DNA from: Acidimicrobiia bacterium
GTDB taxonomy: Bacteria; Actinomycetota; Acidimicrobiia; Acidimicrobiales; Aldehydirespiratoraceae
Length of the DNA stretch: 64,000 nucleotides
Assembly: GCA_022820805.1 (NCBI GenBank)
Contig: JAJEEV010000013.1
Span: 16,967 to 80,966, forward strand
Reading direction: 5' to 3'
Shown here: one piece after another, positions 1 to 64,000 of the stretch
Layout: each line of letters begins with the position of its first letter
Position numbering within the stretch: the stretch's first letter is position 1
Made by a program: the position numbers and the translations under genes
Notes under the pieces: model-generated
Told to the model about the DNA's origin: nothing
Seen by the model: only the letters and a program-made list of their open reading frames with translations
Databases searched by the model: none

Positions 1-443
1 CCGGCGGGGGCCACCAGCACACCGGCCCGGGCGCCGTAGATGACCGGTTCGGTGCGGCCCGACACCGAGCCGTCGCCGGCCCGCCGCAGCGGGGTGCGGG
101 CCACGCAGGCGACCGTCTCGCCCGACAGCAGCCGCTCGCCCCAGGGCCCGCCGGCCAGCACCGCCAGCGCGGCCAGCTGCTGCAGCAGCGGCACCGGGGC
201 CAGGTGGGCCCCGGTCTGCTCCAGCAGCACCGCGGCCTCGACCATGCCCAGCCCGACGCCTCCGAGTGTCTCGGGCACCGCGACGCCGGTCCAGCCCTGC
301 TCCACCATCGCCGCCCACAGGTCGGCGTCGAACCCGCCGCGGTCGCACGCCCCGCGCACCGCGGCCATCCCGCAGCGGTCGTCCAGCAGAGCCTTGGCCG
401 CATCCCGCAGGGCCGCCTGGTCCGCCGACAGGTCGAAGTCCAC
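1..443 (-). CDS. acyl-CoA dehydrogenase family protein, N-terminal part (gene runs off left edge)
   Basis: Absent from ORF track because it is open at the window edge. My reverse-strand reading from GTG at 443 gives VDFDLSADQAALRDAAKALLDDRCG...WAAMVEQGWTGVAVPETLGGVGLGMVEAAVLLEQTG, an ACAD N-terminal domain pattern. Divergent from the next ACAD. Confidence 0.65.
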   Translation of the reverse strand, partial: MDFDLSADQAALRDAAKALLDDRCGMAAVRGACDRGGFDADLWAAMVEQGWTGVAVPETLGGVGLGMVEAAVLLEQTGAHLAPVPLLQQLAALAVLAGGPWGERLLSGETVACVARTPLRRAGDGSVSGRTEPVIYGARAGVLVAPA

Positions 444-510
444 CGCCCCGCATCGTAGGCACCCGCGGGGCCGCCCGGATGGGTGAGCGGAGCCGTGGTA
501 GACCCGCGGC

Positions 511-1695
511 GTGGATCTGACGCCCACCGCCGAGCACCGGGCGTTCCGGGCCGAGTGCCGGGCCTGGCTCAAGGACAACCTGGGATGGGACTACGGCACC
601 GGGCTCCCGCCGATGTTCGACGACCTCGCCGAGGAGGTCGAGTTCGGCCGCCGCTGGCAGCGACGCCTGGCCGAGGCCGGCTACGTGGGCCTCACCTGGC
701 CCGTCGAGTACGGCGGCAGCGGCGCCGATCCCGTCTTCAACTACATCGTGCAGGAGGAGCTGGCCCGGGCCCGGGCCCCCGAACTGGTGGGACGCATCGC
801 GGTCAACCTGGTGGGGCCCTGCCTGCTGGCCCACGGCACCGGCGCCCAGAAGCGGCGCTGGCTGCCCGGCATCCTCAACGCCGACCGGCTGATCTGCCAG
901 CTCTTCAGCGAACCCGATGCGGGCAGCGACCTGGCCTCGCTGCGCACCCGGGCCGACCGCACCGACGGAGGCTGGATCCTCAGCGGCCGCAAGGTGTGGA
1001 CGTCCTACGCCCAGTTCGCCCACTGGGGCCTGTGCCTGGCCCGCACCGACCCCGACGCCCCCCAACGGGCAGGCATCACCGTGCTGATGGTCGACATGAG
1101 CGCGCCTGGCGTGGAGGTGCGACCGCTGCGCCAGATGACCGGCGAGTCCGACTTCAACGAGGTGGTCTTCGACGGGGTGTTCGTGGCCGACGACCAGGTG
1201 ATCGGACCGGTCGACGGCGGCTGGGGCGTGGCCACCGCGGTCCTGGCCGGGGAGCGGGGCACCAACCCCCGCCAGCTCGTCATCCACTCCCAGCTGCTGG
1301 AGGAACTGGTGCGCCTGGCCGACGACCGGGGACTGGCCGACGACCCCCGCACCGCCCAGGACCTGGCCCAGGCGTTCGTCGAGGTGCGCCTGTTCCAGCT
1401 CCAGAACTGGCGCGCCCTGTCCAGGCAGGCCCACGGACGGCGGCCCGGCCCCGAGACGGCCACCGCCAAGCTGTACTGGAGCGAGATGAGCCAGCGCCTG
1501 CACGCCACCGCCATGAGGGTGCTCGGAGACGGGGCCCCGCTGTGGCGGGGAGCCGACGCCAACCCCGCCGACGGCCGCTGGCAGCGGTCGTGGCTGTACT
1601 ACCGGGCCTCCTCGATCTTCGCGGGCACCAACGAGATCCAGCGCAACATCATCGGCGAGCGGACCCTGGGCCTGCCCCGCGAGCTCAGGCCCTGA
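511..1695 (+). CDS. acyl-CoA dehydrogenase (FadE-like)
   Basis: 394-aa ORF with ACAD pattern: WPVEYGGSG, QLFSEPDAGSDLASLRTRA, GRKVWTSYAQFA, IFAGTNEIQRNIIGER. Confidence 0.9.
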   Translation: MDLTPTAEHRAFRAECRAWLKDNLGWDYGTGLPPMFDDLAEEVEFGRRWQRRLAEAGYVGLTWPVEYGGSGADPVFNYIVQEELARARAPELVGRIAVNLVGPCLLAHGTGAQKRRWLPGILNADRLICQLFSEPDAGSDLASLRTRADRTDGGWILSGRKVWTSYAQFAHWGLCLARTDPDAPQRAGITVLMVDMSAPGVEVRPLRQMTGESDFNEVVFDGVFVADDQVIGPVDGGWGVATAVLAGERGTNPRQLVIHSQLLEELVRLADDRGLADDPRTAQDLAQAFVEVRLFQLQNWRALSRQAHGRRPGPETATAKLYWSEMSQRLHATAMRVLGDGAPLWRGADANPADGRWQRSWLYYRASSIFAGTNEIQRNIIGERTLGLPRELRP

Positions 1696-1728
1696 CCGCC
1701 GCGCACCCTCGTGCGTACACTGGCCGCC

Positions 1729-2568
1729 ATGGCCGACTTCGAGACCATCATCTACGCGGTCGACGGTCCGGTGGTGACGATCACGATGGATCGGCCCCAT
1801 GTGGCCAACGCTCAGGACACCCGGATGATCGACGAGATCGACGCCGCCCTCGACCTCGCCGACGCCGACGACGACGTGCGGGTGGTGGTGCTGGCCGCCA
1901 ACGGCAAGCACTTCTCGGCCGGGCACGACCTCAAGGCCCTGGTGGGCGACGTCGAGCCCGACAAGTGGCGCCTTATGCGAGAAACCCCCGAGGGCAAGTG
2001 GCACCACGAGAAGGTGATGTACTTCGACCGCTGCCTGCGGATCCGCGACTTCCGCAAGCCCACCATCGCCGCGGTCCACGGCAAGTGCGTGGCAGCCGGG
2101 GTGATGCTGGCATGCATGGCCGACATCATCGTGGCCAGCGACGACGCCGCCTTCCAGAACCCGGTGCTGCGCATGACCGGCGCGGCGGTCGAGATCCTGG
2201 TCGAGCCCTGGGAGATGCCGGCCCGCAAGGCCAAGGAGTTCCTGCTCACCGCCGAGACCATCTCCGCGGCCGAGGCCGAGCGCCTGGGCATGGTGAACCG
2301 GGTGGTCCCCCGGGCCGAGCTGGCCTCGGCGGTGCAGGAACTCGCTGAGAGGATCGCGCTGGTGCCGCCGGCCACCGCCCAGGTGGTCAAGCGATCGATC
2401 AACAAGACCCTCGACCTGCAGGGCCAGCGCGACGCCTGGGACTACCACTTCCAGGCCCACCACTGGATGCACAACACCGCCACCGCCCTGGGCGCGCTCG
2501 AGCAGCGCATGCAGAAGGGCTCCATGAAAGAGGTCTTCGCCGAGCACCGCGACCCCCAGACCCGCTGA
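1729..2568 (+). CDS. enoyl-CoA hydratase/isomerase (crotonase) family
   Basis: MADFETIIYAVDGPVVTITMDRP...NGKHFSAGHDL...KPTIAAVHGKCVAAG. An alternative GTG start at 1711 is in frame. Confidence 0.85.
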   Translation: MADFETIIYAVDGPVVTITMDRPHVANAQDTRMIDEIDAALDLADADDDVRVVVLAANGKHFSAGHDLKALVGDVEPDKWRLMRETPEGKWHHEKVMYFDRCLRIRDFRKPTIAAVHGKCVAAGVMLACMADIIVASDDAAFQNPVLRMTGAAVEILVEPWEMPARKAKEFLLTAETISAAEAERLGMVNRVVPRAELASAVQELAERIALVPPATAQVVKRSINKTLDLQGQRDAWDYHFQAHHWMHNTATALGALEQRMQKGSMKEVFAEHRDPQTR

Positions 2569-2606
2569 GTCGACCTCGGTGAGGCACCCACGATGAGGTC
2601 GCGACG

Positions 2607-3809
2607 ATGAGGCAGCCCCTCGCCGGGCTGCGGGTGCTGGACCTCGGCACCCGGATCGCGGCCCCGTTCTGCGCCGGGATCCTGGGAGAGCAGGGCGCCG
2701 AGGTCATCAAGGTCGAGAAGCCCGTCCACGGCGACAGGCACCGCATCAACGGGCCGTTCGCCACCGGCGACGACGGGAGCCGCTACTCCCTGACCTGGTC
2801 CGTCGAGGGGCGGGGCCGCAAGTCGGTGACCATCGACCTGCGCCGGCCCGCCGGCCAGGACCTGCTGCGGCGCCTGGCCGCGGTCTCCGACGTCGTCTGT
2901 GAGAACTTCAGGCCGGGGACCCTGGAGCGCTGGAACATCGATCCGACCCGGCTCGATCCGCGGCTGGTGACCGCCCGGATCAGCCTGTTCGGCCAGGACG
3001 GGCCCAAGTCGCTGCACACCGGCTTCGACCGCAACGCGGTCGCTTTCGGCGGGTTGATGCACCTCACCGGGGAGCCCGACCGACCGCCGGTACCGCCCGG
3101 CCTGACCGTCGCCGACTACCTCACCGGGGTGTTCGCGGCCCAGGCCGTGACCAGCCTGCTGTATGAGCGCGACGCCCGGGGCACCGGAGCCGGCGGCGTG
3201 GTCGACGCCTACCTGTACGGCTCGATCCTGCGGATCATGGAGTGGACCATCGCGGCCTACGACCGGCTGGGCGTGGTTCGTCAACGCACCGGCAACTTCT
3301 CGAAGCAAGCGGCGCCGATCGGCAGCTACCTGAGCCGCGACGGCCGGCATGTGTGCGTCGTGGCTGTGAGCCAGGCAATGTTCGAGCGCCTGTGCGAGGC
3401 GATGGGCCGGCCCGAGCTGTTGAGCGACGAGCGCTACGCAACCGCGGCGGCCCGGGCCCGCAACGACGCCGAGACGAACGCGCTGGTGGCCGAATGGGTG
3501 TCGGGACTGGACGCGGCCGAGATCGAGGAGCGCTGTCAGCGCTGCGGCGTGCCGGTGGGCACCGTCCACGACGTGGCCGACATAGCCGCGGACGAGCATG
3601 TGCGCGCCCGGGGCGATCTCTGCATCGTGGACGACCCGGTCATCGGTCCTGTGCGCCAGCAGGCCCCTTTCCCCCGCTTCTCCAGCGAACCGCTTCCCAC
3701 CCCGTCCGGTGCCCCTCGTTTGGGCGAGCACACCGACGAGGTGCTAGGGAACCTGCTGGGACTTTCAGGAGGCGAAATCGCGGCCCTGAGGGACGACAAT
3801 GTGATCTGA
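2607..3809 (+). CDS. family III CoA-transferase (CaiB/BaiF), copy 1
   Basis: LRVLDLGTRIAAPFCAGILGEQGAEVIKVE, ENFRPGTLERWN, APRLGEHTDEVL. Confidence 0.9.
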   Translation: MRQPLAGLRVLDLGTRIAAPFCAGILGEQGAEVIKVEKPVHGDRHRINGPFATGDDGSRYSLTWSVEGRGRKSVTIDLRRPAGQDLLRRLAAVSDVVCENFRPGTLERWNIDPTRLDPRLVTARISLFGQDGPKSLHTGFDRNAVAFGGLMHLTGEPDRPPVPPGLTVADYLTGVFAAQAVTSLLYERDARGTGAGGVVDAYLYGSILRIMEWTIAAYDRLGVVRQRTGNFSKQAAPIGSYLSRDGRHVCVVAVSQAMFERLCEAMGRPELLSDERYATAAARARNDAETNALVAEWVSGLDAAEIEERCQRCGVPVGTVHDVADIAADEHVRARGDLCIVDDPVIGPVRQQAPFPRFSSEPLPTPSGAPRLGEHTDEVLGNLLGLSGGEIAALRDDNVI

Positions 3810-3811
3810 GC

Positions 3812-5611
3812 ATGACCGCCGCCAACACTCCGGACAGCGAGAGCACCGGGATCCGCTACGAGCCCGACGACCCGTGCCCGCCGCTGCTGCTGCTCGGCGT
3901 CGGCCTCCAGGGCACCATGATGATCCTGGCCTCGATCGTGCTGATCGTGGCCGTCACCGCCCGAGCCGGTGGCCAGGGCGACGACTACCTGACGTGGGCG
4001 GTGTTCGCGGCCCTGATCATCTCCGGAGCCCTCATCGCGCTCCAGGCCAGCCGGGTGTGGCGACTCGGTGCCGGCCACATCCTGTTCATGGGCCCCACCA
4101 CCAATTTCGTGGCCGTCGCGGTGCTGGCGCTGGAGGCAGGCGGACCGGCCCTGCTGGCGAGCCTGACCGTGGTTTCGTCCCTCCTCTACCTAATGCTCGC
4201 CTTCTGGCTGCCCCTGCTGCGCAGGGTCATCACGCCCGTCGTCTCCGGCACGGTGCTCATGTTGATCGCGGTGTCGGTCCTACCGATCGCGCTCGACCGC
4301 GTCGCGGAGGTCTCAGGCGACGCAGACCCGGCCTTCGGGCCGATCATCGCGGCGGTGACGATGGCCGTCACCACAGTGCTGGCCCTGCGGGCGCCCCGGA
4401 GCCTGAAACCCTGGTCGCCACTGGTGGCCCTGCTCACCGGATCGGTGGTGGCAGCCGCGCTCGGAGCCTTCGACGCCCAGCCGATCACCGACGCCGCGTG
4501 GGCCGGCATCCCCTCCGGCGGGTTCCCCGGGTTCGACCTCACTCCCGGACCGGACTTCTGGGCGCTGCTCCCGGCGTTCGGGGTGGTCACCCTGGTGGGC
4601 GGCGTCAAGAACATGGGTGACAGCGTGGCCGTGCAGCAGGCCTCGCGGCGCCAGGCCAAGGTGACCGACTTCCGGCTGGTGCAGGGCGCCCTCAACACCA
4701 ACGGCCTCGGCATCCTGCTCTCGGGCCTCGTCGGAACCCCGCCCACCACCGCCTACTCGTCCCGCAGCGTGATGCTCATCACGTTCACGTCGGTGGCCGC
4801 CCGCCGGGTCGGCTACGTGATGGGAGCCATCCTGGCCGTGCTGGCGCTGTTCCCGAAGCTCGCCGCCATCCTCGTCGCGATCCCGAGCCCCGTCATGGGG
4901 GCCTACATCCTGGTGGCCATCGGCACGCTCTTCGTCGCCGGCATGCGCACCGCGGTCAGGGACGGCCTCGACGCCCAGAAGGCCACCATCGTGGCCATCT
5001 CGTTCGCGGTGGGCGCCGGTCTGGAACACCAGACGATATTCGCCGACCTGCTCGGCGGGACGTGGTCCCCGCTGCTGGACAACGGTGTGGTCATGGGCGC
5101 GGCGACCGCGGTGGTGCTGACGCTGTTCATGGAGGCCACCCGGCCGGTGCGCCAGACCCGTCTCGAGGTCGACCTCAGCGTCTCGTCGCTTCCCGAGATC
5201 GACCAGTTCCTGCTCGACATCGCCGCCCGGCTGGGCTGGAACCAGACCTCGACCAGCCGGCTGCGCTCCGCCGGCGAGGAGACCCTCATCAGCCTGATCC
5301 ACCCGCGTGGACCCGCTCCCGGTGAGGGACCGCCCCGGTTCATCGTCATAGCCCGCCCAAGCGACACCCTGGTCGAGCTGGAGTTCCTGGCCGTGTTCGA
5401 GGAGGAGAACCTGGAGGACCGCCTGGCCTACCTGAGCGAGGAGGCCGAGGGGGGCCAGGGGATCGAGGAGGGCGAGATCTCCCTGCGCCTGCTGCGCCAC
5501 TACGCGGCGTCGGTCCAGCACCAGAAGTACCAGGGCCTCGACGTGGTGACCGTCCAGGTTCGGGGAACGCGATTGCGAACGGCCTCACCATCGGAGAGTC
5601 ATAGGTACTAG
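3812..5611 (+). CDS. NCS2/SLC23-type permease fused to a soluble C-terminal regulatory-like domain, copy 1
   Basis: ATG at 3812 lies 2 nt after the CaiB stop; the upstream part of ORF 3242..5611 overlaps caiB. The product has multiple TM segments. NCS2-like blocks: GDSVAVQQASRR...LNTNGLGILLSGLVGTPPTTAYSS and IPSPVMGAYILVAIGTLF. A soluble tail of about 160 aa follows. Confidence 0.8.
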   Translation: MTAANTPDSESTGIRYEPDDPCPPLLLLGVGLQGTMMILASIVLIVAVTARAGGQGDDYLTWAVFAALIISGALIALQASRVWRLGAGHILFMGPTTNFVAVAVLALEAGGPALLASLTVVSSLLYLMLAFWLPLLRRVITPVVSGTVLMLIAVSVLPIALDRVAEVSGDADPAFGPIIAAVTMAVTTVLALRAPRSLKPWSPLVALLTGSVVAAALGAFDAQPITDAAWAGIPSGGFPGFDLTPGPDFWALLPAFGVVTLVGGVKNMGDSVAVQQASRRQAKVTDFRLVQGALNTNGLGILLSGLVGTPPTTAYSSRSVMLITFTSVAARRVGYVMGAILAVLALFPKLAAILVAIPSPVMGAYILVAIGTLFVAGMRTAVRDGLDAQKATIVAISFAVGAGLEHQTIFADLLGGTWSPLLDNGVVMGAATAVVLTLFMEATRPVRQTRLEVDLSVSSLPEIDQFLLDIAARLGWNQTSTSRLRSAGEETLISLIHPRGPAPGEGPPRFIVIARPSDTLVELEFLAVFEEENLEDRLAYLSEEAEGGQGIEEGEISLRLLRHYAASVQHQKYQGLDVVTVQVRGTRLRTASPSESHRY

Positions 5612-5655
5612 GTCCCGCCGTGTAACGTGCTCGCCGTGGACCGCGAGAGGCTGCC

Positions 5656-6855
5656 ATGAGACGCCCGCTGGAAGGACTCCGGGTGATCGACCTGGGATCC
5701 CGGGTCTCGGCCCCGTTCTGCGCCGGGATACTGGGCGAGCAGGGCGCCGAGATCATCAAGATCGAGGAACCGATCCGGGGCGACCGGCTGCGCGAGCTGG
5801 GTCCCTACGCCCACGACGACGCCGGGCAGCGGTACTCGCTGTACTGGTCGGTGGAGGGCCGGGGCCGCAAGTCGGTGACGCTCGACCTGCGCCAACCGCA
5901 GGGCCAGGAGATCCTCCGCTCCCTGGCCGGCGCCAGCGATGTGCTGTGCGAGAGCTTCCGGCCGGGCACCCTCGAACGCTGGAACATCGACCCGTCCCGC
6001 CTCTCCCCGCACCTGGTGACGGCCCGCTTCAGCGTGTTCGGCCAGGACGGCCCCAAGTCGTTGCGGCCCGGCCTCAACGGCAACGCCATGGCCTTCAGCG
6101 GGCTCATGCACCTCACCGGCTATCCCGATCGGCCTCCGGCACGGCCCGGAGTCAACGTCGCCGGCTACCTGACCGGCCTGTTCGCGGCCCAGGCCGTCAC
6201 CAGCCTGCTGTACGACCGCGACGCCCGGGGCGGAACCGGCGGGGTGATCGACGTGTACATGTACGGCTCCATCCTGCGCATCATGGAGTGGACCATCGCC
6301 GCGCACGACCGGCTGGGCATGGTCCGCGACCGCTCGGGCGCCAGCCTCGACATCGCCGCGCCGATCGGCAACTACCCCAGCCGTGACGGGCGCTACGTGT
6401 ACCTCGTCGGCGGCAGCCAGACTTTCTTCGAGCGACTGTGCCTTGCCATGGGACAGCCCGAGCTGGCCGCCGACGAGCGCTTCGCCGACGCCGCGGCCCG
6501 GGCCCGCAACCGGACCGAGATCAACGCGATCGTCGCCGAGTGGGTCGCCGGCCTGGACGCCGACGAGGCGGAGGCCCGCTGCGTGGCCTGCGACGTGCCC
6601 GCGGGCAAGATCTACGACGTCGCCGACCTGGCCGCCGACGAGCACGTGCAGGCCAGGGGTGACATCTGCACCGTCGAGGACCCGGTCGTCGGACCGGTCC
6701 GCCAGCAGGCGCCCTTCCCCCGCCTGCTCGGCGAGACCCCTCCCGCTCCTGCGGGCGCGCCCCGCCTGGGCGAGCACACCGACGAGGTCCTCTCGGGCGT
6801 GCTGGGCCTGTCGGGCACCGAGCTGGCCGCCCTCAGGTCCGACGGCGTCATCTGA
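5656..6855 (+). CDS. family III CoA-transferase (CaiB/BaiF), copy 2
   Basis: Collinear paralog of 2607..3809, roughly two-thirds identical by eye: LRVIDLGSRVSAPFCAGILGEQGAEIIKIE, APRLGEHTDEVL. Confidence 0.9.
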   Translation: MRRPLEGLRVIDLGSRVSAPFCAGILGEQGAEIIKIEEPIRGDRLRELGPYAHDDAGQRYSLYWSVEGRGRKSVTLDLRQPQGQEILRSLAGASDVLCESFRPGTLERWNIDPSRLSPHLVTARFSVFGQDGPKSLRPGLNGNAMAFSGLMHLTGYPDRPPARPGVNVAGYLTGLFAAQAVTSLLYDRDARGGTGGVIDVYMYGSILRIMEWTIAAHDRLGMVRDRSGASLDIAAPIGNYPSRDGRYVYLVGGSQTFFERLCLAMGQPELAADERFADAAARARNRTEINAIVAEWVAGLDADEAEARCVACDVPAGKIYDVADLAADEHVQARGDICTVEDPVVGPVRQQAPFPRLLGETPPAPAGAPRLGEHTDEVLSGVLGLSGTELAALRSDGVI

Positions 6856-6858
6856 CCG

Positions 6859-6933
6859 CCCGTCCCCCTCCTCCGGAATTGGCAGCAAAACGCACGCATA
6901 CCGTGCAAAACGCTGCCAATTCCGGGGGACGGC
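6859..6933. terminator. long compound hairpin between convergent genes (candidate bidirectional terminator or structured RNA)
   Basis: CCGGAATTGGCAGC (6873-6886) pairs with GCTGCCAATTCCGG (6912-6925). Inside is an inner stem GCACG/CGTGC flanked by symmetric AAAAC bulges. Outside is CCGTCCCC/GGGGACGG. There is no U-tract. Confidence 0.4.
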
Positions 6934-6938
6934 CGGGT

Positions 6939-8114
6939 TCAGGCGACGCGCTGGATGAGGGTGCCGGTCCCCAGGCCGCCGCCGCAGCACATCGACACCA
7001 GGCCGTAGTCGCCGTCGCTGCGCTCCAGCTCGTGCACCGCCTTGGTGGTGAGGATGCAGCCGGTGCCTCCCAGAGGATGGCCCAGCGCGATGGCGCCGCC
7101 GTTGGGGTTGGTGCGAGCCGGGTCGGCTCCGACCGTGCGCTGCCAGGCGATCACCACCGAAGCGAACGCCTCGTTGACCTCGAACACGTCCACGTCGTCG
7201 ATGGACAGCCCCTCGCGCGACAACACCCGCTCGGTGGCCGGTATCGGCCCCTCAAGCATCAGCACCGGATCGCATCCCACCAGCGCGGTCTGCGCCACTC
7301 GGGCCCGGGCCCTCAGTCCCAGCTCGGCCGCCCTGTCCGCCGACATCAGCAGCACCGCGGCCGCGCCGTCGGCGATCTGCGATGACGAGCCCGCGGTGTG
7401 GATGCCGTCGTCGCGGGCCACCGGCTTGAGCCCGGCGAGGGCCTCCAGGCTGGTGTCGCGGGGCACCTCGTCGCGGGCGAACTCGACCGTCTCGCCCGTC
7501 TTGCGGCCGTCCTCGTCCACAAGCACTGCGTCCAGGGGGACGATCTGGGTCTCGAAGCGACCCTCGCGCTGGGCGGTGGCCGCCCTCAGCTGCGACTCCA
7601 GCCCGAGCTCGTCGGTGTCGGCGCGCGAGATGCCGTAGGCGGTGGCGATGCGCTCCGCGCCCTCGAACTGGCTGGTGAACTCGTAGTGCTGGAAGTAGCT
7701 GCGCGACACCGGCTTGCCGGGGCCGTTCATCACGTTGGCAGCCAGAGGCACCATCGACATCGACTCCACCCCGCAGGCCAGCACGGTGTCCTCCGCGCCC
7801 GACGCGATGAGGCTGTAGGCCAGGTTCACGGCGTGCTGCGACGACCCGCACTGCGAGTCGACGGTGGAACAGGCGGTGGTCTTCTCGCCCCCGTGGGACA
7901 GCCACGCCGTGCGGGTGATGTTCATGCCCTGGGCGCCGACCTGGTCGATGCAGCCGCCCACCACCTGGTCGACGTCGCCGCTGGCGATCCCGGCCCGGTT
8001 GAGGCATTCCATCTGCACTGGGCCGAGGATGTCGGCGGGATGGGTGTGGGCCAGGGTTCCGTTGCGCTTGCCTACTGCTGAGCGCACTGCCTCCACGATT
8101 ACTACGTCTCTCAA
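6939..8114 (-). CDS. acetyl-CoA C-acyltransferase (thiolase)
   Basis: DSQCGSSQHAV, GHPLGGTGC and MCCGGGLG motifs. TTG start at 8114 is preceded by AAGGAGGA. Confidence 0.9.
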   Translation of the reverse strand: MRDVVIVEAVRSAVGKRNGTLAHTHPADILGPVQMECLNRAGIASGDVDQVVGGCIDQVGAQGMNITRTAWLSHGGEKTTACSTVDSQCGSSQHAVNLAYSLIASGAEDTVLACGVESMSMVPLAANVMNGPGKPVSRSYFQHYEFTSQFEGAERIATAYGISRADTDELGLESQLRAATAQREGRFETQIVPLDAVLVDEDGRKTGETVEFARDEVPRDTSLEALAGLKPVARDDGIHTAGSSSQIADGAAAVLLMSADRAAELGLRARARVAQTALVGCDPVLMLEGPIPATERVLSREGLSIDDVDVFEVNEAFASVVIAWQRTVGADPARTNPNGGAIALGHPLGGTGCILTTKAVHELERSDGDYGLVSMCCGGGLGTGTLIQRVA

Positions 8115-8130
8115 TTCCGTCCTCCTTGTC

Positions 8131-8320
8131 GCGCGAGGAGCCTACGCGCTCTTGTTGAGCGTGGTTCTTTCCGGCCGGCGGGTCCTGTCGCCGAGCCAGA
8201 CGACCGACACGGGCTTCGCCCCAGGCCCTCACGGCCGGCGGGTCCTGTCGACGAGCCGAGATGACCGACACGGGCTTCGCCCTATTCGTCGGTCATCTGA
8301 CTCGCCGCCACCCGCCGGCC
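8131..8320. repeat. intergenic repeat element, family A (tandem 60-nt unit x2 plus tail)
   Basis: CGGCCGGCGGGTCCTGTCG-CGAGCC-GACCGACACGGGCTTCGCCC occurs at about 8172-8222 and 8232-8283. The tail is CTATTCGTCGGTC...CACCCGCCGGCC. Ends are inverted: GGCCGGCGGGT / ACCCGCCGGCC. Confidence 0.6.
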
Positions 8321-8345
8321 TTTCGGGTCGCGCCCTTCGAGCGGG

Positions 8346-9317
8346 TTAGGGGGCGGCTGCTATTACTGTCCAGTCGAGGATCTTTTCGGGGTCTTTGGGG
8401 CGGTGGGCGAAGGCCTCTACTTGGACCGCGAAGACCCGGCCTGTTGCGGCTGGGGCGGTGTCTCGGAGGGTGTGGCGGAAGGAGACTTGGTCTCCTTCGA
8501 AGGCGGGGGCGGTGTGGTCGCACGAGTGCCAACCGACGACGGTGGCCATTCCGGGCAGGACTCTTGACAAGGATGCTCCGGCCAGGCCGACGATGTGGCC
8601 GCCGTACAGCAGGCGCTGGGGGTAGGAGGACTCGGCCGCGTCGCGGTGGATGAGGGCCAGGTTGTTGGTGAGACGCACTAGCGCCAGTGCGTTGTCGACG
8701 ACGTCGCGGGTTGGGTCGGTGATGGTGTCGCCCGGCTCCCAGGCGGTTCCGGGACCTAGGGGGCCGAAGTCCCAGCTCTCGGGGACCAGCGCCGCGTAGG
8801 AGGGGAGATCCAGTGGGGCGGCCGTTCCTAGGCTGTCGGAGTGGCCGGGCTGATCGCTGGTTGCCTGGGGGAGGAGGGGGGCCCGCTGGTAGGTGATGGC
8901 CGGTTCGCCGTCGGCGGTGGTGACGATGTCGACGAGCACCTTGCCGCGGTGGGGCCGGCCCGGCCGGGGACGGCTGTCGGCGAGGGCGGTGACGGTGACG
9001 GTGGTGGCAAGGCGTTGCCCGATGAGCACGGGCTTGAGCAGCCTCAGGTCGCGGTAGAAGAGGTTGGCGATCGCCCGGCGGGTCAGGGTGGTGCTGTGCC
9101 CGATGGACAGGTGCAGCGCCAGCGCGGGGCTGGCCAGACGGCCGGGGCGGCCGGTGACGGCCGCGCACACCTCGGGGTCCATCACCATCGGCAGCCGCTC
9201 GCCCATCATCGACTGGTAGAGCGCGGCCATTCCCTCGTCGACCACCACCGACGGCTGGCGGGGCAGCACCTGGCCGACGCTTAGATCCTCGTAGTAGGGG
9301 CCGTCGAGCGGGATCAC
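8346..9317 (-). CDS. double hot-dog MaoC-like acyl dehydratase / enoyl-CoA hydratase
   Basis: 323 aa with two hot-dog-like halves; the C-terminal half has YGGHIVGLAG...GDQVSF. GTG start. Confidence 0.7.
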   Translation of the reverse strand: MIPLDGPYYEDLSVGQVLPRQPSVVVDEGMAALYQSMMGERLPMVMDPEVCAAVTGRPGRLASPALALHLSIGHSTTLTRRAIANLFYRDLRLLKPVLIGQRLATTVTVTALADSRPRPGRPHRGKVLVDIVTTADGEPAITYQRAPLLPQATSDQPGHSDSLGTAAPLDLPSYAALVPESWDFGPLGPGTAWEPGDTITDPTRDVVDNALALVRLTNNLALIHRDAAESSYPQRLLYGGHIVGLAGASLSRVLPGMATVVGWHSCDHTAPAFEGDQVSFRHTLRDTAPAATGRVFAVQVEAFAHRPKDPEKILDWTVIAAAP

Positions 9318-9344
9318 GGCACGCAGGCTACGACCCGCCGGAGG

Positions 9345-10280
9345 TCATAGCCGCTTCGAGAGAATGGCCGCGCCGTCGGCAGTGACGTGGACCACATCGC
9401 GGCGGTCGCCGTCGGAGACGCTGAGGACCATGCCGGCCTCAAGCTGCTCGCCGAGACCGATCTGGGGGCCGATGACGGGTTGCTCGAAACCCATGCCGAG
9501 GCCCCGAACCAGCCAGTCGGGGGAGGTCGCGGCGGTGGATAGGTCGTTATGGGATGCGTCGGCACGGCAGGCCTGGGTCAGGGCGGCGGAACCGGCGCGG
9601 CGGCTGTCGACGAACAGGCCGCCCACTCCCCCCTCGTACAGGTCGCGGATGACCCCCACGTCCACGGCAAGCCCGCCGTCGCGGCGCTCAGCCTGCACAC
9701 CTGACGACGGGACGGTGACGCCCCCGGCGGCCAGTGCCGCGATGGCGGCTGCGGCCGGGTCGGCGCCGTCTCGGGCCGCGACCGCGGCGTCCACGCCGGC
9801 GGCGGCTGCGGCGCAGGCGCCGGCGATGGCCTCGATCTCGGCTGGGAGTTTGTGGCGGCGGACGCCGGCCATCAGGTTGTCGGCCGCCACGACCTCGGCC
9901 CGGGGGGCGAAATGGGATGCGGCTCGCTGGAACGACGGTGTCAGCTCGTCCACACCGATCAGGCGAGATTCGGCGAGACCGTCGATGGCGGCCATGGACT
10001 CGGCCATGATCCGCGGATTCCAGGTGAGCGGGTAGAGGTCGTCGAAGCTCATCGGGGGCTCGATGCCGTCGTCCCAGCTCGACAGGGCGTGGACCCGCCC
10101 GGTGGCTCCCACCACGATGCAGCCCGCGCCGAAGGGCCGGGTGCCCGCGGTCCACAGCCGCCGCATCCCGCAGGCGTAGCCGGTGTTGTCCTGGCGCCCC
10201 AGCACCAGCACGTCGAGGCCGGCCGCAGCCATGGCACCCAGCACCCGGTCCCGACGGGCCAGCACGAGATCGTCGCTCAT
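9345..10280 (-). CDS. M24 (creatinase/prolidase) fold protein, degenerate metal site
   Basis: Start is the internal ATG at 10280 (MSDDLVLARRDRVLGAMAAAGLDVLVL), overlapping the upstream stop as ATGA. The pita-bread domain is recognisable but H and E ligands appear substituted (VRGLGMGFEQP, MVLSVSDG). Confidence 0.7.
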   Translation of the reverse strand: MSDDLVLARRDRVLGAMAAAGLDVLVLGRQDNTGYACGMRRLWTAGTRPFGAGCIVVGATGRVHALSSWDDGIEPPMSFDDLYPLTWNPRIMAESMAAIDGLAESRLIGVDELTPSFQRAASHFAPRAEVVAADNLMAGVRRHKLPAEIEAIAGACAAAAAGVDAAVAARDGADPAAAAIAALAAGGVTVPSSGVQAERRDGGLAVDVGVIRDLYEGGVGGLFVDSRRAGSAALTQACRADASHNDLSTAATSPDWLVRGLGMGFEQPVIGPQIGLGEQLEAGMVLSVSDGDRRDVVHVTADGAAILSKRL

Positions 10281-11470
10281 GTGCGGAACGGCTCGTAGTG
10301 GTGGCCCCCGCCGAGGGCGCGCCAGCCATCTCCGGTGACGGCCACGATCTCCTCGGCCCGGTAGCCGCCCACGCCGTCGGACCAGACGACCGGCTCGAAC
10401 ACCAGCACCATGCCCTCCTCCAGCGGGTAGCCGTCGTCGAAGCCCGGGCCCAGGTCGGTGCCGATCATGGGCATCTCCGCGCTCTCGAGGCCGGTTCCGT
10501 GGGCCAGGTAGAACTGCGGCAGCCACGGGGTCTCCTCCGGCTCGACCGCCCGGGCCGCCCGGCCGACGTCGCCGAGGGTGGCTCCGGGCCGTACCGCCGC
10601 CAGCGACGCGTGCAGCACCGCCATCCAACGCTCGAACAGCGACCGCTCGGCCGGGGTCGGATCCCGTCCCACCACCCAGGTGCGGCCGAAGTCGGACATG
10701 TAGCCGTGCCAGCCCACCCCGGCGTCCACCCACACCAGGTCGCCGGCCGCGAAGACGGGATCGTCGACCCCGGTGGGGAAGGCCACATGACCGGTGGACG
10801 TGCGGGGACCGCCGTCGCGGCGCGCCGGCATCGGCTGGAAGATCGGGTCGATCACGTTGCGATGGTCCGAACCCGGATCCGGGTCGCCGTGGCGCAGGGC
10901 CGCCAGGAATGCGCCGGCCACCTCGGACCGGGTGGCACCGGGAACGCAGGCCGCCTGGGCCGCGACCATCGCACGCTCGGTGTGCCGCTGGGACCGGTCG
11001 ATGCAGTCCAGCTCGTCGGCGGTCTTCACCACCCGGGCCGGACCCAGCACCCGGCCGGCGTCGACCAGCTCGGCGCGGTCGAGCACCCCGGCGCGGGCCA
11101 TGGCGCCGGTGATCCCGTCCACCGCGATCCTGCGGCCGGCCACATCCCCCAGCACCTCGGCGACGGCCGCCCCGACTGCGGCCGCGCCGTCATCGAGCTC
11201 GGGCCACAGCGGATCTCCCAACTCGGCGACACTCGACGCGGCCGCGTCGACCGAGTCGTGGGCATGCAACCCGACCGGCCCGTCCGGGCCCACAACGGCG
11301 ACCGCGCGCCGGTGATTGGCGTGGCTGGCGTCGACCGCGGCACCGACGTGGCCGGAGGCGTAGGCGACGTGGGGATCGTGGAGCAGGACCGCGCCGTCCA
11401 CGTCCTGAGCCCGCATCTGGTCGCGCAGGCGGGCCAGCCGCTGTGCCCCCATCCGCCGCAGGTCGACCAC
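10277..11470 (-). CDS. M24 family metallohydrolase (Xaa-Pro peptidase / creatinase / ectoine-hydrolase-like)
   Basis: All five ligand positions are plausible: VWVDAG, SDFGRT, AHGTGLE, LVFEP, YRAEEIV. Confidence 0.85.
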   Translation of the reverse strand: MVDLRRMGAQRLARLRDQMRAQDVDGAVLLHDPHVAYASGHVGAAVDASHANHRRAVAVVGPDGPVGLHAHDSVDAAASSVAELGDPLWPELDDGAAAVGAAVAEVLGDVAGRRIAVDGITGAMARAGVLDRAELVDAGRVLGPARVVKTADELDCIDRSQRHTERAMVAAQAACVPGATRSEVAGAFLAALRHGDPDPGSDHRNVIDPIFQPMPARRDGGPRTSTGHVAFPTGVDDPVFAAGDLVWVDAGVGWHGYMSDFGRTWVVGRDPTPAERSLFERWMAVLHASLAAVRPGATLGDVGRAARAVEPEETPWLPQFYLAHGTGLESAEMPMIGTDLGPGFDDGYPLEEGMVLVFEPVVWSDGVGGYRAEEIVAVTGDGWRALGGGHHYEPFRT

Positions 11471-11523
11471 AGCCGGACGCTACCGAATCCGCGCCCGCGT
11501 CGTCCCGCCTGTCCGCTCGGTCT

Positions 11524-12450
11524 CTAGGAAACGATGAGGGTGTCCTCGCCCATCACGTCGACGCCGGACCGCTGCTCGAAGCCCGGGTGGTTGTCAGCCA
11601 GCTCCGAGGCGGGATCGCCGGCGATCCGGGTGTGCCACATCCTCCGGGGCTCGGTCATGTCGAACGGCGTCCCCCGGTGCATCAGCCGGCGGTTGTCCCA
11701 TAGCGCGGCGTCGCCGACGGTCCAGTGATGGTGATGGATGCGGGGCGGCCGGCAGGCCTCGTCGTTGAGCCCGTCGAGGAACGCCTCCGACTCGTCGTCG
11801 TCCATTCCCACGATCCCGTAGGCATGGCGACCGATGAGCAGGTTGGGCCGGCCCGTCTCGGGATGCACCTTCACCAGCGGCCGCAGCGACGGCTCGAGGT
11901 CGTGGAAGCCGTACATGTCGTAGCCCCCGCCGGAGTTCTTGGTGGGCATGTACCCCGAACGGCCCTGGCTGTAGTAGAGCGAGTGGTAGGCCTGCAGGCC
12001 TCCAAGACGCTTCCGGGTCGCGGAGTCGAGGGCCTCGTAGGCGGCCCGCATGTCGGCCCATCCGGTGGCCCCGCCGCGGCTGGGCACGACCTCGGCGGTG
12101 AACACCGAGCCCTTGGCCTGCAACGGCATGTAGGTGCTGTCGTGATGCCAGCCCTCGTTGCCCCGCAGCGACTTCACCACGTCGTGTCCGGGGTCGTCGA
12201 GAATCCTGCCCTCGGAGTCGACGTTGCTGAAGGCCACCGCCTCGAACTCGAGCGGCCCGAACCGCCGGGCGAAGGCGTTCTGCTCGGCGATGCTCAGGAA
12301 CTGGCCCGGAAAGATCAGCAGGGCGTACTCGAGCCACGTCTCGTGCAGCGCCTCGAAGGCCGGCTCGTCGATGGACCGCAACTCCACCCCGGTGACCACC
12401 GCGCCGAAAGTGGCGTCCAGCGGTTCGATCTCGAACAGGTCGGTAGCCAT
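11524..12450 (-). CDS. TauD/TfdA family Fe(II)/2-oxoglutarate dioxygenase
   Basis: Internal ATG at 12450 (MATDLFEIEPLDATFGAVVTGV); WHHDSTY facial-triad block; ALWDNRRLMHRG. Confidence 0.85.
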   Translation of the reverse strand: MATDLFEIEPLDATFGAVVTGVELRSIDEPAFEALHETWLEYALLIFPGQFLSIAEQNAFARRFGPLEFEAVAFSNVDSEGRILDDPGHDVVKSLRGNEGWHHDSTYMPLQAKGSVFTAEVVPSRGGATGWADMRAAYEALDSATRKRLGGLQAYHSLYYSQGRSGYMPTKNSGGGYDMYGFHDLEPSLRPLVKVHPETGRPNLLIGRHAYGIVGMDDDESEAFLDGLNDEACRPPRIHHHHWTVGDAALWDNRRLMHRGTPFDMTEPRRMWHTRIAGDPASELADNHPGFEQRSGVDVMGEDTLIVS

Positions 12451-12528
12451 GGTTCGGGTGTTCCCTCTTCGCCTCAGGTCGCCGGTCGAGAGGCCATCGA
12501 ATTCTATGAGCGCGTAGAGTGGGCGTTC

Positions 12529-13680
12529 ATGCGGACCGGGGTGTTCCTGTTCGGCGGCGTGGAGTTGGCCGACGCCGGGGCCGGGCCGCCGGTCCCCACC
12601 GACCGGCGCTTCGACCACAAGGAGATCTGGCGGGCCACCGAGCGGATCATCGACATGGCGGTCGCCTGCGACCAGCTGGGCTACGACTCGTACTGGCTGA
12701 CCGAGCACCACTTCCAGCACGAGGGCTACGAGGTGATCCCCAACGGGATCCTGGTCGGAACCATCGTCGCCGAGCGCACCGAGAACATCCGCATCGGCAT
12801 GGCCTTCAACATCGTGCCCCAGTGGCATCCCCTGCGGCTGGCCGAGGACTTCGCCACCTTCCACAACATCTCCGGCGGCCGGGGAATCCTCGGCGTCGGC
12901 CGGGGCACGGTGCCGCGCGAGGCCGAGACGCTGGGCACCAAGATCGGCAGCTTCGACAACCCCGACAAGGCCGCCGCCGACGAACTCAACCGTAAGCAGT
13001 TCGACGAGGCCATGGAAGTGATACAGCTGGCGCTGGACAACGAGTCGTTCAGCTTCCACGGCGACGTCTACGACTTCCCGCCCGCGGGCATCCCCGACCG
13101 GGGCGGGTTCGTCACCGAGCTGTCGCTGGTGCCCCGACCCCTCTACCCCTACGAGATCTGGCAGGCCGCCAAGTCGCCGGCCACCCTCGAGCAGATCCCA
13201 CGCTGCGGCTGGGGCGGCGTGTTCTGGAACTACCACCACTCCTTCATCAAGGAGCGCTGGGAGCAGTTCGCCGAGAGGTACGCGGCCCACCACGGCCGCG
13301 AGCTGGCCCGGGGCGAGAACCGCCTGCTCGTGCAGTGCCTCCGGGTGGAGGATACCTACGAGGAGGCGGTCGTATCGGTGCGCGACGGCCACGACGAGCT
13401 CTGGAAGTTCCTCGGCCCCTACGGCTGGAGCAAGGGCTACATGGGCCCCGACGGGAAGCCGGCCAAGCCGGGGCTGATCCCCACCCTGGAGACGTCCATC
13501 GAGCAGAGGACGTGGCTGGTGGGCAGCCCCGAGCAGGTGGCCGAGGCCATCGAGTGGCGGGACTCAGAGATCGGGCTGGAGAACTTGCTGCTGTTCCCGG
13601 CCATGCCTGGCGACCCCTATGAGAAGGTCGAGGAACAGTTGCACCGCATCGCCGAGGAGGTTCTCCCGCTCCTGTCTTAG
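12529..13680 (+). CDS. LLM-class flavin-dependent oxidoreductase
   Basis: MRTGVFLFGG...GYDSYWLTEHHFQHEGYEV...RIGMAFNIVPQWHPLRLAEDF. Divergent from the tauD-like gene. Confidence 0.85.
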   Translation: MRTGVFLFGGVELADAGAGPPVPTDRRFDHKEIWRATERIIDMAVACDQLGYDSYWLTEHHFQHEGYEVIPNGILVGTIVAERTENIRIGMAFNIVPQWHPLRLAEDFATFHNISGGRGILGVGRGTVPREAETLGTKIGSFDNPDKAAADELNRKQFDEAMEVIQLALDNESFSFHGDVYDFPPAGIPDRGGFVTELSLVPRPLYPYEIWQAAKSPATLEQIPRCGWGGVFWNYHHSFIKERWEQFAERYAAHHGRELARGENRLLVQCLRVEDTYEEAVVSVRDGHDELWKFLGPYGWSKGYMGPDGKPAKPGLIPTLETSIEQRTWLVGSPEQVAEAIEWRDSEIGLENLLLFPAMPGDPYEKVEEQLHRIAEEVLPLLS

Positions 13681-13697
13681 CTACTGAGCAGGCCCTC

Positions 13698-13815
13698 CCG
13701 GCCGGCGGGTCCTGTCGTCGAGCTCCGGTCGAACGACAGGGCTTCGCCCTATCGTCGGTCGCCCGGACTCGCCGCCACCCGCCGGCCTGGCGCTACTGCC
13801 GGCCTGGCGCTACTG
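13698..13815. repeat. intergenic repeat element, family A copy, plus a 17-nt tandem duplication
   Basis: 13698-13787 is CCGGCCGGCGGGTCCTGTCGTCGAGC...ACGACAGGGCTTCGCCCTATCGTCGGTC...CACCCGCCGGCC, with 11-bp perfect terminal inverted repeats. CCGGCCTGGCGCTACTG then occurs twice (13782-13798, 13799-13815). Confidence 0.6.
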
Positions 13816-13876
13816 CTGGTCTGGTTGATTCTTCGTGGGGGTCGTAGGGTCTGGTCAACCCAACGGGAGGCCAATC

Positions 13877-14548
13877 ATGCTGGGACTGTCCGCTGACGAA
13901 CTGCTCACTACTACGCGGGCTGTCCGCAAGCGTCTGGACTTCGACCGGCCGGTCGACCCCGAGCTGATCACCGAGTGCCTGGGCATAGCCCTGCAGGCCC
14001 CCACCGGCGGCAACCTCCAGGACTGGCAGTGGGTGGTGGTGACCGACCCGGCCAAGAAGGCGGCGCTGGCCGGGCTCTACCGCCAGGCGTGGGCGGCCTA
14101 CGTGGAGTCGGACTACTTCCCGACCAACGTCCCGCCCCGACCCGACCCGGTGGTCCAGGCCTCGTTCGAGCGGATCGCGGACTCGGCCCAGTACCTCGCC
14201 GACAACCTCGAGCGGGCGCCGGCGTTCCTGATCCCGTGCCTTTCCGTGAGCCGCGTCGACCGGCCGTCATGGGGCGGGGCCGCGTCGAGGCTCGGATCGG
14301 TGATCCAGGCCTCGTGGAGCTTCATGCTGGCCGCTCGGGAGCGGGGACTGGGCACGTGCTGGACCACGCTGCACCTGGCCTACGAGAAGCAGGCCGCCGA
14401 GATCCTGGGCATCCCCTACGACGAATGCTCACAGGTGGCGCTCATACCCATCGCCCACACCATCGGCACGGACTTCCGGGCGGGGATGCGCAACCCGGTG
14501 TCCGAGGTTCTGCACTGGGACGCCTGGGAGGGCTCCCCGCCGTCCTGA
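13877..14548 (+). CDS. nitroreductase family protein
   Basis: ATG at 13877 is preceded by GGGAGG. TTRAVRKRLDFDRPV...ALQAPTGGNLQDWQWVVV. Confidence 0.85.
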   Translation: MLGLSADELLTTTRAVRKRLDFDRPVDPELITECLGIALQAPTGGNLQDWQWVVVTDPAKKAALAGLYRQAWAAYVESDYFPTNVPPRPDPVVQASFERIADSAQYLADNLERAPAFLIPCLSVSRVDRPSWGGAASRLGSVIQASWSFMLAARERGLGTCWTTLHLAYEKQAAEILGIPYDECSQVALIPIAHTIGTDFRAGMRNPVSEVLHWDAWEGSPPS

Positions 14549-14681
14549 CCCGCACGGAATCTTGGTGCAAGTTCTGGGGACATACGACACAGAACCAACC
14601 CGAGATTTTGCGGGAGCCGCCGTCCCGGGGGCGCGTAGCCTTGCCTATTCGCAGACACACCATCAGGGACGGAGGCGCCTC

Positions 14682-15119
14682 ATGAGCGGCGGCGACGGGA
14701 GCCAGAGCCTGGTCGACGAGAGCGCCATACGCGACCTGGCCGTCCGCTACTGCACGGCGGTGGACCGGCACGACTGGGACCTCCTGGCCAAGCTGTTCCT
14801 GCCCGACGCCACCGTCGCCGTGCCCGGGGCCGACCGGATGAGAGGCGCCGGCGAGATCATGGCCCGCTACCGGCGGGGCCTCTCGAAGTACAGCAGCACG
14901 CACCACCTGGTGACCAACCACGAGATCACCCTCGACGGCGACTCCGCCCGCCACCGCTGCCTGGTGCGAGCCCACCATGCGCGACCCGACGACTCGGGAG
15001 GCACCGCCTTCACCATCGGCGGACACTACGAGGACCAGCTCGTCCGCACACCGCAGGGCTGGAAGTTCAAGCATCGTGAGCTCGTCACCGCCTGGACCGA
15101 GGACGGTGCCGCGTCGTGA
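14682..15119 (+). CDS. SnoaL-like / NTF2-fold protein
   Basis: ATG at 14682 follows GGACGGAGG. IRDLAVRYCTAVDRHDWDLLAKLF. Its stop overlaps the bioA GTG (GTGA). Confidence 0.75.
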   Translation: MSGGDGSQSLVDESAIRDLAVRYCTAVDRHDWDLLAKLFLPDATVAVPGADRMRGAGEIMARYRRGLSKYSSTHHLVTNHEITLDGDSARHRCLVRAHHARPDDSGGTAFTIGGHYEDQLVRTPQGWKFKHRELVTAWTEDGAAS

Positions 15120-16444
15120 AGCAGGACGATGTGACCGAGGGGTCGACTGCGGGCGAGTGGGCCCGGCGCGACGCCGCCGCGGTGTGGCACGGCTTCACCC
15201 AGATGGCCGTCTACGAGCAGTCCACGCCCGTCATCGTGGAACGGGGCGAGGGCAACTACCTCTACGACACCGACGGCCGCCGCTACCTGGACGCCATCTC
15301 GTCGCTGTGGGTGACCACCCTCGGCCACGCCGACCGCGACCTCAACCGGGCCGCCCGCGACCAGCTCGACCTCATCAGCCACTCCACCCTGCTCGGCAAC
15401 GGCAACGTCGCCGCCGTCAGGCTGGCCGAAGCACTCGCCGAGGTCGTGCCGGTGACCGAGCCCCATTTCCTGTTCGCGTCGGACGGGGCGACCGCAGTGG
15501 AGCAGGCCGTCAAGATCGCCTTCCAGTACTGGCACAACCAGGGCGTGACCGACCGCACCGCCTATCTGGCTCTCGGCCAGGCTTACCACGGCGACTCGGT
15601 CGGGTCGCTGTCGGTGGGCGACGGCGGCTTCGGCACCGACCTGTTCGACCCGCTGCGGTTCCCGGTGGTCCGCACCCCGGGATACGACGATCCCGACTGG
15701 GTCGCCAAGGCCGTCGCCGCCGTCGACGAGCATCACCCCACGCTGGCCGCGGCCGTGATCGAGCCCCTCGTCCAGGGCGCGGCCGGCATGCTGGTCACCG
15801 ACCCCGAGCCGGTGGCCGCCTTCGCGGCGGCGGTCCAGGCCCGCGGCATCCCGCTGGTCTGCGACGAGGTGGCCACCGGGTTCGGCCGCACCGGAGCGAT
15901 GTTCGCCAGCGAGCTGTGCGGCATCCGGCCCGACATCATGTGCCTGGGCAAGGGCATCACCGGCGGCTACCTGCCCCTGTCGGCCACCGTGGCCGCCTCC
16001 CACGTATACGAGGCCTTCCTCGGCGAGGACCTGGGGCCGCGCACCTTCTACCACGGCCACTCCTACAGCGGGAACGCCCTGGCCTGCGCGGTGGCCGCCC
16101 GCCACCTGGAACTGCTCGCCGAGCGGGGCCTGATCGAGCGGGCTGCCATCGCGGCCGAGCGTCTCGGGGCAGCACTGGACGCGGTCGCAGCGCTGGACGC
16201 CGTCAAGGAGGTGCGCCGCCGGGGCCTGATGACCGGCGTCGAGCTCGACCCGCCCCCCGGCGCATCGAGATGGGGGCGCAAGGTGTGCGCCGCGGCCGTG
16301 CGGGCCGGCGTGCTGCTGCGACCCCTGGGTGACGTGGTGGTGGTGATGCCCCCGCTGTCGATCACCGACGCCGAGATCGACACGATCGCCCGGACCCTGG
16401 CGGCGGCCGTCGACGAGGTGGCCGCCGAGGAAGCCTCGGCATGA
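15116..16444 (+). CDS. bioA: adenosylmethionine-8-amino-7-oxononanoate aminotransferase
   Basis: WHGFTQM...YLDAISSLWVTTLGH...DEVATGFGRTG. Directly followed by bioF and bioD. Confidence 0.9.
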   Translation: MKQDDVTEGSTAGEWARRDAAAVWHGFTQMAVYEQSTPVIVERGEGNYLYDTDGRRYLDAISSLWVTTLGHADRDLNRAARDQLDLISHSTLLGNGNVAAVRLAEALAEVVPVTEPHFLFASDGATAVEQAVKIAFQYWHNQGVTDRTAYLALGQAYHGDSVGSLSVGDGGFGTDLFDPLRFPVVRTPGYDDPDWVAKAVAAVDEHHPTLAAAVIEPLVQGAAGMLVTDPEPVAAFAAAVQARGIPLVCDEVATGFGRTGAMFASELCGIRPDIMCLGKGITGGYLPLSATVAASHVYEAFLGEDLGPRTFYHGHSYSGNALACAVAARHLELLAERGLIERAAIAAERLGAALDAVAALDAVKEVRRRGLMTGVELDPPPGASRWGRKVCAAAVRAGVLLRPLGDVVVVMPPLSITDAEIDTIARTLAAAVDEVAAEEASA

Positions 16445-17577
16445 CGCCGGACGGCTGGGACGCCATCGCGGACGAGGCTCTGCGAGCCGTGGTCGCCGCC
16501 AACCAGTTGCGCCGGCCCCGGGACCTCGCCAGCGGCGCACCGGCCACGGTGCTGTCGCACACCGGCCAGCCGGTCGTGACGTTCGCCTCCAACGACTATC
16601 TCGGGCTCACCCAGCACCCGGCGGTGCGAGCCGCGGCCCGGGCCGCGGTGGACACCTACGGCGCCGGTTCGGGATCGGCTCGCCTGATCGTGGGGTCCCG
16701 CCCGGTTCACAGCCTGCTGGAGGAGCGCATCTCCGCCTGGCGCGGCACAGAGGCGGCCGTGCTGTTCACCACCGGGTACGCAGCCAACCTGGGCGTTCTC
16801 GCCACGATGGGCCGGTGGGCTTCGCTGATCTGCTCCGATGAGCTCAACCACGCCTCCATCATCGACGGGTGCCGCCTCGCCCGGGCCCCGACCCGCGTCT
16901 ACGCCCACTGCGACGCGGCCGCCGTCGATCGGCTCCTGGCCGGAGCGGGCGGCCCGGGCATTGTGGTCAGCGACTCGGTCTTCTCGATGGACGGCGACCT
17001 CGCCCCGGTGGCGGAGCTCTCCGCGGTGTGCGCCGAGCACGACGCGCTGCTCATACTCGACGACGCCCACCTCGTGCTGGACTGTCTCGAGCCTCTCGAT
17101 CCCGGCTGCCGGGTGCTCAGGGTGGGCACCCTCTCGAAGACGGTCGGGTCGCTGGGAGGCTTCGTGTGCGGGCCCAAGGCCTTCACCGATCTGCTGGTCA
17201 ACCGGGCCCGCTCCTACATCTTCACCACCGCGGCAGCCCCCGCCGCCGCGGCGGCGGCCATCGCCGCCATCGACGTAATCGACTCCGACGAGGGCGACAC
17301 GCTGAAGGCGCGGCTGAGAGCCAACATCGACCGCCTCCGGCCCGGCCATCCCAGCCCCATCATCCCGATCATCGTCGGGGCTGAGGACCAGGCCATCGCC
17401 GCGTCGGAGGCGCTGGCCGCAGAGGGCGTCCTGGTGCCCGCCATCCGGCCCCCGACCGTGCCGGTGGGAACGTCGCGTCTGCGGGTCACCGTCTCGGCCG
17501 CCCACACCGACGACGACCTGAAACGGCTCACCGAAGCCCTCCGCGGCGCGGGAATCGATGCGGGAACCGATGTCTGA
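16441..17577 (+). CDS. bioF: 8-amino-7-oxononanoate synthase
   Basis: SNDYLGL...DSVFSMDGD...GTLSKTVGSLGG (PLP lysine). ATGA overlap with bioA. Confidence 0.9.
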   Translation: MTPDGWDAIADEALRAVVAANQLRRPRDLASGAPATVLSHTGQPVVTFASNDYLGLTQHPAVRAAARAAVDTYGAGSGSARLIVGSRPVHSLLEERISAWRGTEAAVLFTTGYAANLGVLATMGRWASLICSDELNHASIIDGCRLARAPTRVYAHCDAAAVDRLLAGAGGPGIVVSDSVFSMDGDLAPVAELSAVCAEHDALLILDDAHLVLDCLEPLDPGCRVLRVGTLSKTVGSLGGFVCGPKAFTDLLVNRARSYIFTTAAAPAAAAAAIAAIDVIDSDEGDTLKARLRANIDRLRPGHPSPIIPIIVGAEDQAIAASEALAAEGVLVPAIRPPTVPVGTSRLRVTVSAAHTDDDLKRLTEALRGAGIDAGTDV

Positions 17578-18232
17578 GAGCTTGGTTCGACCCCGACGGG
17601 CACCTGCCGGGCGCGGGATCGTGGTCTTCGTGGCCGGCACCGGGACCGAGGTGGGCAAGACCTGGGCGGCGGCCGGGCTGGCCCGCCTCCTACGGGAAAC
17701 CGGGCGGGTGGTGGCGGCCTGCAAGCCCGCCCAGTCCTACGACCCCGACGAGGGCGGCCCGACCGACGCCGCCGTCCTGGCCGCGGCCACCGGCCAGGAC
17801 CCGGACGAGGTGTGCCCGCCCGACTGCACCTACCCGGTCCCGCTGGCCCCGCCCATGGCGGCCAGCAGGCTGGAACGGGCCTGCCCCACCCTCGACGAGA
17901 TGGCCTCCAACTGCTGTTTCGAGGCCACCGTGGACATCGGCTTGGTCGAAGGCGTGGGCGGCCTCTACTCGCCGATCGCCTCCGACGGCCACAACCTCGA
18001 CCTGATCGAGCGGGTCCAGCCCGATCTGGTGGTCGTGGTGGCGTCGGCCGCCCTCGGCGGCATCCACGACACCATGGCCTGCACGCTGCCGCTGTCGGCC
18101 TACCGGCTAGCCGTCTTCTGCAACCGGTTCGATCCCCGCGACGACGTCCACGTCCTCAATGTCCGGTGGCTGCGCGACACGGGTCTCGACGTAGCGGTCA
18201 GCCTTCCCGAACTGGCCGCCATGGTCGCCTAG
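17558..18232 (+). CDS. bioD: dethiobiotin synthetase
   Basis: VFVAGTGTEVGKTW P-loop. Alternative ATG at 17570. Overlaps the bioF 3' end. Confidence 0.85.
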   Translation: MREPMSESLVRPRRAPAGRGIVVFVAGTGTEVGKTWAAAGLARLLRETGRVVAACKPAQSYDPDEGGPTDAAVLAAATGQDPDEVCPPDCTYPVPLAPPMAASRLERACPTLDEMASNCCFEATVDIGLVEGVGGLYSPIASDGHNLDLIERVQPDLVVVVASAALGGIHDTMACTLPLSAYRLAVFCNRFDPRDDVHVLNVRWLRDTGLDVAVSLPELAAMVA

Positions 18233-18353
18233 TCGACCAGGAACCGGCACCTCGGACCGAAGCAACCGACGCACGAGAATCGCAGCCCCGCGAGGCCGGT
18301 GTCGCGGGCAAGAGGCGACCGGCAACCGATGTTCGTCTAATCTCCTGAGCGAG

Positions 18354-20024
18354 ATGAGCCTGCAGGTCAAGGACAAGCTTCAGGGACTGAGGGGTGACGT
18401 CTTCGGCGGGATGACCGCGGCAGTGGTGGCCCTGCCTCTGTCGCTCGCCTTCGGAGTCGCCTCGGGACTCGGCGCGATCGAGGGCCTGTACGGCGCCATC
18501 GTCGTGGGCATGCTGGCCGCGCTGCTCGGCGGCAGCAAGACCCAGATCTCGGGCCCCACCGCCCCGCTGTCGGTGGCCATGTCGGTGGTCGTCGTCGACT
18601 ACGCCGACGGCGACATCACCAAGGCTCTGGCCATCGTCGCCCTGGCCGGTCTGATCCAGGTGCTCATGGGCGCCCTGCGCCTGGGAACCTACGTGGCCTA
18701 CACGCCCTACTCGGTGGTGTCGGGCTTCACCTCGGCGGTGGGCGTGATCATCATCGTGGTCCAGGTCCTGCCCCTGCTCGGCACCGAGGTAGCTCTGGGC
18801 GGGGCGCTCACGTCGCTGCGCGCATGGCCCGATGCCGTCGACAACATCGACCCCAGCGCGCTGGTGCTGGGACTTGCGACGCTGGCGGTCTGCATCTTCT
18901 GGCCGAACCGGCTCAAGAAGGTCCTCCCGCCGTCGGTCGCCGCGCTGATCATCGGGAGCCTGCTCGGCGTGCTCTGGCTCAAGGACGCGCCGATCATCGG
19001 CGAGGTGCCCACCGGCCTGCCCGATGTGCAGATGCCGGAGATCCCCCTCAGCGACCTTGCCGGCGCCATGCCGGCGGCGATCACGCTCGCCCTGCTCGGC
19101 TCCATCAACAGCCTGCTCACCGCCATGGTGGCCGACTCGCTGACCCGCCAGACCCACAACCCCAACCGGGAGTTGATGGGCGTCGGCGCGGCCAATGTCG
19201 TCGTGTCCCTCATCGGCGGGGTGCCCGGAGCCGGCGCCACCTCCTGCACCGTGGCCAACGCACGGGCCGGCGGCCGCTCGAGAGTCTCCGGCGTGCTGTG
19301 CGCCAGCATCCTGCTGGCGCTGGTGCTGGGGCTGGGTCGCTACGTCGACTCCATCCCCCATGCGGTGCTGGCCGCGATCCTCATCAAGATCGGCTTCGAC
19401 ATCATCGACTGGCGCTACCTCGCCTGCATTCACAAGATCCAGTGGGACAACCTGGTGGTGCTGATGCTGACGTTGGGGCTGGCAGTGGTGTCCGACCTCG
19501 TCGTGGCGGTGGCGGTGGGCCTGATCGCGGCCGCGATGACCAGCGCCCGCCAGATAGAGAGCCTGGAGCTCCAGACCGTGGTCTCGACCCCTCTGCTCGA
19601 CATGACATTCCTGGCCGACGACGAAGACGATGACGACGACCCCCTCAGCGGTCTCAGCCTGGACCTGGACGACGACGCCGACCCGTTCGCAGCCCGGTGC
19701 GGGCTGCTGTCGCTGCGGGGCAGCTTCACGGTGGCCTCCTCCATCAAGCTGTTCGGAACGATGAGCACCGACATCGCCGAGCACGAGGTGGTGATCATCG
19801 ACTTCTCCGAGACCGTCCACATAGACGACAGCGCCGCCCTGGTGGTCGGTCAGCTGATCGACGCGGCTCTGGCAGAGAACACCCAGGTCATCATCAAGAG
19901 CCTGTCGGGGGCGAACGCAGAGACGCTGAAAGTCCTGGGCTCGCTCCGCAACATCCCCGAAGACCAGTTCGTGGACGAACTCGACGAGGCCCGGGGCATC
20001 GCCCGCCGCCTGCTGGACGCCTAG
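18354..20024 (+). CDS. SulP family anion transporter with C-terminal STAS domain
   Basis: GDVFGGMTAAVVALPLSLAFGVASG...SKTQISGPTA. C-terminal STAS-like region (VVIIDFSETVHIDDSAALVV). An acidic insert lies between the TM and STAS parts. Confidence 0.9.
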   Translation: MSLQVKDKLQGLRGDVFGGMTAAVVALPLSLAFGVASGLGAIEGLYGAIVVGMLAALLGGSKTQISGPTAPLSVAMSVVVVDYADGDITKALAIVALAGLIQVLMGALRLGTYVAYTPYSVVSGFTSAVGVIIIVVQVLPLLGTEVALGGALTSLRAWPDAVDNIDPSALVLGLATLAVCIFWPNRLKKVLPPSVAALIIGSLLGVLWLKDAPIIGEVPTGLPDVQMPEIPLSDLAGAMPAAITLALLGSINSLLTAMVADSLTRQTHNPNRELMGVGAANVVVSLIGGVPGAGATSCTVANARAGGRSRVSGVLCASILLALVLGLGRYVDSIPHAVLAAILIKIGFDIIDWRYLACIHKIQWDNLVVLMLTLGLAVVSDLVVAVAVGLIAAAMTSARQIESLELQTVVSTPLLDMTFLADDEDDDDDPLSGLSLDLDDDADPFAARCGLLSLRGSFTVASSIKLFGTMSTDIAEHEVVIIDFSETVHIDDSAALVVGQLIDAALAENTQVIIKSLSGANAETLKVLGSLRNIPEDQFVDELDEARGIARRLLDA

Positions 20025-20058
20025 AGCGCCCGGCTGGAGAAACGCCGGACGGGACGGA

Positions 20059-20973
20059 TCAGGCCGCCGTCCCAGCCCGATCCAACGGGTGCAGGGGATG
20101 GTCGAACGATCGCACCAGGAAGCGGCGGGCCAACTCGAAGTACCCGCGGTAGAGCCCGGCCCCCGCCGCCGCCTCCTCGTAGCCGCCGGTGGCCTCGGCG
20201 TGATCCGGCAGCCGGTACCAGGGCACGCCCGGATCGGCGTGGTGGACATGGTGGAGGTTGTTGTAGAGGTACAGCATGCTGAAGAACCGGCCCGAGCGCA
20301 CCACCGCCGACCGGGTGGCGCCCTCCACCCACCGGTGCTCGCAGTACGACCTCATCAGGGTCAGGGCGTTGCCGAGGTAGGTGGCGCCCAGCAGGTACTG
20401 CCACAAGGGGATGCCCATGACCGCGACAACGAACCAGCCCAGGGCGGTCGCGGCCACGACGTGCGCGGACCACCACCGGGCCAGCTCGCGGTCGCCCCTC
20501 CGAATCTCGCGGGCCTGGTGGACGAGCACGCCGACGATGTAGCGGGGCGGGCCCAGCACGAGGCGGCCGAGCAGCGTGTGGTGGGCCACCAGGAACGCCC
20601 GGCGCACCGGACCGCTGGACTCCCACTGGCGGGCGGTCACGTAGAAGCTCTCGCTGTCATCGGTCGGGTCGGTCAGCTCGGGGCAGTCGTGATGCGCCCA
20701 GTGGTAGCGCCGGTACACGAGATACGGCAGATGCAGCGACACGGGCAGCGAGGCCAGGGCGGCGTTCAGCCGCTGGCTGCGGAACGGGTGGCCGTGGATG
20801 GTCTCATGCTGGAGCGAGCCGTGCCATGCAGCCGCCAGGCCAAGCGCCAGGACGGTCAGCGGCCACGGAGTCACACCGTGTAGGGCCACCGCGGCCAGCC
20901 ACAGGCCGTGCACCGCGACTGCGACCGCGACCGTGCGCCACTCCACGGTCGGCCTGATCGCGTCGGCAGCCAT
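20059..20973 (-). CDS. membrane fatty acid desaturase family protein
   Basis: Three His boxes: HETIHGH, HWAHHD, HHVHH. ATG at 20973 is preferred over the ORF start at 21027. Confidence 0.85.
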   Translation of the reverse strand: MAADAIRPTVEWRTVAVAVAVHGLWLAAVALHGVTPWPLTVLALGLAAAWHGSLQHETIHGHPFRSQRLNAALASLPVSLHLPYLVYRRYHWAHHDCPELTDPTDDSESFYVTARQWESSGPVRRAFLVAHHTLLGRLVLGPPRYIVGVLVHQAREIRRGDRELARWWSAHVVAATALGWFVVAVMGIPLWQYLLGATYLGNALTLMRSYCEHRWVEGATRSAVVRSGRFFSMLYLYNNLHHVHHADPGVPWYRLPDHAEATGGYEEAAAGAGLYRGYFELARRFLVRSFDHPLHPLDRAGTAA

Positions 20974-21109
20974 CGCACCCCTTGAATCGCGGGCGGAGCC
21001 GGACCCCGAACCCGTCTCTGCGCACAACCGTAAGTGACTCGAACGTCAGGAATGCGGTGGATTGCGCACAGTCCGTAGCACTTGCGCACTAAGTGTCAAG
21101 CTTGTGGTG

Positions 21110-21133
21110 ACAGTACAACAAATGTTGTACTGT
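21110..21133. promoter_or_regulatory. 24-bp perfect palindrome, candidate operator in the desaturase/XRE divergent promoter
   Basis: ACAGTACAACA-AA-TGTTGTACTGT ends 10 nt before the XRE ATG. The direct repeat TTGCGCAC occurs at 21062 and 21082 (20-nt phasing). Confidence 0.5.
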
Positions 21134-21142
21134 TAAGCCCTC

Positions 21143-21994
21143 ATGGCGGACCAGTCCGAGTTGGTGAACCGCTTCCGGGAGCGGCTCGGGGAGTTGCTGG
21201 CCGACACCGGGCGATCCCAGTCCGACTTCGCCGTCAACGCCGGGATCGACCGGTCCACCCTCTCGCAGCTCCTCTCAACCCGCAACCGGCGCCTCCCCCG
21301 GGTGGAGACTCTCGCCGCCATCGCCGAGGCATCGGGAGTGTCGGTCGACTGGCTTCTGGGACTGGCTCACGGCGGCCCGTCCCGCGCCGACATCGTCCAC
21401 GAGGAGTTCGCCCTGAACCTCGACGAGCGCAGCCCGATCGACGAGGCCTGGATCGATTGGCACGACCAGTCGGCCGGCTCGAAGATCCGGACCCTGCCGG
21501 CCTCGCTGCCCGACCTCCTCAAGACCGAGGCCGTTATCCGCCACGAGGTCCAGCGCTACGCCACGGTCAGGCCCGAGCAGCGAATCGAGATCGCCACCGC
21601 GCCCCTGGACCTGGCCCGGGCGCCGGGCAGCGACCTGGAGTGCTGCAACTCCATCCAGGCCATCGAGGGCTTCGCGCGGGGCTGGGACGTCTGGGCCGCC
21701 CTCGAGCACCGGCACCGGGTGGCGCAGCTCGACCGCATGATCGAGCTGTGCGAGGAGCTCTATCCCACCTTCAGGTGGTTCCTCTACGACGGCCGGCAAC
21801 GGTACGCCAGCGCGGTCACCGTGTTCGGCCTGGACAGGGCCGTCATATACCTGGGACAGATGTACCTCGTGCTCAACAACCGCAACCACGTCATGGCGTT
21901 CGTCAAGCACTTCGACGACCTCATCCGGGCTGCGGTGGTGCAGCCGCCCGACATGCCCCGCCTGCTGCACAAGCTCAGATCCGAGATCACCTGA
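21143..21994 (+). CDS. XRE-family HTH transcriptional regulator with uncharacterised C-terminal domain
   Basis: N-terminal HTH: LGELLADTGRSQSDFAVNAGIDRSTLSQLLS...ETLAAIAEASGVSVDWLLGL. About 200 aa of C-terminal domain follow. Confidence 0.75.
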   Translation: MADQSELVNRFRERLGELLADTGRSQSDFAVNAGIDRSTLSQLLSTRNRRLPRVETLAAIAEASGVSVDWLLGLAHGGPSRADIVHEEFALNLDERSPIDEAWIDWHDQSAGSKIRTLPASLPDLLKTEAVIRHEVQRYATVRPEQRIEIATAPLDLARAPGSDLECCNSIQAIEGFARGWDVWAALEHRHRVAQLDRMIELCEELYPTFRWFLYDGRQRYASAVTVFGLDRAVIYLGQMYLVLNNRNHVMAFVKHFDDLIRAAVVQPPDMPRLLHKLRSEIT

Positions 21995-22021
21995 CAGCGA
22001 GCGCGGGTAGGGTTCCGGGTC

Positions 22022-22867
22022 GTGGCGGCAGCCGACGTGACCGTGCCGTTCGAGCCTGAGCGGTTCGAGACGATCAGGGTCGAGATCGCAGATCGTGTCT
22101 GCCGGGTGACGCTCGACCGGCCCGAGGCGATGCACGCCTTCAACGACCGCATGCGCCAGGAGGTCCGGGCCACATGGAGGGCCCTGCGCGAGCTCGACGA
22201 CGTGAGGGTGGCCGTGCTCACCGCATCGGGCGACCGGGCCTTCTGCGCGGGCATCGACCGGGACGTGGACATGCCCGCCCTCGCCGGGGACGGCGGGCTC
22301 TACGGAACGTCCAACGACTTCATGTACGACGATCCCGGCAACGACCTCGGGCCCAAGGCCTGCGACATGTGGAAGCCGGTGATAGCCGCAGTGAACGGCG
22401 TCTGCTGCGGCGGGGCCTTCTACCTGATCGCCGAGTGCGACATCATCATCGCCGCTGAACATGCCACCTTCTTCGACCCCCACGTCACCTACGGCATGGC
22501 CGCCGTCTACGAGCCCATCAAGATGGCCCAGCGCATGCCGTTGGGCGAGGTGCTGCGCCTCACCCTGCTCGGCAACCACGAGCGGATGACCGCGCCGACC
22601 GCGCTGCGCATCGGGCTGCTCTCGGAGGTCGTGGCCTCCGATGAGCTCCAAGGGGCCGCCGACCGGCTCGCGGCGGTCATCGCCTCACAGCCCCCGGACG
22701 CAGTCCAGGGCTCACTGCGGGCGATCTGGGCGGCCAACGACATGGGCCGGCTCGACGCCCTGGCCATGGCACCGTCCATCCTGACGACGGGAACCCGGCC
22801 GGAAGCGCTCGCCGAGGGCCAGGCGGCCTTCGCCCGCGGCGTGCGGATCGAGCCCCGGCTGCGCTGA
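22022..22867 (+). CDS. enoyl-CoA hydratase/isomerase family protein
   Basis: CRVTLDRPEAMHAFN...SGDRAFCAGID...KPVIAAVNGVCCGGAF. Confidence 0.85.
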   Translation: MAAADVTVPFEPERFETIRVEIADRVCRVTLDRPEAMHAFNDRMRQEVRATWRALRELDDVRVAVLTASGDRAFCAGIDRDVDMPALAGDGGLYGTSNDFMYDDPGNDLGPKACDMWKPVIAAVNGVCCGGAFYLIAECDIIIAAEHATFFDPHVTYGMAAVYEPIKMAQRMPLGEVLRLTLLGNHERMTAPTALRIGLLSEVVASDELQGAADRLAAVIASQPPDAVQGSLRAIWAANDMGRLDALAMAPSILTTGTRPEALAEGQAAFARGVRIEPRLR

Positions 22868-22947
22868 CCCCCGAATTCCAGCGGCCGCCGGGCGCCTGCT
22901 AGGTTGAGCCGCCCGAACGCACCCTCCGCGAAGCTCTGGAGCGCAGC

Positions 22948-23445
22948 ATGACCGAGCCCTATCCGAACACCCTGATTTTCGTGGATTTCCCCACCGATGA
23001 GCCCGAGAAGGCGGCCGATTTCTATCACAACGTGTTCGGCTGGGAGGTGGAGCCCCGGCCGGCCGGATCGTTCTACCGGATCGTTCCCGGCCAGAACTTC
23101 AGGCTGCCCGACGGCACGCAGGGACCCACCGGCAACCTGCACATGGGCATCACCAACGTCGCCAACCGTCGCCCCCACCCCGACGACGGGGGGCTCGAGC
23201 CCCGGCACCTGAGCCGGGACGGGCACACGACACGAATCTGGATACTCGTGTCGCCCGACGACGACATGGACGCCATCTCCGACCGGGCGATCGCCAACGG
23301 CGCCACCGAGCTGTGGCGCCACCACTACTTCGGCGAGTTCAACGGTTTCAACAACGCCTTCAAGGACCCGTGGGGCAACACCCTGGTCCTCTGGACCTAC
23401 GGCGGCGACGACCCCCAGCTCCCCGAGGGCTGGACCGGGGAGTAG
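22948..23445 (+). CDS. VOC (glyoxalase/bleomycin-resistance fold) family protein
   Basis: LIFVDFPTDEPEKAADFYHNVFGWE...FKDPWGNTLVLW. Paralog of 44746..45138. Confidence 0.75.
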   Translation: MTEPYPNTLIFVDFPTDEPEKAADFYHNVFGWEVEPRPAGSFYRIVPGQNFRLPDGTQGPTGNLHMGITNVANRRPHPDDGGLEPRHLSRDGHTTRIWILVSPDDDMDAISDRAIANGATELWRHHYFGEFNGFNNAFKDPWGNTLVLWTYGGDDPQLPEGWTGE

Positions 23446-23450
23446 GCCCG

Positions 23451-23930
23451 ATGAGCGAAGCAACCGACACCTACACCGTGCATCCTCCCCACCCCCGATG
23501 GACCCATGTCGCGCTGCGGGTCACCGACATCGACGCCAGCATCGAGTGGTACACCACCCACACCCCGATAAAGCTGCTCGAGAAGCGGGAGGACGCCGAC
23601 GGCTACGGCGCCTGGCTGGGCCACGACGACTCCCCGGACAAGCCCTTCATCCTGGTGCTGGCCCAGTTCTTCCCCGAGTCCGACCCCTTCAAGGATGCGC
23701 CCATCGCGACACTGGCACCGTTCGCCCACCTGGGGGTGGAGGTCACTAGCCGCGCCGAGATCGACGCGGCCGCGGAGCGGGCCCGAGCCGAGGGGTGCCT
23801 GGCCATGCCGCCCACCGAGATGCCGCCCCCCATCGGCTACATCTGCATGATCAGCGATCCCGACGGCAACATGATCGAGCTGAGCTACGACCAGGGCGTG
23901 TACGCCCACGCCCAGAAGGTGATGCGCTGA
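23451..23930 (+). CDS. VOC family protein
   Basis: Internal ATG at 23451. WTHVALRVTDIDASIEWY...ISDPDGNMIELS. Paralog of 44092..44589. Confidence 0.8.
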   Translation: MSEATDTYTVHPPHPRWTHVALRVTDIDASIEWYTTHTPIKLLEKREDADGYGAWLGHDDSPDKPFILVLAQFFPESDPFKDAPIATLAPFAHLGVEVTSRAEIDAAAERARAEGCLAMPPTEMPPPIGYICMISDPDGNMIELSYDQGVYAHAQKVMR

Positions 23931-24337
23931 ACCCAGCGGCCGAACGGACAGGCACGGGCGCTGACCCGCGGGCCGTCGCGGCGTCCTATCTGGCCTCGTT
24001 CTCCTCCGGCGACCCGGAGGCGGTGGCCGCCCATGTGAGCGACGGCTTCTCCAACGTGCACACCAGCGCTCTGGGCCTGCCCAGCCAGGGCAAGTCCGAG
24101 TACCGCTCACGTCTGGGCGACTTCCTGGCCACGTTCGCCGGGCTCAGCTACGAGGCCGAGGAGATCCTCGTCGAGGGTGACCGGGTGGCCGCGGCCTACG
24201 TGATGCGGGCCAGCGCGGCGGGCGAGCCGTTCGAGATCCGCGGGGTGATGCGCATGACGATCCGCGACGGCCTGATCGAGCGCCGCACCGACTACTTCGA
24301 CAGCCTCACCTTCCTGCGCCAGACCGGCCAAGCCTGA
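23927..24337 (+). CDS. SnoaL-like / NTF2-fold protein (start codon unresolved)
   Basis: DPRAVAASYLASFSSGDPEAVAAHVSDGF...GLIERRTDYFDSLTFLRQ. There is no in-frame ATG, GTG or TTG near the domain start. Candidate starts are CTG 23927 (overlapping the previous stop), ATG 23795 and GTG 24023. Confidence 0.55.
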   Translation: MNPAAERTGTGADPRAVAASYLASFSSGDPEAVAAHVSDGFSNVHTSALGLPSQGKSEYRSRLGDFLATFAGLSYEAEEILVEGDRVAAAYVMRASAAGEPFEIRGVMRMTIRDGLIERRTDYFDSLTFLRQTGQA

Positions 24338-24378
24338 GCCGCGCCTGACGTAGTGGAGCACCCGTAGGCTCGGGTTCG

Positions 24379-25968
24379 ATGCGTCTGAGAGCACTGATTC
24401 GCCTGAGCATGTCAATGCGTCTTAGAAGGCTGTCGATCGCCGCGGCAGCGACGCTGCTGGCAACGGCCTGCGGTGGTGCGGTCGTCGATGAGGCGCCCGA
24501 TGCCGCCCCGGCATCTGTGGCCGCCACAACCGAGCCGACCACGACGCCGGCACCCACCACAACCGCCGCCGCCACGCCCACAACCGAGCCGGCCACCACA
24601 ACCGAGCCGGAGACGGCACCGGCGCCGGAGACGACGCTGGCGCCGACCACCACGACGCGGCCGCCCACCGAGGCCGAGGGCCTGGGCGACAGCTTCTACC
24701 CGTTCATGGGCAACGGCGGCTACGACGTGCTGCACTACGACATCGACCTCGATGTCGACCCGGCGGTCAACGCCATCTCGGCGTCCACCACGATCGAGGC
24801 CCTGGCCACCGCGGACCTCGAGACGTTCAACCTCGACCTGTCGGGGCTGGAGGTCCACTCCGTGACCGTCGACGGCGCCGCCGCAGAGTTCTCCCGCTAC
24901 GGCCACGAGCTGGCGATCGAGCCCCCCGACGCCCTCGCCTCGGGCTCGCAGTTCACGGTGGAGGTCGTCTACTCGGGCTCTCCCGAGCAGATCGACGACC
25001 CCGGGGTGCCGTTCTTCCCGTCCGGCTGGACGCAGCAGGAGGGCGTGATCTACACGGTGAGCCAGCCGTCGGGCTCGATGACGTGGTTCCCGTCCAACAA
25101 CCACCCGACCGACAAGGCCACCTACGAGATCCGCATCACGGTGCCCGAGGGCCTCACGGCCGCGTCCAACGGCCTCCTCGTCGACGAGACGACAGCCGAC
25201 GGCGAGACCACGTTCGTATGGCGGACGGACCACCTGATGGCCACCTACCTGGCCGCGGTCTACATCGGCGACTTCGAGCGGATCGACCACGGGCCGCTGT
25301 ACGAGGGCGGGCCGATCCTGCGCGACTACGTGATCCGCGACGCTCCCCCGGAGGTCAAGCTGGCACTGGAGGTGACTCCGGAGGTGGTCGCGTACATGGA
25401 AGAGCTGTTCGGCCCCTACCCGTTCGACGCCTACGGGACGATCGTGATGCCGTTCCCGCTCGGCTTCGCGCTCGAGAACCAGACGCTCTCGATCCACGGC
25501 AACGACACCATCATCTCGTGGATCATCGCCCACGAGGTCGCCCACCAGTGGCTGGGCAACTCGGTGGCGCTCGACGACTGGAGCGAGATCTGGATGAACG
25601 AGGGCATCGTCTCCTACCTGCATCTGATGTACGCGGCCAAGGACGCCGGGACCGACCTCAACGACGACATGGCTCGCTGGCACGCGCGACTCATCGACTC
25701 GGAGGCCGGGCCGCCCAGGGGGATCGAGATAGAGGATCTGTTCGGCCTGTCGGTGTACTACCGCGGCGCGGCCACCTTGCACGCCCTGCGCCTGCACACC
25801 GGCGACGAGGTCTTCTTCGACATGCTGCGGGCCCACTACGACCGGTCGGCCGGCGGCACCACCAACACCGCCGAGTTCCTGGCGCTGGTGGAGGAGATGG
25901 CCGGACCCGACGCGGTGGAGCTGGTCGAGTCCTGGCTGTACGACGAGACCGTCCCCGCCACCCTGTGA
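24379..25968 (+). CDS. M1 family metallopeptidase, probable lipoprotein
   Basis: HEVAHQWLGN-x-WMNEG (HExxH-x18-E) and a GFALEN exopeptidase-like block. Signal and lipobox-like LLATAC, then a Thr/Pro-rich linker. Alternative start at 24415. Confidence 0.9.
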   Translation: MRLRALIRLSMSMRLRRLSIAAAATLLATACGGAVVDEAPDAAPASVAATTEPTTTPAPTTTAAATPTTEPATTTEPETAPAPETTLAPTTTTRPPTEAEGLGDSFYPFMGNGGYDVLHYDIDLDVDPAVNAISASTTIEALATADLETFNLDLSGLEVHSVTVDGAAAEFSRYGHELAIEPPDALASGSQFTVEVVYSGSPEQIDDPGVPFFPSGWTQQEGVIYTVSQPSGSMTWFPSNNHPTDKATYEIRITVPEGLTAASNGLLVDETTADGETTFVWRTDHLMATYLAAVYIGDFERIDHGPLYEGGPILRDYVIRDAPPEVKLALEVTPEVVAYMEELFGPYPFDAYGTIVMPFPLGFALENQTLSIHGNDTIISWIIAHEVAHQWLGNSVALDDWSEIWMNEGIVSYLHLMYAAKDAGTDLNDDMARWHARLIDSEAGPPRGIEIEDLFGLSVYYRGAATLHALRLHTGDEVFFDMLRAHYDRSAGGTTNTAEFLALVEEMAGPDAVELVESWLYDETVPATL

Positions 25969-26014
25969 GCGACCGAGCCAGAGCCGGCCGGAGGCTCCGT
26001 AGCCTGGCCCACCT

Positions 26015-26854
26015 GTGACCGCCGAAGGGCCCTCGGGCGAGCAGTACACCCACGGCTACCACGAGGTGATCCTCGAGTTCTACCGGCAGCGAACGGCCGA
26101 GGCGTGCGCCGCCTTCCTGCTGCCCCACCTCCAGCCCGACGCCTCGCTGCTGGACATGGGTTGCGGCCCCGGCACCATCACCGTCGGGCTGGCCCGCCGG
26201 GTGGCGGCGGTCGTCGGCGTGGACACCTCGGCCGAGGTGGTCGAGTCGGCCCGCCGCCGGGCCCTCGACGAGGGCGTCGACAACGCCGACTTCGAGGTCG
26301 GCTCCGCCTACGACCTCCCGTTCGACGACGGCAGCTTCGACGTGGTGTATGCCCACCAGCTGATGCAGCACCTGTCGGACCCGGTCCGGGCGCTGCGAGA
26401 GGCCCGGAGGGTGCTGCGTCCCGGCGGTCTGGTGGCGGTGCGCGACTCCGACTACCAGACGATGGTCCACGCGCCGGTCGAGTCGGCCCTGCAGCACTGG
26501 CTGGGCCTGTACCACGAGGTGGCCGAGGCCAACGGCGGCGAGCCTCACGCCGGACGGTTCCTGCCCGGATGGGTGAGAGCCGCCGGCTTCGTGGATCCGG
26601 TGGTCACCGCCAGCACCACCACCTACGCCGACGCGGCCGGCCGCGAACTCTGGGGAGGCATGTGGTCCGTGCGGGTGACCGACAGCGACTTCGCCGAGCA
26701 CGCAGTGTCGGGCGGGCTGGCAATGCGAAGCGATCTGGTGGCGATCTCGGCCGCCTTCCAGCGCTGGGCCGACCACCCCAGCGGCTTCTGGGCCTGGCTC
26801 AACGGCGAGGTCGTCGCGGTCAAGCCGGAGTCAACGGCATTCTTCGATGACTGA
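26015..26854 (+). CDS. class I SAM-dependent methyltransferase
   Basis: LLDMGCGPGTIT motif I; FDVVYAHQLMQHL; LRPGGLVAV. Confidence 0.85.
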   Translation: MTAEGPSGEQYTHGYHEVILEFYRQRTAEACAAFLLPHLQPDASLLDMGCGPGTITVGLARRVAAVVGVDTSAEVVESARRRALDEGVDNADFEVGSAYDLPFDDGSFDVVYAHQLMQHLSDPVRALREARRVLRPGGLVAVRDSDYQTMVHAPVESALQHWLGLYHEVAEANGGEPHAGRFLPGWVRAAGFVDPVVTASTTTYADAAGRELWGGMWSVRVTDSDFAEHAVSGGLAMRSDLVAISAAFQRWADHPSGFWAWLNGEVVAVKPESTAFFDD

Positions 26855-27853
26855 CGCGAAACCGTCGATGGTCTCGGCGTAGCCCTCGGCCGCGGAGGGG
26901 CGCAGGACCGCGGCCAGGTTGAAGCTCGCGCTGGTGAAGCCCAGAGCGGTCACCTCGGAGACCTGCTCGGCGATCTCCGAAGGCGCCCCCGCCACCGCGT
27001 AGCGGCGGATCCAGTCCTCGGTGACCAGATCGAACAGCTCGGGCGGGTCGTAGCGGTCCAGGTCGAAGTACCAGCCGGTCGCCCGGTCGAGGGCGTCGTC
27101 TATGGCGGCCAGACGGTCGGGGTCCATCTCAGCAGGCCGGATGATGGCCAGGTAGTGGGCCACGTAGCGCACCACCGACCGGCGGGCCAGGTCGCCGTCG
27201 CCCGAGACGCACAGCGTGAGCCGCGGCGCGATGTCTATGTCGGCGACGTTCCGGCCCGCTAGCGCCGCGCCCTCGGCCAGCCAGCCGTGGTACTGCCGCG
27301 CGATCTCGGGGGTGAAGTGGCGGGCCCCGACCAGGGCGATGTCGGCCAGCTCACCGGCCAGTCTCATCACCTGCCGGCTGCGGGTCCCCACCGAGATCGG
27401 CACCGGCGTCTCGGGCGGGCGCACCAGCCGGCCACCGTCGATTGGGAACATCTCGCCGTCGAGGTCGACGGTCTCGCCCGCGAGCAGGCCCTGGATGCCC
27501 ACGATGGCCTCGCGCAGAGCCCGCACCGGCCTCGGATAGTCGATCCGCAGGTCCTCGAGTCCGGCGCCCACGCCGATGCCGAGGAACATGCGCCCACCCG
27601 AGAGCTCCTGGAGCGTGGCCACCGCGCCGGCGAGCATGGCCGGGTGGCGGGAGTACGGATTGGTGACCATCGAGCCGATGCGGATCCGGCTGGTGGCCTC
27701 CGCGATCAGCCCCTGTAGCACGAAGCAGTCGGGCCAGAACACCACGTCGGACACGCCGAAGCGGTCGAACCCGGCCCGCTCGCAGCGCACGGCCAGGTCC
27801 ACGAAGTCGCCCGGGCTCATGCCCGGGCTGATCTCCGCCTCCAGCGTGGTCAT
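26831..27853 (-). CDS. LLM-class (likely F420-dependent) oxidoreductase
   Basis: Internal ATG at 27853 (MTTLEAEISPG). GFDRFGVSDV...RIGSMVTNPYSRHPAMLAG...GRMFLGIGVG. Confidence 0.85.
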   Translation of the reverse strand: MTTLEAEISPGMSPGDFVDLAVRCERAGFDRFGVSDVVFWPDCFVLQGLIAEATSRIRIGSMVTNPYSRHPAMLAGAVATLQELSGGRMFLGIGVGAGLEDLRIDYPRPVRALREAIVGIQGLLAGETVDLDGEMFPIDGGRLVRPPETPVPISVGTRSRQVMRLAGELADIALVGARHFTPEIARQYHGWLAEGAALAGRNVADIDIAPRLTLCVSGDGDLARRSVVRYVAHYLAIIRPAEMDPDRLAAIDDALDRATGWYFDLDRYDPPELFDLVTEDWIRRYAVAGAPSEIAEQVSEVTALGFTSASFNLAAVLRPSAAEGYAETIDGFASVIEECR

Positions 27854-27953
27854 ACGGTTCCCCGCTTCGCTCTCCGCACGCCGGCCGACGATAATCGGCG
27901 GCGCTGCCGGGGGCCCATCGGGTCGCCGCGGGCTCGACCACGGACGGGAGTCG

Positions 27954-28667
27954 ATGATGGGTTCGATAAACGCAGGTGAACGGGTGGTGATGCTGTCGGG
28001 AGCCAACCGGGGCATCGGGTCCAAGATCGCGGCGCGGCTGGCCGCCGACGGCTACCGGCTCAGCCTCGGGGCCCGCCGCACGGACGCCCTGGCCGAGAGT
28101 GCTCCCGACGTCGGGCCCGACCGGATGATGCTCAACCACCATGAGGCCACCGACCTGGACTCGGCCCGTGGCTGGGTGGACGCGACCGTCGAGCGGTTCG
28201 GCCGGATCGACGTGCTCATCAACTGCGCCGGCATAGTCGACCGCACCGGGCTGGAGAGCATGTCAGAGGACGTGCTCGACGACATGTGGGCCGTGAACGT
28301 GAAGGGGCCGCTGCGGCTCATCCGGCTGGCTCTGCCCCATCTGCGGAAGTCGGGGTCGGGCCGGGTGGTCAACATTGCCTCGCTGTCGGCCAAGCGGGTC
28401 AAGGGCGACTCGATCGTGGGCTACTCCATGACCAAGTACGCGCTGCTGGCGCTGTCCCACGCCATACGCCAGATCGGCTGGGACGACGGCATCCGGGTGA
28501 CCGCGGTGTGCCCGGGCCCGGTGGCCACCGACATGATGGACCCCGACGACGACACCATCATCCAGCCCGAGGACGTGGCCGACCTGGTGGCCACCGTGAT
28601 CGCACTGCCCAACACCGCGTCGGTGTCGGAGCTGCTGGTCGGCTGCCGGATGGAGGCCTGGGCCTGA
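27954..28667 (+). CDS. SDR family oxidoreductase
   Basis: ATG at 27954 follows GGGAG. SGANRGIGSKIA; NIASLS...YSMTKYAL (YxxxK). Confidence 0.9.
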   Translation: MMGSINAGERVVMLSGANRGIGSKIAARLAADGYRLSLGARRTDALAESAPDVGPDRMMLNHHEATDLDSARGWVDATVERFGRIDVLINCAGIVDRTGLESMSEDVLDDMWAVNVKGPLRLIRLALPHLRKSGSGRVVNIASLSAKRVKGDSIVGYSMTKYALLALSHAIRQIGWDDGIRVTAVCPGPVATDMMDPDDDTIIQPEDVADLVATVIALPNTASVSELLVGCRMEAWA

Positions 28668-28692
28668 CCAGCGCCCGCTCGCGCGGCCACGT

Positions 28693-29982
28693 TCACTGCC
28701 GCGCTCGCAACTCGACCACGCAGGGGCCGGCCGCCCGGGCCACGCCGCCGATCTGGCCGGGGCGGGGCACCGGATCGGCGAACCTCGGCTCGAGGTCGTA
28801 ATCCCCGAACAGGCGCTCGACCACCCGCACCATCGCGGCCACCGAGAAGGGGCGGGCCGGGCAGGCATGGACCCCGTGGCCGAAGGTCGTGACCGACTCG
28901 GCGGGCAGGCCCGCGGGTGAGACCAGCGAGCGGCCCCGCCAGCGGTCGGGGTCGTAGCGGTCGAGCCCGGGGCCGCCCGACAGGTTGGTGAGCGGCAGGA
29001 ACGTCGCCAGCGTCGCACCCGGCGACACCTCGTAGGCACGCGACCCGTCGTCCACCGTCACCGGCGCCAGCACGGCGCGCAGCATGATCGACCGCTGACC
29101 GATGCGGGTGGACTCCAGCACGCAGCGCGACGCCAGGTCACGGTCGGCGCCGGCCGCGGCCCGCACCCGGGCCAGCACACCGGGATGCTGCACCAAGTGC
29201 ACCAGCGTCCATCCCAGCGCAGCGAACATGTTCGACATCGACGACAGGTGCACCAGGATCACGTCGCGGGCCACGCCGCTCAGCCGCTGGTCGGTCTCGC
29301 CGGTCCAGCGCTCGATGATGGTGCCCAGCAGGTCGTCGCCGGGCGAGGCACGGGCCGCGACCGACTCGGAGATGATCTCCTCGGCCTCGGCCATGGCCTC
29401 GTACTCGCAGGCCTTCTTCGACCGGGCCACCTCTCGCATCCGGTCGGGCGCCACGAATGCCTCGGCACCGTCGAGCGCGTCCAGGGCGGCGACCAGCTCC
29501 TCGATACGGGGCGAGTCCAGCATCTCCCTGCCGGCCCAGCTGGCCAGGCCCATGCTGTGCCCGAGCCGGCGGGTGAAGTCGAATATTTCGACCTCGTCGC
29601 CGGGGCTCAACCCGTCGAGGTGCCGCGAGATCGCGTCCTCCAGCGCCTCCAGGTATGCCTGGGTGTCGGAGCGCCCGAACAGCTCGTGGGGCAGGGTCCG
29701 GCGGCCCTCGAACAGCTCCTGGGGCAGCTTGCGGATCAGCATCTTCCAGTCGGCCACGCCCTTGCTGGCCGTCTGCTCGGGCACCGCGTAGAACTCCTGG
29801 AGACCCCGGGGCGAGAACAGGAACAGGTAGCGGTCCCTGCCGCTGTCGATCACGAACGTGTCCCCGCACGCGGCCCGGGCCGCGCCGATGGCCGCCACCG
29901 TGTCGCTCACCGGGCCGTCCCAGGGCATCACACCGTCGGCCGCCGGCGGCATCGGCTCGATCAGCGGCATCGGCCTGTCCAT
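28693..29982 (-). CDS. cytochrome P450
   Basis: Heme-binding FGHGVHACPARPF; ExxR (ESTR). Confidence 0.9.
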   Translation of the reverse strand: MDRPMPLIEPMPPAADGVMPWDGPVSDTVAAIGAARAACGDTFVIDSGRDRYLFLFSPRGLQEFYAVPEQTASKGVADWKMLIRKLPQELFEGRRTLPHELFGRSDTQAYLEALEDAISRHLDGLSPGDEVEIFDFTRRLGHSMGLASWAGREMLDSPRIEELVAALDALDGAEAFVAPDRMREVARSKKACEYEAMAEAEEIISESVAARASPGDDLLGTIIERWTGETDQRLSGVARDVILVHLSSMSNMFAALGWTLVHLVQHPGVLARVRAAAGADRDLASRCVLESTRIGQRSIMLRAVLAPVTVDDGSRAYEVSPGATLATFLPLTNLSGGPGLDRYDPDRWRGRSLVSPAGLPAESVTTFGHGVHACPARPFSVAAMVRVVERLFGDYDLEPRFADPVPRPGQIGGVARAAGPCVVELRARQ

Positions 29983-30062
29983 GCTCCAACGTCCCCCTCA
30001 GCCGTTCGTGTCGCCGTTGCTCAGCTCCTGCCGACTGGAGGCCTGGACCCTACCCAGCCCGC

Positions 30063-30434
30063 TCAGTACAGCGGGATCTCCTCGTTGGGGATCAGGCGCT
30101 CCCCCTTGGGGTCCACGAGTAGGCGGAGGCCCTCCAGGGCGTAGGCGCCGAGCAAGATGGGAGCCCCGTCCTCGTTGAAGGAGACCAACGTGGGTGCTCT
30201 GTTGCCGTCGATGGCGATGAACGCCGGACCGAGCTCGACGTCGACGATCTGCCCGTCCGCCAGCCGCATCCGGCATTCCTGTTCCGGCTCGATCCCCAGC
30301 TCACTCAGCAGCCGGGCCGGCATGGCGCTGTAGAAGGCGCCAGTGTCGACCGTCGCCTCGACTACTGCTGTTCGTTGGCCGTCAAGACTGGAGATCGTCA
30401 CCGGGCATGTGAACGTGCTCATATCAGATGCCAA
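30063..30434 (-). CDS. stand-alone retropepsin-like (clan AA) aspartic protease
   Basis: 123 aa with a single VDTGA active-site motif, no signal peptide and no TM segment. AT-rich leader with AGAGGAG RBS. Confidence 0.7.
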   Translation of the reverse strand: MASDMSTFTCPVTISSLDGQRTAVVEATVDTGAFYSAMPARLLSELGIEPEQECRMRLADGQIVDVELGPAFIAIDGNRAPTLVSFNEDGAPILLGAYALEGLRLLVDPKGERLIPNEEIPLY

Positions 30435-30493
30435 CTCCTCTGAGGCCGTCCTTCAATCACTCGGTGGCGACTTTAGCACATTATCAATCATAT

Positions 30494-31957
30494 TCAAACC
30501 GTTTCATGCCAGAGGCCCTCGCGCTCTAGGCCGGCCATCACCTCCTCGATGCCGGCCCGCAGCGTGTCGACCAGCCAGTCGATCTGCTCGGTGGTGAGGA
30601 TCAGCGGCGGCGACAGCACGTTGAACCGCCCGATGGGACGCACCAGCAGGCCCCGGGCGTCGCAGGCGTCGGAGATGCGCCGGCCGATCTCCACCTCCGG
30701 GGCGAACATGTCCCTAGTGGCCTTATCGGCCACGTTCTCCAGGCACATCATGAAGCACTTGCCGCGGACGTCCCCCACGATCGGCAAGTCGGCGAGGGTG
30801 CGCAGGCGCTCCTCGAAGTAGGGGCCGACCGTGCGCACATGGCCGCAGATGTCCTCGCGCTCGAAGATCTCGATGTTGGCCAGCGCGGCCGCGCACGACA
30901 CCGGATGCCCCGAGTACGTGTAGCCGTGGGCGAACTCGGCGCCCGGTGCCTGCGGCACGGAGATCACGTCGTAGATCTCATCGGACAGCAGGGTTGCCGA
31001 CAGGGGCGCATAGCCCGAGGTGAGGCCCTTCGCGGTGTTGATGATGTCGGGCTGGATGTCGAAGACATCCTTGCTGGCAAAGAAGTGCCCGAGCCGCCCG
31101 AAGGCGGTCACCACCTCGTCGGACACGTAGAGGATCTCGAACTCCCGGCAGGCCTCGCGCATCCTCGGCAGGTAGCCGGGCGGGGGCACCAGCACGCCGC
31201 CGGCCCCCATGATGGGCTCGGCGAAGAAGGCGGCCACGTTCTCGGGGCCGATCTCCTCCACCTTGGCCCTGAACTCGGCCACGAGGTGGTCGGTGTACTC
31301 CTCGGGCGTCATGCCCTCGGATCGTCGGTAGAGGTCGGGACCCTCCACCCGGTGGATCAGCGGCTCGCCGATGATGTCGAAGCCGATGTGGTCGTAGGCC
31401 ACCCCGGTGAGCGACATGGCCAGGTAGCTGGAGCCGTGGTAGCCGTTGACCCGGGTGATGATGGTCTTCTTGTTGGGCTGGTCGAGACGGTTGAAGTAGA
31501 AGTGGATCATCCGCACCGCGGTGTCGTTGGCGTCGGATCCCGACAGGCCGAAGAAGGCGTGGTTGAGGTTCCCGGGTGCCAGCGACGTCAGCTTGTGGGC
31601 CAGGGTGGCCCCCGGCACCGACGTGGTGTTGGTGAACGGCGAGTAGTAGGCCAGTTTGCGGGCCTGCTCGGCCATGGCGTCGGCGATCTCGGCCCGGCCG
31701 TAGCCGGCGTTGACGCACCACAGCCCGCCCTGGGCGTCGAGGTAGCGCCGGCCGTCGGAGTCGTAGACGTAGGCGCCCTCGGACTCGGCCATCACGAGCG
31801 CGCCCTCCGACTGCCACACCGCGAAGTCGGTGAAGGGGTGGATGTAGTGGTCGACGTCCTTGCGCCACAGGTCGGCGGTGTCGTAGGCGTCGAAGCGGCT
31901 CGGAGCGGCCTGCACCACCGCGGGCACGCTGTCTCCGGTGAACACGGTGTCGGTCAT
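30494..31957 (-). CDS. class III (omega) aminotransferase
   Basis: Internal ATG at 31957 follows GGGAGGAG. SGSDANDTAV, DEVVTAFGRLG. Confidence 0.9.
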   Translation of the reverse strand: MTDTVFTGDSVPAVVQAAPSRFDAYDTADLWRKDVDHYIHPFTDFAVWQSEGALVMAESEGAYVYDSDGRRYLDAQGGLWCVNAGYGRAEIADAMAEQARKLAYYSPFTNTTSVPGATLAHKLTSLAPGNLNHAFFGLSGSDANDTAVRMIHFYFNRLDQPNKKTIITRVNGYHGSSYLAMSLTGVAYDHIGFDIIGEPLIHRVEGPDLYRRSEGMTPEEYTDHLVAEFRAKVEEIGPENVAAFFAEPIMGAGGVLVPPPGYLPRMREACREFEILYVSDEVVTAFGRLGHFFASKDVFDIQPDIINTAKGLTSGYAPLSATLLSDEIYDVISVPQAPGAEFAHGYTYSGHPVSCAAALANIEIFEREDICGHVRTVGPYFEERLRTLADLPIVGDVRGKCFMMCLENVADKATRDMFAPEVEIGRRISDACDARGLLVRPIGRFNVLSPPLILTTEQIDWLVDTLRAGIEEVMAGLEREGLWHETV

Positions 31958-32030
31958 GGCTCTCCTCCCAAGCTGCTGGCTCCGCCGCCGGACGCTAGCG
32001 CAGGCAGCTGGCGGCAGCGCCCACAACGGG

Positions 32031-32957
32031 TCAGAGGGCGGCGGCTACCTCGGTCATGAAGCGTTCGGCGATCTCGGGGGCCTGCTCGGGCCGCAGGTTG
32101 AAATCGGGGATGATCAACTCGTCGGTGCCGGCGGCGGCATAGGCGGCCACCTGCTCCACGAGCTGGGCCGGCGTGCCCACCAGCACGGGCCTTCCCGCTG
32201 ACCGCTCCTGGCGGCGGGCCGCGTCGGCCTCGGAGTCGCACAGGTTCAGGATCACCGCGGCGGAGCGGGCGATAGTGGCCGGATCGCGTCCGGCAGCGTC
32301 GCAGAGCCGGTTGATGAGCGCGTTGAAGTGGCCCATGTCGGCGACAGTGCACCAGCCGTTCCACTCGTGGCCCCAGCGCACCAGGGTAGGGATGGTGCGA
32401 CGCTCGCCCCGGCCGCCGATCATGATCGGCAGCGGGTCCTGCAGCGGCTTGGGCACCAGCGGCGCGCCCTGCAGCCGGTAGTGGGCGCCGTCGAAGTCGG
32501 TGCGCTCGTTGGCGAACAGGCCGGCGATAACCGCGCAGGCCTCGTCCAGCCGGTCGGCCCGATCCCGGACCGTGCCGTAGGTGATGCCGTAGCGGCGGTG
32601 CTCGTTCTCCTGCCATCCGGCGCCCAGACCGAGCACTAGCCGCCCGCCGCTGATGTGGTCGACGGTGGCGGCCTGCTTGGCCAGCACCGCGGGATGGCGG
32701 TAGGTGTTGCCGGTCACCATGGCGCCGAGACGCACCCGGGGTACCGCCGCAGCCAGCCCGGCCAGCAGGGTCCAGCATTCGTGGTTGATCAGCAGCTCGG
32801 GATCCACGCCATCAGGCTCGTGCCCGTATCCCCCCTCGGGCGGCATGAAGTGGTCGGGCACCCACACGCCGTCCCAGCCGCTGGCCTCCGCGGCCCGGCT
32901 CACCGCCAGGATGTGCTCCCACTCGCTGCCGCTCGAGGCCCAGAATCCGAATCGCAT
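32031..32957 (-). CDS. LLM-class F420-dependent oxidoreductase
   Basis: Internal ATG at 32957 follows GAGGGAG. GWDGVWVPDHF...RLGAMVTGNTYRHPAVLAK...GRLVLGLGAGW. Confidence 0.85.
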   Translation of the reverse strand: MRFGFWASSGSEWEHILAVSRAAEASGWDGVWVPDHFMPPEGGYGHEPDGVDPELLINHECWTLLAGLAAAVPRVRLGAMVTGNTYRHPAVLAKQAATVDHISGGRLVLGLGAGWQENEHRRYGITYGTVRDRADRLDEACAVIAGLFANERTDFDGAHYRLQGAPLVPKPLQDPLPIMIGGRGERRTIPTLVRWGHEWNGWCTVADMGHFNALINRLCDAAGRDPATIARSAAVILNLCDSEADAARRQERSAGRPVLVGTPAQLVEQVAAYAAAGTDELIIPDFNLRPEQAPEIAERFMTEVAAAL

Positions 32958-32979
32958 CGTCCGACTCCCTCTCCGGCCG

Positions 32980-33342
32980 CTAGTGGCCGACCACTTCGAA
33001 CAGGATGATCCTGAGGCCGTCGGGTCCGGCCACCTCGAAGCTCTTGTGACCCCACGGTTGCAGTTCGACCGGACGCACGATCTCGGCGCCGGCGGAGGCC
33101 AGCCGGGCATGTTCGGCGTCGGCGTCGTCGATCTCCCACGACACCGACACGCCCGACACTCCGGGCGCGTCCCATCCGCCCCCGTCCTCGATGACCTCGA
33201 TGCGGCCGGCGGCGGCGAGCAGGATCGTCCCCCTGAAGATCTCGCCGAAGGACCGCTCCACCTCCAGCCCCATCACGTCGGAGAAGAACTCCACCGTGGC
33301 GTCGTAGTCGTTGGCGACGAAGATGACCCTGAACTCACCCAT
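32980..33342 (-). CDS. VOC family protein
   Basis: 120 aa. ATVEFFSDVMGLE...PWGHKSFEVAGPDGLRIILFE. Confidence 0.8.
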   Translation of the reverse strand: MGEFRVIFVANDYDATVEFFSDVMGLEVERSFGEIFRGTILLAAAGRIEVIEDGGGWDAPGVSGVSVSWEIDDADAEHARLASAGAEIVRPVELQPWGHKSFEVAGPDGLRIILFEVVGH

Positions 33343-33416
33343 GGCCCGACCCTACCGCTCTCGAACTGCCGCCAACCCGCTCGGCCTCTCGTGCGGGCAG
33401 CCTCTAACTTGGCTCC

Positions 33417-34697
33417 GTGGAGGACGTGAAGACGGACGACGGGCTGCTGCGCTCCGAGGACTGGCTCGCGGTGTGGATGGGCGCCGCCATCATCGCGCTG
33501 GTCCTGGCCGGCGTCCGACCGGAGGGCGCCGGCCTGTCCTGCAGCGACGGGCTGAGCGGGCTGTTCGCCCCCGGCCGGCTGGCGACCACCGTCGGGGTGG
33601 GCGCCGCCGTGGGAGTGCTGTGCCTGATCGGAGTCCGGCTGATGGACGGCTCGGCCCGCGGCTTCGCGGCAGGATTCGCCGGACTGTTCGCGCTGGCCTG
33701 GGCGGCCCGGGCGGTGGCGTGCGACTCTGCCCTGAGCGACCGAGGCGTCAACTACGCCATCACCGCGCTGGTGCTGGGCCTGTTCATCTCCAACGTGGTC
33801 GGGGTGCCCGGCTGGCTCCGGGCCGCCATGCGCACCGAGTACTACATCAAGGCCGGGCTGGTGATCCTGGGATCGAGCGTGCTGTTCGGCCGGGTGCTGG
33901 AGGCCGGCATGTACGGCATGGTGCAGGCGGCCGCAGTGATCGCGGTGATCTGGTACCTGTGCTTCTGGCTCTCCCGCAAGCTCCGGGTGGACGAGGAGTT
34001 CTCGGCCATGATGGCCACCGCGGTGTCGATCTGCGGCGTGTCGGCCGCGATCGCGGCCTGCGGAGCCATCTCCGGGGATCGCAAGAAGCTCTCGTACGTG
34101 ACCTCGCTGGTGCTGGTGGTGGCCGCGCCGATGATGATCGTGATGCCCCTAGCGGTGGACTGGCTCGGGCTCTCCGACATCGTCGGCGGAGCCTGGATCG
34201 GCGGCACCATCGACACCACCGGCGCGGTGGTGGTGGCCGGCGAGAGCATCGGCGACTCGGCCACCAACGCGGCGACCATCGTGAAGCTCTCCCAGAACGC
34301 CCTGCTCGGGTTGGCCGCCTTCGGGTTGTCGGTCTGGTGGACCGTGAGGGGCGGCGGCGCCGGAGCGGACACGCCCGAGGTGTCGGCGTCGGTGATCTGG
34401 GAGCGGTTCCCCAAGTTCGTCCTGGGCTTCCTGGCGACGTCGCTGCTGTTCTCCTTCGGGCTCGGCGACGGGCTAGTGGACGCCACGTCGGGTGTGCTGA
34501 AGGGCCTGAGGACCTGGTTGTTCGCGCTGGCGTTCGTGTGCATCGGCCTGGAGACCCGGCTGCGCGACCTGCTGTCGATGCAGGGCGGCCGGCCCGCGAT
34601 CGCCTTCGTGGTGGCGCAGGCCGCCAACGTGGCTTGGACGCTGCTGCTGGCCTGGCTGCTGTTCGGCGGCGCCGTCTTCAGCGTGCCCGACCTGTAG
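33417..34697 (+). CDS. YeiH/UPF0324-type membrane protein (putative sulfate-exporter family)
   Basis: Polytopic membrane protein. YYIKAGLVILGSSV...AVSICGVSAAIA...GGTIDTTGAVV. Confidence 0.7.
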   Translation: MEDVKTDDGLLRSEDWLAVWMGAAIIALVLAGVRPEGAGLSCSDGLSGLFAPGRLATTVGVGAAVGVLCLIGVRLMDGSARGFAAGFAGLFALAWAARAVACDSALSDRGVNYAITALVLGLFISNVVGVPGWLRAAMRTEYYIKAGLVILGSSVLFGRVLEAGMYGMVQAAAVIAVIWYLCFWLSRKLRVDEEFSAMMATAVSICGVSAAIAACGAISGDRKKLSYVTSLVLVVAAPMMIVMPLAVDWLGLSDIVGGAWIGGTIDTTGAVVVAGESIGDSATNAATIVKLSQNALLGLAAFGLSVWWTVRGGGAGADTPEVSASVIWERFPKFVLGFLATSLLFSFGLGDGLVDATSGVLKGLRTWLFALAFVCIGLETRLRDLLSMQGGRPAIAFVVAQAANVAWTLLLAWLLFGGAVFSVPDL

Positions 34698-34729
34698 CAA
34701 GCCGGCCGTCAGGCCGGCCGGCTCCCCGG

Positions 34730-36124
34730 CTAGAGCGTCGGGTACTTGGCCTTGTCGGGCAGGCCGGAGCGGGCGGTGATGGCCTCGCCCGCGGCCTGGC
34801 AGCGGGCGTAGAAGGTGTCCTCGTCGATGGTTGTCATCCGGCCGGCGTCGACCACCTTGGCCCCGTCCACGAACACGGTGTGCACGCCCCGGCCGTCGGC
34901 CGACCACACCAGCTGGTTCATCACGTTGAGCAGGGGGCGCCATTCGGGCCGGTCGGTGTCGTGCAGCACCACGTCGGCCTTCTTGCCCGCCTCCAGCGAG
35001 CCGATCTCGTCGGACATCAGCATCGTGCGGGCGCCGCCCAGGGTGGCCATCTCGTAGGCCTTCTCGGCCGGGAACATCTGGGGGTCCATGCGGGCGTCCT
35101 TGAACAGTCCGGCCACCAGGTACGTGGCCCGGTGCATGTCGGCGTAGTTGGAGGCGTTGTTGCCGTCGATGCCGATGCTCACGTTGATGCCCCGCATCAC
35201 CATCTCGGGGATCTTGCCGATCTGGGTGACGCCGTAGCTGACCTTGAGCGCGGTGGTCGGGCAGTGCTCCACCGAGCAGCCGGCCGCGGCCATCACGTCG
35301 AGCTCGTTGTCGTCGACCTGCACGCAGTGGGTCATGGAGGTGTCGGCGCCGAGCACGCCCAGCTCGCCGAGATGGATCATGGGACGCTGCCCGAACTCGG
35401 CGATGAACCCGTCGGGGTCGAGCTTGGCCGGGCTCATGTGGAAGTTGAGGCCCACCCCGTGGTGGTCGGCGGCCTCCCGGGCGGCCTGCCACAGCGGATC
35501 GGAGCAGGTGGTGTGGCCCACCACCATCGACCACGCCTCCAGGCGGCCGCCGGCAGTGCCCCGGTAGCGGTCGATGGTGTCGTTGATGTTGGCGATGGCG
35601 GTGTCGGTGCTCTGGCGGTACACGTCGGGCTCGGGCGGCAGGTCCCACACCCATTTGCCGATGCGGCCCCGTATGCCTGCTTCGACCAGCCCGTCCATCA
35701 CCTCGTCGGTGAAGCGGATGGTGCCCGCCTCCAGGAACGCGGTGGTGCCCGACTTGAGCATCTCGACCGCGGCCAGCTGGGCCGACAAGCGCTCCTCCTC
35801 GGGCGTGTACACCGAGTAGAGGGGGCACAGCCACATGAACACGTTCTCCTCGAAGGGCGTGTCGTCGGGCACGTAGCCGCGGGTGAGGGGCTCGCCGGTG
35901 ACGTGGATGTGGGTGTTGATCAGGCCGGGGGTGACCACGAACCGGTCGCCGCCGACGGTCTCGGTGGCGTCGTAGGCCGCCTCCAGGTCCGAGGCCTTGC
36001 CGACGGCCACGATCTCGCGGCCCCGTATAGCCACCGCGCCGTGGCGGATGATGTCGCGGGTCGGGTTCATGGTCACCACGTACCAGCCCTTGATCAGGGT
36101 GTCGATGCGCTCTCGCTCGCTCAT
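34730..36124 (-). CDS. amidohydrolase superfamily (ATZ/TRZ, deaminase-like), copy 1
   Basis: VTPGLINTHIHV metal-binding HxH. Paralog of 47739..49160. Confidence 0.85.
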   Translation of the reverse strand: MSERERIDTLIKGWYVVTMNPTRDIIRHGAVAIRGREIVAVGKASDLEAAYDATETVGGDRFVVTPGLINTHIHVTGEPLTRGYVPDDTPFEENVFMWLCPLYSVYTPEEERLSAQLAAVEMLKSGTTAFLEAGTIRFTDEVMDGLVEAGIRGRIGKWVWDLPPEPDVYRQSTDTAIANINDTIDRYRGTAGGRLEAWSMVVGHTTCSDPLWQAAREAADHHGVGLNFHMSPAKLDPDGFIAEFGQRPMIHLGELGVLGADTSMTHCVQVDDNELDVMAAAGCSVEHCPTTALKVSYGVTQIGKIPEMVMRGINVSIGIDGNNASNYADMHRATYLVAGLFKDARMDPQMFPAEKAYEMATLGGARTMLMSDEIGSLEAGKKADVVLHDTDRPEWRPLLNVMNQLVWSADGRGVHTVFVDGAKVVDAGRMTTIDEDTFYARCQAAGEAITARSGLPDKAKYPTL

Positions 36125-36158
36125 GGGTGCCTCCCTGCCGGCGGCGTCGGGTTGGGGT

Positions 36159-37253
36159 TCAGTCTCGGGGTTTGGAGGCCACGTAGGCGAATTGGAAGCC
36201 GATGGGCTCGATCAGGCGCAGCGCCTCGAAGCCGGCGTCGCGCAGCCAACCGGTGGCCTCGGCGGTGGTGACGCCGAAGCCGTTTACGGTGCTGGCCATC
36301 ATGGTCATGCCCATGAGCACGGCGTGGGGGTTGGTCTTGTGGTTCGGGCCGACGAAGTAGTCGGCCATCACCACCCGACCCTCGGGGCGCAGGGCCCCGT
36401 AGGCCCTCTCGACCAGGTGGCGGGCGCCGTCGGGGCCCTCGGTGCGGCAGATGTGGCCGAGCACCACGATGTCGTAGGCCCCTTCTTCGAGCGGGATGGT
36501 GTGGAAGTCTCCGGGCCGGAACTCGCAGCGGTCGTCCACGCCGTGCTCGGCCGTCTTGCGCCGGGCGACGTCGATCACGCCGTCGAGGTCGTTGACGGTG
36601 GCCCGGCCGCCGGCGCAGGCCTCCAACATCGCGATCGACCAGGGCGCCCCGCCCGCGCCGAGGTCGAGGATCCGGGGCGCGTCCAGGGCGCTGTAGCGCA
36701 TCTTGAAGTCGGCGCGGCCGGCGCATCGCCACATGGTGGTGAACGTCCCCTCCACCAGGGGCACGTAGAACGCGGCCGGGTCGTCGTCGATGGGGGTGGC
36801 GGGCCGGCCCGAGCGCACGGTGGCGGCCAGGCGGGTCCAGTTCTCGTGCGGGCCGGGCGCCACCGGTATCAGCCCGGCCATCGAGGCCGCACCGTCGACG
36901 AGCAGGTAGCGGCGGGCGGCGTCGTTGAGCCTGAAGTCGTCCACCACCCGGTCGAGCAGGCCGAGGGCCACCACCGAGTCCAGCAGCGACTCGGTGTGCA
37001 GTTCAGGCAGGCCCAGCCGCCGGGCCAGCTCGCCGGCCGTCATCCCCGAGTCGGCCGGGGCCTCGTTCAGGCTCTCGAACACCCCGAGCTCCAGGGCGGC
37101 CAGCAGCACGTGGTAGCGGCCCAGCCCCTCGATCACCGCCCACACCGGAGCGGCCGCGGGCGGCTTGTAGTCCGTGAACGGCCGCCCCACGTGGGCCATC
37201 GTGTGGGTCTTCTTCAACTCCGGATAAGGAGCATCCCGAGAACTATCAGCCAT
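36159..37253 (-). CDS. O-methyltransferase-type SAM-dependent methyltransferase with N-terminal dimerisation/wHTH domain
   Basis: ILDLGAGGAPWS motif I; N-terminal GLGRYHVLLAALELGVFESL. Start could be 37253 or 37199. Confidence 0.8.
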   Translation of the reverse strand: MADSSRDAPYPELKKTHTMAHVGRPFTDYKPPAAAPVWAVIEGLGRYHVLLAALELGVFESLNEAPADSGMTAGELARRLGLPELHTESLLDSVVALGLLDRVVDDFRLNDAARRYLLVDGAASMAGLIPVAPGPHENWTRLAATVRSGRPATPIDDDPAAFYVPLVEGTFTTMWRCAGRADFKMRYSALDAPRILDLGAGGAPWSIAMLEACAGGRATVNDLDGVIDVARRKTAEHGVDDRCEFRPGDFHTIPLEEGAYDIVVLGHICRTEGPDGARHLVERAYGALRPEGRVVMADYFVGPNHKTNPHAVLMGMTMMASTVNGFGVTTAEATGWLRDAGFEALRLIEPIGFQFAYVASKPRD

Positions 37254-37337
37254 GGTCTCTGATGTTTGTAGTTTGCCATTTAACATTCACAATCAGTATG
37301 CTATTTCTCAAATAACAGATACAAGAGGCATGGCGTG

Positions 37338-38912
37338 ATGGTCGAATGGCAGCCACAACCCAGTGATTACCACAGGGTCTACACGGAACAGAATCCCTGG
37401 CAGCCGTCCGGCACCGTTCCGACAGTCCTGGCACCCGCCACCGAGCGGTTCCTGGCACGCGTCCTGTGGAAGCGCCTCATCAACAATGAGCCCCGACGGC
37501 ACCAAGTGATCCTGGGGCCCCGCAGAGTCGGCAAGACGACCGTGCTGTACCAGACCGTGCGACACCTGATCAACAACGGCATCGCCCCCAGCCGTATCTG
37601 GTGGCTCCGTCTCGACCACCCCCTGCTACTCGAAGCTGCCCTCGGAGACCTCGTGAGAGAGGTGCTGCGCGGCTCACAGGCCGATGAGCAGGACCCTCTG
37701 TTCCTGATGCTCGACGAGATCGTCTACGCCGAGGATTGGGATCTGTGGCTCAAGACGTTCTATGACGAGGGTTGGCCGGTGCGGATCGCGGCCACCTCCA
37801 GCAGCACGACGGCACTTAGAAGGCAACGTCGCGAGAGCGGCGTGGGCCGCTGGGAGGAGCATCACCTGCTGCCATGCCGTCTCGATGAGTACTTCCACTT
37901 GGTCGGTAGTCCACCAGAGGTGACGGCGCATCACACACTCGCCTCCACCCTCGCCGCCCTTGCGGCACGGAACCATGCCGACCCCAGTCTGGAAGGGCTG
38001 CGCACGGTCCTCATGTTCGAAGGGGGCTTTCCAGAGCTGCTCTTCAGACCCATCGTGGCATCATCGAAGGACGGCACAGAGAACCTCGAGCATCACGTCC
38101 TCGAGTCGCAGAGGGTGCTCCGTAGCGATGCGGTGGAGCGGGCCGTCTACAAAGACATCCCCCAAGCAGCGGGCGTCGACAACCCCATGATGCTGGAGCG
38201 GCTGTTGTACGTGCTCGCCGGCCAGGTGACCGGCCTCCTTTCGCCAACCAACATCGGCCAGCAACTGGGCATCAAGCAGCCCACGTTCGACCGGTACCTG
38301 ACATACCTGGAGCAGGCCTACCTCGTGTTCACGCTGACCAACTACTCGGGCTCCGAGTCAGCGGTCCAGCGGCGGGGCCGCAAGCTGTATTTTGTGGACA
38401 GCGCGGTGCGCAACGCGGCGCTGCACCGCGGCCTCGCCCCCCTCAATGATCCTGTTGAGCAGGGCACCTTGCTGGAGAATCTTGTAGCCGCGACAGTCCA
38501 CACCCTCGCCGCCCACGCCGGCGTACGCCTCCACCACTGGCGAGACGGCAACGATGAGGTCGACCTCATCTACGACGAGCCCCAGCAGCCGCTCGCCTTC
38601 GAGATTGCATCGTCGCCGAACCACAGCCTTACCGGCCTTGAGGCTCTTGTCGAACGCAACTACCGCTTCCATGGCCATAGCTATCTCGTGGCTCCTCAGG
38701 CCGCGGTAATCCACCCCGCAGACGACCGCAGAGGCATCGGCATGCTGCCCCTCGACACCTTCCTGCTCGCAGTAGGTGCCCAAGCCCACCAGGCCATGCT
38801 CACCCGCCTCGGCGTGTCCGCCAGCGTTGTCGGCACGACACCAGAGGCCGAACGGGCCGAACCTGAGATGCCCGAGCATGGATTGCTCGGCCGTTCTGCG
38901 GATCTTGCGTAG
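37338..38912 (+). CDS. AAA (AAA_14) ATPase with DUF4143 C-terminal domain
   Basis: Walker A GPRRVGKTT and Walker B LFLMLDEI. C-terminal EVDLIYD...FEIASS block. ATG at 37338 lies 9 nt after AAGAGG (the ORF-track GTG is at 37335). Confidence 0.8.
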   Translation: MVEWQPQPSDYHRVYTEQNPWQPSGTVPTVLAPATERFLARVLWKRLINNEPRRHQVILGPRRVGKTTVLYQTVRHLINNGIAPSRIWWLRLDHPLLLEAALGDLVREVLRGSQADEQDPLFLMLDEIVYAEDWDLWLKTFYDEGWPVRIAATSSSTTALRRQRRESGVGRWEEHHLLPCRLDEYFHLVGSPPEVTAHHTLASTLAALAARNHADPSLEGLRTVLMFEGGFPELLFRPIVASSKDGTENLEHHVLESQRVLRSDAVERAVYKDIPQAAGVDNPMMLERLLYVLAGQVTGLLSPTNIGQQLGIKQPTFDRYLTYLEQAYLVFTLTNYSGSESAVQRRGRKLYFVDSAVRNAALHRGLAPLNDPVEQGTLLENLVAATVHTLAAHAGVRLHHWRDGNDEVDLIYDEPQQPLAFEIASSPNHSLTGLEALVERNYRFHGHSYLVAPQAAVIHPADDRRGIGMLPLDTFLLAVGAQAHQAMLTRLGVSASVVGTTPEAERAEPEMPEHGLLGRSADLA

Positions 38913-38969
38913 CGGTGAGTCGACGGGGGGCGCGAGCTGGACGAACAACGCGAACTGGTTGAGCGACTG

Positions 38970-38987
38970 CCGCTGGATCACCAGCGG
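38970..38987. terminator. GC-rich stem-loop between convergent ATPase and fic genes
   Basis: CCGCTGG-ATCA-CCAGCGG, nested inside a longer-range inverted repeat CGGTGAGT (38913) / ACTCACCG (38991). Confidence 0.4.
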
Positions 38988-39010
38988 TGTACTCACCGGC
39001 GCGTCGCCGC

Positions 39011-40204
39011 TCAGATTCCGGTGGGTTGGATGCCTGGCAGTCGTTGCTGCGCGACCGTCACGTAGGGATCGTCCCGCGACCGTGGAGGGCGGCCGGAGCG
39101 CACCGCGCTCCAGAGTTCTCGCAGTTCTCGAGAACCGTGGTATATGCGGCCCCGTCCCGCACCGGTCGCGTCAAGCACACCGGCATCGACGAGGGCTTTG
39201 AGATCTCGGCTGGCGGTGAGATCAGAGATCGGATCGCCGTCGGTGACCTCGACGAGCCGGATGTAGATCGAACGGCGAATCCTCCGGCCCCGGGCGGCGT
39301 CGGCGAGCGCACCAATGGCCCGCGCGGGCAGCTTCCGCCGGTCGACGAGTTGGGAGATTCCGTCATACAGCGACTCGGTTTCGTGGACGCGCCGCTGCAG
39401 TGTCCACGCTTGGCGATAGTGGGCGCGCAGCATGAAGCGAATCCAAGGCCGCGCTGAGTTCCGCGGCTGCCAACTGCCCTGGCCCACTTCGCTGAGCACT
39501 GCGTAGTAGTCACCGGTGTTGCGCCCCAGGTACTCCTCGACAGACGAGAACACCGGCGAGACTATGCCCTCGGCGGATAGCACCATGGTCTGCAGTGCTC
39601 GGGCCATGCGCCCATTGCCGTCGCGAAACGGGTGAATCATCGTCAAGTTGAGGTGGGCCATTGCGGCGCGGAACATGACCGGTGCAGAGTCACCTTCCTC
39701 CAGTGATTCGACGAGCGCGCCCATCAGCTCGTCAACGAGTTCTGCGCCGGGCGCCTCGTAGACGCGCGTTCCGGTCTCGTCCTCGACCCAGACATCGCCG
39801 GTGCGGTAGTGGCCGGGCCGGACTCGCAGTTCATGCTTGGTCATCATGAAATGGAGCGACTTGAGCAGCGACTCGTCCACCTTGACGCCGTCTTGAGCGA
39901 ACGAGAGCACGTAGGTCATGGCGTCGCGGTAGCCGGTGAGCGCCAAGCGCGTCTGTTCGGCGGTGTCGAGCGGTTCCTCGTCCTCGATGGTGTCAAGCAC
40001 GTCATCGAGCGAGGCTCGGTACCCCTCAATCCAATTGGAGCCGCGCACAGCACGCGCGAAACTCATGCGCCGCAAGTGACCGGCCCACCGGCGCGGCCGA
40101 TCCACTACGTAGAGCGAGAGCTCGCGGCGGAGCCGCTCGATCTCCCCGATGACCATCAAATCGGTATCGTCCGGCTCGGGCGTGACGAAGATGGCGGCGC
40201 ACAT
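39011..40204 (-). CDS. Fic family protein (class II, N-terminal inhibitory helix) with C-terminal wHTH
   Basis: Canonical HPFRDGNGRMARAL. SNWIEG matches the [ST]xxxE[GN] inhibitory motif. C-terminal DLKALVDAGVLDATGAGRGRIY. Confidence 0.9.
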   Translation of the reverse strand: MCAAIFVTPEPDDTDLMVIGEIERLRRELSLYVVDRPRRWAGHLRRMSFARAVRGSNWIEGYRASLDDVLDTIEDEEPLDTAEQTRLALTGYRDAMTYVLSFAQDGVKVDESLLKSLHFMMTKHELRVRPGHYRTGDVWVEDETGTRVYEAPGAELVDELMGALVESLEEGDSAPVMFRAAMAHLNLTMIHPFRDGNGRMARALQTMVLSAEGIVSPVFSSVEEYLGRNTGDYYAVLSEVGQGSWQPRNSARPWIRFMLRAHYRQAWTLQRRVHETESLYDGISQLVDRRKLPARAIGALADAARGRRIRRSIYIRLVEVTDGDPISDLTASRDLKALVDAGVLDATGAGRGRIYHGSRELRELWSAVRSGRPPRSRDDPYVTVAQQRLPGIQPTGI

Positions 40205-40343
40205 AGCGTTTAACTTATCAAACTATGATGCTATGTAGATATCAATCCATCACTGCTGTTAGTGATCAGCGGAAGTCTGGGTACACGAACCGGGCGCGAC
40301 TGCTCAGAGCAGCTGCGCTGGGTCCGGGGTACCGCCTGCTCTC

Positions 40344-40718
40344 CTACCAGGGTCTCAGGATTTCGACGCGGTCGCTGGTGACCTCGTCGGAGGCAGTGAA
40401 CAGGGGGAGTTCCAGTTGCTCGGCGAGGACTAGTGCCGACCAGGAGTCGAGCGCATCAACGGCATCCAGGCCGGCACGGACGAGCGTCTCCGCCACCATG
40501 GCCCGAACCGGGAACCACTCGTCCACAACCGCCAGCACCAACCCCGTCTCCACCTGGATTATCTCGGCCCTGCCCTCGTGGCGGGCGGCCAGGAAACGCC
40601 CGACTGTGACCGAGGACCAGTCGAGAGCCAGCAACTCTGCGTCCGGTAGGACCTCGCCCTCCAAGGCCCCCGCCGCGGCCAGGACTCCGCCCGCGTCGCA
40701 GACGACGCTATGGGGCAT
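40344..40718 (-). CDS. PIN-domain (VapC-like) toxin, divergent
   Basis: 124 aa with acidic residues in PIN-like positions (VVCDAG, DALDSWSALVLAEQL, FTASDE). Overlaps the upstream RHH gene by 11 nt. Confidence 0.6.
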   Translation of the reverse strand: MPHSVVCDAGGVLAAAGALEGEVLPDAELLALDWSSVTVGRFLAARHEGRAEIIQVETGLVLAVVDEWFPVRAMVAETLVRAGLDAVDALDSWSALVLAEQLELPLFTASDEVTSDRVEILRPW

Positions 40719-40920
40719 CGGTGCCTCGCAGCCGCTGGCGGATGGCGTCGAACTCTGCCCGGCTCATGGGCTGTCGACCCTGGGCGAACTCTGCAGGCGA
40801 ACGCCGCGACGCGATGCGCGTCAGCTCCTGACGCAAGTACTGCTGCACAGAAAGCCCCGCCGCAGCCGCCTGCTCCTTGAGCCGCCTCGCGACATCGTCA
40901 TCAAGGTCCTTAATGTTCAT
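40708..40920 (-). CDS. ribbon-helix-helix (FitA/VapB-like) antitoxin
   Basis: Internal ATG at 40920. MNIKDLDDDVARRLKEQAAAAGLSVQQYLRQEL, similar to the antitoxin at 56964..57206. Confidence 0.65.
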   Translation of the reverse strand: MNIKDLDDDVARRLKEQAAAAGLSVQQYLRQELTRIASRRSPAEFAQGRQPMSRAEFDAIRQRLRGTDAP

Positions 40921-41092
40921 GTCCACCCCACTGTTATACCAAACTGGTAGAAGCTCCCAGCTGTTCGCGCCGCTCATGATATCTAATGTTGTTATGATTA
41001 GAGATATTTCATGCAGCTACCTGCTGGACCAGCGAACCGTGAATGCGAGGAACTGATGGAGGGCACGTCGACGCCGTGAGAGAATCCGGGGC

Positions 41093-42328
41093 ATGACTGA
41101 AGTGCAGACGAATCCGGAGCGGTTGTGGTCGCGGTTGATGGACATGGCCGAGGTTGGGGCCACCCCCGCGGGGGGCTCGAACCGGCAGGCGCTGTCCGAT
41201 GAAGACAAGGCGGGACGGGACCTGTTCGTCGGCTGGGTCGAGCAGGCGGGCTGCTCGATCGAGCTCGACGGCGTGGGCAACATGTTCGCCCGCCGTCCCG
41301 GCACCGACCCCGGCGCCCCGCCGGTCGTGCTGGGCAGCCACCTCGACACCCAGCCCACCGGCGGGCGCTTCGACGGCGTGTACGGGGTGCTCGGCGGCCT
41401 CGAAGTGGTCGAGTCGCTCAACGACCACGGGGTGCAGACCCGCGCCCCGGTGGAGGTGGCGGTCTGGACCAACGAGGAGGGCTCCCGCTTCCCGGTGTCG
41501 ATGATGGGCTCCGCGGTATGGGCCGGGGTCCTCCCGCTGGACGAGGTTCGGGCGGTCACCGACCGCTCCGGCACCACCGTGGGCGACGAACTCGACCGTC
41601 TGGGCCTGGCCGGAACCGTCCCCTTCGGCAAGCCGCTGGGCGCCTACCTGGAACTGCACATCGAGCAGGGGCCGATCCTCGAGGCCAGTGGCTCGTCGAT
41701 CGGGGTCGTCACCGGGGTGCAGGGGATCCGCTGGTTCAGGGTGACCATCGAGGGCTTCCCCGCCCACGCCGGCACCACACCCATGGACCGCCGCCACGAC
41801 CCGGCCCGGTCGCTGGCCGACGCCCTGGACGGCATCTACGACATGGCAGCCGCCCACGCCCCGCAGATACGGCTAACCCCGGCGATGTTCGCCTCCGAGC
41901 CGGTGTCCTCCAACACGGTCCCGGCCCACATCACCTTCACGATCGACATGCGCCACCCCGACGCCGGCGTGCTGGAGCGCCTGGACCGGTCCCTGCGCAG
42001 CCTGGTGGCTGAGGCCGCCGAGGCCCACGGCTGCGGGCACCGGGTGGAGGTCATAAACGACTGCGCCCCGGTGGTGTTCGATCCGAGGTGCGTCGACGCG
42101 GTGGAGTCAGCCGCGCAGCGCTGCGGCCTCCGCTACGAGCGCATCGGCTCCGGCGCCGGCCACGACGCCTGCCATGTGGCTCTCAAAGCCCCCGCCGGGA
42201 TGATCTTCGTTCCCTGTGAGGATGGGCTGTCGCACAACGAGGCCGAGTCGATCGAGCCGGACGTCGCCGGCCGGGGCGCCGAGGTCCTGCTGCACGCCGC
42301 CCTGGATCTGGCCGGCACCGCGTCCTGA
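41093..42328 (+). CDS. M20 family amidase (N-carbamoyl-amino-acid / allantoate amidohydrolase type)
   Basis: GSHLDTQPTGGRFDGVYGVLGGLEV...WTNEEGSRF...ELHIEQGP. Confidence 0.9.
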   Translation: MTEVQTNPERLWSRLMDMAEVGATPAGGSNRQALSDEDKAGRDLFVGWVEQAGCSIELDGVGNMFARRPGTDPGAPPVVLGSHLDTQPTGGRFDGVYGVLGGLEVVESLNDHGVQTRAPVEVAVWTNEEGSRFPVSMMGSAVWAGVLPLDEVRAVTDRSGTTVGDELDRLGLAGTVPFGKPLGAYLELHIEQGPILEASGSSIGVVTGVQGIRWFRVTIEGFPAHAGTTPMDRRHDPARSLADALDGIYDMAAAHAPQIRLTPAMFASEPVSSNTVPAHITFTIDMRHPDAGVLERLDRSLRSLVAEAAEAHGCGHRVEVINDCAPVVFDPRCVDAVESAAQRCGLRYERIGSGAGHDACHVALKAPAGMIFVPCEDGLSHNEAESIEPDVAGRGAEVLLHAALDLAGTAS

Positions 42329-42344
42329 CCTGCCGGAAGCGGAC

Positions 42345-42490
42345 CACCAGGATCTCGGGTGAGTTCTGTGGCCATACGACACCCCAGGCTCCCGAGAACC
42401 AGCAGGGGCCCAGAACGTGTGCGGGCACCACGATCTCGGGTGAGTTCTCCGGCCATACGACACCCCAGGCTCCCGAGAACCAGCAGGGGG
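42345..42490. repeat. tandem 64-nt structured repeat x2 (family B), 81-nt period
   Basis: CACCA(G/C)GATCTCGGGTGAGTTCT..GGCCATACGACACCCCAGGCTCCCGAGAACCAGCAGGGG at 42345-42408 and 42426-42490. Internal stem TCTCGGG/CCCGAGA. A degenerate third copy lies at about 14567-14615. Confidence 0.65.
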
Positions 42491-42497
42491 CTGAGGG

Positions 42498-43544
42498 TTA
42501 GGGGCGGAGCAGGATCTTCCCGAAGAAGTCGCTCTCCATCATCTTCTGCTGAGCGGCGGCTGCATCCGCCAGCGGGAACTCGGAGTCGACGACGGCCGCG
42601 AACCGGCCCGAGCCGACCTCCTCGCAGAACGTGTCCCACAGCGGACCCATCTCGTCGGGCCGGTACGGGTCGGAGCCCAGGATCCGGAGCCCGTTGTGGA
42701 ACAGGTGGCCCAGCGACCCGATGGTGGCGGTGTCGCCCGAGGCGTTGCCGCAGTTGACCAGCCGACCCCCGATGGCCAGCGAGAACATCGACTGGGTGAA
42801 CAGGGCGGTGCCCACATGGTCGAACACCATGTCCACGCCCCGGCCCCCGGTCACGCCCATGGCCCAGCCGGTGACGTCGCCGGTGCGGTTGTTGAGCACG
42901 TGGTCGGCGCCCAGCTCCACGGCCCGCTCGCACTTGGCGTCGGTGCCGGCGGTGGCCAGCACGGTGGCGCCGGCGTGCTTGGCCAGCTGGATCCCGGCCA
43001 CCGACACACCCGATCCGGCAGCATGGATCAGCACCGTCTCACCCTCAGAGAGTTCGCCGGTGGCGAACAGGGCATGGCCCGCGGTGAGCCAGACCGTGGG
43101 GAAGGTGGCCGCCTGCTCCAGCGAGATGCTGTCGGGCACCCGGTAGCAGTGCGAGGCGGGCACCAGGCACTTCTCGGCGTAACCCCCGTCGAGGGTGGCG
43201 CCCAGGATGCCGAGCTCTCCGTAGAGGTCGCCCAGGCCCGCATGCTTGGAGTTCTCGGGCACCCCGGCCATGGACGGGTCGGCCACCACCCGGTCGCCGG
43301 GCCGCCACCCGGTGACCGCGGAACCGACCTCGGACACCACGCCGGCGATGTCCATGCCGGCGATGTGGGGGAAGGTGAATCCCGGCATGTGGTACCAGCC
43401 GTTGCGCTGGAGCACGTCCAGCCGGTTCAGCGCGGTGGCCGCCACCTCCACCACAACGTCCCCCGGCCCCGGGACCGGGTCGTCGACATCGATGTACTCC
43501 AGCACCTCGGGTCCTCCCGAGGCGCGATACAGCATCGCCTTCAT
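42498..43544 (-). CDS. MDR-family quinone oxidoreductase / zinc-type alcohol dehydrogenase-like
   Basis: MKAMLYRASGGPEVLEY...NRLDVLQRNG...AAGSGVSVAGIQLAK. Confidence 0.9.
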   Translation of the reverse strand: MKAMLYRASGGPEVLEYIDVDDPVPGPGDVVVEVAATALNRLDVLQRNGWYHMPGFTFPHIAGMDIAGVVSEVGSAVTGWRPGDRVVADPSMAGVPENSKHAGLGDLYGELGILGATLDGGYAEKCLVPASHCYRVPDSISLEQAATFPTVWLTAGHALFATGELSEGETVLIHAAGSGVSVAGIQLAKHAGATVLATAGTDAKCERAVELGADHVLNNRTGDVTGWAMGVTGGRGVDMVFDHVGTALFTQSMFSLAIGGRLVNCGNASGDTATIGSLGHLFHNGLRILGSDPYRPDEMGPLWDTFCEEVGSGRFAAVVDSEFPLADAAAAQQKMMESDFFGKILLRP

Positions 43545-43604
43545 CGGTCAGTCAGCCCCTCTCTGGCTCACGGGCGGCCCCATGAGCCGCCCTCCGGCAG
43601 TGTC

Positions 43605-43973
43605 TCAGCCGTGGCCCTCGTCGGGGGTGGCGCCCCACTCGATGATCTGCAGCATGTTGCCGTCGGGGTCGGCGACGGTGCCGATGAGCCCGAAGGGCAT
43701 CTGCTCGACCTCGCGCACCCAGGTGACCCCCTGGCCCTTGAGGTGGGCCTCCAGGCCCCGGCAGTCGCCCACGTCGAGGTTGAGAATGATCCGGTGGCCG
43801 TTCTCGTTGGCCCCCGACACCTCGCTGTGCTCCTCGACGAAGAGCTGGATTCCGCCGAACACGAACGCGCCCATCTCGTTCTCATCGGGACTGAAGCAGG
43901 CCCTGTACCAGTCCTTCATGGCATCGACCTGCGACGATCCCACGAGAATGCTGCCCAGATTCGGTGCTGACAT
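43605..43973 (-). CDS. VOC family protein
   Basis: 122 aa. PFGLIGTVADPDGNMLQIIE. Confidence 0.75.
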   Translation of the reverse strand: MSAPNLGSILVGSSQVDAMKDWYRACFSPDENEMGAFVFGGIQLFVEEHSEVSGANENGHRIILNLDVGDCRGLEAHLKGQGVTWVREVEQMPFGLIGTVADPDGNMLQIIEWGATPDEGHG

Positions 43974-44091
43974 AGATTCTCCCCCTGAGTCGGTGAGCTG
44001 GTAGGCGGAAGGTACGTCCTCAGCACCGCCACGGCCAACGCGGACCGGCCGGCCGCTACGCCACTAATGTCTGAGCCACAGGGGGCGCGCC

Positions 44092-44589
44092 ATGACCGAC
44101 ACCGTCTCATCTCCGGCCGCAGCCGGGTCGCCCGAACCCGAGCCGCCGCCGTCGCTGCTCACCCACATCGCGCTGCCGGTTCGCAGCCTCGACGACACCC
44201 TGGCGTTCTACGAGAAGTTCACCACCCTGGTGAAGATCTCCGAGCGCCACGACTCCGAGACCAGCATGCGCACCGCATGGCTCGCCAACGAGCGCGACAT
44301 CACCACGCCGGGGGCGGCCCGTTTCGTGATCGTGCTCATGGAGGGCGCGCTGCCCAAGCAGATCACCGGCGACATCGTCGAGGAGTACGGCTTCCTCACC
44401 TCGATCGCCCATCTGGGCATCTCGCTCGACAGCCGCGCCGAGGTGGACGAGGTGGCCCGGCTGGCCGACGAGGACGGCTGCCTGGTGCTGGGGCCGATGT
44501 ACCGCAACCCCGACGTGGGCTACATCTGCCTCATCAAGGACCCCGACGGCAACAACGTCGAGTTCTCGGTGGAGCAGGTCCTGGGCTGA
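44092..44589 (+). CDS. VOC family protein
   Basis: LTHIALPVRSLDDTLAFY...IKDPDGNNVEFS. Paralog of 23451..23930. Confidence 0.8.
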   Translation: MTDTVSSPAAAGSPEPEPPPSLLTHIALPVRSLDDTLAFYEKFTTLVKISERHDSETSMRTAWLANERDITTPGAARFVIVLMEGALPKQITGDIVEEYGFLTSIAHLGISLDSRAEVDEVARLADEDGCLVLGPMYRNPDVGYICLIKDPDGNNVEFSVEQVLG

Positions 44590-44590
44590 C

Positions 44591-44745
44591 CCGCTCGGGG
44601 TCGGCCTCAGGGGCCACGCGGATAGGCGAGAGCCGGTCGCGTCGCAGTGGTGTCATTCCCGCTCTTGTGCGCTGCGCTCACGGGCCGCTCGGGCCACGGC
44701 CTCGCGCCGTATGCGCCGGATTCGCGTGTCTATCCGCTCGGCCTC
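44591..44745. repeat. MITE-like intergenic repeat, family C copy 1
   Basis: Core at 44656-44745 is TTCCCGCTCTTGTGCGCTGCGCTCACGGGCCGCTCGGGCCACGGCCTCGCGCCGTATG...CTATCCGCTCGGCCTC. Inverted ends GCGGATAG (44618) / CTATCCGC (44730). Confidence 0.55.
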
Positions 44746-45138
44746 TCAGGCGTTCTTCTCGGAGGCCGATCCGGGAACGTAGGTGCCCTTGTTGCGCCAC
44801 AGCACGACCTCGTTGCCCCACGGGTCGCGGAAGCCGGCGTGGCGGGCGTCGAACTCCTCCCAGTAGACCTCGTCCCACAACTTGGTGGCACCCATCTCCA
44901 TGGCGAGGGCCAGCCGGTCGGGCGGGTCGTCGACCATCACGTAGATGCGGGGCACCGGTCCGCTGACCGGGGTGGTCTCCAGGTGGATGCCCAGGTTGGG
45001 CTTCACGCCCGGCAGCACCTCGTGGAACTCGCCGGCGGGACGGCGCTTGTACTTCCAGTCGAACAGCGTCTCGTAGAACTGCGAGGTGGCCTCGGGGTCG
45101 GGTGTGGGCAGGTCCACGAAGATCAGCGGGTTCACCAT
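44746..45138 (-). CDS. VOC family protein
   Basis: LIFVDLPTPDPEATSQFYETLFDW...FRDPWGNEVVLW. Paralog of 22948..23445. Confidence 0.75.
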   Translation of the reverse strand: MVNPLIFVDLPTPDPEATSQFYETLFDWKYKRRPAGEFHEVLPGVKPNLGIHLETTPVSGPVPRIYVMVDDPPDRLALAMEMGATKLWDEVYWEEFDARHAGFRDPWGNEVVLWRNKGTYVPGSASEKNA

Positions 45139-45203
45139 GGCGGTCGCTCCTTGGTATTGGACGAGTCGTCGAGGTCGAGTTGACCGGCGCCGACCACGCT
45201 AGA

Positions 45204-45336
45204 GCGAGCGCTAATAGGTGACACACTCCCGCGTCGCGAGGGGGTGTTTCCCGCTCTTGTTCGCTTCGCTCACTGGCCGCTCGGGCCACGGCCTCGCGCC
45301 GTATGGGCCGCGTTGCTCCGCCTATTCGCTCGGCCT
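45204..45336. repeat. MITE-like intergenic repeat, family C copy 2
   Basis: Core at 45248-45336 is nearly identical to copy 1 over its first ~57 nt (3 mismatches by eye). Imperfect terminal inverted repeats CGAGCGCTAATAGG / CCTATTCGCTCG. Confidence 0.55.
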
Positions 45337-46668
45337 CTAGACGGGAGAGTCGAGCCGGGCGACAGCGGCGTCCCCGAGCGACACGAACCGCTCGTAGCCG
45401 GCGCGGTAGGCGTCGTCGGGCACGGGCTCGATGCGGGTCATCCGGGCCAGCGGCCACGAGTCCATGGCCTCGGCACCGACCCCGTCCCACCACTGGAGCG
45501 CCGCGCCCGCACACAGCGCGCAGCCGTGGGCCGAGAGCTGCTCCGGCCTCTCGGGCACGTCGACGGCCACCTCGAGCACCGACGCCTTGATCGAGCACCA
45601 CAGAGCGCTGAGTGCCGGGGAGCCCGCGCAGCACATCACGTCCATCTCCACACCCGACTCCTGAAGCTCCTCGTGGATGTGTCGCAGCCCATAACCGGCG
45701 GCCTCCAGCACGGCCCGGGCGATCTCTGCCGGTCCCGCCGCGAAGGTGAGCCCGTGCATCTCGCCCCGCAGGCGGGGCTCCCAGCGGGGCGACCGCTCGC
45801 CGTCGTGGTAGGGCAGCACCAGCACCCCGCCGGCGCCGGGCACCACGCCCTCCGCCATCGACAGCAGCTCGCTGAGCGGGCGGCCCGAGACATCCGACCA
45901 CCACTCCAGGAGCTGCCCGTGACCGTTGGTGGCCCCGCCGACCACCTTCACCCCGGCGACGGGGCTGAAGAACGCCATCATCTGATCGGGGAGGTCGGCC
46001 ACGTTCAGGGCGACGCCCAGGCCGCCGGTGCGGCCGCCGGGATCGTGACCTCGCCGGGGCGTGCACAGGCCGCCGGCCCAGAAGCTCATGTAGGCGTCGT
46101 TGGAGGCGCTCACCAGCGGAGTGCCCGCGGCCAGGCCCAGCGATCCGTCGCACTGCCCGATGACGGTGCCCACCTCCACCCGCTCCCCGTAGCCGGGGAT
46201 GGTCTCCTCGCCGGGCCAGAGTCCCTGGATGTCGCCCGCGCCCAGGCAGCGAAGGGCCCAATCCCAGATCTGGGCTCCCTCCAGCGGCCGTCCCACCTCG
46301 TCGCTGAGGAAGTCGAGCTGGGCGAGATGGTGCTCGGTGCGGCCCAGGCCGTTCCCGGCCGGATGGCGACAGGTCGCGGCCATTCCGGCGGTGGCGCTGC
46401 CCCCGGCACCCTCCAGCGGCACGGTCGTGGGGCTCTGCCCGCCGACCCCAACCGCGGCGATCTCCAATCCGGAATCGTCGACCCTGGCCAGCAGCCGGCC
46501 CAGGCCGTCGAGCCACGCCGCGGGATCGGCCCGGCCCGGGAGCCAGTCGCCGGCCCCCTCGAAGGCCTCGTACATCCAGAGCTTCACCTCGCCGTCGCGC
46601 GCCAGCGCCACGGCCCGGGCCCCGCCGGTACCCAGATCGACGCCGACCACCACCGGGCTCATCGCCAC
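45337..46668 (-). CDS. FGGY family carbohydrate kinase
   Basis: VVGVDLGTGGARAV N-terminal phosphate-1 motif. 443 aa with the two-domain layout. Confidence 0.85.
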   Translation of the reverse strand: MAMSPVVVGVDLGTGGARAVALARDGEVKLWMYEAFEGAGDWLPGRADPAAWLDGLGRLLARVDDSGLEIAAVGVGGQSPTTVPLEGAGGSATAGMAATCRHPAGNGLGRTEHHLAQLDFLSDEVGRPLEGAQIWDWALRCLGAGDIQGLWPGEETIPGYGERVEVGTVIGQCDGSLGLAAGTPLVSASNDAYMSFWAGGLCTPRRGHDPGGRTGGLGVALNVADLPDQMMAFFSPVAGVKVVGGATNGHGQLLEWWSDVSGRPLSELLSMAEGVVPGAGGVLVLPYHDGERSPRWEPRLRGEMHGLTFAAGPAEIARAVLEAAGYGLRHIHEELQESGVEMDVMCCAGSPALSALWCSIKASVLEVAVDVPERPEQLSAHGCALCAGAALQWWDGVGAEAMDSWPLARMTRIEPVPDDAYRAGYERFVSLGDAAVARLDSPV

Positions 46669-46693
46669 TATCCCCTGCCCCGGGTCTGGAGGG

Positions 46694-47710
46694 TCAGCCG
46701 ACCATCACCCGGTAGACGGGCTGCGAAACGGCCAGGGTCAGCGCATCGGCGACGTCGGCCAGCCGGTAGCGGGCTGTGACCAGACGGTCCAGGTCCCCGG
46801 CCAGCGCGCCCGACTGAAGCAGCCCCGCGGCTGTCCGCCAGTCATCGGGCTCCTGGCTGAACACCCCGATGATCGACAGCTCGTGATGGTGGATGCGGTC
46901 CGCGCCCACCGACGCCATCACATCCTTGGGGAAGGCCCCGTAGAGGACCACCGCGCCCGCGTCGTCGCACAGGTCCATGGCGAGCTCCACGGCACCCGGG
47001 GTGCCCGCGGTGACGAACACGATGTCGTGGTCGCCCTGCCAACCAGCCACGCCCGCGGGGTCGGCCACCCTGGTCGCCCCGGCCTCGGCCGCCTCGTCCA
47101 GGCGCTGGTCGCTCACGTCGATGAGGCCCACCGAGGCCGCCCCCCATGCCCGGCACAGGGCCAGGTGGAGCCGGCCCATGTAGCCCGCGCCGATGACCGC
47201 CACGCGGTCGCCGGACCGGAACCCGCTCAACCGCACCGAGTGGACCACGCAGGCCAGCGGCTCCCCCATGGCGGCGTGCTCGACATCGATCTCGCCCACG
47301 CAGTAGGTCTGGGCCGCGGCCACCCTCACCACCTCGGCCAGACCGGCACCCATCGAGATCGTGCCGTCGCTCAGGGTCCCGCCCTGGGGCCGCTTGCACA
47401 GTGCGCTGCGACCCCGCCGACACATGTGGCACGTGCCGCAGCGGGTGAGCAGGTCCATGGTGACCAAGTCGCCGATCCGCGGGGAACCGGGCAGGGTCGC
47501 CACCGCCTCGCCCGCCTCCACGACCCGCCCGGCGGCCTCGTGGCCGGGGGCGACGGGATAGATCGGCTTGGTCCCGGCGAACAGGCGCCGCTCCATGGTG
47601 CACAGGCCGCAGGTGCCCACCTCTATCAGCACGTCCTCGGGTCCGAGCCGGGGCCTGGGCTCGTCGCGGAGTTCCACTGCTCCCGGTCCGGTGACCACTG
47701 CTACCTGCAT
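46694..47710 (-). CDS. zinc-dependent MDR alcohol/polyol dehydrogenase
   Basis: Internal ATG at 47710 follows AGGAG. GTCGLC...PGHEAAGRV...CGTCHMCRRGRSALC; GAGYMG. Confidence 0.85.
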   Translation of the reverse strand: MQVAVVTGPGAVELRDEPRPRLGPEDVLIEVGTCGLCTMERRLFAGTKPIYPVAPGHEAAGRVVEAGEAVATLPGSPRIGDLVTMDLLTRCGTCHMCRRGRSALCKRPQGGTLSDGTISMGAGLAEVVRVAAAQTYCVGEIDVEHAAMGEPLACVVHSVRLSGFRSGDRVAVIGAGYMGRLHLALCRAWGAASVGLIDVSDQRLDEAAEAGATRVADPAGVAGWQGDHDIVFVTAGTPGAVELAMDLCDDAGAVVLYGAFPKDVMASVGADRIHHHELSIIGVFSQEPDDWRTAAGLLQSGALAGDLDRLVTARYRLADVADALTLAVSQPVYRVMVG

Positions 47711-47738
47711 GACGCTCCTGACTCGGCCACCCTTGACT

Positions 47739-49160
47739 CTAGGCACTGGGGATGTGGGGCCAGCAATGGGGGATCTCGAGCCCGGCCCGCTCCAGCAGCG
47801 ACTGCTGGGCCGCGGCGGCCTCAGCGCGAAGGGCGGCAAGGTCGACGGTTGCGCAGAAGCCGTCCCGGACAACGACGCGACCGGCCACCACCACGTCGCG
47901 CACCGACCGGCCGTCGGTGCCCCACACCAGATGCAGGACGGTCTCGCCCCGCGGCGTCCAGCCCACCGACGAAGTGTCGTGCACCACCAGGTCGGCCTGC
48001 TTGCCCGCCTCCAGGCTCCCGATCCGGTCGTCCATGCCGATGGCGGCCGCCCCGGCGATCGTGGCCAGCTCGAAGGCGGTGTGGGCCCCGAAGCGCTCGG
48101 GATCGACGCGGGTGTCGCGGGCCAGCCCCGCGGTGAGCGCGGCCGTCCTCAGGATGTCGGAAGTGTCGCCGGCGTTGGATGCGTCGCAGCCGAGGGCTAC
48201 CCGCCCGCCCCGCTCGACGATCTCGGCGTGGCGGCCCTGTCCCGACACCCCCTGACCAAGACGCAGGTAGGCCCACGGGCAGTAGGCGATCGCCGTCGAC
48301 GTGCTCAGCACCAGCTCCACCTCGGAGTCGTCCAGCCACACGCCGTGGCCCACCAGAAGGTGCGGCCCGAGAACGCCCAGAGCATCGAGGTGGACGAGGG
48401 GACGGCGGCCGGCGCGGTCCAGGTATCGCTCCGGGTCCGAGGACGTGGGCGACATGTGCATGGTGAGCCCGGTGCCGAGGTCCCGAGCCAGGTCCGCAGC
48501 TCCGGCCAGCAGCTCGTCGGAGGCGAGATCGTGGCCGACCAGGGTCACCCATCCCTCGACCAGCCCGCCCGAGCCGAGCGTGTCGACCACCTCGCGCTGG
48601 CGATCGAGGGTCTCCTGCGCCGGCGCGGTGAACGGGCCCTCGTCGATGTCCCAACCCCAGGTTCCCATCGTCCCGCGGATCCCGGCCCGGCGCATCCCGG
48701 CCGCGGCCCGGTACGGGTTGGCCACCGTGCCCGCCTCCACCACGGTGGTCACCCCGTTGGCCAGGTTCTCGACCGAGGACAGCACCGCCGAGAGCTCGTC
48801 GTCGTCGCCGGTGTGAGCGCCGTGGGCCGGAACCGACCACTCGAAGATCGAGGCCCCTGGGGGCAGCAGGTCCGGGATGCAGCTACGGATGAGCGGGTCG
48901 CCGGTGAGGTGCTGATGGGCGTTGACCATCCCGGGGGTGACCACGCAGCCGGTGGCGTCGATCATCTCGGCCTCCCGGTAGCGCCCGGCCAGCTCCGTGG
49001 TCGAGCCGACCGCGGCGATCACGTCTCCGGCAACGGCCACCGCACCGCCGACGAGGACCTCCCGGTGCGGGTTCATGGTCACGACGTCGCCGCCGGCCAC
49101 CAGGAGCGTCGCCGCGGCCGGCGAACCGGCGTTGTCGGCTGTCTCCGTGGTCACCGCCAC
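47739..49160 (-). CDS. amidohydrolase superfamily (ATZ/TRZ, deaminase-like), copy 2
   Basis: VTPGMVNAHQHL. Collinear with 34730..36124. Confidence 0.85.
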   Translation of the reverse strand: MAVTTETADNAGSPAAATLLVAGGDVVTMNPHREVLVGGAVAVAGDVIAAVGSTTELAGRYREAEMIDATGCVVTPGMVNAHQHLTGDPLIRSCIPDLLPPGASIFEWSVPAHGAHTGDDDELSAVLSSVENLANGVTTVVEAGTVANPYRAAAGMRRAGIRGTMGTWGWDIDEGPFTAPAQETLDRQREVVDTLGSGGLVEGWVTLVGHDLASDELLAGAADLARDLGTGLTMHMSPTSSDPERYLDRAGRRPLVHLDALGVLGPHLLVGHGVWLDDSEVELVLSTSTAIAYCPWAYLRLGQGVSGQGRHAEIVERGGRVALGCDASNAGDTSDILRTAALTAGLARDTRVDPERFGAHTAFELATIAGAAAIGMDDRIGSLEAGKQADLVVHDTSSVGWTPRGETVLHLVWGTDGRSVRDVVVAGRVVVRDGFCATVDLAALRAEAAAAQQSLLERAGLEIPHCWPHIPSA

Positions 49161-49274
49161 CGAGCATAGGCGGCAGCGCCCGTGCGAGAATCAGCGGGTG
49201 CAGGCCCGCCGAACGCCCGGAGCCACCGGCGGTCCGACCGCCGCGATGGTGACACCGACGAACAGGATGCAGCC

Positions 49275-50372
49275 TTGATCCTCAATCCCGGCCAGGGCCG
49301 CATCGAGAGCGATCACTACCTTCCGGTAACACCAGAGACCAGCCGCTGGGGCTGGTGGCCGAACCGGGAATCCACGCCGGTGATGTCGGTGGACAGCGGG
49401 ACGGCCGTCACCGTGGACACGCTGTCGCATGAGGGGATCCTCGAGGACCAGGGCCGCGACCCGGCGGCCTTCTTCGGCGTCCGCGGCATCGAGCGGTCCG
49501 GGGTCCTCCACGACGCCGTCGAGATGGCCCGGGATGTGCCCCACACGTTCGGAGTCGACGGCCCCCACGTGGTGACCGGCCCGATCGAGGTCCGGGGCGC
49601 CAGGGCCGGCGACCTGCTCCAGGTGGACGTGCTGGGCTTCGATCTGAGGGTCCCCTACGGCGTCACCTCGAACCGGCACGGGCTCGGGGCGCTGCCCGGC
49701 GAGATGCCCGACGGGTCCGAGCCTCCCGGCACGCTCACCGCCGGCACGCCGCACGGCACGGTGTCGGTGTTCACCGAGGTGGAGGGCCGCGCCGCCGCAG
49801 GCACGGCCGTGCTGCGCTACGGCGCCGGCAGCGCGCTGCGCTACCCGATCGCGCCGTTCCTCGGGATGATGGGTGTGTCCCCCGGCACCGACGATCCCGT
49901 GCCGACCAGGCCGCCGGGCCGCCACGGCGGCAACCTCGACATCAAACACCTGGTACAGGGATCCACGCTCTACCTTCCGGTCCAGGTGGCGGGCGCGGGC
50001 TTCGCGGTGGGCGACCCTCACTTCGCCCAGGGCAACGGCGAGGTGGCCCTCACCGCGCTGGAGGGCTCGCTGCGGGCGGACCTGCGGCTGTCGGTGCTGC
50101 AAGGTCCCGACGCCCGCCGGGCGTGCGGGCTGATCGAGAATCCCCTGGGCGAGACCGACGACCACTGGGTGCTGGTCGGTCTGCACGCCGACCTGGACGA
50201 GGCCATGCGGGAGGCGGTGCGGGAGGCCCTGCGCTTCTGCGAGAGCCGGCTCGGGCTGCCTCGCCACATCGCCTACACCTACCTGAGCTGCGCCGCCGAC
50301 TTCGAGGTGTCCCAGGTGGTGAACGACGTCAAGGGCGTCCACTGCCTCGTAGCCAAGCGGGACTTCAGGTAG
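49275..50372 (+). CDS. acetamidase/formamidase (FmdA/AmdA) family protein
   Basis: HYLPVTPETSRWGWW...VDSGTAVTVDT...VTGPIEVRGARAGDLLQVDV. Start is uncertain: TTG 49275 or GTG 49182. Confidence 0.75.
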   Translation: MILNPGQGRIESDHYLPVTPETSRWGWWPNRESTPVMSVDSGTAVTVDTLSHEGILEDQGRDPAAFFGVRGIERSGVLHDAVEMARDVPHTFGVDGPHVVTGPIEVRGARAGDLLQVDVLGFDLRVPYGVTSNRHGLGALPGEMPDGSEPPGTLTAGTPHGTVSVFTEVEGRAAAGTAVLRYGAGSALRYPIAPFLGMMGVSPGTDDPVPTRPPGRHGGNLDIKHLVQGSTLYLPVQVAGAGFAVGDPHFAQGNGEVALTALEGSLRADLRLSVLQGPDARRACGLIENPLGETDDHWVLVGLHADLDEAMREAVREALRFCESRLGLPRHIAYTYLSCAADFEVSQVVNDVKGVHCLVAKRDFR

Positions 50373-51585
50373 CGGCGTCCACCTCAGGGGCGTCGGGGGC
50401 GTCGGGACCCGAGGCGGGCACAGTGCCCCGGATGCGCAGCCAGCCGGCCAGCACCAGGGCCAGCACCGTCAGGCCGACGGCGGGCCAGGTCACGCCGACT
50501 CCGAACCTGTCGTAGAGCAGAGCGGCGGGGAGCGCGGCGATGGCGGCTCCGGCCACCTCGGCCGCGCCCATCAGGCCCAGCGCGGCCGCCTGGCGCCGCT
50601 CGGGGACGGCCCGGGCCACCACCGCGTGGGCCGCGGTGAAGCCGTAGCCGTCGGCGAAGCCCACCAACACCATCGCAACCACGATCGGGATCACGCCCGG
50701 GATCACGCCGTAGAACATCGTCAAGACGCTCACCACCACGAGCCCGGCCATCGTCACCCGCACCGGTCCTACCCGGTCGGCCAGCCGGCCGGCCCGCGTC
50801 CCCACCAGAATGATCGGGACGGCGACCATCGTGAAGGCGATCCCGGTGGCCACCGCGCCGGCGCCCCGGTCGGCGAACATCACCGGCAGCACCGCCTCCC
50901 AGGCACCGATCATCATGAAGTAGCCGCCGACCATGATCAGCGCGCCCTGAAGGCGCCGCATCGACAGCAGGTCGAACGACGTGGCCCGCCGGGAGGCGTC
51001 GAGCAGGCCCCGGTCGGGGGGCAGGCGCATCGCCACCGGAACGAACAGCAGCATGGCCCCGGCGAAGACTGCGAACGGCGTCCGGATCCCCCCGGCCCAC
51101 ACCAGCAGGGCGGTCAGCACCGGCCCGAAGATGAATCCCGTGGTCTCGGCCACGACCATCCGTCCGAGGTTCTCGCCGGCCCGGGCCGGATCATGGACCG
51201 AGGCGGCCCGGCGCACCCCCGGGAGAATGAGCCCTCCCGCGAATCCGAGAACGGCCCGGCTCAGCACCCAGACGGCCAGACCCTCGGCGAAGACCATCAT
51301 CAGCATGGCCGCCGCGCTGAGACCGATCCCCGCGGTGGCCATCATGCGGGCATGGCCCATGTCGGCCAGCCGGGCCAGCGTGACCTGCGACACGAACGCG
51401 GCCACGAAGCCGCTGGCCACCATGACTCCGATGCCGGTGCCGCTGAAACCGAACTCGTCGCGCAGCTCGCCGAGCACCGTGACGATCCCGCCAATGCCGC
51501 CGGCGGTCACCCCCATCAGCACCTGGAACGGCAGCAGGTCGCCACCGAAGCGCCGGCGCGGCGCGGCGCCGGGCCGACGGATCAT
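50365..51585 (-). CDS. MFS transporter
   Basis: 406 aa, about 12 predicted TM segments, LARLADMGHAR loop motif. Confidence 0.85.
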   Translation of the reverse strand: MIRRPGAAPRRRFGGDLLPFQVLMGVTAGGIGGIVTVLGELRDEFGFSGTGIGVMVASGFVAAFVSQVTLARLADMGHARMMATAGIGLSAAAMLMMVFAEGLAVWVLSRAVLGFAGGLILPGVRRAASVHDPARAGENLGRMVVAETTGFIFGPVLTALLVWAGGIRTPFAVFAGAMLLFVPVAMRLPPDRGLLDASRRATSFDLLSMRRLQGALIMVGGYFMMIGAWEAVLPVMFADRGAGAVATGIAFTMVAVPIILVGTRAGRLADRVGPVRVTMAGLVVVSVLTMFYGVIPGVIPIVVAMVLVGFADGYGFTAAHAVVARAVPERRQAAALGLMGAAEVAGAAIAALPAALLYDRFGVGVTWPAVGLTVLALVLAGWLRIRGTVPASGPDAPDAPEVDAAT

Positions 51586-51589
51586 GATG

Positions 51590-51895
51590 TCAGACCTCTT
51601 TGAGCAGCAGGTCGCTGGTCTGGCCCGAGACGAACAGCTCGCTGCCCGCCTTGAGGATCTCGCGGTAGCCGTCCTCGGTGGGCAGCCGCTCCAGGAACTC
51701 GTCGAGGGTCCCCAGGTCGGGGGCGTCGATCATCCAGTACACCTTGCCGTAGGAGCCGTAGGACTCCATCCACGACGTGACCTGCACCCGGTCGGGGTCG
51801 GCCGCGGCCATGTAGCCGGTGTAGCGCTGGATCCACTCCCGGACCCGGGCCACATCGCTGGAATCGACCTGGGCCTTGCGAACCATCCTCACCAT
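51590..51895 (-). CDS. small conserved-looking hypothetical protein (101 aa)
   Basis: Coding-like GC3 bias. Sits 4 nt before the MFS gene and 7 nt after the DUF1989 gene. I recognise no motif. Confidence 0.5.
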   Translation of the reverse strand: MVRMVRKAQVDSSDVARVREWIQRYTGYMAAADPDRVQVTSWMESYGSYGKVYWMIDAPDLGTLDEFLERLPTEDGYREILKAGSELFVSGQTSDLLLKEV

Positions 51896-51902
51896 CTCGA
51901 AG

Positions 51903-52541
51903 TCACTTGCCTTCCCATACTTCCAAGCCGATCCGCTTGGGCTCGCCCCCGTTGGACGCCGAAGTCTCGCTGGGACAGGCCGAAACCGCGGCCAGCACGT
52001 CGATCTCGGCTCTCAGGTCGATGTAGTCGCCGGCCTGGGCCGGCGACTCCCGGAACACCAGGGTGTGCTCGTCCACCACATCGGTGCACATGAAGACATT
52101 GAACACGTCCGGGACCAGGTCGGGGTCCACCCCCCAAGGCTGGACCGCCTCCTCGAGGTTGCCCTGGCACGTCCGGTGCCCCGAGTCGATGCCGTCCCGG
52201 ATGGCGTACACGCCGGCCGAGCAGCGTCCCCCGTTCCAGGCGAAGTGGACCCCCACCGGGTCGTCGATCACGGTCAGCATGGGCCGCTCGTAGGGAGGGC
52301 GCGACCACAGGGTGGTGATGCGCCGCATCGTCCCGGTCCCGGCCAGCATGTTCAGCGCCACCGTCTGGCCGGCGTGATAGCCCTCGCGGGGATTGTCCAG
52401 CGCCAGGAACGTGGAGTCGGCCACCTGCGGACCGTCCAGCGCCACGATGCGCAGCACCTGGCCGGCCCGCACCTCCACGGCGCGGCCCTCGCATCGGGGC
52501 ACCACCACTCGCTCGACTGGGCCCGCTTCGTCGCGACTCAA
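51903..52541 (-). CDS. DUF1989 (urea-carboxylase-associated-like) family protein
   Basis: VEVRAGQVLRIVALDGPQVADSTF...HRTCQGNLEEAV...NVFMCTDV matches my recollection of the DUF1989 pattern. Confidence 0.7.
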   Translation of the reverse strand: MSRDEAGPVERVVVPRCEGRAVEVRAGQVLRIVALDGPQVADSTFLALDNPREGYHAGQTVALNMLAGTGTMRRITTLWSRPPYERPMLTVIDDPVGVHFAWNGGRCSAGVYAIRDGIDSGHRTCQGNLEEAVQPWGVDPDLVPDVFNVFMCTDVVDEHTLVFRESPAQAGDYIDLRAEIDVLAAVSACPSETSASNGGEPKRIGLEVWEGK

Positions 52542-52554
52542 CGATCCGCCCCGG

Positions 52555-53877
52555 TCAAGCGGCCACCTCGCGGCTCACCTCGCCGTTGCGGGCCGTGGTC
52601 AGCCTCGCCTCCGACGACATCAACTCCAGCCAGGCCCTCAGGTAGCCCCGCATCGGCCCCTCATGAGTGACCGGAGCCTTGGCCACGCCGCCGGCGGTGA
52701 CCTCGGCGACCTCGTGGTCCAGCCCCTTGCTCATGTCCACCCACTCCACCTCGGCGATGGACAGGCCCTCCTGGCAGCGCTCGAACAGCTCCAGGTCGTC
52801 GGGGTTGCCGAGGCTGGGGAAGTCCTCGGCGATGCGCATGCGCAGCACGTTCACCTCGTCGGGAGCGCCAGCGGCGGCCGCCACCCACGTGTGCAGGCGG
52901 GTCTCGCCCACGCTGACAGGATCCACCGTCTCCAGGTGGTTCCCCTTGATCAGCAGGTTGGGGAAGATCGACAGGTTGACCATCGAGCCCGGCGCAACCT
53001 CGAGGATGTCGGCGGCCTCGTCGCCGAAGCTCTGCTCTATCTGCTCGGCGTACCACTCCCGACCCGGCACCGGCCGCTGCGTCTGCCAGAAGGACTGATT
53101 CAGGCCGGGCCGCTGATCCACGAACATGTGCCCGTTGCCCAGATCGGAGCCGTACATGCCGGTGTCGTCGGGGCTGCTCTTGAACTGCGACAGCGAGCGG
53201 GCCCCGCCGTGCTGGCGCTCGTTGAGCAGCACGAAGCTGCGGTGAGCGAACGTGGGATGCAGACCGTCGGCCGCGTTGTCCCAGGCCAGCTTCCAGTTGC
53301 CGCGGTAGATCATGCGCTGGCAGTTGCGCACCTCGATCCGGCCCGACGGCGAGCGGTCGACGAACTCGTCGATCAGCGGACCGGCCGGACCCAGCCACTC
53401 GGCGAGGCTCGGCGCGTCGAGGTTGAGCGTGCCGAAGATCAGGCCCCGGTACAGGCCCAGCCTCGGCACCTGGGCCAGGCCATGGTCCTCGAGGTGGAAG
53501 TCGGCCGGGTAACCGTCGGCGAAGGGCAGGTTCACCAGGTCGCCGCGATTGGAGTAGGTCCAGCCGTGGTAGGAGCACTGGAAGCGCCGGGCCGAGCCGC
53601 ACTCGGACTGGCACACGGTCGAGGCCCGGTGGGCGCAGCGGTTGAACAGGGCGTGCAGGTCGCCGTCATCGTCGCGGGTGATGATGAGCGGGCGCAGCCC
53701 CAGGCGGGTCGTGATGAAGTCGTTGGGGTCGGGCACCTGGCTCTCATGGGCCAGGTACACCCAGGTGCCGCCGAACACCTTCGACATCTCCGCGGCGAAG
53801 ACATCGCTGTCGACGTAGATGGAACGGTGCACCCGGTGGGGCTGGACCAGGTTGTCGAGATCGTTGGTGGCGGTCAT
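52555..53877 (-). CDS. Rieske non-heme iron oxygenase, alpha subunit
   Basis: Rieske CAHR...CSYHGW; mononuclear iron DNAADGLHPTFAH. Confidence 0.9.
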   Translation of the reverse strand: MTATNDLDNLVQPHRVHRSIYVDSDVFAAEMSKVFGGTWVYLAHESQVPDPNDFITTRLGLRPLIITRDDDGDLHALFNRCAHRASTVCQSECGSARRFQCSYHGWTYSNRGDLVNLPFADGYPADFHLEDHGLAQVPRLGLYRGLIFGTLNLDAPSLAEWLGPAGPLIDEFVDRSPSGRIEVRNCQRMIYRGNWKLAWDNAADGLHPTFAHRSFVLLNERQHGGARSLSQFKSSPDDTGMYGSDLGNGHMFVDQRPGLNQSFWQTQRPVPGREWYAEQIEQSFGDEAADILEVAPGSMVNLSIFPNLLIKGNHLETVDPVSVGETRLHTWVAAAAGAPDEVNVLRMRIAEDFPSLGNPDDLELFERCQEGLSIAEVEWVDMSKGLDHEVAEVTAGGVAKAPVTHEGPMRGYLRAWLELMSSEARLTTARNGEVSREVAA

Positions 53878-53908
53878 GTCGGCATCTCGATCAGCTCGGC
53901 CTGTGCAT

Positions 53909-54472
53909 CTATAGCACGAACGAGAACTTGCGGACGTCGCCGCGGCTGTCCACCAGCCGCACGATCTTGAACCTGACCGACCAGTGCTCGCCCAGGTCTG
54001 CGAGCACGAAGTCGTTGCGGCTCGCGAACGGGATCAGCCGGTCCTTGCGGTACTCCCACACCACCGTCGTGCACCGGGCCAGCGTGTCGCCGCCGTCGAG
54101 GGGCCAGGCCTCGACATTGGAGACGGTGCGGCAGGTGCGCGACGGCGGCTCCTGGGCGTGGGCCCACCCGGTCTCCAGCAGCCCGATGCGGTCGTCCATG
54201 CGGCGGCGATCGTCGAGCAGGTACGAGACCTGGCCCCGGGGATCGCCGGTTGGATCGAGGGGAACCCAGTACACGCAGTCGTCGGTGAAGCGTTGAAGCC
54301 AGTCGCGGTAGCGACGGTCATCCAGCAGCCGGGCCTCGTGGTGGAGGGCCTGTTCGGCCGCGGGCCGCAGGGCGGGATCGCCGGGTCCTCTCTCGGCCTC
54401 GCCGGATGCCAGCAGATCCACGAGCCGCTGGTACAGGCGATCGTCCACCGGTGACGCCGCCTGCGGGTCCAT
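53909..54472 (-). CDS. ring-hydroxylating oxygenase beta subunit (NTF2 fold)
   Basis: Internal ATG at 54472, 10 nt after the upstream stop. HHEARLLDDRRYRDWLQRFTDDCVYWVP. Confidence 0.85.
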   Translation of the reverse strand: MDPQAASPVDDRLYQRLVDLLASGEAERGPGDPALRPAAEQALHHEARLLDDRRYRDWLQRFTDDCVYWVPLDPTGDPRGQVSYLLDDRRRMDDRIGLLETGWAHAQEPPSRTCRTVSNVEAWPLDGGDTLARCTTVVWEYRKDRLIPFASRNDFVLADLGEHWSVRFKIVRLVDSRGDVRKFSFVL

Positions 54473-54482
54473 CAGCAGCCCC

Positions 54483-55277
54483 CTACCCGCCCTCTCCGGC
54501 GCCGTGGACGGCCTCCAGCAGGCGGCCGACGAGCGCGGCCGGGTCGTCGGACCCCCAGACATTGCGACCGAAGGCCACGCCCGCGCCGCCGGCCTCGACC
54601 ACGCCGCGGGCCAGCGCCACCACCTGGTCCTCGTCGTCGACCTTGGGACCCCCGAGGGCCACCACCGGCGCCGGGCAAGCCTCGGCCACCGCCGCGAACT
54701 CCTCGGGGGGTCCGGGGCACATGGTCTTGACGATGTCGGCTCCGAGCTCGACCGCGAGCCGGGCGCCGCGCCCGACGTTCTCGGCGGTCCAGGGCACGGT
54801 CCGGGGCCAGCCGCCGGGAATCGACTCGGCCATGACCGGCAGGCCGAGCAGCTCGCACTCGGCGGCGAGCCTCGCGAGGCGTTGCAGCGAGTGCTGTTCG
54901 TCGGGCGTGCCCGGGAACACCATGATCACCACCGCGTCGGCGCCGACGACCATGGCCTGCTCGGCCGAGTACAGCAGCGACGTCGTGTCGCTGGCCGGCG
55001 GGTCGCCCAGGTCCGAGATCCCGCCGTCGATGCGCAGCACCAGTCCGGCGCCGGCGAAGGCCTCGGGGCGGGCCCGGGCCAGCTGCCAGGTGGCGAGCAC
55101 CGCGTCGGGTCCGCCCCTCGCGATGGACTCCGCCGCGGCGGGCGCCACACCCATGCCCATGTAGGCGGGATGGTCCATGGCCACGAACACGGCCCGCCCG
55201 TCGGCGCGGAAGATGTGGCGGAACCGCCGGCGCTTGCCGGCGGACACGGCCGAGAGCGGAGCACTCGTGCTGTTCAT
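54483..55277 (-). CDS. class I aldolase, DhnA/DeoC-LacD family
   Basis: VFVAMDHPAYMG...GADIVKT (Schiff-base Lys context)...FGRNVW. Confidence 0.8.
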   Translation of the reverse strand: MNSTSAPLSAVSAGKRRRFRHIFRADGRAVFVAMDHPAYMGMGVAPAAAESIARGGPDAVLATWQLARARPEAFAGAGLVLRIDGGISDLGDPPASDTTSLLYSAEQAMVVGADAVVIMVFPGTPDEQHSLQRLARLAAECELLGLPVMAESIPGGWPRTVPWTAENVGRGARLAVELGADIVKTMCPGPPEEFAAVAEACPAPVVALGGPKVDDEDQVVALARGVVEAGGAGVAFGRNVWGSDDPAALVGRLLEAVHGAGEGG

Positions 55278-55304
55278 GGGTCGATCGGTCCGTTTCTGTG
55301 AGTG

Positions 55305-56486
55305 TCAGTGAACCGGAAGCGGCGCGGTGAACTCGTCGTCGGCCAGGGGGGTGGCGACGTCGGCGCGCACCGTCTTCATCACGTGCGCGGCCCGGCCCTC
55401 CCAGGTGGAGGCCGGACCCACCCGGTAGAACGGCGACCGCAGGTTCTCCATGAGCACGGTCACCATGTCGGTGTCCTCGCGGTTGGTGACGGCGAGGCGG
55501 TCCAGCTCGAAGTCCTGCTCCTCTATCGACTTGTCGATCCCGTAGATGCGGCTGAACAGCCGGGTGCGGTCCGGGGCGATGGGGTCGGCCCGCACCAGGA
55601 TCAGCTGCGTCGGGTAGGGCAGCGGGGTGAGGTTGGGGTAGATGTAGTCGGCGTAGTGGCCCAGCAGCTGCTCGGTGGTCAGGTCGGTGCGGCCTCCGGT
55701 GGCGTCCTCCTCGTCGGAGTGGGGCTTGAAGCCGCTGCACGTGCGGCCCTCGAAGCGCACGATGGTGTCCATCTGCTTGCGCAGCTTGTTGAGGCGCCGG
55801 TGCACGAAGCGCACGTGGTAGTCGTCGTTGGAGTTCTCGGCGAAGGCCTTCCAGTTGATGGCGTAGGTCTGGTCGAGCTCGCGGTGGTAGCGGGTGAACC
55901 TGTCGAACTTGTAGAGGTCGTAGCGCTCGGCCAGCGGGGCGATCCACTCCCGGAACGGCGGGGCCTTGCGGGACAGGCAGCCGAACACGAGCTTGTCCCA
56001 GGCCAGCTCGATGCGGATCTCCACCAGGCCGTAGTCCTCGGTGGGCATGCCGTCGGGATACATGCGGGCCCGGTCGGGGATGCCGATCAGCTGCCCGTCG
56101 ATGGCGTAGGCCCAGTTGTGGTAGGGGCAGGTCATGGTCTTGCCGCAGTTGCCGGCCGGCTCGAACAGCAGCCCGGAGGCCCGGTGGCGGCAGTTGTTGA
56201 GGAAGCCCCGCACCGAGCCGTCCTCCTGGCGGATCACCATCACCGGCTGGTAGCCGATGGTGCCGGTGATGTAGTCGCCGGGCTCGGCCAGGTCCTCGGT
56301 GTCGCCCAGCCACACCCAGGACCGCCCGAACACCCGCACCATCTCGAGGTCGAACAGCTCCTGGTCGAACACCTCGTAGGGCTGGAGCATCGGGCTGTCC
56401 ACCGGGGCGTGCACCAGGCCGGCGGTCTCGTCCACCCGGCGCTGGAGGCGCTCCACCGTCGGCTCGGCCTGCAGGTCCGCGATCAC
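55305..56486 (-). CDS. Rieske (2Fe-2S) oxygenase, GbcA/CntA/Stc2-like single-component alpha type
   Basis: CRHR...CPYHNW; NSNDDYHVRFVH iron site. Confidence 0.9.
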   Translation of the reverse strand: MIADLQAEPTVERLQRRVDETAGLVHAPVDSPMLQPYEVFDQELFDLEMVRVFGRSWVWLGDTEDLAEPGDYITGTIGYQPVMVIRQEDGSVRGFLNNCRHRASGLLFEPAGNCGKTMTCPYHNWAYAIDGQLIGIPDRARMYPDGMPTEDYGLVEIRIELAWDKLVFGCLSRKAPPFREWIAPLAERYDLYKFDRFTRYHRELDQTYAINWKAFAENSNDDYHVRFVHRRLNKLRKQMDTIVRFEGRTCSGFKPHSDEEDATGGRTDLTTEQLLGHYADYIYPNLTPLPYPTQLILVRADPIAPDRTRLFSRIYGIDKSIEEQDFELDRLAVTNREDTDMVTVLMENLRSPFYRVGPASTWEGRAAHVMKTVRADVATPLADDEFTAPLPVH

Positions 56487-56574
56487 ACCGCGACCCTACC
56501 GGAGCCCGCAGAACCCAGTCCAAGCAGCCGAGCCGGCGACGCCCGGCGGACACCGGCCCGCCTTCCGGGTCAAG

Positions 56575-56967
56575 TCAGTGCAGAAGTTCGACGTCGCAAC
56601 GGATGCCGGGAGCGTGTGCCAGTCGCTGGTCGTGAGTCAGCAACGTCGCACCTGTGGTCTCGGCCAGCGCCACGTAGGCCGCGTCGTACACCGTGAGATT
56701 GTCCCGCAGCTCCCAACATCGCTCCAGCAGCAGTTCGTGGGCGAAGCGGACAATCGGAAGGACAGCCAACTGTCGCAACCCGCTCCTGCCCGCCGTCGCC
56801 GAGATCTCGCCCCGGCGAACGAGGGCCCGCAGGGCCGAAGCGACCTCAAGATCGAGAAGGTGGGGAGCCAGCGACGCATCCCGGGCCATGCGGCGCACGG
56901 TCTGAAGGCTGCGGTCGCTGGAACCGGCCACAGCCTCGGTGACCGCGCTGGCGTCGACGACGATCAA
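56575..56967 (-). CDS. vapC: PIN-domain toxin VapC
   Basis: TTG start at 56967 overlaps the antitoxin stop (TTGA). IVVDASAV, LEVASAL, YDAAYVALAE, LTHDQRL. Confidence 0.8.
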   Translation of the reverse strand: MIVVDASAVTEAVAGSSDRSLQTVRRMARDASLAPHLLDLEVASALRALVRRGEISATAGRSGLRQLAVLPIVRFAHELLLERCWELRDNLTVYDAAYVALAETTGATLLTHDQRLAHAPGIRCDVELLH

Positions 56968-57206
56968 CGCGACTCTCGATCGGCCCGGATGACCTCCACG
57001 ATTGCGGCCGGGTCCACGTGCGTCTCGCCGTGGGCGAGGACCTCGGCTCGCTTGCGGGCCAGCAGTTCCTCCGCGCTGGCGACAGCCGCCTGCCTGCACA
57101 CCGAGTCGAGCATGTACTGCTGGAGCGACTGGCCCGCGGCCGCGGCCCGGACCCTCAGCACCCGATGGACATCATCGGGCACGTGCTTGATCTGGATAGT
57201 GGCCAT
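56964..57206 (-). CDS. vapB: ribbon-helix-helix antitoxin VapB (FitA-like)
   Basis: Internal ATG at 57206. MATIQIKHVPDDVHRVLRVRAAAAGQSLQQYMLD. Confidence 0.75.
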   Translation of the reverse strand: MATIQIKHVPDDVHRVLRVRAAAAGQSLQQYMLDSVCRQAAVASAEELLARKRAEVLAHGETHVDPAAIVEVIRADRESR

Positions 57207-57216
57207 GGTGTCAGAG

Positions 57217-57260
57217 TAGCGCCAAAGTAGCGTTGTTAGCGCTGAATTAGCGTCTAGCGC
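57217..57260. promoter_or_regulatory. array of five TAGCG(C/T) hexamers upstream of vapB (candidate operator)
   Basis: Hexamers start at 57217, 57228, 57237, 57248 and 57255, beginning 11 nt upstream of the vapB ATG. Confidence 0.45.
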
Positions 57261-57376
57261 CGGGTCCAACTGGAGAAGGGGACTCTGGGGTCGCCTTCAG
57301 GGCCTGGTCGCGACGGCGACGTGATGGAATGCCATGCTTGGCTCGTGCTAGGCAACGACGCGATGGCGTGGGGGAG

Positions 57377-59125
57377 ATGACTGCACGAGCCGACGAGGCC
57401 ATCCGTTACCAACCCGACGAGCCGTGCCCCCCGCTTATCGCGCTGGGCGTCGGGCTCCAGGGAGTCATGCTCGTGCTGGCGACGATCGTGCTGATCGTGG
57501 CCATCACCGCCCGGGCCGGCAACCAGGACGAGAGCTACCTCACATGGGCTGTGTTCGCGTCCCTGATCATCGCCGGAGGACTCACCGCGCTGCAGGCCGG
57601 CCGTTTCGGGCGGCTCGGCGCCGGACACATCCTGATCATGGGCCCGACCCCCAACTATGTGGCGGTCTCGGTGCTGGCACTGACCGCGGGCGGGCCGGCA
57701 CTGCTTGCCAGCCTCACCGTCGCCGCGGCGCTCTTCTACATCGCGCTGTCTCTGTGGCTCCCGTTGCTGCGCAGGATCATCACCCCGGTGGTGTCGGGCA
57801 CGGTGCTCATGCTGATCGCAGCCACAATCCTGCCGGTCGCGCTCGGGCGGGTCACCGAGGTGCCCGAGACCGCACCGGCCGCGGCCGGCCCTGTCGTGGC
57901 GCTGGTAACCCTTGTCGCGGTCGTGGCGCTGGCGCTACGCGTCTCGGGGTCTTGGCGCGTCTGGTCACCGCTGATGGGGATCGCGGCCGGTTGCGTCGTG
58001 GCTGTCATCTTCGGGGCATACGAGCTCCAACCGATTCGCGACGCTCGATGGTTCGGACTACCCGAGAGCGGGTTCCCCGGAATCGAGTTGACCCCCGGCG
58101 TCGAGTTCTGGGCCCTGCTGCCCGCCTTCGTGGTGATCGCCCTGGTGGGCAGCGTCAAGAACATCGGGGACTGCGTCGCCATCCAGCAGGTCTCATGGCG
58201 CAGGCCGCGGGTGACCGACTTCCGGCTGGTGCAGGGGTCACTCAACGCCAACGGTGCCGGCATCCTGCTCTCCGGCCTCGCTGGCACGCCGCCGACATCC
58301 GTCTACTCGTCGTCCAGCCCGCTGCTGGTCAACCTCACCGGCGTGGCCGCTCGCCGTGTCGGCTACGCCATCGGCGCGGCAATGGTCGTGCTGGCGGTCC
58401 TGCCCAAGGTGACCGCCGTACTGCTGGCCATCCCGAGCCCGGTCATGGGCGCCTACCTCCTCACCGCCATCGGCGTGCTGTTCGTGAGCGGCGTACAGAC
58501 AGTGGTGGCCGACGGTCTCGACAAGGGCAAGGCCCTCACAATCGGCATTGCCTTCTCGGTGGGGATGGGCCTGGACAACCAGACGATCGGGGCTGACCTG
58601 CTGGGCGAGACGTGGGGTCCGCTGGTCGACAACGGCATGCTGGCCGGCGCCCTGACCGCGGTCGTGATGACCCGGTTCGCGGATCTCACCAGCCGTCGCC
58701 GGCGGGCCCGCCTGAAGGTCGGCCTCCACCCGTCGGCGGTCAGCGAGATAGACGAGTTCCTCAGCGGCTTCGCAGCCGACATCGGGTGGGACGACGCGGC
58801 CGCACGGCGGCTGCGCTCCGCCGGCGAGGAAACGCTGATGAACCTGCTACGAGAGGGGGACGACCGCTCGGTCGCCGATGCGCCCAGCCTGATAGTCGCG
58901 GCCCGCCATAGCGGCGCAGCGGTGGAGATGGAGTTCCTAGCCGTCTTCGACGAGCAGAACCTCGAGGATCGGCTGGCACACCTGAGCGAGGAATCCCAGA
59001 GCACCGCAGGCCTGGAGGACGGCGAGGTCTCGCTCAGGCTGCTCCGGCAATACGCCTCGTCGGTGCACCACCAGAAGTTCCACGGACTCGACGTGGTCAC
59101 CGTGCAGGTCAAGGCGGCGGGCTAG
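57377..59125 (+). CDS. NCS2/SLC23-type permease fused to a soluble C-terminal regulatory-like domain, copy 2
   Basis: Collinear paralog of 3812..5611 (IRYQPDEPCPP..., IPSPVMGAYLLTAIGVLF, tail RLRSAGEETLMNLL...MEFLAVFDEQNLEDRL...GEVSLRLLRQY...GLDVVTVQV). Confidence 0.8.
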   Translation: MTARADEAIRYQPDEPCPPLIALGVGLQGVMLVLATIVLIVAITARAGNQDESYLTWAVFASLIIAGGLTALQAGRFGRLGAGHILIMGPTPNYVAVSVLALTAGGPALLASLTVAAALFYIALSLWLPLLRRIITPVVSGTVLMLIAATILPVALGRVTEVPETAPAAAGPVVALVTLVAVVALALRVSGSWRVWSPLMGIAAGCVVAVIFGAYELQPIRDARWFGLPESGFPGIELTPGVEFWALLPAFVVIALVGSVKNIGDCVAIQQVSWRRPRVTDFRLVQGSLNANGAGILLSGLAGTPPTSVYSSSSPLLVNLTGVAARRVGYAIGAAMVVLAVLPKVTAVLLAIPSPVMGAYLLTAIGVLFVSGVQTVVADGLDKGKALTIGIAFSVGMGLDNQTIGADLLGETWGPLVDNGMLAGALTAVVMTRFADLTSRRRRARLKVGLHPSAVSEIDEFLSGFAADIGWDDAAARRLRSAGEETLMNLLREGDDRSVADAPSLIVAARHSGAAVEMEFLAVFDEQNLEDRLAHLSEESQSTAGLEDGEVSLRLLRQYASSVHHQKFHGLDVVTVQVKAAG

Positions 59126-59144
59126 TCCACCTTCAAGAATTCAG

Positions 59145-60074
59145 ATGTCGGACGTTACGATCCCTCCCATGGCTCCCGTCACTGCCTGGACCATTCCTGC
59201 GCCCCAGTCGGTGCACGAGGTCGAGGTCGAAGGCGACGCCACCATCTGCATGCGCCGCTACGGCAACCCGGACGGCACGAGACTGCTGCTGTCACACGGG
59301 ATCGGCCTCGCGATAGACCTCTACTACCCGTTCTGGTCGCTGCTGACCGACGACTTCGATGTCGTCGTCTATGACCTGAGGAGCCACGGCTGGAACGAGG
59401 CCGGCCCGCTGTCGGACCACACGGTCCCCACTTACGTGAGCGACCACGACCGGATCCTCGACGCCGTCGATCACCACTACGGCACCAAGCCCCAAGTCGG
59501 AGTGTTCCACTCGGTCTCGTCCCTGGCTCCTCTGCTGTCACCCACGGAAGGTGCGGGGTACTCGGCGTTGATCCTCTTCGATCCTCCCCTGCGCAGGGCG
59601 GTCGAGACCCGCAACGAGTTCGACGAGGCGCTCAAACGGATCGCCGGGGCGGCTGAGCGGCGCACCTCGCGGTTCAAGACGCTCGAGGCCTACGCCGACC
59701 TGCTCGCATTCCTGCCCGCCTACCGGCATACGGTTCCCGGGGTACATGACCTGATGGCGAGAACCACGCTCCGCCAGTCTGCGGACGGCTCCGGCTACGA
59801 GCTTCGCTTCCCGCGCGAGCACGAGGCCCAGATCACGGCCCACGCGCGGATCTTCGCAGTGCTGGTCGACCTGGATGCACTGCAGTGCCCCACCAAGATC
59901 ATCGGAGCCGACCCGACGCGGCCCTACGCGTATATCCCGACACTGGACTTCGGCGAGATGTTGACGGTGGACTACGACTTCCTGCCCGAGGCCACCCATT
60001 TCCTCCAGCTGGAGCAGCCCGCAGAGTGCGTGGCCAAGATGCGCGAGTTCCTGGAGCTTGCCGGCCTTGCCTGA
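59145..60074 (+). CDS. alpha/beta hydrolase fold protein
   Basis: LLLSHGIGL...GVFHSVSS nucleophile-elbow-like block. Its 3' end overlaps the likely PKS start. Confidence 0.8.
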   Translation: MSDVTIPPMAPVTAWTIPAPQSVHEVEVEGDATICMRRYGNPDGTRLLLSHGIGLAIDLYYPFWSLLTDDFDVVVYDLRSHGWNEAGPLSDHTVPTYVSDHDRILDAVDHHYGTKPQVGVFHSVSSLAPLLSPTEGAGYSALILFDPPLRRAVETRNEFDEALKRIAGAAERRTSRFKTLEAYADLLAFLPAYRHTVPGVHDLMARTTLRQSADGSGYELRFPREHEAQITAHARIFAVLVDLDALQCPTKIIGADPTRPYAYIPTLDFGEMLTVDYDFLPEATHFLQLEQPAECVAKMREFLELAGLA

Positions 60075-63000
60075 TCCTGCGCCGGGCGCTGGTCGGTCGC
60101 CCATCGCGGTGGTGGGAATGGCGTGCCGGTTCCCCGGCGCGCCGGATGTCCCGGCGTTCTGGCGGCTGCTGGAAGAAGGCGCCAGCGCAGTCACCGAGGG
60201 CGTGCCCGGATCGGGCGTGGGCCGGGTGGGAGAGCTGTTCACCGACTCCGCCGTCCAGAACAGCGCCTGCCGGTTCGGAGCCTTCATAGACGGGATCGAC
60301 CAGTTCGACGCCGCGTTCTTCCGGATCTCGCCGGTGGAGGCGCAGCTGCTGGATCCCCAGCAGAGGCTGATGCTGGAAGTGAGCTGGCAGGCCCTCGAGG
60401 ACGCCGGAATCGATCCCGACCGGCTCAAGGGAAGCCGTACCGGGGTCTACGCGGGCATCAGCAACAACGAGTACCGGGCTCTGGTCCTCGACGGCAATGA
60501 CACCGCGGAACCCGCGGCCAGCCTCTACTCGGTTGCCGGGACCTCCTTCAACACGGCCATCGGGCGGGTCGCCTTCGCGCTCGGGCTTCAGGGTCCCGCC
60601 CTGGCGGTGGACACCGCATGCTCGTCGTCGCTGGCGGCGGTGCACCAGGCGGTCGCCGGGCTCCAGCGGGGCGAAGCCGACTTGGCCCTGGCGGGCGGGG
60701 TGCACGCCGTCCTGTCGGGTCGTCTGTTCGAGTTGCGGGGCAACGCCGGGATGCTGGCCCCCGACGGGCGTTGCAAGACCTTCGACGCGGCGGCCAACGG
60801 GTACGTGCGCGGCGAGGGCTGCGGGATCCTGGTGCTGAAGCGGCTCAGCGACGCCGAGGCCGACGGCGACCGGATCTGGGGAGTGGTCCGGGGGACGGCG
60901 CTCAACCAGGACGGCGCCAGCCAGGGGCTCACCGTCCCGAACGGTGAAGCCCAGCAGCGGGTTATCGCCGACGCGCTGGCCTGGGCCGGCGTGCAGCCGT
61001 CGGAAGTCGACTACGTGGAGGCTCACGGCACCGGCACACCGGTCGGCGATCCGATCGAGGCCGAAGCCACCGGCACGGCCTACAGCGTCGAGCGGGATCC
61101 GGACCGGCCGCTGCTCATCGGTTCGGTCAAGACCAACGTCGGCCATCTGGAGTCGGCGGCCGGCGCGGCCGCGCTGATCAAGGTGATGCTGGCCATGAAA
61201 CGAGGGGTCATCCCCAGACACCTCAACTTCCAGGACCCGAACCTGGAGATCGACTGGGACCGGCTGCCGCTGCAGGTCACCGCGGAGCCCACGCCCTGGC
61301 CCAGCCGCGGCGACGGTCCCCCTCGGGCCGGAGTCAGCGGCTTCGGCTGGTCGGGCACCAACGCCCACGTCGTGGTGGAAGGGTACGCAACCCGCACGGC
61401 CTCAACCGAGGCTGCCGACCCGGGGCGATGGGTCTCGGGGGCACCCATACGGGTCGCCATCAGCGGGCCCGCGGCAGTTCCGGATCCGGTGGCCGCGGCG
61501 CCCGCAGCCCGCTCGGCCAGGCTGCTTCCGCTCTCGGCCAAGACCGGCGAGGCACTGCGGGAGATGGCGGCGGGCTGGCTGGAGTGGCTTGAAGACCGAT
61601 TCGAAGACCCGTCCGGCGACGACGCCAACAACGAGCTGCTCGCCGACGCGGCCTGGACGGCAGGGGTGGGGCGGAGCCACATGGCCCACCGGTCCGGCGT
61701 CGTCTTCACGGACGCCGAATCGCTGCGCGAGTCGCTGCAGATCGTGGCCGGAGACGACGACCAGCCCCCGCGGACAACCGCAACCCGGGTGGCGTTCGCC
61801 TACACCGGCCAGGCCAGCCAGTGGGTGGGCATGGGCCGGGCGCTCTACGGGTGCGAGCCGGTCTTCAGGGCTGTCCTGGACCGTTGCGACAAGGTGCTCC
61901 AACTCCAGCGAGGGGCGTCGCTGCTCGACGTGATGTTCGGCTCCGAGGAGGAGTTGGACGACCCGGCCTGGACACAGCCCTGCATCTATGCGATCGAGTG
62001 CGCCCTGACCGCGTTGTGGGCAAGCATCGGCGTCCACCCCGATGTGGTCGTTGGCCACAGCCTGGGAGAGATCGCGGCCGCACAGGCCGCCGGAGCGTTC
62101 AGTCTGGAGGACGGCCTGCGGTTCGCGGCCGCCCGTGGCGCGCTCATGGGCTCGTTGCCGGAGGACGGCGCCATGGCCGCGGTATTCGCCACCCCGGAGC
62201 GGGTTGCGGCCGCGGTGGACGAGTTCAACGCCGCGACCGCCGGCTCACCGGTGAGCGTGGCCGCCGACAACGGGATGCATCAGGTCATCAGCGGCCCGGC
62301 CGGAGCGGTCGACACCCTGCTGGAAGGCTTCGAGGCAGAGAAGGTATGGGTGCGACGGCTGCGCAGGAGTCCCGCCTACCACAGCGCTCTGGTGGAGCCC
62401 GCTCTGGACGACCTTGAGGCCGTGGTCGACGGCATCGAGACAGCTGCTCCACGGGTCACTTATGTGAGCAGCATGACCGGCCAGGAGCTGGAGCCGGGCA
62501 CGATGCTCGACGGCCGGTACTGGCGGAGCCAGGCAAGGGCACCGGTGGCCTTCCGCACCTGTGTGGAGACGCTGGCCGCCATGGGTGTGGACACCGTGAT
62601 CGAGATCGGTCCCGACACCGTCCTCGGACCCACGGTCACCACCGCCTGGCCGCAGGGAACCGGCCCGGCCGAGCCTGTGATCGCCTCCAGCATGCGCCGA
62701 CCCTCGTCCAGCAAGCCCGACCCCGTCGACGGAAGCGGCTTCCTCGACGCGGCCGCAGTCGCTTACAGCGCCGGGGTCGGCGTGTCGTTCGCAGGTCTGT
62801 TCGCGGGCGAGGCCCGGCGCCGGGTCGCTCTTCGCGGCTACCGGTTCCAGCACCATCGTTACTGGGTGGAGCAGCCACGCCGGAGGAGGCAGGCCTCGGA
62901 CCACCGCTTGTTGGGCACCCGCCACGACTCGCCCAGGGGCGAGACCCTCTACTCCACAGAAATGTTCGTAACCGACCCGGGGTGGCTCGACGACCACCGG

Positions 63001-64000
63001 GTGTACGGGCGGGTGATCACGCCGGGCGCGCAGTACGGCTCGATGGCCGCCGCGGCCTGCAGCTCGATGGGTCCGTCGGGTGGGCTTGTCGTGGAGGACT
63101 TCCAGCTCCACAGCCCGATGGTCTTCGACGAGCACGATCCCGCCGATGCCGCCGAGGTGGCGGGGCGCAGCGTGCAGCTGGTGCTCGACGGCTCCGACAC
63201 GGAGAGTCCTCGCCAGTTCGAGATATTCAGCCGGTCCGACACCAAGGACGGATGGACGTTGCACGCCCAGGGCATGGTGTCGTCGAACACCGGCCTTGAG
63301 GCAAGTCCCGAGCGGCTCGATCCGGAGGAACTGAGAGCCGGCCTCGACGCCGTCGACATCGCCGACTTCTACCGGGCCCGGGCCGAGGCCGGCGTCAACC
63401 TCGGCGCGTCCTTCCGAACGCTGGACTCGCTGTGGGCCCGCGACGGCGAGGCCTTGGGCGAGGTCGCTCTGCCTGACGGTATGGACAGCGGCGGCGCTGA
63501 GCTGCATCCGCTGCTGCTGGACGGCTGCTTCCAAGTGATGGCCGCGGCCCGTCGAGCCTCCGGCGACGAGAACAGCACCCCCTACCTGCCCTTCGGATGG
63601 GAGCGGCTGGAGCTGCACGGCCCGCTGCCCGATCGGCTGGTCTGCCATGCCCGCCTGCGCGAGCCGGGGGGCACAGACGCAGACGGCCAGGCGACCGGGT
63701 CCCGCGAGGTCATATCTGCCGACCTGCGCCTCTATGCCTGCGACGGCGCTGAGCTGGGCAGGCTCGACGGTTACACCGTCAAGCGGGCGACGCGGGCCGC
63801 CCTGCTATCGGCGACCGAGAGTCTCGACGACCTGCTGTACGAGGTGGTGTGGCGGGACCGAGCCCTGCCGCCGGGCGTCGTTGGGGCCGACTTCCTGGCC
63901 AGCCCGGCGGCGGTGGCAGCCCGCTGCGACACGTTCGCGGCGTACCTGGAGGCCGCGGGGGTCGACAGGAGCAGCCGGGCTGAGCTGTTGGACGACCTGG
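60067..64000 (+). CDS. type I polyketide synthase, 5' part (KS-AT-DH..., continues past right edge)
   Basis: Not in ORF track because it is open at the edge. My frame-1 reading gives the following. KS (about 60100-61385): IAVVGMACRFPG, DTACSSSL, EAHGTGT, KTNVGHLE. AT (about 61786-62700): GHSLGE at 62053. DH (about 62890-63800): LDDHRVYGRVITPG. Start is uncertain: TTG 60067 or 60058. Confidence 0.9.
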   Translation, partial: MPDPAPGAGRSPIAVVGMACRFPGAPDVPAFWRLLEEGASAVTEGVPGSGVGRVGELFTDSAVQNSACRFGAFIDGIDQFDAAFFRISPVEAQLLDPQQRLMLEVSWQALEDAGIDPDRLKGSRTGVYAGISNNEYRALVLDGNDTAEPAASLYSVAGTSFNTAIGRVAFALGLQGPALAVDTACSSSLAAVHQAVAGLQRGEADLALAGGVHAVLSGRLFELRGNAGMLAPDGRCKTFDAAANGYVRGEGCGILVLKRLSDAEADGDRIWGVVRGTALNQDGASQGLTVPNGEAQQRVIADALAWAGVQPSEVDYVEAHGTGTPVGDPIEAEATGTAYSVERDPDRPLLIGSVKTNVGHLESAAGAAALIKVMLAMKRGVIPRHLNFQDPNLEIDWDRLPLQVTAEPTPWPSRGDGPPRAGVSGFGWSGTNAHVVVEGYATRTASTEAADPGRWVSGAPIRVAISGPAAVPDPVAAAPAARSARLLPLSAKTGEALREMAAGWLEWLEDRFEDPSGDDANNELLADAAWTAGVGRSHMAHRSGVVFTDAESLRESLQIVAGDDDQPPRTTATRVAFAYTGQASQWVGMGRALYGCEPVFRAVLDRCDKVLQLQRGASLLDVMFGSEEELDDPAWTQPCIYAIECALTALWASIGVHPDVVVGHSLGEIAAAQAAGAFSLEDGLRFAAARGALMGSLPEDGAMAAVFATPERVAAAVDEFNAATAGSPVSVAADNGMHQVISGPAGAVDTLLEGFEAEKVWVRRLRRSPAYHSALVEPALDDLEAVVDGIETAAPRVTYVSSMTGQELEPGTMLDGRYWRSQARAPVAFRTCVETLAAMGVDTVIEIGPDTVLGPTVTTAWPQGTGPAEPVIASSMRRPSSSKPDPVDGSGFLDAAAVAYSAGVGVSFAGLFAGEARRRVALRGYRFQHHRYWVEQPRRRRQASDHRLLGTRHDSPRGETLYSTEMFVTDPGWLDDHRVYGRVITPGAQYGSMAAAACSSMGPSGGLVVEDFQLHSPMVFDEHDPADAAEVAGRSVQLVLDGSDTESPRQFEIFSRSDTKDGWTLHAQGMVSSNTGLEASPERLDPEELRAGLDAVDIADFYRARAEAGVNLGASFRTLDSLWARDGEALGEVALPDGMDSGGAELHPLLLDGCFQVMAAARRASGDENSTPYLPFGWERLELHGPLPDRLVCHARLREPGGTDADGQATGSREVISADLRLYACDGAELGRLDGYTVKRATRAALLSATESLDDLLYEVVWRDRALPPGVVGADFLASPAAVAARCDTFAAYLEAAGVDRSSRAELLDDL

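Follow-up and report, generated by a model that had tools for sequence, protein, structure and literature searches.

The gene at 3812..5611 of the window (the whole stretch of 64,000 nucleotides analysed here) encodes a fusion protein, in which a membrane carrier with the NCS2/SLC23 fold is followed by a soluble domain of the HATPase_c_2 branch of the GHKL superfamily, the branch of RsbW, SpoIIAB and UsfX. The fusion is real and old, and its tail is predicted from the residues to be a pseudokinase, all three ATP boxes being replaced family-wide. We consider it slightly more probable than the contrary that this tail is non-catalytic and serves the carrier as a built-in module for cytoplasmic regulation and dimerisation. 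The first-pass annotation of this DNA knew of no described NCS2 equivalent of the SulP-STAS fusions, and in the literature on NCS2, PF00860 or SLC23 together with anti-sigma factors, HATPase_c_2 or STAS we also found no description of such a fusion.

Architecture of the fusion protein

Translation of the gene exactly reproduced the product that had been quoted for it (Table 1). Residues 30-404 match the Pfam family Xan_ur_permease (PF00860, E 5.8e-41), with a score of 140.9 bits for a gathering cut-off of 27, and about 155 residues follow the permease part before the stop codon at 5609..5611. The first-pass annotation was thus right that a soluble continuation lies behind the permease, but the start that it had given, 5130, is one nucleotide off, the in-frame codon beginning at 5129, and of the ~160-residue extra domain that it proposed only ~140 residues (~447-586) form the conserved portion; the final ~13 residues (TRLRTASPSESHRY) are missing from most homologs. 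The full-length AlphaFold2 (AF2) model of the 599-aa fusion has a pLDDT of 77.5, the tail being less confident (36-82), and at least 120 full-length homologs were found with coverage of 92-98% of the protein. The host of the fusion is a sponge-symbiont bacterium.

Table 1. Features of the fusion gene, its paralog and their neighbours (positions in the window; residue numbers are those of the fusion protein)
Feature	Position	Strand	Basis and remarks
Family III CoA-transferase, upstream neighbour	2607..3809	+	Pfam CoA_transf_3, E 7e-105; stop 2 nt before fusion ATG
Fusion gene: non-canonical NCS2/NAT-fold carrier with predicted RsbW/UsfX-like pseudokinase tail	3812..5611	+	599 aa; translation, Pfam PF00860, AF2
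Transmembrane carrier domain, residues 1-443; last helix TM14 = 425-443	3812..5140	+	Foldseek, phmmer, AF2
Arg-rich linker from TM14 to β1, residues 444-448	5141..5155	+	AF2 secondary structure, family column frequencies; R447 97% conserved
Ordered tail domain, residues 449-584	5156..5563	+	AF2; Foldseek; HATPase_c_2 in 12/60 relatives
Tail elements: β1 449-454, α1 457-474, α2 478-495, β2 509-516, β3 520-528, α3 534-544, α4 555-562, β4 567-573, β5 576-584			AF2
N-box-equivalent helix (R-L-R-S-A-G-E-E-T-L-I-S-L-I)	5243..5296	+	hhalign registers against SpoIIAB/RsbW and UsfX
G1-box zone (F-E-E-E-N-L-E-D-R)	5396..5422	+	AF2 position relative to β3/α3; no DxGxG and no Gly here; exact register uncertain
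Acidic variable loop (SEEAEGGQGIEEGEI) where the ATP lid would be	5435..5479	+	Low pLDDT, sequence
G2-box-equivalent helix (E-I-S-L-R-L-L-R-H-Y-A)	5474..5506	+	hhalign, column frequencies
C-terminal extension, non-conserved	5564..5608	+	Absent in most homologs (alignment); pLDDT<50 at residues 589-599
Second family III CoA-transferase, downstream neighbour	5656..6855	+	Pfam CoA_transf_3, E 1e-100
Paralog 2 of the fusion, 598 aa	57329..59125	+	BLASTP 63% identity over 571 aa including the tail; Pfam PF00860
α/β hydrolase after paralog 2, sup-cluster type	59145..60074	+	Pfam Abhydrolase_6
Monomodular type I PKS (sup type), 5' part, continuing past the window end	60115..64000	+	Open frame from 59965

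The carrier domain

In Foldseek searches with the model, the carrier domain proved to have 14 helices in the NCS2/SLC23 fold, i.e. a 7+7 TM inverted repeat like that of UraA and UapA. The best match was UapA (5i6c, E 3.8e-16, TMt 0.79), along with UraA (TMt 0.85) and SVCT1, and then came SLC26 and SLC4 carriers; phmmer aligned the carrier with UapA at E 1.6e-14. PF00860, the 14-TM fold and the best structural matches are therefore shared with the canonical NCS2/NAT carriers UapA, UraA, XanQ and SVCT1, whereas the alignments of UapA and UraA to the fusion stop at the carrier domain, and to our knowledge neither of these two proteins has a folded C-terminal domain. A Pfam scan of the fusion protein gave no match to PF00916 (Sulfate_transp) or PF01740. 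The NCBIfam models TIGR00801 (ncs2) and TIGR03173 (pbuX) scored 167.7 and 194.8, under their curated cut-offs of 291.8 and 414.15, respectively.

Canonical NAT proteins are recognized by Q-H in TMS1, E-x-x-G-D in TMS8 and Q/E/P-N-x-G in TMS10 (PMC5972032). Instead of the TMS1 Gln-His motif the fusion has Q33-G34, both residues being invariant in 114 homologs; K266-N-M-G-D270 lies opposite E356-C-I-G-D360 of UapA in TMS8, with K266 conserved in at least 90% of homologs; and S316-S317-R318-S319 lies opposite UapA Q408-N-N-G411 in TMS10. With none of the three NAT motifs intact, the carrier falls outside the canonical nucleobase NCS2 proteins; the earlier reading of the first ~440 residues as an NCS2/SLC23 permease stands for the Pfam family and the fold. 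A Lys at the place of the TMS8 Glu points to a substrate other than a nucleobase, possibly an anionic one (a carboxylate). The whole basis of the anionic-substrate idea is this single Glu-to-Lys change and the gene context.

Fold and homology of the tail

Modelled alone, the tail is an α/β domain (pLDDT 83, pTM 0.77), for which AlphaFold2 gives the topology β1-α1-α2-β2-β3-α3-(disordered acidic loop)-α4-β4-β5. The order of elements read earlier from the letters comes near to this, but it had single strands at two places where the model has strand pairs. Against the PDB, every one of the 21 best Foldseek matches was an anti-sigma-factor kinase (E 1.4e-8 to 1e-3), including UsfX (8ih8/8jzt, E 1.4e-8), RsbW (6m36/6m37), the RsbW domain of Rv1364c (3ke6) and SpoIIAB (1th8/1l0o/1til/1tid/1thn), with target-normalised TM of 0.67-0.86 for the single-domain members of this group, and histidine-kinase CA domains matched only at E>4e-3.

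Sub-threshold or weak matches to PF13581 (HATPase_c_2) were found in 12 of 60 diverse tails (best 2.3e-6) and in 5 of 65 closer tails, and no other family was matched by more than 2 of the 60 diverse tails. The tail of the 3812..5611 product matches no Pfam family even at E<=10, the gathering score of PF13581 being 27.4 bits, and no NCBIfam family. When an alignment of diverse tails was compared with UsfX, SpoIIAB and RsbW by hhalign, an E-value of 5.7e-4 was obtained with the expected register; with shallow tail profiles the hhalign probability was below 1%, and these comparisons served for register only. A tail profile run against PDB sequences returned only noise (histone H3, FFAR4), and a search with the UsfX protein returned only mycobacterial orthologs, 77-99% identical, which added little profile depth. 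The RsbW/SpoIIAB-type (GHKL) assignment proposed in the first-pass annotation is borne out in that the top 21 Foldseek matches, hhalign and the HATPase_c_2 matches in relatives all agree. Of the two findings that would have spoken against it, the lack of an ordered GHKL-like fold is contradicted by AlphaFold2 and Foldseek, and scans with Pfam and NCBIfam gave no already annotated domain for this C-terminus.

The ATP boxes and the conserved residues of the tail

The substitution of the N, G1 and G2 boxes, noted earlier for this one protein, is true for the whole family of 315 members. In the N-box helix, E489 and E490 are 99-100% conserved, the N-box Glu being E490 (100%). The position of the Mg-binding Asn is S494, and is occupied in 96% of the family sequences by Ser (74%), Thr (12%), Cys (3%) or Ala (3%), Asn not being among the four commonest residues. 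In the G1 zone, residues 527-537 read A-V-F-E-E-E-N-L-E-D-R, and Gly reaches at most ~9% at any of these positions in the 315 members, with N533 (99%), D536 (94%) and R537 (87%) conserved. The acidic loop that follows has pLDDT<50 at tail residues 109-116 in the tail model and at residues 531-560 in the full-length model. The glycines of GxGL are replaced by E555 and S557, so that E555-I-S557-L stands opposite G-M-G-F of SpoIIAB; the family has E-I-S-L/F, with Glu (85%) or Asp (10%) at one glycine position and Ser (96%) at the other, and the same helix holds the conserved residues S557 (96%), R559 (94%), L561 (99%) and H563 (94%). The near-invariant polar set of the tail comprises E489, E490, E524, N533, D536, S557, R559, H563, H570 and D577.

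The best structural match, UsfX (RsbW, Rv3287c), is the anti-sigma-F factor of Mycobacterium tuberculosis; it shares the α/β sandwich at 18-20% identity and is substituted in the same three boxes, with Arg for the N-box Asn (Ser in the tail), no DxGxG, and Ser at the second G2 glycine. UsfX, however, is a free 145-aa cytoplasmic protein with the partners SigF, RsfA and RsfB and passes the Pfam HATPase_c_2 threshold, whereas the tail, which does not pass it, is fixed behind TM14, shows a pattern of invariant residues peculiar to it and mostly lacks a neighbouring partner gene. The Bacillus proteins SpoIIAB and RsbW share the fold and the order of elements with the tail, in which their N-box Glu is kept as E490. 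On the other hand, these proteins are active anti-sigma Ser kinases on SpoIIAA/RsbV and keep N50, D81-x-G-x-G and G-x-G-F/L, for which the tail shows S494, a G1 zone free of glycine and E-I-S-L.

Distribution and integrity of the fusion

In species-representative genomes the tail lies in frame directly behind the permease at 77 of 79 loci, and the same holds for 74 of 76 tail matches in metagenome loci, which were scanned with an alignment of four sequences as query. The survey with the tail alone that had been recommended to measure the spread of the fusion was run as a profile search of 1.84 billion representatives, and gave 707 clusters at 50% identity (471 with E<=1e-10). Among the best 150 matches of this profile, the tail is C-terminal in every protein of 540-650 aa and ends within ~10 residues of the protein end, and the shorter proteins are partial. 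In all, at least 598 fusion loci in seven or more phyla were found, with representatives in Acidimicrobiia, Chloroflexota, Latescibacterota, Gemmatimonadota, Acidobacteriota, Alphaproteobacteria and Opitutales, and often with several copies per genome. The bacteria with the fusion are apparently almost all sponge or coral symbionts.

The fusion could be thought an annotation or assembly error, or the result of a frameshift joining the permease to a neighbour gene, as a tail-only search had returned only short proteins (90-277 aa) and as some long-read assemblies have overlapping ORF calls for the permease and the tail. Such split calls, however, turned out to be frameshifts inside the permease, with the tail frame continuing into TM14, as it does upstream of the tail at locus L001. 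This continuation and the in-frame loci counted above refute the artefact, to which we give practically no credence; the full-length homologs and the two copies within the window also speak against it, and the tail, whose absence from all orthologs would have marked it as an artefact, is present in the full-length relatives examined. A stand-alone tail gene was rejected as well, because the short tail-only calls are frameshifted or fragmented.

Gene neighbourhoods

The fusion gene at 3812..5611 adjoins CoA-transferase genes, not a sup cluster; at 10 of 80 loci the fusion has a CoA-transferase of this family no more than 6 kb away. For the hydrolase that follows paralog 2, a homolog of ~302 aa was found in 28 loci, and the PKS after it is 62% identical over 1309 aligned positions to that of locus L018, which has the domains KS-AT-DH-MT and then an ER truncated at the locus end; the KR-ACP end of a related PKS is seen at locus L036. 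Across the 80 loci, the neighbourhoods of the fusion are of the sup type (43), or contain DUF1330 (16), a CoA-transferase (10) or none of these (15). In the 43 sup-type loci, and at paralog 2, an α/β hydrolase, a PPTase and/or a monomodular PKS of the KS-AT-DH-MT-ER-KR-ACP type lie beside the fusion, and this gene set matches the published sup cluster. The sponge-symbiont ubiquitous PKS (sup) cluster reportedly has a 'permease', SupE (Fieseler et al. 2007, cited in PMC3908369), and purely from synteny we infer that SupE is a member of the fusion family. The sup cluster has been described as dominating sponge metagenomic PKS screens. The sup-cluster literature examined (including PMC3908369) speaks only of a 'permease' and makes no mention of a C-terminal domain of SupE.

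Candidate partner genes

Genes for potential partners of an RsbW-like domain were counted by Pfam scans of the neighbouring ORFs; a search for STAS proteins with phmmer or an HMM from approximate SpoIIAA, RsbV, RsbS and RsfB sequences was insensitive, the HMM missing even the STAS domain of the window's own SulP. Neither a STAS nor a sigma family appeared among the 25 families listed for 150 small ORFs that lie up to 2.5 kb from the fusion at 79 genome loci, and over ~158 loci only two lineages have STAS or RsbW genes close to it. At locus L108 the 1.3 kb after the fusion encode a canonical HATPase_c_2 kinase, then a STAS protein and a REC-PP2C phosphatase, and L140 is of the same lineage; at L090 and L101 a canonical kinase lies 3 kb from the fusion. 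Among the 79 metagenome loci there are one full module (L108) and three other loci with a canonical kinase. In addition, two 'anti-anti-sigma' ORFs flank a SupE-like permease on the sponge fosmid pPS11G3 (PMC3908369). The SulP-STAS gene that had been pointed out at 18354..20024 indeed carries both PF00916 and PF01740. As a partner it was rejected, as it lies 13 kb off amid unrelated genes without conserved linkage; just one other locus, L068, has a SulP gene in the vicinity of the fusion.

Proposed mechanism and rival readings

The last TM helix leads through a ~5-residue Arg-rich linker directly into the ~140-aa pseudokinase domain. In the reading that we favour, this domain would phosphorylate nothing and would be the counterpart of the STAS domain behind TM14 in SLC26/SulP carriers. 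Homodimers are the working form of NCS2 carriers as well as of RsbW-type proteins, and TM14 is part of the gate/dimerisation domain, so that both tails of a dimeric carrier would be expected to pair beneath the membrane, by likeness to SpoIIAB/RsbW and SLC26-STAS. The paired tails could gate transport via protein-protein contacts with the cytoplasmic face of the carrier, and a ligand in the remodelled tail pocket may also do so. A module independent of external partners is favoured by the lack of recurrent STAS or sigma genes, the wide spread and the varied neighbourhoods, and since sup-type PKS clusters, CoA-transferase operons and DUF1330 neighbourhoods have the same fusion, it would work with the carrier in any pathway. 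Against it, a canonical RsbW-type kinase adjoins the fusion in two lineages, at L108 with STAS and REC-PP2C genes after it, the fosmid has its two 'anti-anti-sigma' ORFs around a SupE-like permease, and the conservation of charged residues could equally mean an external partner or a ligand.

An external partner is what a second reading supposes, in which the pseudokinase tail would be a membrane-tethered dock for a free STAS protein or a sigma factor, such that the phosphorylation state of the STAS protein switches transport or the carrier signals substrate flux by holding or releasing its partner. We regard this as a minor yet serious possibility. UsfX, which is substituted in the same boxes as the tail, docks RsfA/RsfB and SigF without kinase activity; the nearest structures were crystallised with partners (UsfX-RsfB 8ih8, UsfX-SigF 8jzt, RsbW-RsbV and SpoIIAB-SpoIIAA); and the module of L108 and L140, the kinases of L090 and L101 and the fosmid ORFs would all fit. 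However, two independent lineages are near the level of chance adjacency (by a rough estimate ~1 locus per 79), STAS and sigma families do not recur around the fusion, and SupE or ORF17 of the fosmid may be a SulP instead of a fusion-family member. Moreover, the gene has moved among at least seven phyla and is multicopy, and a partner would have to be co-transferred with it. A fuller version, which we hold to be a shade less probable still, would make the carrier a node of a partner-switching network: the tail would be a kinase-dead, anchored RsbW that binds an unphosphorylated STAS protein, a SulP STAS tail or a sigma factor, and a Ser-phosphorylation cascade would either switch the transport of a sponge-derived or sup-PKS-related carboxylate or receive a report of it.

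Alternatively, the nucleotide pocket may have been rebuilt to bind a small molecule, such as an adenine-containing metabolite (CoA or acyl-CoA), another nucleotide or a metal ion, for allosteric feedback on uptake or export. The near-invariant residues in or beside the boxes (E489/E490 of the N-box helix, N533/E535/D536/R537 of the G1 zone and S557/R559/R562/H563 of the G2 helix), together with H570 and D577, are conserved beyond the needs of fold maintenance, and acyl-CoA/acyl-ACP contexts (CoA-transferases, thiolase, MaoC, and PKS with PPTase) recur around the gene. Nevertheless, the tail lacks the sequence signature of a known ligand site and its conserved residues may form a protein interface instead, and we consider a ligand sensor improbable, more so than a docking site. 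That the tail is a working kinase or ATPase, with ATP bound by non-canonical residues, seems very unlikely to us: the invariant E490 and the nearby N533 would be in keeping with catalysis, but the N-box Asn and the G1 and G2 glycines are replaced at the frequencies given above, the lid is an acidic variable loop, and the window's tail is without any Pfam match.

Implications for the carrier family and for sponge symbiosis

Large controlling cytoplasmic domains are known in SLC4 and SLC26 carriers, and we know of no large folded cytoplasmic control domain in the SLC23/NCS2 branch. The fusion and SLC26/SulP carriers belong to the same 7+7 TM superfamily and both have behind TM14 a cytoplasmic domain from the bacterial partner-switching toolkit, STAS being its antagonist side and the tail its anti-sigma side. 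They differ in the appended fold, STAS or GHKL, and the carrier described here is closer to SLC23 than to SLC26. A branch of SLC23 has gained a cytoplasmic domain from the same signalling toolkit that supplied the STAS domain of SLC26. If the tail does act as a partner-switching node, both halves of the SpoIIAA/SpoIIAB pair would have been recruited as C-termini of 7+7 carriers, in a mirror image of SLC26-STAS. The fusion offers a natural system for the question of how cytoplasmic domains gate elevator-type carriers, and for that of whether anti-sigma-like pseudokinases regulate proteins beyond sigma factors; the tail itself is a large domain family, with its hundreds of clusters, for which the Pfam and NCBIfam copies searched have no model. 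For sponge symbiosis, about half of the members lie within the sup PKS cluster, and the family, though found in many phyla, is seemingly near-confined to symbionts of sponges and corals.

The tail as part of the permease gene

The gene at 3812..5611 encodes a 599-aa protein in which Pfam places Xan_ur_permease at residues 30-404 (E 5.8e-41), and the Pfam scan of this protein gives no significant match to its last 160 residues; NCBIfam also leaves the tail without a match, its NCS2/pbuX matches to the N-terminal part being all sub-threshold. The tail sequence quoted in the first-pass annotation is present in this translation, and the stretch flagged there (5130-5611) stands except for its start, as the in-frame codon begins at 5129. 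The conserved tail domain comprises residues ~447-586, and the final ~13 residues of the window protein are not conserved.

Searching with the whole protein recovered at least 120 homologs, which cover 92-98% of the query at 62-96% identity and are, with few exceptions, 552-621 aa long. With the tail alone as query, the protein database returned 125 short proteins (90-277 aa), suggestive of a separate tail gene; the two cases examined proved to be split gene calls in long contigs. In the long contig L001, the tail reading frame runs upstream into the last transmembrane helix, so that a frameshift within the permease explains the split. In ENA long-contig assemblies a frameshift often splits the fusion gene into overlapping ORFs (L001:2704-4435; L002/L003:3336-4819; L048), which accounts for many spurious 'small proteins' among the 125 matches. 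A tail-only profile, searched against 1.84 billion representative proteins with a cut-off of E ≤ 1e-3, matched 707 clusters, 471 of which also pass E ≤ 1e-10; among the best 150 matches, the domain is C-terminal, at most ~10 residues from the end, in every protein of 540-650 aa, and the shorter proteins are partial. A conserved peptide pattern located at least 598 loci in species-representative genomes. The tail lies directly behind the permease, in the same frame, in 77 of the 79 genome loci retained (the exceptions being one frameshift and one contig edge), and it is in frame in 74 of the 76 tail matches of a second sample (divergent clade, metagenomes). Set against these counts, an artefactual tail is scarcely conceivable.

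Many genomes carry several fusion copies, often in tandem. Whole-fusion duplicates arranged head to tail, each copy with its own tail, were seen at nine loci, and several genomes hold additional copies at other sites; one 6.44-Mb contig, for instance, carries three family members (tandem loci L009, L012, L015, L016, L018, L019, L020, L041 and L079).

Fold of the tail and loss of the ATP boxes

A confident AlphaFold2 model of the tail, run with a 65-sequence alignment (mean pLDDT 83.2, pTM 0.77), has the element order beta1, alpha1, alpha2, beta2, beta3, alpha3, disordered acidic loop, alpha4, beta4, beta5. Its 21 best PDB matches in Foldseek are anti-sigma-factor Ser kinases (E 1.4e-8 to 1e-3), namely M. 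tuberculosis UsfX (by itself or together with RsfB or SigF), B. subtilis RsbW, Geobacillus SpoIIAB and the Rv1364c RsbW domain, and histidine-kinase catalytic domains rank next (E > 4e-3). When 60 tails of less than 62% mutual identity were scanned singly with Pfam, 12 matched HATPase_c_2 (best 2.3e-6), and every other family was matched by at most two. Profile-profile comparison of the tail with UsfX orthologs, SpoIIAB and RsbW gave E 5.7e-4 and a probability of 30%, and its register is the one that the fold predicts. Searching PDB sequences with a plain profile gave no match, so the relationship is remote. The likeness to anti-sigma-factor kinases proposed earlier is thus borne out, and the tail is predicted to have an RsbW/SpoIIAB/UsfX-type fold.

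The suspected substitution of the N, G1 and G2 boxes was found both in the window protein and across the family, whose column frequencies were taken from 315 near-complete tail domains, with the SpoIIAB, RsbW and UsfX references verified against PDB. The N-box helix of SpoIIAB (E-I-K-T-V-V-S-E-A-V-T-N-A-I-I) corresponds to R-L-R-S-A-G-E-E-T-L-I-S-L-I; the Glu is retained (E490 100%, E489 99%), and the four commonest residues at the Asn position do not include Asn (S 74%, T 12%, C 3%, A 3%). G1, D-x-G-x-G in SpoIIAB, is replaced by A-V-F-E-E-E-N-L-E-D-R, with Gly at no more than ~9% at any position in the family, and G2, G-M-G-F in SpoIIAB, by E-I-S-L, the two Gly positions being held by E (85%) or D (10%) and by S (96%). 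UsfX, the best structural match, is substituted in the same three boxes as the tail (Asn to Arg, E-A-S-A-A, G-S-F-S-W). A variable acidic loop occupies the place of the ATP lid, and the tail is acidic (pI 4.7). Judged from these residues, the tail is most probably a kinase-dead pseudokinase, and an active kinase is very improbable. Conservation is 94-100% at W476, R483, E489, E490, E524, F525, N533, D536, S557, R559, L561, H563, H570 and D577, and 87-88% at R537 and R562.

The carrier domain

The full-length model (pLDDT 77.5, pTM 0.72) is confident in the membrane part and less so in the tail; it best matches UapA (3.8e-16), UraA and SVCT1, followed by SLC26 and SLC4 carriers. Canonical NATs are defined by three motifs (PMC5972032), all altered here: Gln-His of TMS1 is Q33-G34, Glu-x-x-Gly-Asp of TMS8 is K266-N-M-G-D270, and the TMS10 motif is S316-S317-R318-S319. 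The protein is a non-canonical NCS2/NAT carrier; among prokaryotic NATs, divergent branches with no known function are noted in PMC5972032. Since Lys stands at the position of the substrate-binding Glu, and given the gene contexts, a non-nucleobase, possibly anionic, substrate is plausible.

Gene neighbourhoods

Neighbour ORFs at 80 loci were clustered and then assigned with Pfam. A sup-type context (monomodular KS-AT-DH-MT-ER-KR-ACP-type PKS, alpha/beta hydrolase and PPTase genes) occurs at 43 of them, a 94-aa DUF1330 gene at 16 and family III CoA-transferases at 10, and 15 have none of the three. The fusion at 3812..5611 belongs to the CoA-transferase context, flanked by such genes on both sides, and the surrounding region (2607..13392) resembles an acyl-CoA or organic-acid pathway. 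The second copy is 63% identical to the first, tail included, and heads a sup-type cluster (57329..64000) whose PKS runs past the window end; several long ORFs within 54472-57219 have no Pfam match.

Features of the window and of the metagenome locus L108
Locus	Coordinates	Strand	Feature
window	2607..3809	+	family III CoA-transferase
window	3812..5611	+	fusion, first copy
window	5656..6855	+	family III CoA-transferase
window	6939..8114	-	thiolase
window	8346..9317	-	MaoC-like hydratase
window	9345..10733	-	Creatinase_N-containing protein
window	11524..13392	-	622-aa protein, C-terminal half TauD-family dioxygenase
window	18354..20024		SulP-STAS carrier
window	50365..51585	-	MFS transporter, upstream of second copy
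window	52555..53877	-	Rieske ring-hydroxylating oxygenase alpha subunit, upstream of second copy
window	57329..59125		fusion, second copy
window	59145..60074		alpha/beta hydrolase
window	59965 to window end (open frame)		monomodular type I PKS, at least 1295 aa long, sharing 62% identity with PKS of locus L018
L108	4675..6435		fusion
L108	6438..6863	convergent	RsbW-type kinase
L108	7249..7596		STAS
L108	7668..8846		REC-PP2C phosphatase
L108	after REC-PP2C gene, within 4675-12318		HAMP histidine kinase

The DUF1330 gene (consensus MAGYVI...GGRYLVRGG...VEGV; for example L039:6478-6762, also L001:2379-2666) lies immediately 3' of the fusion in most of its 16 genome loci (L031, L039, L045, L046, L051, L052, L055, L057, L059, L061, L062, L070, L074, L075, L076 and L079), only one of which (L074) also holds sup-cluster genes. 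Among small neighbour ORFs of the genome loci, PIN-domain genes recur (four ORFs), and Pfam finds GPP34, associated with sponge symbiosis in Actinobacteriota (PMC11706023), in two. According to PMC3908369, the sup PKS family abounds in sponge metagenomes to the point that nearly all PCR screens recover it, and a 'permease SupE' is named there; synteny suggests that SupE is a member of the fusion family.

Discussion

Our analysis establishes a permanent fusion, conserved across phyla and gene contexts, between a non-canonical NCS2-fold carrier and an RsbW/UsfX-like domain that is most probably kinase-dead; this structural finding is solid. The tail has no model in the Pfam and NCBIfam copies used. 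The first-pass annotation knew of no NCS2 equivalent of SulP-STAS fusions, and our full-text literature search likewise found no description of an NCS2/PF00860/SLC23 carrier fused with an anti-sigma/HATPase_c_2 or STAS domain; to our knowledge, this domain type has not been described on any transporter. The general design, in which a carrier bears an added cytoplasmic domain that controls it, is known.

We propose that the tail would act in cis as a regulatory and dimerisation module of the carrier, analogous to the STAS domain of SLC26. The tail begins ~5 residues past TM14, part of the gate/dimerisation domain, and both parent families are homodimers; moreover, tail and carrier stay together in horizontal transfer and paralog expansion, mostly with no partner gene, and the tail is kept regardless of the neighbouring pathway, all of which argue for such a role.

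One main alternative, unlikely but serious, is that the tail serves as a docking site for STAS or a sigma factor. It is kept alive by a metagenome lineage in which L108 has a complete partner-switching set immediately 3' of the fusion gene and L140 (L140:5761-6990) has lost TM1-13 by a 1.3-kb deletion, leaving an ORF of TM14 and tail next to the same kinase; by the metagenome loci L090 and L101, where a kinase lies 3 kb from the fusion; and by a sponge fosmid whose SupE-like permease is flanked by two anti-anti-sigma ORFs (PMC3908369). Against it, partner genes occur in cis in two lineages among ~158 loci, which by a rough estimate is not far from chance adjacency. The 103 small neighbour ORFs of the metagenome sample include four canonical HATPase_c_2 kinases, whose N, G1 and G2 boxes are intact, and one STAS protein; STAS, sigma and anti-sigma are absent from the 25 Pfam families listed for 150 small ORFs that lie no more than 2.5 kb from the fusion in genome loci. 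The SulP-STAS carrier noticed earlier in the window is genuine, with matches to Sulfate_transp (E 2.4e-80) and STAS (E 3.1e-7). It lies next to an AAA_26 P-loop gene and a class I/II aminotransferase, and has no conserved linkage to the fusion. The family alignment indicates that the tail is under strong constraint despite its lost ATP boxes; that it is a rebuilt ligand pocket, the other main alternative, we consider decidedly unlikely.

The best relative of the window (G+C 70%) is a MAG named Candidatus Aldehydirespirator sp. (Acidimicrobiia), with 96% tail identity. By MAG names, the best 79 genome loci come from Acidimicrobiia (Ca. Aldehydirespirator, Ca. Poriferisocius), Dehalococcoidia/Chloroflexota, Latescibacterota, Gemmatimonadota, Acidobacteriota, Alphaproteobacteria and Opitutales, with isolate or project codes (SB06xx, COS, RHO, Plut, jk18, p16, MKWU01, LXNI01, LXNJ01) that we take to denote sponge and coral microbiome studies. 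Aldehydirespiratoraceae (formerly UBA11606) include a sponge-symbiotic lineage (PMC11706023). The divergent clade has only 125 confirmed matches among 241 million metagenome records, all from a handful of projects. The fusion family is large and ecologically distinctive.

Follow-up and report, generated by a model that had tools for sequence, protein, structure and literature searches.

A variable interval between two core genes of a sponge-type Acidimicrobiales bacterium probably holds three independent cassettes of PDC-S01, SoFic and VapBC-like type

We have analysed a 64-kb window of a metagenome scaffold from a sponge-type Acidimicrobiales bacterium and find that a low-GC stretch of 3.8 kb within it is best explained as a variable gap between core genes holding three independent cassettes of known type: a PDC-S01-type ATPase, a SoFic-type Fic gene and a VapBC-like gene pair. 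We put the probability of this reading at about 0.8. From this standpoint, the interval between an O-methyltransferase and an M20-family amidase would be a gene-flux hotspot of the sponge-type Acidimicrobiales clade formed by 'Ca. Aldehydirespirator' and its relatives, in which three self-contained cassettes would have been gained and lost independently; each has an upstream region of its own. The cassettes are of already-described kinds and do not constitute a new ATPase-plus-Fic defence system; the locus would be an islet of the ordinary defence/toxin-antitoxin kind, situated at a probable recombination hotspot. Defence islands, or variable hotspots between core genes, are a general concept, and the locus shares with them conserved flanks, compositionally distinct and strain-variable toxin-antitoxin/defence cargo, and the lack of a dedicated mobility gene. 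It differs in being very small (0-8 kb), in belonging to uncultivated sponge-type Acidimicrobiales, and in its abundant in-place decay.

The earlier note had described a compositional drop at 37254-41092 with AT-rich borders and a weakened GC3 bias, and each of these features was recovered on computation. With a GC content of 0.635, compared with 0.704 for the remainder of the window, the stretch ranks lowest among all 3.8-kb windows (mean 0.699, sd 0.017), and tetranucleotide usage departs most from the window average at 37001-41000 (distance 0.025 versus ~0.012 elsewhere). GC3 is 0.784 for Fic, 0.787 for the ATPase, 0.832 for the PIN-like gene and 0.76 for the ribbon-helix-helix (RHH) gene, compared with 0.92-0.97 for four flanking genes and a mean of 0.909 (sd 0.041) across 47 other coding-like ORFs; the lowest values among the ~50 coding-like ORFs of the window are those of the ATPase and Fic genes. 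The intergenic borders have GC contents of 0.37 (37254-37334) and 0.53 (40921-41092). All four genes lie at the positions originally given for them, and their description as foreign, strain-variable conflict-type genes inserted between two conserved metabolic genes is supported. The left flank (36159..37253, minus strand, GC3 0.93) is an O-methyltransferase with Pfam Dimerisation and Methyltransf_2 domains that is conserved in sequence (89-93% identity) and synteny in relatives L003-L009, L011 and L013. The right flank (41093..42328, plus strand, GC3 0.92) is an M20-family amidase of the allantoate amidohydrolase/carbamoylase family, matching NCBIfam NF006769 with 543 bits and showing 82-93% identity in relatives L003-L013.

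A GC and GC3 depression that is uniform over all four genes, with sharp borders against the core genes, is what would be expected if the whole 3.8-kb block were one horizontally acquired island that arrived in a single insertion event. We regard such an origin as improbable. As had been noted from the borders, the usual signs of insertion are absent: ARAGORN found no tRNA genes in the whole 64-kb window, there are no integrase or transposase domains among the neighbouring genes, and no direct repeats were found flanking the block. Nearly every sub-combination of the parts, together with remnants of them, is present in relatives, and each cassette occurs alone at other loci.

Support for independent turnover comes from comparing the methyltransferase-amidase interval across 13 related genomes, all of them MAGs or metagenome contigs in which assembly errors cannot be fully excluded. 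Gap content is highly variable. The ATPase is accompanied by Fic (L003), by truncated PIN-like and RHH genes (L083), by a PIN-like gene and a Phd/PIN pair (L122), or by a PemK/MazF-like (MazEF-like) pair and a beta-lactamase-like gene (L018); it also occurs alone, and decayed fragments are found, L007 having ATPase fragments only. In total, the ATPase is present without Fic in four genomes of the hotspot and as fragments in a fifth. Two further genomes (L008 and L009) contain an RHH and PIN-like pair without the ATPase, and L004 contains a canonical PIN and Phd pair with an orphan RHH gene. The search for an empty site in relatives yielded an apparent one in L005 and L006, in which the methyltransferase and amidase genes are only 66 bp apart. 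These 'empty' sites may be secondary deletions; 5' remnants of the ATPase cassette persist in genomes that do not have the gene. Turnover would probably proceed by homologous recombination through the conserved flanks and by local deletions, with no involvement of an integrase, transposase or tRNA. In-place decay is abundant at the hotspot, affecting ATPase, PIN-like and RHH genes, which are found in truncated form.

The first cassette comprises an ATPase gene (37335..38912, plus strand, starting at GTG 37335 or ATG 37338) and its upstream region. The protein has AAA_14 (9e-24) and DUF4143 (4e-28) Pfam domains, Walker A (GPRRVGKT) and Walker B (FLMLDE) motifs, and full-length matches to five PADLOC PDC-S01 models (best 7e-43); matches to its AlphaFold model are of AAA+/STAND type. 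PDC-S01 is a single-gene candidate in which an ATPase is fused to a PD-(D/E)XK domain, and ranks fourth in frequency among PADLOC calls, with no member validated so far (PMC12988326). The window ATPase shares with it the two-domain architecture (AAA_14 fused to DUF4143/COG1373 of the PD-(D/E)XK superfamily), the single-gene status, and variable neighbours that include defence-type genes. Among 80 ORFs neighbouring ATPase homologues, Pfam content is heterogeneous, with no conserved partner. We aligned the window protein with 115 close homologues (at least 61% identity, mostly from sponge-type Acidimicrobiia). The ATPase motifs are strongly conserved across the 116 sequences. In all of them the canonical 'ExK' lysine of PD-(D/E)xK motif III is replaced by Ala, Gly or Ser, whereas distant DUF4143 proteins retain E-x-K; because of this replacement, nuclease activity in the clade appears doubtful. 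The clade also differs from PDC-S01 in having a variable, indel-rich linker (residues 176-250), and the window copy in having a tail of 28 residues, the final 28 codons being read-through beyond the usual stop, which is lost. The protein would act as an ATP-driven sensor and/or nucleic-acid-targeting protein.

The AT-rich upstream region of the ATPase (37254..37334) shares with the empty site only the first ~25 nt beside the methyltransferase start. It is kept in the ATPase-bearing relatives L003, L018, L083 and L122, and remnants of it are present in L007, L008 and L013. The region contains a promoter-like site, TTGCCA-18-TATGCT (37273-37302), and the motif TTTAAC-N12-TATGCTAT (37279-37304).

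The second cassette is a class II Fic gene of the SoFic type (39011..40204, minus strand). The protein is recognised by Pfam Fic (1.3e-14) and by the PADLOC SoFic model (2.8e-49, residues 44-357), and its best relatives among PDB sequences are SoFic entries 9tcl and 3eqx (5e-15), the alignment extending into the C-terminal domain. Its assignment as an AMPylase-type class II Fic protein holds up, with an inhibitory SNWIEG motif at residues 56-61 and a catalytic HPFRDGNGRMAR motif at residues 191-202. Like SoFic (PDB 3EQX, 9TCL) it is a stand-alone gene that combines the (S/T)xxxE(G/N) inhibitory and HPFx(D/E)GNGRxxR catalytic motifs in one chain. The match to the NCBIfam SoFic equivalog, at 75.8 bits, lies far below the cut-off of 550, and we therefore class the protein, on sequence scores, as a distant family member rather than an orthologue; the SoFic-like_C domain likewise scores 20.4 bits, below the Pfam cut-off of 27. 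An AT-rich element of ~50 nt (40205..40260, minus strand) precedes Fic in all four aligned loci, namely L003 and the other settings L114, L115 and L116. It appears to travel with the gene, and is probably its promoter or operator. SoFic is reported to be a single-protein defence, a toxic AMPylase that protects against phage (PMC12249575), and EF-Tu has been reported as a target of it (bioRxiv 10.64898/2026.07.09.737422). The window protein would be kept inactive by the inhibitory helix at its N-terminus and, once released, would AMPylate a host target, leading to growth stop or aborted infection.

As the earlier note had stated, the ATPase and Fic genes are convergent and 98 nt apart; the spacer (38913..39010) is GC-rich. 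The 'nested inverted repeats' that it placed there have arms of only 8-9 nt, and the spacer is no more stably folded than shuffled sequence (z = -0.7 and -0.2), indicating no special structure. A 47-aa AS1-type antitoxin ORF has been reported in E. coli (PMC12249575), for which the spacer downstream of the window Fic is too short, and a non-systematic look at other Fic loci revealed no apparent conserved small gene downstream.

The proposal that these two genes form a cooperating defence system, in which the ATPase senses infection and licenses the Fic toxin, draws on their adjacency in the window and in L003, on a shared TTTAAC-N12-KATGCTAT motif upstream of both (2 window matches versus 0 expected), and on the missing catalytic lysine of the ATPase clade, which might need an external effector. 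It is largely refuted by the co-occurrence data, and we consider it very improbable. Fic adjoins the ATPase in just one other genome, L003, at the same hotspot. When only independent ATPase loci followed by at least 1.5 kb of sequence are counted, this makes about one in 22; the ~20 other ATPase loci examined have no Fic. In 27 loci with an ATPase of 53-65% identity, no Fic was detected nearby by tblastn, by an HMM of Fic homologues or by motif regex. Conversely, no AAA_14/DUF4143 gene adjoins Fic at any of six loci that represent four other settings. These Fic copies lie between adh_short and YajQ (92%, 90% and 86% identity), beside a molybdopterin oxidoreductase (86%), between Bac_luciferase and APH (78%) and beside a cation-efflux gene (72%). 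Comparison of the window with L003 gives 91-95% identity for the flanking proteins, 81% for the ATPase and 97% for Fic, which points to separate histories of the two genes. Being convergent, they are also not co-transcribed, and both families have been described as single-gene systems (PMC12988326, PMC12249575). The absence of an ATPase-Fic pairing outside the hotspot leaves the reading of the four genes as a single module unsupported. The pairing is indeed not a named system, but each of the two genes alone matches a named single-gene PADLOC entry. At one of the six Fic loci an AAA_14/DUF4143 gene does occur at a distance of 3 kb, with three transport or NUDIX genes in between.

It is possible, though we think it doubtful, that none of the cassettes acts in phage defence and that they consist of selfish addiction or regulatory genes, with their low GC reflecting foreign origin or relaxed selection; Fic could then serve in regulation as a reversible AMPylase, and the ATPase would have a non-immune role. 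This reading draws on the status of PDC-S01 as no more than a 'guilt-by-embedding' candidate (PMC12988326), on the constitutive de-AMPylation of EF-Tu of which SoFic is also capable (bioRxiv 10.64898/2026.07.09.737422), and on the missing lysine of the ATPase clade; the frequent gene decay at the site would fit dispensable selfish DNA. Set against this are the reported phage protection by SoFic-type proteins (PMC12249575) and the conservation of the ATPase motifs, which argues for a selected activity. The neighbours of homologues, moreover, include restriction-modification, HEPN/DUF499, NYN and toxin-antitoxin genes, which are typical defence-island content.

The third cassette had been read as a PIN toxin with an RHH antitoxin. 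The antitoxin stands: the gene at 40708..40926 (minus strand) encodes a FitA-like RHH protein (Pfam FitA-like_RHH, 5.3e-9) whose length is 72 aa if translation starts at GTG 40926 and 70 aa if it starts at ATG 40920. The RHH gene overlaps by 11 nt the start of the gene for the putative toxin (40344..40718, minus strand, 124 aa). The latter is not recognisable as PIN by sequence, having no match in Pfam (PIN, PIN_3), NCBIfam, PADLOC or PDB sequences even at E<=10, and in this it differs from known FitAB/VapBC toxins. The predicted fold, however, points to a divergent, putatively VapC-like PIN protein. One of five AlphaFold models is confident (pLDDT 93 versus 33-59), and its top Foldseek matches in the PDB are all PIN/VapC (2fe1 at 4.7e-4; 1v8o with TM 0.66-0.68), with E-values near 1e-3; the modelled fold resembles PAE0151, PAE2754, M. 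tuberculosis VapC5 and VapC20, and FitB. The putative toxin defines an unannotated family of 364 proteins, every one labelled hypothetical. Its residues D8, E57, D88 and D91 are invariant and D111 nearly so.

The AT-rich region upstream of the RHH gene (40927..41092) shares its last ~45 nt with the empty site and contains an inverted repeat, ATATCTAAT-N9-ATTAGAGAT (40979-41005), that is a candidate operator. An imperfect GC-rich hairpin with 20-nt arms (75% complementary; 40286..40326, minus strand) lies just downstream of the PIN-like stop and is possibly the terminator of the operon. As in FitAB/VapBC systems, where the RHH gene is upstream and an inverted repeat precedes it, the antitoxin would repress the operon and neutralise a divergent PIN-fold RNase. 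The pair is likewise conserved and mobile between unrelated loci: in every case the PIN-like gene is preceded by a FitA-like RHH gene that overlaps it by 11 nt, and the 72-aa and 124-aa pair recurs with this same overlap in the unrelated loci L127-L129.

The region between the O-methyltransferase gene (36159-37253, minus strand) and the M20 amidase gene (41093-42328, plus strand) is a compositional island, as the earlier note had proposed. Its GC content (37254-41092; 0.635, the remainder of the window having 0.704) is the minimum among all 3.8-kb windows of the 64 kb (mean 0.699, sd 0.017), and the tetranucleotide distance from the window average is also largest here (0.025, against about 0.012). 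The same signature is seen at third codon positions in all four island genes, with GC3 values of 0.787 for the AAA_14/DUF4143 ATPase gene, 0.784 for the Fic gene, 0.832 for an ORF of 124 aa and 0.76 for a FitA-like ribbon-helix-helix (RHH) gene, compared with 0.92-0.97 for the four flanking genes and a mean of 0.909 (sd 0.041) for the 47 other coding-like ORFs of the window. The intergenic regions at both borders are, as expected from the same note, AT-rich (GC 0.37 and 0.53). The genes around the island are metabolic (amidohydrolase, O-methyltransferase, M20 amidase, zinc-binding dehydrogenase and glyoxalases), and the reported lack of an integrase, transposase or tRNA at the borders holds: neither an integrase nor a transposase is found among the neighboring genes, and there is no tRNA gene across the whole 64-kb window. 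Direct repeats are likewise absent from the island borders. With no mobility gene, tRNA or flanking direct repeats, the island lacks the hallmarks of an integrative mobile element. Scans of viral contigs with the Fic and ATPase proteins returned short, spurious matches only and no close relatives, and so provide no evidence of phage carriage. Elsewhere in the window, a local GC dip (0.63) contains a 123-aa ORF (30063-30434, minus strand; GC3 0.83) with a weak match to retropepsin-like aspartyl proteases (gag-asp_proteas, 5e-6, just under the cut-off).

We scanned the amidase against one genome per GTDB species and recovered MAGs of Acidimicrobiales, many under the name 'Ca. Aldehydirespirator', whose amidases are 75-93% identical to that of the window; an amidase protein identical to the window's is found on an ENA metagenome scaffold (KELL22-1 scaffold_186, 128.9 kb). 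The window proteins were mapped onto the loci of these MAGs and onto others from a metagenome scan. The 13 related loci show at least ten different contents between conserved syntenic flanks, and in two of the 13 (L005 and L006) the methyltransferase and amidase orthologs are adjacent, 66 bp apart, an arrangement that the earlier note had suggested looking for. The interval between the two genes is thus a variable hotspot between core genes. The ATPase gene occurs with Fic in L003 (81% and 97% identical, respectively, with a 19-aa RHH remnant at 9438-9494). It is present without Fic in L018 (85%, with a PemK/MazF-like toxin, a small ORF and a beta-lactamase-like gene), in L083 (78%, with truncated PIN-like and RHH genes of 31 and 34 aa at 9633-9815) and in L122 (75%, with a PIN-like gene, Phd/PIN and further genes), and as fragments only in L007. 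The remaining relatives carry the PIN-like and RHH genes on their own (L009) or beside a beta-lactamase-like gene (L008), the beta-lactamase-like gene only (L011), or a canonical PIN and Phd pair, accompanied in L004 by an orphan RHH gene 94% identical to that of the window and in L013 and L016 by other genes (up to 7.9 kb). In alignments of the boundaries, the only sequence common to all states of the hotspot is ~25 nt at the methyltransferase start and ~45 nt ahead of the amidase start.

L013 (2140-2270) and L008 (8188-8236) lack the ATPase gene but retain remnants of its 5' region, and an internal deletion in L007 (9306-9984) fuses the ATPase upstream region to mid-gene. These observations imply that deletion is frequent at the hotspot, and hence that the 66-bp state of L005 and L006 may be secondary rather than ancestral. 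From the lack of mobility genes, tRNA genes, direct repeats or viral relatives we infer that turnover at the hotspot most likely combines deletions with homologous recombination via the conserved flanks. This hotspot of sponge-type Acidimicrobiales is cleanly bounded and has an empty state besides about ten states with cargo; it could act as a natural catalog of the small conflict cassettes that an uncultivated lineage carries.

From the island of the window, the earlier note had proposed a candidate defense or abortive-infection module made up of the ATPase, a class II Fic and a VapBC pair. An island of conflict genes it is, but neither the single module nor a new ATPase-Fic system is borne out, as the cassettes occur separately, both in the hotspot and elsewhere. 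A metagenome scan with the ATPase gave 31 loci, 27 of them with homologs at 53-65% identity, and in none of the 27 was a Fic found by tblastn, by an HMM built from 60 Fic homologs or by a six-frame search for HxFx[DE]GNGR. Among the loci compared, the two genes are neighbors nowhere but in the window and L003, both at this hotspot; this is effectively the outcome ('never neighbours elsewhere') that the note itself had named as counting against the pairing. Identity between these two loci is 91-95% for the core flanks, 81% for the ATPase and 97% for the Fic, indicating that ATPase, Fic and flanks have different histories. The ATPase and Fic genes are, moreover, convergent. The ATPase and the Fic are not a unit. 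The nested inverted repeats described in the 98-nt spacer between them dwindle to arms of 8-9 nt, and were rejected because the spacer shows no stronger folding than its shuffled versions (z-scores of -0.7 and -0.2). An alignment of the ATPase 3' ends from five loci (the window, L003, L018, L083 and L122) defined no cassette junctions or direct repeats near the Fic gene, because the sequences past the ATPase stop are unrelated among them. We therefore prefer to describe the island as one more example of element types that are already known. It most likely comprises three independent cassettes with presumptive activities: a protein of the PDC-S01 type (a single-gene phage-defense candidate of PADLOC), a SoFic-type Fic (SoFic being a class II AMPylase and single-protein defense) and a FitAB/VapBC-like pair. 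The value of this description is corrective, in that a tempting new ATPase and Fic abortive-infection system becomes a set of independent cassettes in one recombination hotspot: two of the commonest single-gene (candidate) defense genes and a toxin-antitoxin pair, together by chance of site.

The ATPase (37335-38912, plus strand; AAA_14 9e-24, DUF4143 4e-28) has a full-length match to the PADLOC PDC-S01 model (7e-43). Its Walker A (GPRRVGKT) and Walker B (FLMLDE) motifs are invariant in 116 aligned sequences, and AAA_14 followed by DUF4143 in one chain with both Walker motifs intact is the PDC-S01 architecture. It also has no obligatory partner, the neighbors being heterogeneous in about 20 loci. 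Of 80 ORFs next to ATPase homologs that were annotated with Pfam, four match PRiA4_ORF3/DUF6933 and two encode a second DUF4143 protein; HTH regulators, an ISL3 transposase and a BsuBI/PstI restriction enzyme also occur. The most frequent neighbor family, PRiA4_ORF3, stands beside the ATPase in 4 of about 18 loci with distant homologs (including L084, 1558-2688), and three of these four proteins have a DUF6933 domain. At a different locus in a complete MAG (L123, 6001-11789), a 64% identical ATPase homolog adjoins a 1152-aa HEPN_Swt1/DUF499 protein, an NYN-domain gene and an IS3-family transposase, a setting that looks like a defense island. PDC-S01 is reportedly the fourth most common PADLOC call, with validation pending (PMC12988326).

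The AlphaFold model of the ATPase (pLDDT 74) resembles AAA+/STAND ATPases such as Apaf-1, Orc1/Cdc6 and RFC. A search of PDB sequences gave no match, and whole-chain Foldseek returned generic AAA+/STAND ATPases only, with nothing on the C-terminal domain. In that domain, residues 373-492 (pLDDT about 90) are predicted to have the alpha-beta-beta-beta-alpha-beta order typical of PD-(D/E)XK nucleases, the superfamily in which DUF4143/COG1373 has been placed (PMC3424549). No variation is seen at E381, D410 or E423 among the window protein and its 115 close homologs. The lysine position of the 'ExK' (425) is occupied by Ala in 77, Gly in 37 and Ser in 2 of these 116 sequences, leaving the PD-(D/E)xK constellation (E ... 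D ... ExK) incomplete in all of them; residues 421-425 of the window protein (38595-38609) read AFEIA. Distant DUF4143 homologs (L017, L106, L111 and L112) keep the E-x-K, as EVK or ECK. Because the lysine is replaced throughout the clade of the window ATPase, nuclease activity of this clade is uncertain. A large PDC-S01 subclade without the canonical PD-(D/E)xK lysine will matter to anyone validating PDC-S01. Residues S427 and H430 are also invariant in the clade, and might compensate for the missing lysine. The linker between the ATPase and DUF4143 domains (residues 176-250; 37860-38084) is indel-rich and poorly conserved, about 80 residues being spread over 146 alignment columns with a mean column identity of 0.52-0.57, compared with 0.80-0.87 on either side. 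One form of the linker is common to the window and L018, and a quite different form is present in L003. At the 3' end of the window gene (38826-38912) the stop codon of the homologs has been lost (GCC TGA to GCC AGC), adding 28 unconserved codons that are predicted to be disordered (pLDDT 31-38).

Exactly two copies of the AT-rich motif TTTAAC-N12-KATGCTAT are present in the 64 kb, at 37279-37304 and 40209-40234 (both plus strand), with none expected from 100 shuffles. The first copy lies upstream of the ATPase gene and the second abuts the Fic start on the strand opposite to Fic. The two copies may reflect a promoter or operator common to both genes, or chance similarity between AT-rich promoters. 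We rejected the motif as a functional link between the ATPase and the Fic, since it is oppositely oriented with respect to the two genes, in relatives each copy moves together with its own gene, and distant ATPase homologs lack it. A bolder proposal would make the lysine-less ATPase a dedicated sensor that anchors the hotspot and works with whichever toxin lies directly downstream. This would amount to a 'one sensor, swappable effector' arrangement in the Acidimicrobiia clade, with Fic (window and L003), MazF-like (L018), PIN-like (L122 and L083) and giant HEPN/DUF499 (L123) effectors, the linker at 176-250 as specificity region and the shared upstream motif as a sign of co-regulation. We regard it as very improbable.

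Considered as one of three independent cassettes, the Fic (39011-40204, minus strand; Pfam Fic 1.3e-14) has the catalytic motif HxFx(D/E)GNGRxxR as HPFRDGNGRMAR (residues 191-202) and, N-terminal to the core in the same chain, the inhibitory motif (S/T)xxxE(G/N) as SNWIEG (residues 56-61). An inhibitory motif in this position defines class II Fic proteins (PMC12249575), in agreement with the class originally assigned. The protein matches the PADLOC SoFic model (2.8e-49, residues 44-357), and its nearest solved relatives are SoFic structures (PDB 9tcl/3eqx; 5e-15, aligned residues 139-355). The Pfam SoFic-like_C domain scores 20.4 bits, under the cut-off of 27, and the NCBIfam SoFic equivalog NF046030 scores 75.8 bits, far under its cut-off of 550, identifying the window protein as a SoFic family member and not an ortholog or equivalog. 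SoFic is a toxic AMPylase held by its inhibitory helix (PMC12249575), with EF-Tu as a reported target (bioRxiv 10.64898/2026.07.09.737422), and by analogy the window protein would be a toxic AMPylase restrained by its own inhibitory helix. Outside the hotspot, Fic homologs stand alone in four settings: between adh_short and YajQ (92%, 90% and 86% identical), beside a molybdopterin oxidoreductase (another copy at 86%), between a luciferase-like monooxygenase and an APH kinase (78%), and beside a cation-efflux gene (72%), where a shorter AAA_14/DUF4143 gene is found 3 kb off, past three unrelated genes. Comparison of the adh_short-Fic-YajQ locus of L114 with L115 and L124 reveals an insert after Fic (7390-10920) that holds a 950-aa type IIG restriction-modification gene (N6_Mtase/Eco57I), directly after Fic, and a 225-aa ORF, a further small variable site adjoining the Fic gene. 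An AT-rich element of ~50 nt (40205-40260; TGATnnnTTGATATCTAnATAGCATCATAGTTTGATAAGTTnAAC) immediately precedes the Fic start codon of the window and is kept upstream of Fic in four other aligned loci (L003, 9297-9350; L114, L115 and L116, about 5950-6000). Its retention suggests a portable promoter/operator, with a very short or absent 5' leader.

The third cassette consists of the RHH gene (40708-40926, minus strand), whose FitA-like match (5.3e-9) fits its assignment as an antitoxin, and the 124-aa ORF (40344-40718, minus strand). The PIN toxin of the earlier note is plausible at the level of the predicted fold but cannot be read by any sequence profile: the ORF has no match in Pfam (even at E<=10), NCBIfam, PADLOC or PDB phmmer searches, and belongs to a family of 364 unannotated proteins. 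AlphaFold, run with 33 family members, produced one model of pLDDT 93 and four others of 33-59. The top 21 Foldseek PDB matches of the pLDDT-93 model are all PIN/VapC proteins (TM 0.53-0.68, best E 4.7e-4), among them PAE0151, PAE2754 and M. tuberculosis VapC5 and VapC20, with FitB lower down. The family has invariant D8, E57, D88 and D91 and a nearly invariant D111. This single confident model, its structural matches and the conserved acidic residues make a PIN assignment plausible at the fold level only, so that the cassette would pair an RHH antitoxin with a divergent PIN-fold toxin.

As in VapBC and FitAB systems, the small DNA-binding antitoxin gene lies immediately upstream of, and overlaps, its partner (by 11 nt in the window and in L127-L129) and the pair is conserved; unlike in those systems, the putative toxin of the window is invisible to PIN sequence profiles. 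The 72-aa RHH and 124-aa pair is autonomous, being found elsewhere between unrelated genes (PGI and glyoxalase; ABC transporter and POR oxidoreductase), and in L009 it is the sole cargo of the hotspot. Upstream of the RHH gene lies an inverted repeat (40979-41005), and the PIN-like stop is followed by a hairpin (40286-40326); both features would be consistent with a two-gene operon under autoregulation. A by-product of this analysis is an unannotated family of 364 divergent, putative PIN-like toxins, always paired with a FitA-like RHH gene. A second VapBC-type pair is present in another local GC dip of the window (56575-57269, minus strand), flanked by a probable oxygenase and a xanthine/uracil permease. 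Its antitoxin is a FitA-like RHH gene (56964-57269; 5.5e-9, GC3 0.79), and the toxin ORF that follows has a typical VapC signature (LIVVDASAV...THDQRLA).

Follow-up and report, generated by a model that had tools for sequence, protein, structure and literature searches.

Gene content, conservation and modularity of a 12-gene locus with two Rieske oxygenase systems in a sponge-symbiotic Acidimicrobiales genome: a putative modular catabolic route

What could be the role of a set of closely spaced genes that combines two Rieske oxygenases with a class I aldolase, a DUF1989 protein and a transporter? This question is raised by a locus in the MAG of a sponge symbiont from the Acidimicrobiales, 'Candidatus Aldehydirespirator'. 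The window, i.e. the whole stretch of DNA that was analysed, comprises 64,000 nucleotides (C14:16967-80966). A previous interpretation of this stretch, made from the nucleotide sequence and its ORFs (the sequence-only reading), described a seven-gene operon (g1-g7). This observation was confirmed, and the interpretation built upon it was supported in part. All seven ORFs are located on the minus strand (Table 1) and the gaps between them, said to be 4-31 nt, were computed (from g1 to g7) as 27, 10, 31, 13, 7 and 4 nt. The GC content at the third codon position is 0.87-0.98 in six of the seven ORFs, a range covering those that exceed the applied filter (GC3 > 0.82) and leaving out the RHO beta ORF, which did not pass it. 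The spacing of the genes suggests that they are co-transcribed; consensus promoter and terminator scans revealed nothing exceeding chance.

The view that the seven genes constitute the functional unit was not borne out. They make up the left half of a locus of about 12 kb (44.7-56.5 kb), which additionally contains genes encoding an acetamidase/formamidase-family protein (FmdA), a COG0402-type deaminase, a Zn-dependent dehydrogenase (Zn-ADH), an FGGY-family kinase and a VOC protein, and it is this 12-gene block whose synteny holds genus-wide. Comparison across genomes revealed the same order of g1-g6 in 20 out of 20 same-genus loci and in a family-level relative, as well as in about 30 of the public MAG loci; this order is therefore no chance arrangement. 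Conservation within the genus largely reflects shared descent.

Table 1. Coordinates (within the window) and features of the genes of the 12-gene locus
Gene	Position	Strand	Features
g1 (Rieske1)	55305..56486	-	alpha-only Rieske non-haem-iron oxygenase, 393 aa, GTG start
g2	54483..55277	-	DhnA-type class I aldolase, 264 aa; Pfam DeoC/LacD family, 93 bits
g3	53909..54472	-	RHO beta subunit, 187 aa from ATG at 54472; Pfam Ring_hydroxyl_B, 80 bits
g4	52555..53877	-	RHO alpha subunit, benzoate/anthranilate/aniline-dioxygenase group, 440 aa; Pfam Rieske and Ring_hydroxyl_A
g5	51903..52541	-	single-domain DUF1989 protein, 212 aa, TTG start; Pfam DUF1989, 140 bits
g6	51590..51895	-	DABB (ferredoxin-like) protein, dimeric alpha+beta barrel, 101 aa; AlphaFold and Foldseek
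g7	50365..51585	-	MFS transporter, 406 aa; Pfam MFS_1, 119 bits
FmdA	49182..50372	+	acetamidase/formamidase family, convergent with g7; Pfam FmdA_AmdA, 97.5 bits
Deaminase	47739..49160	-	COG0402-type amidohydrolase, 473 aa; Pfam Amidohydro_1, 119 bits
Zn-ADH	46694..47710	-	Zn-dependent polyol-type dehydrogenase, 338 aa from ATG at 47710; Pfam ADH_N and ADH_zinc_N
FGGY kinase	45337..46668	-	FGGY-family sugar kinase, divergent N-terminal half, 443 aa; Pfam FGGY_C, 88.5 bits
VOC	44746..45138	-	VOC (glyoxalase-fold) protein, start set at 45138; Pfam Glyoxalase_6 and Glyoxalase

The product of g1 matches the Pfam models Rieske (57.5 bits) and Ring_hydroxyl_A (65.3 bits), and its residues C99/H101/C120/H123 and D221/H224/H229/D338 are invariant across 24 homologues. 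It had been described as GbcA/CntA-like, but is an orthologue of neither protein: its NCBIfam matches, HcaE (136 bits) and GbcA (112 bits vs a cut-off of 670), are both far below the cut-offs. Homologues of Rieske1 (68-98% identity) occur in 80 loci. The claim that the two Rieske systems differ proved correct, since g1 and g4 are about 30% identical and represent an alpha-only and a benzoate/aniline-type alpha-beta enzyme, respectively. Alpha-only Rieske monooxygenases such as GbcAB, CntAB, Stc2 and NdmA/B cleave next to a heteroatom. The g1 protein resembles them in its size, in the lack of a beta subunit of its own and in its intact Rieske and 2-His-1-carboxylate sites. Its matches to Stc2, CntA and 4qup (a chain whose deposited name is only "Monoxygenase; demethylase") cover little beyond the Rieske domain and, unlike in GbcAB and CntAB, no GbcB/CntB-type reductase gene is adjacent. 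Close paralogues of Rieske1 (75-78% identity) are found in a quite different, C1/methyl-group context with a DMGDH-like enzyme, ETF, a P450 and folate C1 enzymes including FTHFS, an observation that counts against the modular catabolic reading proposed below.

The best NCBIfam matches of the g2 aldolase are to DhnA-type models, led by the ADH-synthase subfamily (173 bits vs a cut-off of 241), and its closest solved structure is MJ0400 (2qjg; E = 1.7e-34). Among the loci outside the Aldehydirespirator-type group, 18 of 45 contain such an aldolase near Rieske1, mostly just downstream. The g3-g4 pair has the alpha-beta architecture of BenAB, AntAB, the aniline dioxygenases TdnA1A2/AtdA3A4 and IadDE, and is also present in L144 and L162, both devoid of Rieske1. 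The best models for g4 are benA (258 bits vs a cut-off of 781) and anthranilate dioxygenase, far below the equivalog cut-offs, and its best solved structures are 9o71 and 7yls/8h2t. Homologues of g4 (50-53% identity) in Rhodococcus and Arthrobacter are located within clusters of the aniline-dioxygenase type, together with genes for a GS-like protein, GATase, ferredoxin and reductase and, in Arthrobacter, catechol 1,2-dioxygenase. Unlike these systems, the locus has the gene order beta then alpha, lacks a GS-like protein, GATase, reductase and catechol-cleavage enzyme, and couples g4 to DUF1989.

The g5 protein, which shares the DUF1989 fold with TMAO demethylase Tdm, matches the Zn site of that enzyme in an alignment: C107, H122, C125 and C189 coincide with its cysteines and histidine (PMC12560246). 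It differs from Tdm (DUF1989 plus GcvT) in being a single domain without GcvT, and from another DUF1989 enzyme, carboxyguanidine deiminase CgdAB (Schneider et al. 2020, as cited in PMC11271267), in lacking a second DUF1989 partner and a nearby urea or guanidine carboxylase; its scores against the models of these enzymes are 80-84 bits (cut-offs 1100 and 285). The constant neighbour of g5 is, unlike that of known DUF1989 enzymes, a Rieske alpha subunit. DUF1989 outside urea-carboxylase clusters had been called unfamiliar from characterised pathways, but such a gene beside a Rieske oxygenase gene recurs in several lineages. In L003 its start overlaps the RHO alpha stop, and in the MAG protein P0180 DUF1989 is fused in frame to RHO alpha. 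The g6 protein has no Pfam or NCBIfam match. Its AlphaFold model (pLDDT 92) is most similar to NIPSNAP (5k9f; Foldseek TM 0.79), with further matches to SnoaB, ABM proteins, OAC and LsrG (2gff/3qmq; TM about 0.67). Besides its own genome, g6 is present in 26 of 36 same-genus genomes, and a search across 24 other families of the order gave a single marginal match (E = 7e-4). The g7 gene, whose 3' end overlaps that of FmdA by 8 nt, is missing from L003 and L044.

As regards the adjoining half of the locus, the FmdA gene is kept at the same position across the genus and also occurs near the cluster in L114 and L132. The deaminase is most similar to 5'-deoxyadenosine deaminase (218 bits vs an NCBIfam cut-off of 522) and, among solved structures, to the MTA/SAH deaminase 4f0r; it accompanies Rieske1 in Streptomyces-type loci (62-66% identity). 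Among NCBIfam models, the Zn-ADH comes closest to threonine 3-dehydrogenase and scyllo-inosose 3-dehydrogenase, without reaching either cut-off, and the kinase to XylB (100 bits vs a cut-off of 380). The VOC gene closes the conserved block (87-97% identity in the genus, 67-78% in Streptomyces-type loci). None of the enzymes reaches the curated cut-off of any named orthologue family, so that no substrate can be transferred by homology.

The sequence-only reading also stressed the lack of a ferredoxin or reductase gene. Indeed, no match to Fer2, NAD_binding_1, Pyr_redox_2 or a small Rieske-ferredoxin was found inside the window, but this lack is not special to the operon: it is normal for a genome with 39 Rieske-domain hits and few reductases. 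The only FNR-type reductase modules of the genome are fused to other Rieske proteins, and a genome search for reductases found one Rieske-ferredoxin and reductase pair, on contig C7. Electrons for both oxygenases may be supplied in trans, the candidate donors being (i) the pair on contig C7 and (ii) the reductase parts of three proteins in which a Rieske oxygenase half is fused to a reductase half.

The locus is a mosaic of separable modules. Rieske1-aldolase together with deaminase-ADH-kinase-VOC forms a rare, strongly conserved core (62-78% identity), which in Streptomyces, Streptosporangium, Thermocatellispora, Sphaerisporangium and Embleya lies on one strand in the order Amidohydrolase-ZnADH-FGGY-VOC-VOC-Rieske1-(VOC-SnoaL)-DeoC; in marine Actinomycetota MAGs the order is Rieske1-VOC-SnoaL-DeoC. 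Rieske1 and DeoC are adjacent across classes. The aldolase does lie between oxygenase genes, as had been pointed out, but the reverse of an aldolase insertion is the better description: Rieske1-aldolase is an old conserved pair, which RHO beta/alpha-DUF1989(-DABB) follows as a separable unit. A sister-genus locus (L162) has the order DeoC-RHOb-RHOa-DUF1989-DABB-ZnADH-FGGY, and in the syntenic loci L001 and L002 a TauD-type dioxygenase replaces RHO beta/alpha-DUF1989 (DeoC-DABB-ZnADH-FGGY-TauD). Other arrangements are RHOa-DUF1989-Rieske1-VOC-SnoaL (L112, L115) and, in Ilumatobacteraceae, DUF1989 divergent to Rieske1. Loss variants within the genus comprise Rieske1-DeoC-MFS (L088), Rieske1-MFS (L078) and a locus with DeoC reduced to a 31-codon remnant (L084). 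As L078 retains ZnADH and FGGY and has lost the aldolase, the case for a strict dependence between kinase and aldolase is weakened. Another point against a catabolic reading is the presence, in some related loci, of genes for an O-methyltransferase and a SnoaL protein, since such proteins belong more typically to biosynthetic clusters. Recurrent neighbours of the cluster include a methylglyoxal-reductase-like AKR, ALDH, a lactate-dehydrogenase-like FMN enzyme and a glyoxylate-reductase-like 2-hydroxyacid dehydrogenase, all fitting the disposal of small aldehydes. A xanthine/uracil-family permease is also found among the neighbours and, in other lineages, the vicinity of the cluster repeatedly contains an ABC importer of the Bmp/PnrA type.

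We propose that the locus is a modular catabolic unit, in which an exchangeable oxygenase step would feed a kinase/aldolase route to DHAP; this reading is, in our judgement, as probable as it is improbable. What was observed is the content of the locus and its conservation, its modular make-up, and the protein folds and metal sites described above; from these we infer a catabolic direction and the following order of reactions. The constant module would comprise the aldolase, a small alpha+beta protein that has no cofactor (of the DABB type here and of the SnoaL type in other lineages), the Zn polyol dehydrogenase and the FGGY kinase, usually with the COG0402 deaminase and VOC proteins. Within it, (i) the dehydrogenase may oxidise a chain resembling a sugar or polyol, giving a ketose or diketone, (ii) the kinase may phosphorylate this compound, (iii) the small protein may isomerise the phosphorylated product, (iv) the aldolase may cleave it to DHAP and a short aldehyde, and (v) the neighbouring VOC, aldo-keto reductase and aldehyde dehydrogenase proteins may dispose of the aldehyde. 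The second module would be the exchangeable oxygenase: Rieske1 in most actinomycete loci, RHO beta/alpha with Zn-DUF1989 in the sister genus, the TauD-type dioxygenase in the syntenic relative, and both Rieske systems in the window. Hydroxylating either a ring or a position adjacent to a heteroatom, it would remove or convert a blocking substituent and thereby let the skeleton enter the constant module. The substrate would be imported by the MFS carrier here and by the candidate Bmp/PnrA-type system in other lineages. Two features give a hint of a nucleoside-like compound, namely this importer and the deaminase, which is nearest MTA/5'-deoxyadenosine deaminases. Tentatively, and with about one chance in three of this being correct, the substrate may be a deoxy sugar or polyol that is nucleoside-like or carries an N-heterocycle as substituent.

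The suggestion that the pathway may be undescribed was supported, as full-text literature searches revealed no published pathway with a matching gene set. A published lumichrome cluster was considered and rejected, as it does not match. The autoinducer-2 trio of LsrK (FGGY kinase), LsrG (DABB/ABM-fold isomerase) and LsrF (DhnA-type class I aldolase-fold thiolase) resembles the locus in bringing together an FGGY kinase, a DABB protein of roughly 100 aa and a DhnA-type enzyme, and in the logic, proposed here, of phosphorylation, isomerisation and cleavage to DHAP. However, the locus enzymes score far below the Lsr cut-offs (LsrF, 110 vs 297 bits; LsrK, 25 vs 528), g6 is nearer to NIPSNAP and SnoaB than to LsrG, and the Lsr system lacks the oxygenases, deaminase and Zn-ADH found here.

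The DHAP shunt and 5-deoxyribose salvage (MtnK/DrdK, MtnA/DrdI, Ald2/DrdA; PMC6079011, PMC10986504) share the kinase/isomerase/aldolase logic, the conversion of a modified sugar to DHAP and a short aldehyde (as proposed here), and the tie to adenosine-type deaminases and nucleoside uptake. It is unlikely that the locus encodes an oxygen-dependent variant of this shunt for disposal of 5'-deoxynucleosides or deoxy sugars, in which an adenosine-type 5'-modified nucleoside would be the substrate of the deaminase, the dehydrogenase and kinase would make a ketose phosphate to be split into DHAP and an aldehyde, and Rieske1 would cleave a heteroatom-linked substituent, e.g. a methylthio group. The affinities of the deaminase, the nucleoside-like importers and permease, and the glyoxalase-fold, methylglyoxal-reductase-like and lactate/glyoxylate dehydrogenase-like neighbours speak for such a variant, as does the similarity of g2 to archaeal MJ0400, whose substrate, 6-deoxy-5-ketofructose-1-phosphate, is derived from 5'-deoxyadenosine. 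Against it, all scores are below orthologue cut-offs and no nucleosidase, phosphorylase or MtnA-type isomerase was seen in the locus. In the known routes the aldolases are of class II, the kinases do not belong to the FGGY family, the isomerase is of the MtnA type and no oxygenase is required, whereas a class I aldolase, an FGGY kinase and one or two attached Rieske systems are found here. Moreover, a housekeeping salvage route should be common because by-products of S-adenosylmethionine use are universal, whereas the cluster is rare (a Rieske1 orthologue in none of 400 sampled Actinomycetota genomes).

There is also a low probability that the seven genes are a juxtaposition of functionally unrelated units without a common pathway (a Rieske1 demethylase, a sugar-phosphate module, an aromatic-amine/-acid dioxygenase with DUF1989, and a transporter), packed together by genome rearrangement in a gene-dense symbiont. 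The units do occur without one another (L001, L052, L078, L088, L144, L162), IS elements and other insertions lie inside the block in some genomes, and the contexts of the Rieske1 paralogues (methyl-group) and g4 relatives (aniline-dioxygenase type) are compatible with this. Nevertheless, the same families re-associate in independent arrangements, as in the Rieske1-DeoC neighbours across classes, L112 and L115 and the Ilumatobacteraceae; in L162, RHOb-RHOa-DUF1989 sits precisely between DeoC and DABB, and the 4-31 nt gaps are conserved. Lower still is the probability of a biosynthetic core cluster, in which the DhnA-type enzyme would act in condensation, like GriI/BagB or archaeal ADH synthase, to form a carbocycle or aromatic ring with amino or hydroxy substituents, tailored by the oxygenases, SnoaL/DABB protein, O-methyltransferase and reductases and exported by the MFS protein. 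The aldolase does match ADH-synthase and BagB/FevI models, related loci harbour genes for SnoaL, O-methyltransferase, AKR and flavin reductase, and DABB and SnoaL folds are common among tailoring enzymes. By contrast, neither GriH nor a DHQ-synthase-II-type cyclase is visible in the block, nor was a carrier protein, ligase or PKS/NRPS part seen there; the oxygenase module is exchangeable, and the deaminase, formamidase, FGGY kinase, importer-type ABC systems and aldehyde/hydroxy-acid dehydrogenases suggest breakdown.

The core of the proposed modular catabolic route occurs in culturable relatives of the genus Streptomyces, which opens the pathway to testing there.

All seven ORFs of the minus-strand row reported in the sequence-only reading (g1-g7) were confirmed, separated by 27, 10, 31, 13, 7 and 4 nt, in agreement with the claimed range of 4-31 nt. 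The G+C content of the window is approx. 70%, and six of the seven ORFs passed a filter requiring a third-position GC of more than 0.82 (observed values 0.87-0.98), the exception being that of the RHO beta subunit (g3). The gene-order comparison bore out the conservation of the row: the order g1-g6 was identical in all 20 of the fetched loci of the same genus, and in most of them it is followed by genes encoding a formamidase/acetamidase-family protein (FmdA), an amidohydrolase, a Zn-dependent dehydrogenase (Zn-ADH), a FGGY kinase and a VOC protein. The g1-g7 operon is half of this larger conserved locus. The coordinates and predicted products of the 12 genes are presented in the table.

Genes of the conserved locus, with their positions in the window and the main results of the model searches.
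Gene	Position	Strand	Predicted product and remarks
g1	55305-56486	-	Rieske + Ring_hydroxyl_A (Pfam), 393 aa
g2	54483-55277	-	DeoC/LacD family; best NCBIfam matches DhnA-type
g3	53909-54472	-	RHO beta subunit
g4	52555-53877	-	RHO alpha subunit; benA 258 bits (cut-off 781)
g5	51903-52541	-	DUF1989, 140 bits
g6	51590-51895	-	no Pfam/NCBIfam match
g7	50365-51585	-	MFS_1
FmdA	49182-50372	+	formamidase/acetamidase family; convergent with g7, 3' ends overlapping by 8 nt
Amidohydrolase (COG0402)	47739-49160	-	closest to 5'-deoxyadenosine and MTA/SAH deaminases, scores below cut-offs
Zn-ADH	46694-47710	-	Zn polyol-type dehydrogenase
FGGY kinase	45337-46668	-	
VOC protein	44746-45138	-	

Near-identical loci in public records belong to MAGs named 'Candidatus Aldehydirespirator', Aldehydirespiratoraceae or Acidimicrobiales; the paper found to name Aldehydirespirator does not deal with this cluster. 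The family Aldehydirespiratoraceae, formerly the placeholder UBA11606, includes sponge-symbiotic lineages (PMC11706023). Some genomes of the genus carry insertions within the locus: the gap between the MFS and FmdA genes may contain a gene for a MMPL-type transporter, or for a cupin together with a CoA-transferase, and in two genomes an IS element with a transposase-like ORF (455-514 aa; L036:16595-18139 and L038:14116-15483) separates the amidohydrolase and Zn-ADH genes, with the rest of the block intact. A scan of the sequence for promoters and terminators revealed no promoter-like site, and terminators only at the level expected by chance. A gene for a PIN-domain (VapC-like) protein (56575-57099, minus strand), present in only some genomes of the genus, precedes g1 in the same orientation at a distance of 88 nt, and beyond it is a divergent gene encoding a xanthine/uracil-family permease fusion (57329-59125, plus strand), a frequent neighbor of the locus in the genus.

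The products of g1 and g4 are predicted to be alpha subunits of Rieske non-haem-iron oxygenases. Both contain a Rieske domain (PF00355; 57.5 and 64.5 bits, respectively, cut-off 20.3) with the CXH...CXXH [2Fe-2S] motif, and the catalytic domain PF00848 (65.3 and 47.9 bits, respectively, cut-off 24.9). In an alignment of 24 homologs of the g1 protein (hereafter Rieske1), the Rieske residues C99, H101, C120 and H123, as well as residues D221, H224, H229 and D338 of the 2-His-1-carboxylate site, are invariant, and the iron-site motif DGLHPTFAH is present in the translation of g4. With its 393 aa, Rieske1 falls within the size range of alpha-only enzymes (approx. 390-420 aa), and no Ring_hydroxyl_B gene is found beside its gene in the Streptomyces-type or marine loci described below. 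The protein resembles GbcA and CntA in its alpha-only type and similar size, but is not an ortholog of them: it scores 112 bits against the GbcA equivalog model NF058607 (cut-off 670), and its match to CntA (6y8j) is confined to residues 42-229 (E = 1e-18). The AlphaFold model obtained from 24 close homologs had a pLDDT of only 46.5, which did not permit a fold search.

When 185,579 species genomes were scanned with a sequence pattern, 109 relatives of Rieske1 were retrieved, and 80 of these were kept. The family is rare yet strongly constrained, since no ortholog was found in an even sample of 400 Actinomycetota genomes, the homologs are 68-98% identical, and the 24-member alignment shows no variation at well over one third of the 393 positions.

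Comparison of the Rieske1 loci revealed a core that extends far beyond the genus. In eight loci, originating from Thermocatellispora tengchongensis, Streptosporangium sp., two Streptomyces spp., Sphaerisporangium flaviroseum, Embleya sp. and two Acidimicrobiales MAGs, the genes are arranged in the order amidohydrolase, Zn-ADH, FGGY, VOC, VOC, Rieske1, (VOC, SnoaL), DeoC (the aldolase type of g2), and an aldo-keto reductase gene is located on the opposite strand in these amidohydrolase-to-DeoC loci. Most of the encoded proteins are 62-78% identical to those of the window, the values for the FGGY kinase and the second VOC protein being 44-50%. The Streptomyces-type loci often run on into genes encoding a 2-oxoacid:ferredoxin oxidoreductase, a hydantoinase A/B pair, a CoA ligase and a RraA-like protein. 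The order Rieske1-VOC-SnoaL-DeoC was also found in marine Actinomycetota MAGs, and, among the 45 loci that do not belong to the Aldehydirespirator-type group, 18 have a DeoC gene at most 10 kb from Rieske1. Because DeoC accompanies Rieske1 in Streptomyces-type, marine and other loci of this kind, the aldolase gene, which had been regarded as inserted between two oxygenases, is better interpreted as one half of an old Rieske1-aldolase pair to which the RHO unit was added later. In a rough FastTree phylogeny of Rieske1, whose support values were not inspected, the DeoC-linked context is basal, and the clade of the window protein is sister to two clades of sponge-symbiont paralogs.

These Acidimicrobiales paralogs (75-78% identical; L052, L099, L100, L102, L104 and L105) are encoded in a conserved block with genes for ETF alpha/beta, DMGDH-like, FTHFS and MTHFR-like proteins, a luciferase-type monooxygenase, a P450 and two or three SBP_bac_5 proteins, which looks like a separate demethylation locus.

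The g2 product contains the DeoC/LacD TIM barrel (PF01791; 93 bits, cut-off 23.8) and belongs to the DhnA subfamily. Its best NCBIfam matches (ADH-synthase subfamily, 173 bits; archaeal class I FBP aldolase, 113; BagB/FevI, 111; LsrF, 110) are all below the respective cut-offs, and it is not an equivalog of ADH synthase (AroA'; TIGR01949, 141.6 bits, cut-off 299), LsrF (NF006081, 109.7, cut-off 297) or BagB/FevI (NF041223, 110.8, cut-off 500). The only solved relatives found were MJ0400, the Thermoproteus FBP aldolase and LsrF. The motif GADIVKT in the translation resembles the lysine motif of MJ0400-type enzymes and may contain the Schiff-base lysine.

As regards g6, its predicted structure (pLDDT 92) is a beta-alpha-beta-beta-alpha-beta ferredoxin-like fold of approx. 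100 aa, i.e. a dimeric alpha+beta barrel (DABB). A Foldseek search with this model returned 77 PDB matches at E <= 1e-3, headed by NIPSNAP (5k9f, TM 0.79) and followed by SnoaB, ABM proteins, olivetolic acid cyclase (OAC) and LsrG; on this basis the protein is assignable to the DABB superfamily only, and not to a sub-family or an activity. The gene was not found in 10 of 36 genomes of the genus. In other lineages a SnoaL gene occupies a g6-like place before the aldolase gene, a pattern suggestive of non-orthologous replacement, with one small cofactor-less protein standing in for another.

The nearest solved structures to the g4 protein are 9o71 and 7yls/8h2t, the latter being the IadDE auxin dioxygenase. 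Homologs of g4 with 50-53% identity occur in Rhodococcus and Arthrobacter beside genes for a GS-like protein, a GATase, a ferredoxin and a reductase, with the addition of catechol 1,2-dioxygenase in Arthrobacter. These clusters are of the aniline-dioxygenase type; GS-like and GATase-like partners are absent from the 12-gene locus.

The RHO genes of the locus are followed by g5, which encodes a DUF1989 protein (PF09347; 139.7 bits, cut-off 27). To our knowledge, only two activities of DUF1989 proteins are known, namely TMAO demethylation and carboxyguanidine deimination. The g5 protein scores far below the cut-offs of the urea-carboxylase-associated models (TIGR03424, 84 vs 285 bits; TIGR03425, 55 vs 206 bits) and of the TMAO demethylase (Tdm) model NF053776 (80 vs 1100 bits). 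Tdm is a fusion of DUF1989 with a GcvT-type domain (approx. 760-800 aa), whereas g5 encodes a single domain of 212 aa without GcvT; it nevertheless retains the three cysteines and the histidine of the Tdm zinc site (C107, H122, C125 and C189 align to the residues defined in PMC12560246). The carboxyguanidine deiminase CgdAB is composed of two paralogous DUF1989 subunits encoded near urea/guanidine carboxylase genes (PMC11271267), a paired subunit and a context that g5 does not have: the 12-gene locus contains only one DUF1989 gene, and no carboxylase was found among its genes. A second DUF1989 gene of the source genome (C22:16695-17249; L165:8642-9295), whose product is 35% identical to that of g5, lies in another co-directional row and is followed by a 226-aa ORF.

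The occurrence of DUF1989 outside a urea-carboxylase setting, which the sequence-only reading had found unfamiliar, thus stands for this locus, and the pairing with a Rieske oxygenase recurs in several lineages. In locus L003 the stop of the RHO alpha gene and the start of the DUF1989 gene overlap, and P0180, a single 655-aa MAG protein encoded on a metagenomic contig of 213,536 bases, consists of an RHO alpha subunit (87% identical to g4) fused in frame to DUF1989 through a linker of approx. 20 residues. This could be a real fusion, or a stop codon lost through sequencing error. In two further loci (L112 and L115) RHO alpha, DUF1989, Rieske1, VOC and SnoaL genes are co-directional; DUF1989 is divergent to Rieske1 in six Ilumatobacteraceae loci, and in two other Acidimicrobiia genomes it adjoins, or is a few hundred bases from, an unrelated alpha-only Rieske gene.

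The RHO beta/alpha and DUF1989 genes also form a unit that can be separated from the rest. Locus L162, from genome G695 of a sister genus within the family, contains the operon DeoC, RHO beta, RHO alpha, DUF1989, DABB, Zn-ADH, FGGY, without Rieske1 or MFS genes. Synteny with this locus is shown by two metagenomic contigs (L001 and L002), which have the divergent amidohydrolase, HpcH aldolase, M24 peptidase and choline-sulfatase flanks in common with it and carry the operon DeoC, DABB, Zn-ADH, FGGY, TauD-family dioxygenase. The RHO-DUF1989 unit and the TauD-type enzyme are thus alternatives at one locus; the window carries Rieske1 as well as the former. The Zn-ADH gene of the sister-genus locus (L162:8222-9231, also L150) gives an alignment split into two overlapping segments that differ in frame, with a frameshift at approx. 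codon 286, reflecting either a pseudogene or an assembly error. Within the genus of the window, loss variants retain Rieske1-DeoC-MFS (L088) or Rieske1-MFS (L078), and in MAG SB0673_bin_3 only the first 31 DeoC codons are left between Rieske1 and MFS (L084:11207-11299), a deletion scar marking the recent loss of g2-g6 in one lineage.

No Fer2, NAD_binding_1 or Pyr_redox_2 domain, and no small Rieske protein, was detected in the 64-kb window, which confirms that an electron-transfer partner is lacking in the operon and nearby; nor were ferredoxin or reductase genes found in the MFS-FmdA and amidohydrolase-ADH insertions of the other genomes of the genus. The whole source genome (3.4 Mb) contains 39 Rieske-domain and 14 Ring_hydroxyl_A matches, and the only FNR-type reductase modules found in it are the C-terminal halves of three Rieske-reductase fusions. 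Given this number of Rieske matches, the few reductases and the absence of any from the window, electron supply in trans seems to be the rule in this organism and not a peculiarity of the operon. The three fusions (approx. 585 aa or more; C12:~25.9-27.6 kb, C12:~34.5-36.2 kb and C43:~44.0-45.7 kb) combine an N-terminal Rieske oxygenase with a C-terminal phthalate-dioxygenase-reductase-like module (FNR-like and plant-type 2Fe-2S). On a contig of 3,844 bases, a 104-aa Rieske ferredoxin gene is immediately followed by one for a 417-aa FAD-type ferredoxin reductase (C7:624-2184, minus strand), a candidate shared electron-transfer pair for the orphan Rieske oxygenases, and a 114-aa Rieske protein is encoded beside a 117-aa Fer2 protein at C46:103864-104591. 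In four Streptomyces and Embleya loci (L136, L137, L142 and L143), a gene for a KorA/KorB-like 2-oxoacid:acceptor oxidoreductase (TIGR03710, 658 bits, above the cut-off) directly follows that of the aldolase; this enzyme could supply reduced ferredoxin to the oxygenase.

Every enzyme of the locus scores below the cut-off of any named ortholog family. The constant set of polyol dehydrogenase, FGGY kinase, small isomerase-like protein and class I DHAP-type aldolase would together convert a modified sugar into DHAP and a short aldehyde, as do the Lsr route, which employs the same three folds, and, with like logic, the DHAP shunt and 5-deoxyribose salvage. The recurrent neighbors (glyoxalase-fold proteins, a methylglyoxal-reductase-like aldo-keto reductase, ALDH, a lactate-dehydrogenase-like FMN enzyme and a glyoxylate-reductase-like dehydrogenase) would fit the disposal of a C2 or C3 carbonyl product. 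Enzymes of the TauD and GbcA/CntA types typically hydroxylate beside a heteroatom and so release a substituent; the variable oxygenase (Rieske1, RHO alpha-beta with DUF1989, or TauD) would make variously substituted forms of the substrate accessible. Weak hints of a nucleoside-like or N-heterocycle-linked sugar or polyol come from the deaminase and the formamidase-like enzyme, from the adjacent xanthine/uracil-family permease and from the Bmp/PnrA-type ABC importers found near the cluster in other lineages.

Two known types of pathway were considered and rejected. Riboflavin/lumichrome catabolism would join a polyol chain, a heterocycle and a Rieske enzyme, but the published Nocardioides cluster (P450, thiamin-dependent decarboxylase, xanthine oxidase and LumABCD) does not match the gene set. 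Sulfoglycolysis or sulfonate cleavage was prompted by the TauD and choline-sulfatase genes of the sister-genus loci; neither gene occurs in the window or in the Streptomyces-type loci, and g2 has no match to a sulfofructose-phosphate-aldolase model. Full-text searches of the literature found no published pathway with a Rieske oxygenase, FGGY kinase, class I aldolase and amidohydrolase, and no work joining ADH synthase with a Rieske enzyme. All of its parts belong to known families; descriptions of their combination, of the exchangeable oxygenase and of the Rieske-DUF1989 pairing were not found in the literature searched.

It is conceivable, at a rather low probability, that the locus encodes an undescribed O2-dependent route in which swappable oxygenases (Rieske1, RHO alpha-beta with DUF1989, TauD) prepare substituted compounds resembling sugars, polyols or nucleosides for entry into a DHAP-yielding route with class I aldolase and FGGY kinase, with the Rieske alpha subunit and the zinc-binding DUF1989 protein forming a new C-N (or C-S) cleavage pair. 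For example, the alpha subunit would oxygenate the heteroatom or a neighboring carbon, and DUF1989 would then perform a Tdm-like lyase step. If this is true, it would constitute a third function of DUF1989, beyond TMAO demethylation and carboxyguanidine deimination; the recurrent partnership with Rieske oxygenases, including one apparently natural fusion, points to a new role of the domain.

Sponge-symbiotic Acidimicrobiia carry very many Rieske oxygenases without known substrates, and the locus offers a handle on one of them. If its substrate is derived from the host or from seawater, it would represent a defined nutritional link in the sponge symbiosis. The main practical value of the locus is that its core (Rieske1, aldolase, deaminase, Zn-ADH, FGGY and VOC) is present in culturable strains, among them Thermocatellispora tengchongensis DSM 45615, Sphaerisporangium flaviroseum JCM 16908 and several Streptomyces and Streptosporangium isolates, so its function could be accessible to ordinary genetics and then transferable to the uncultured symbionts.
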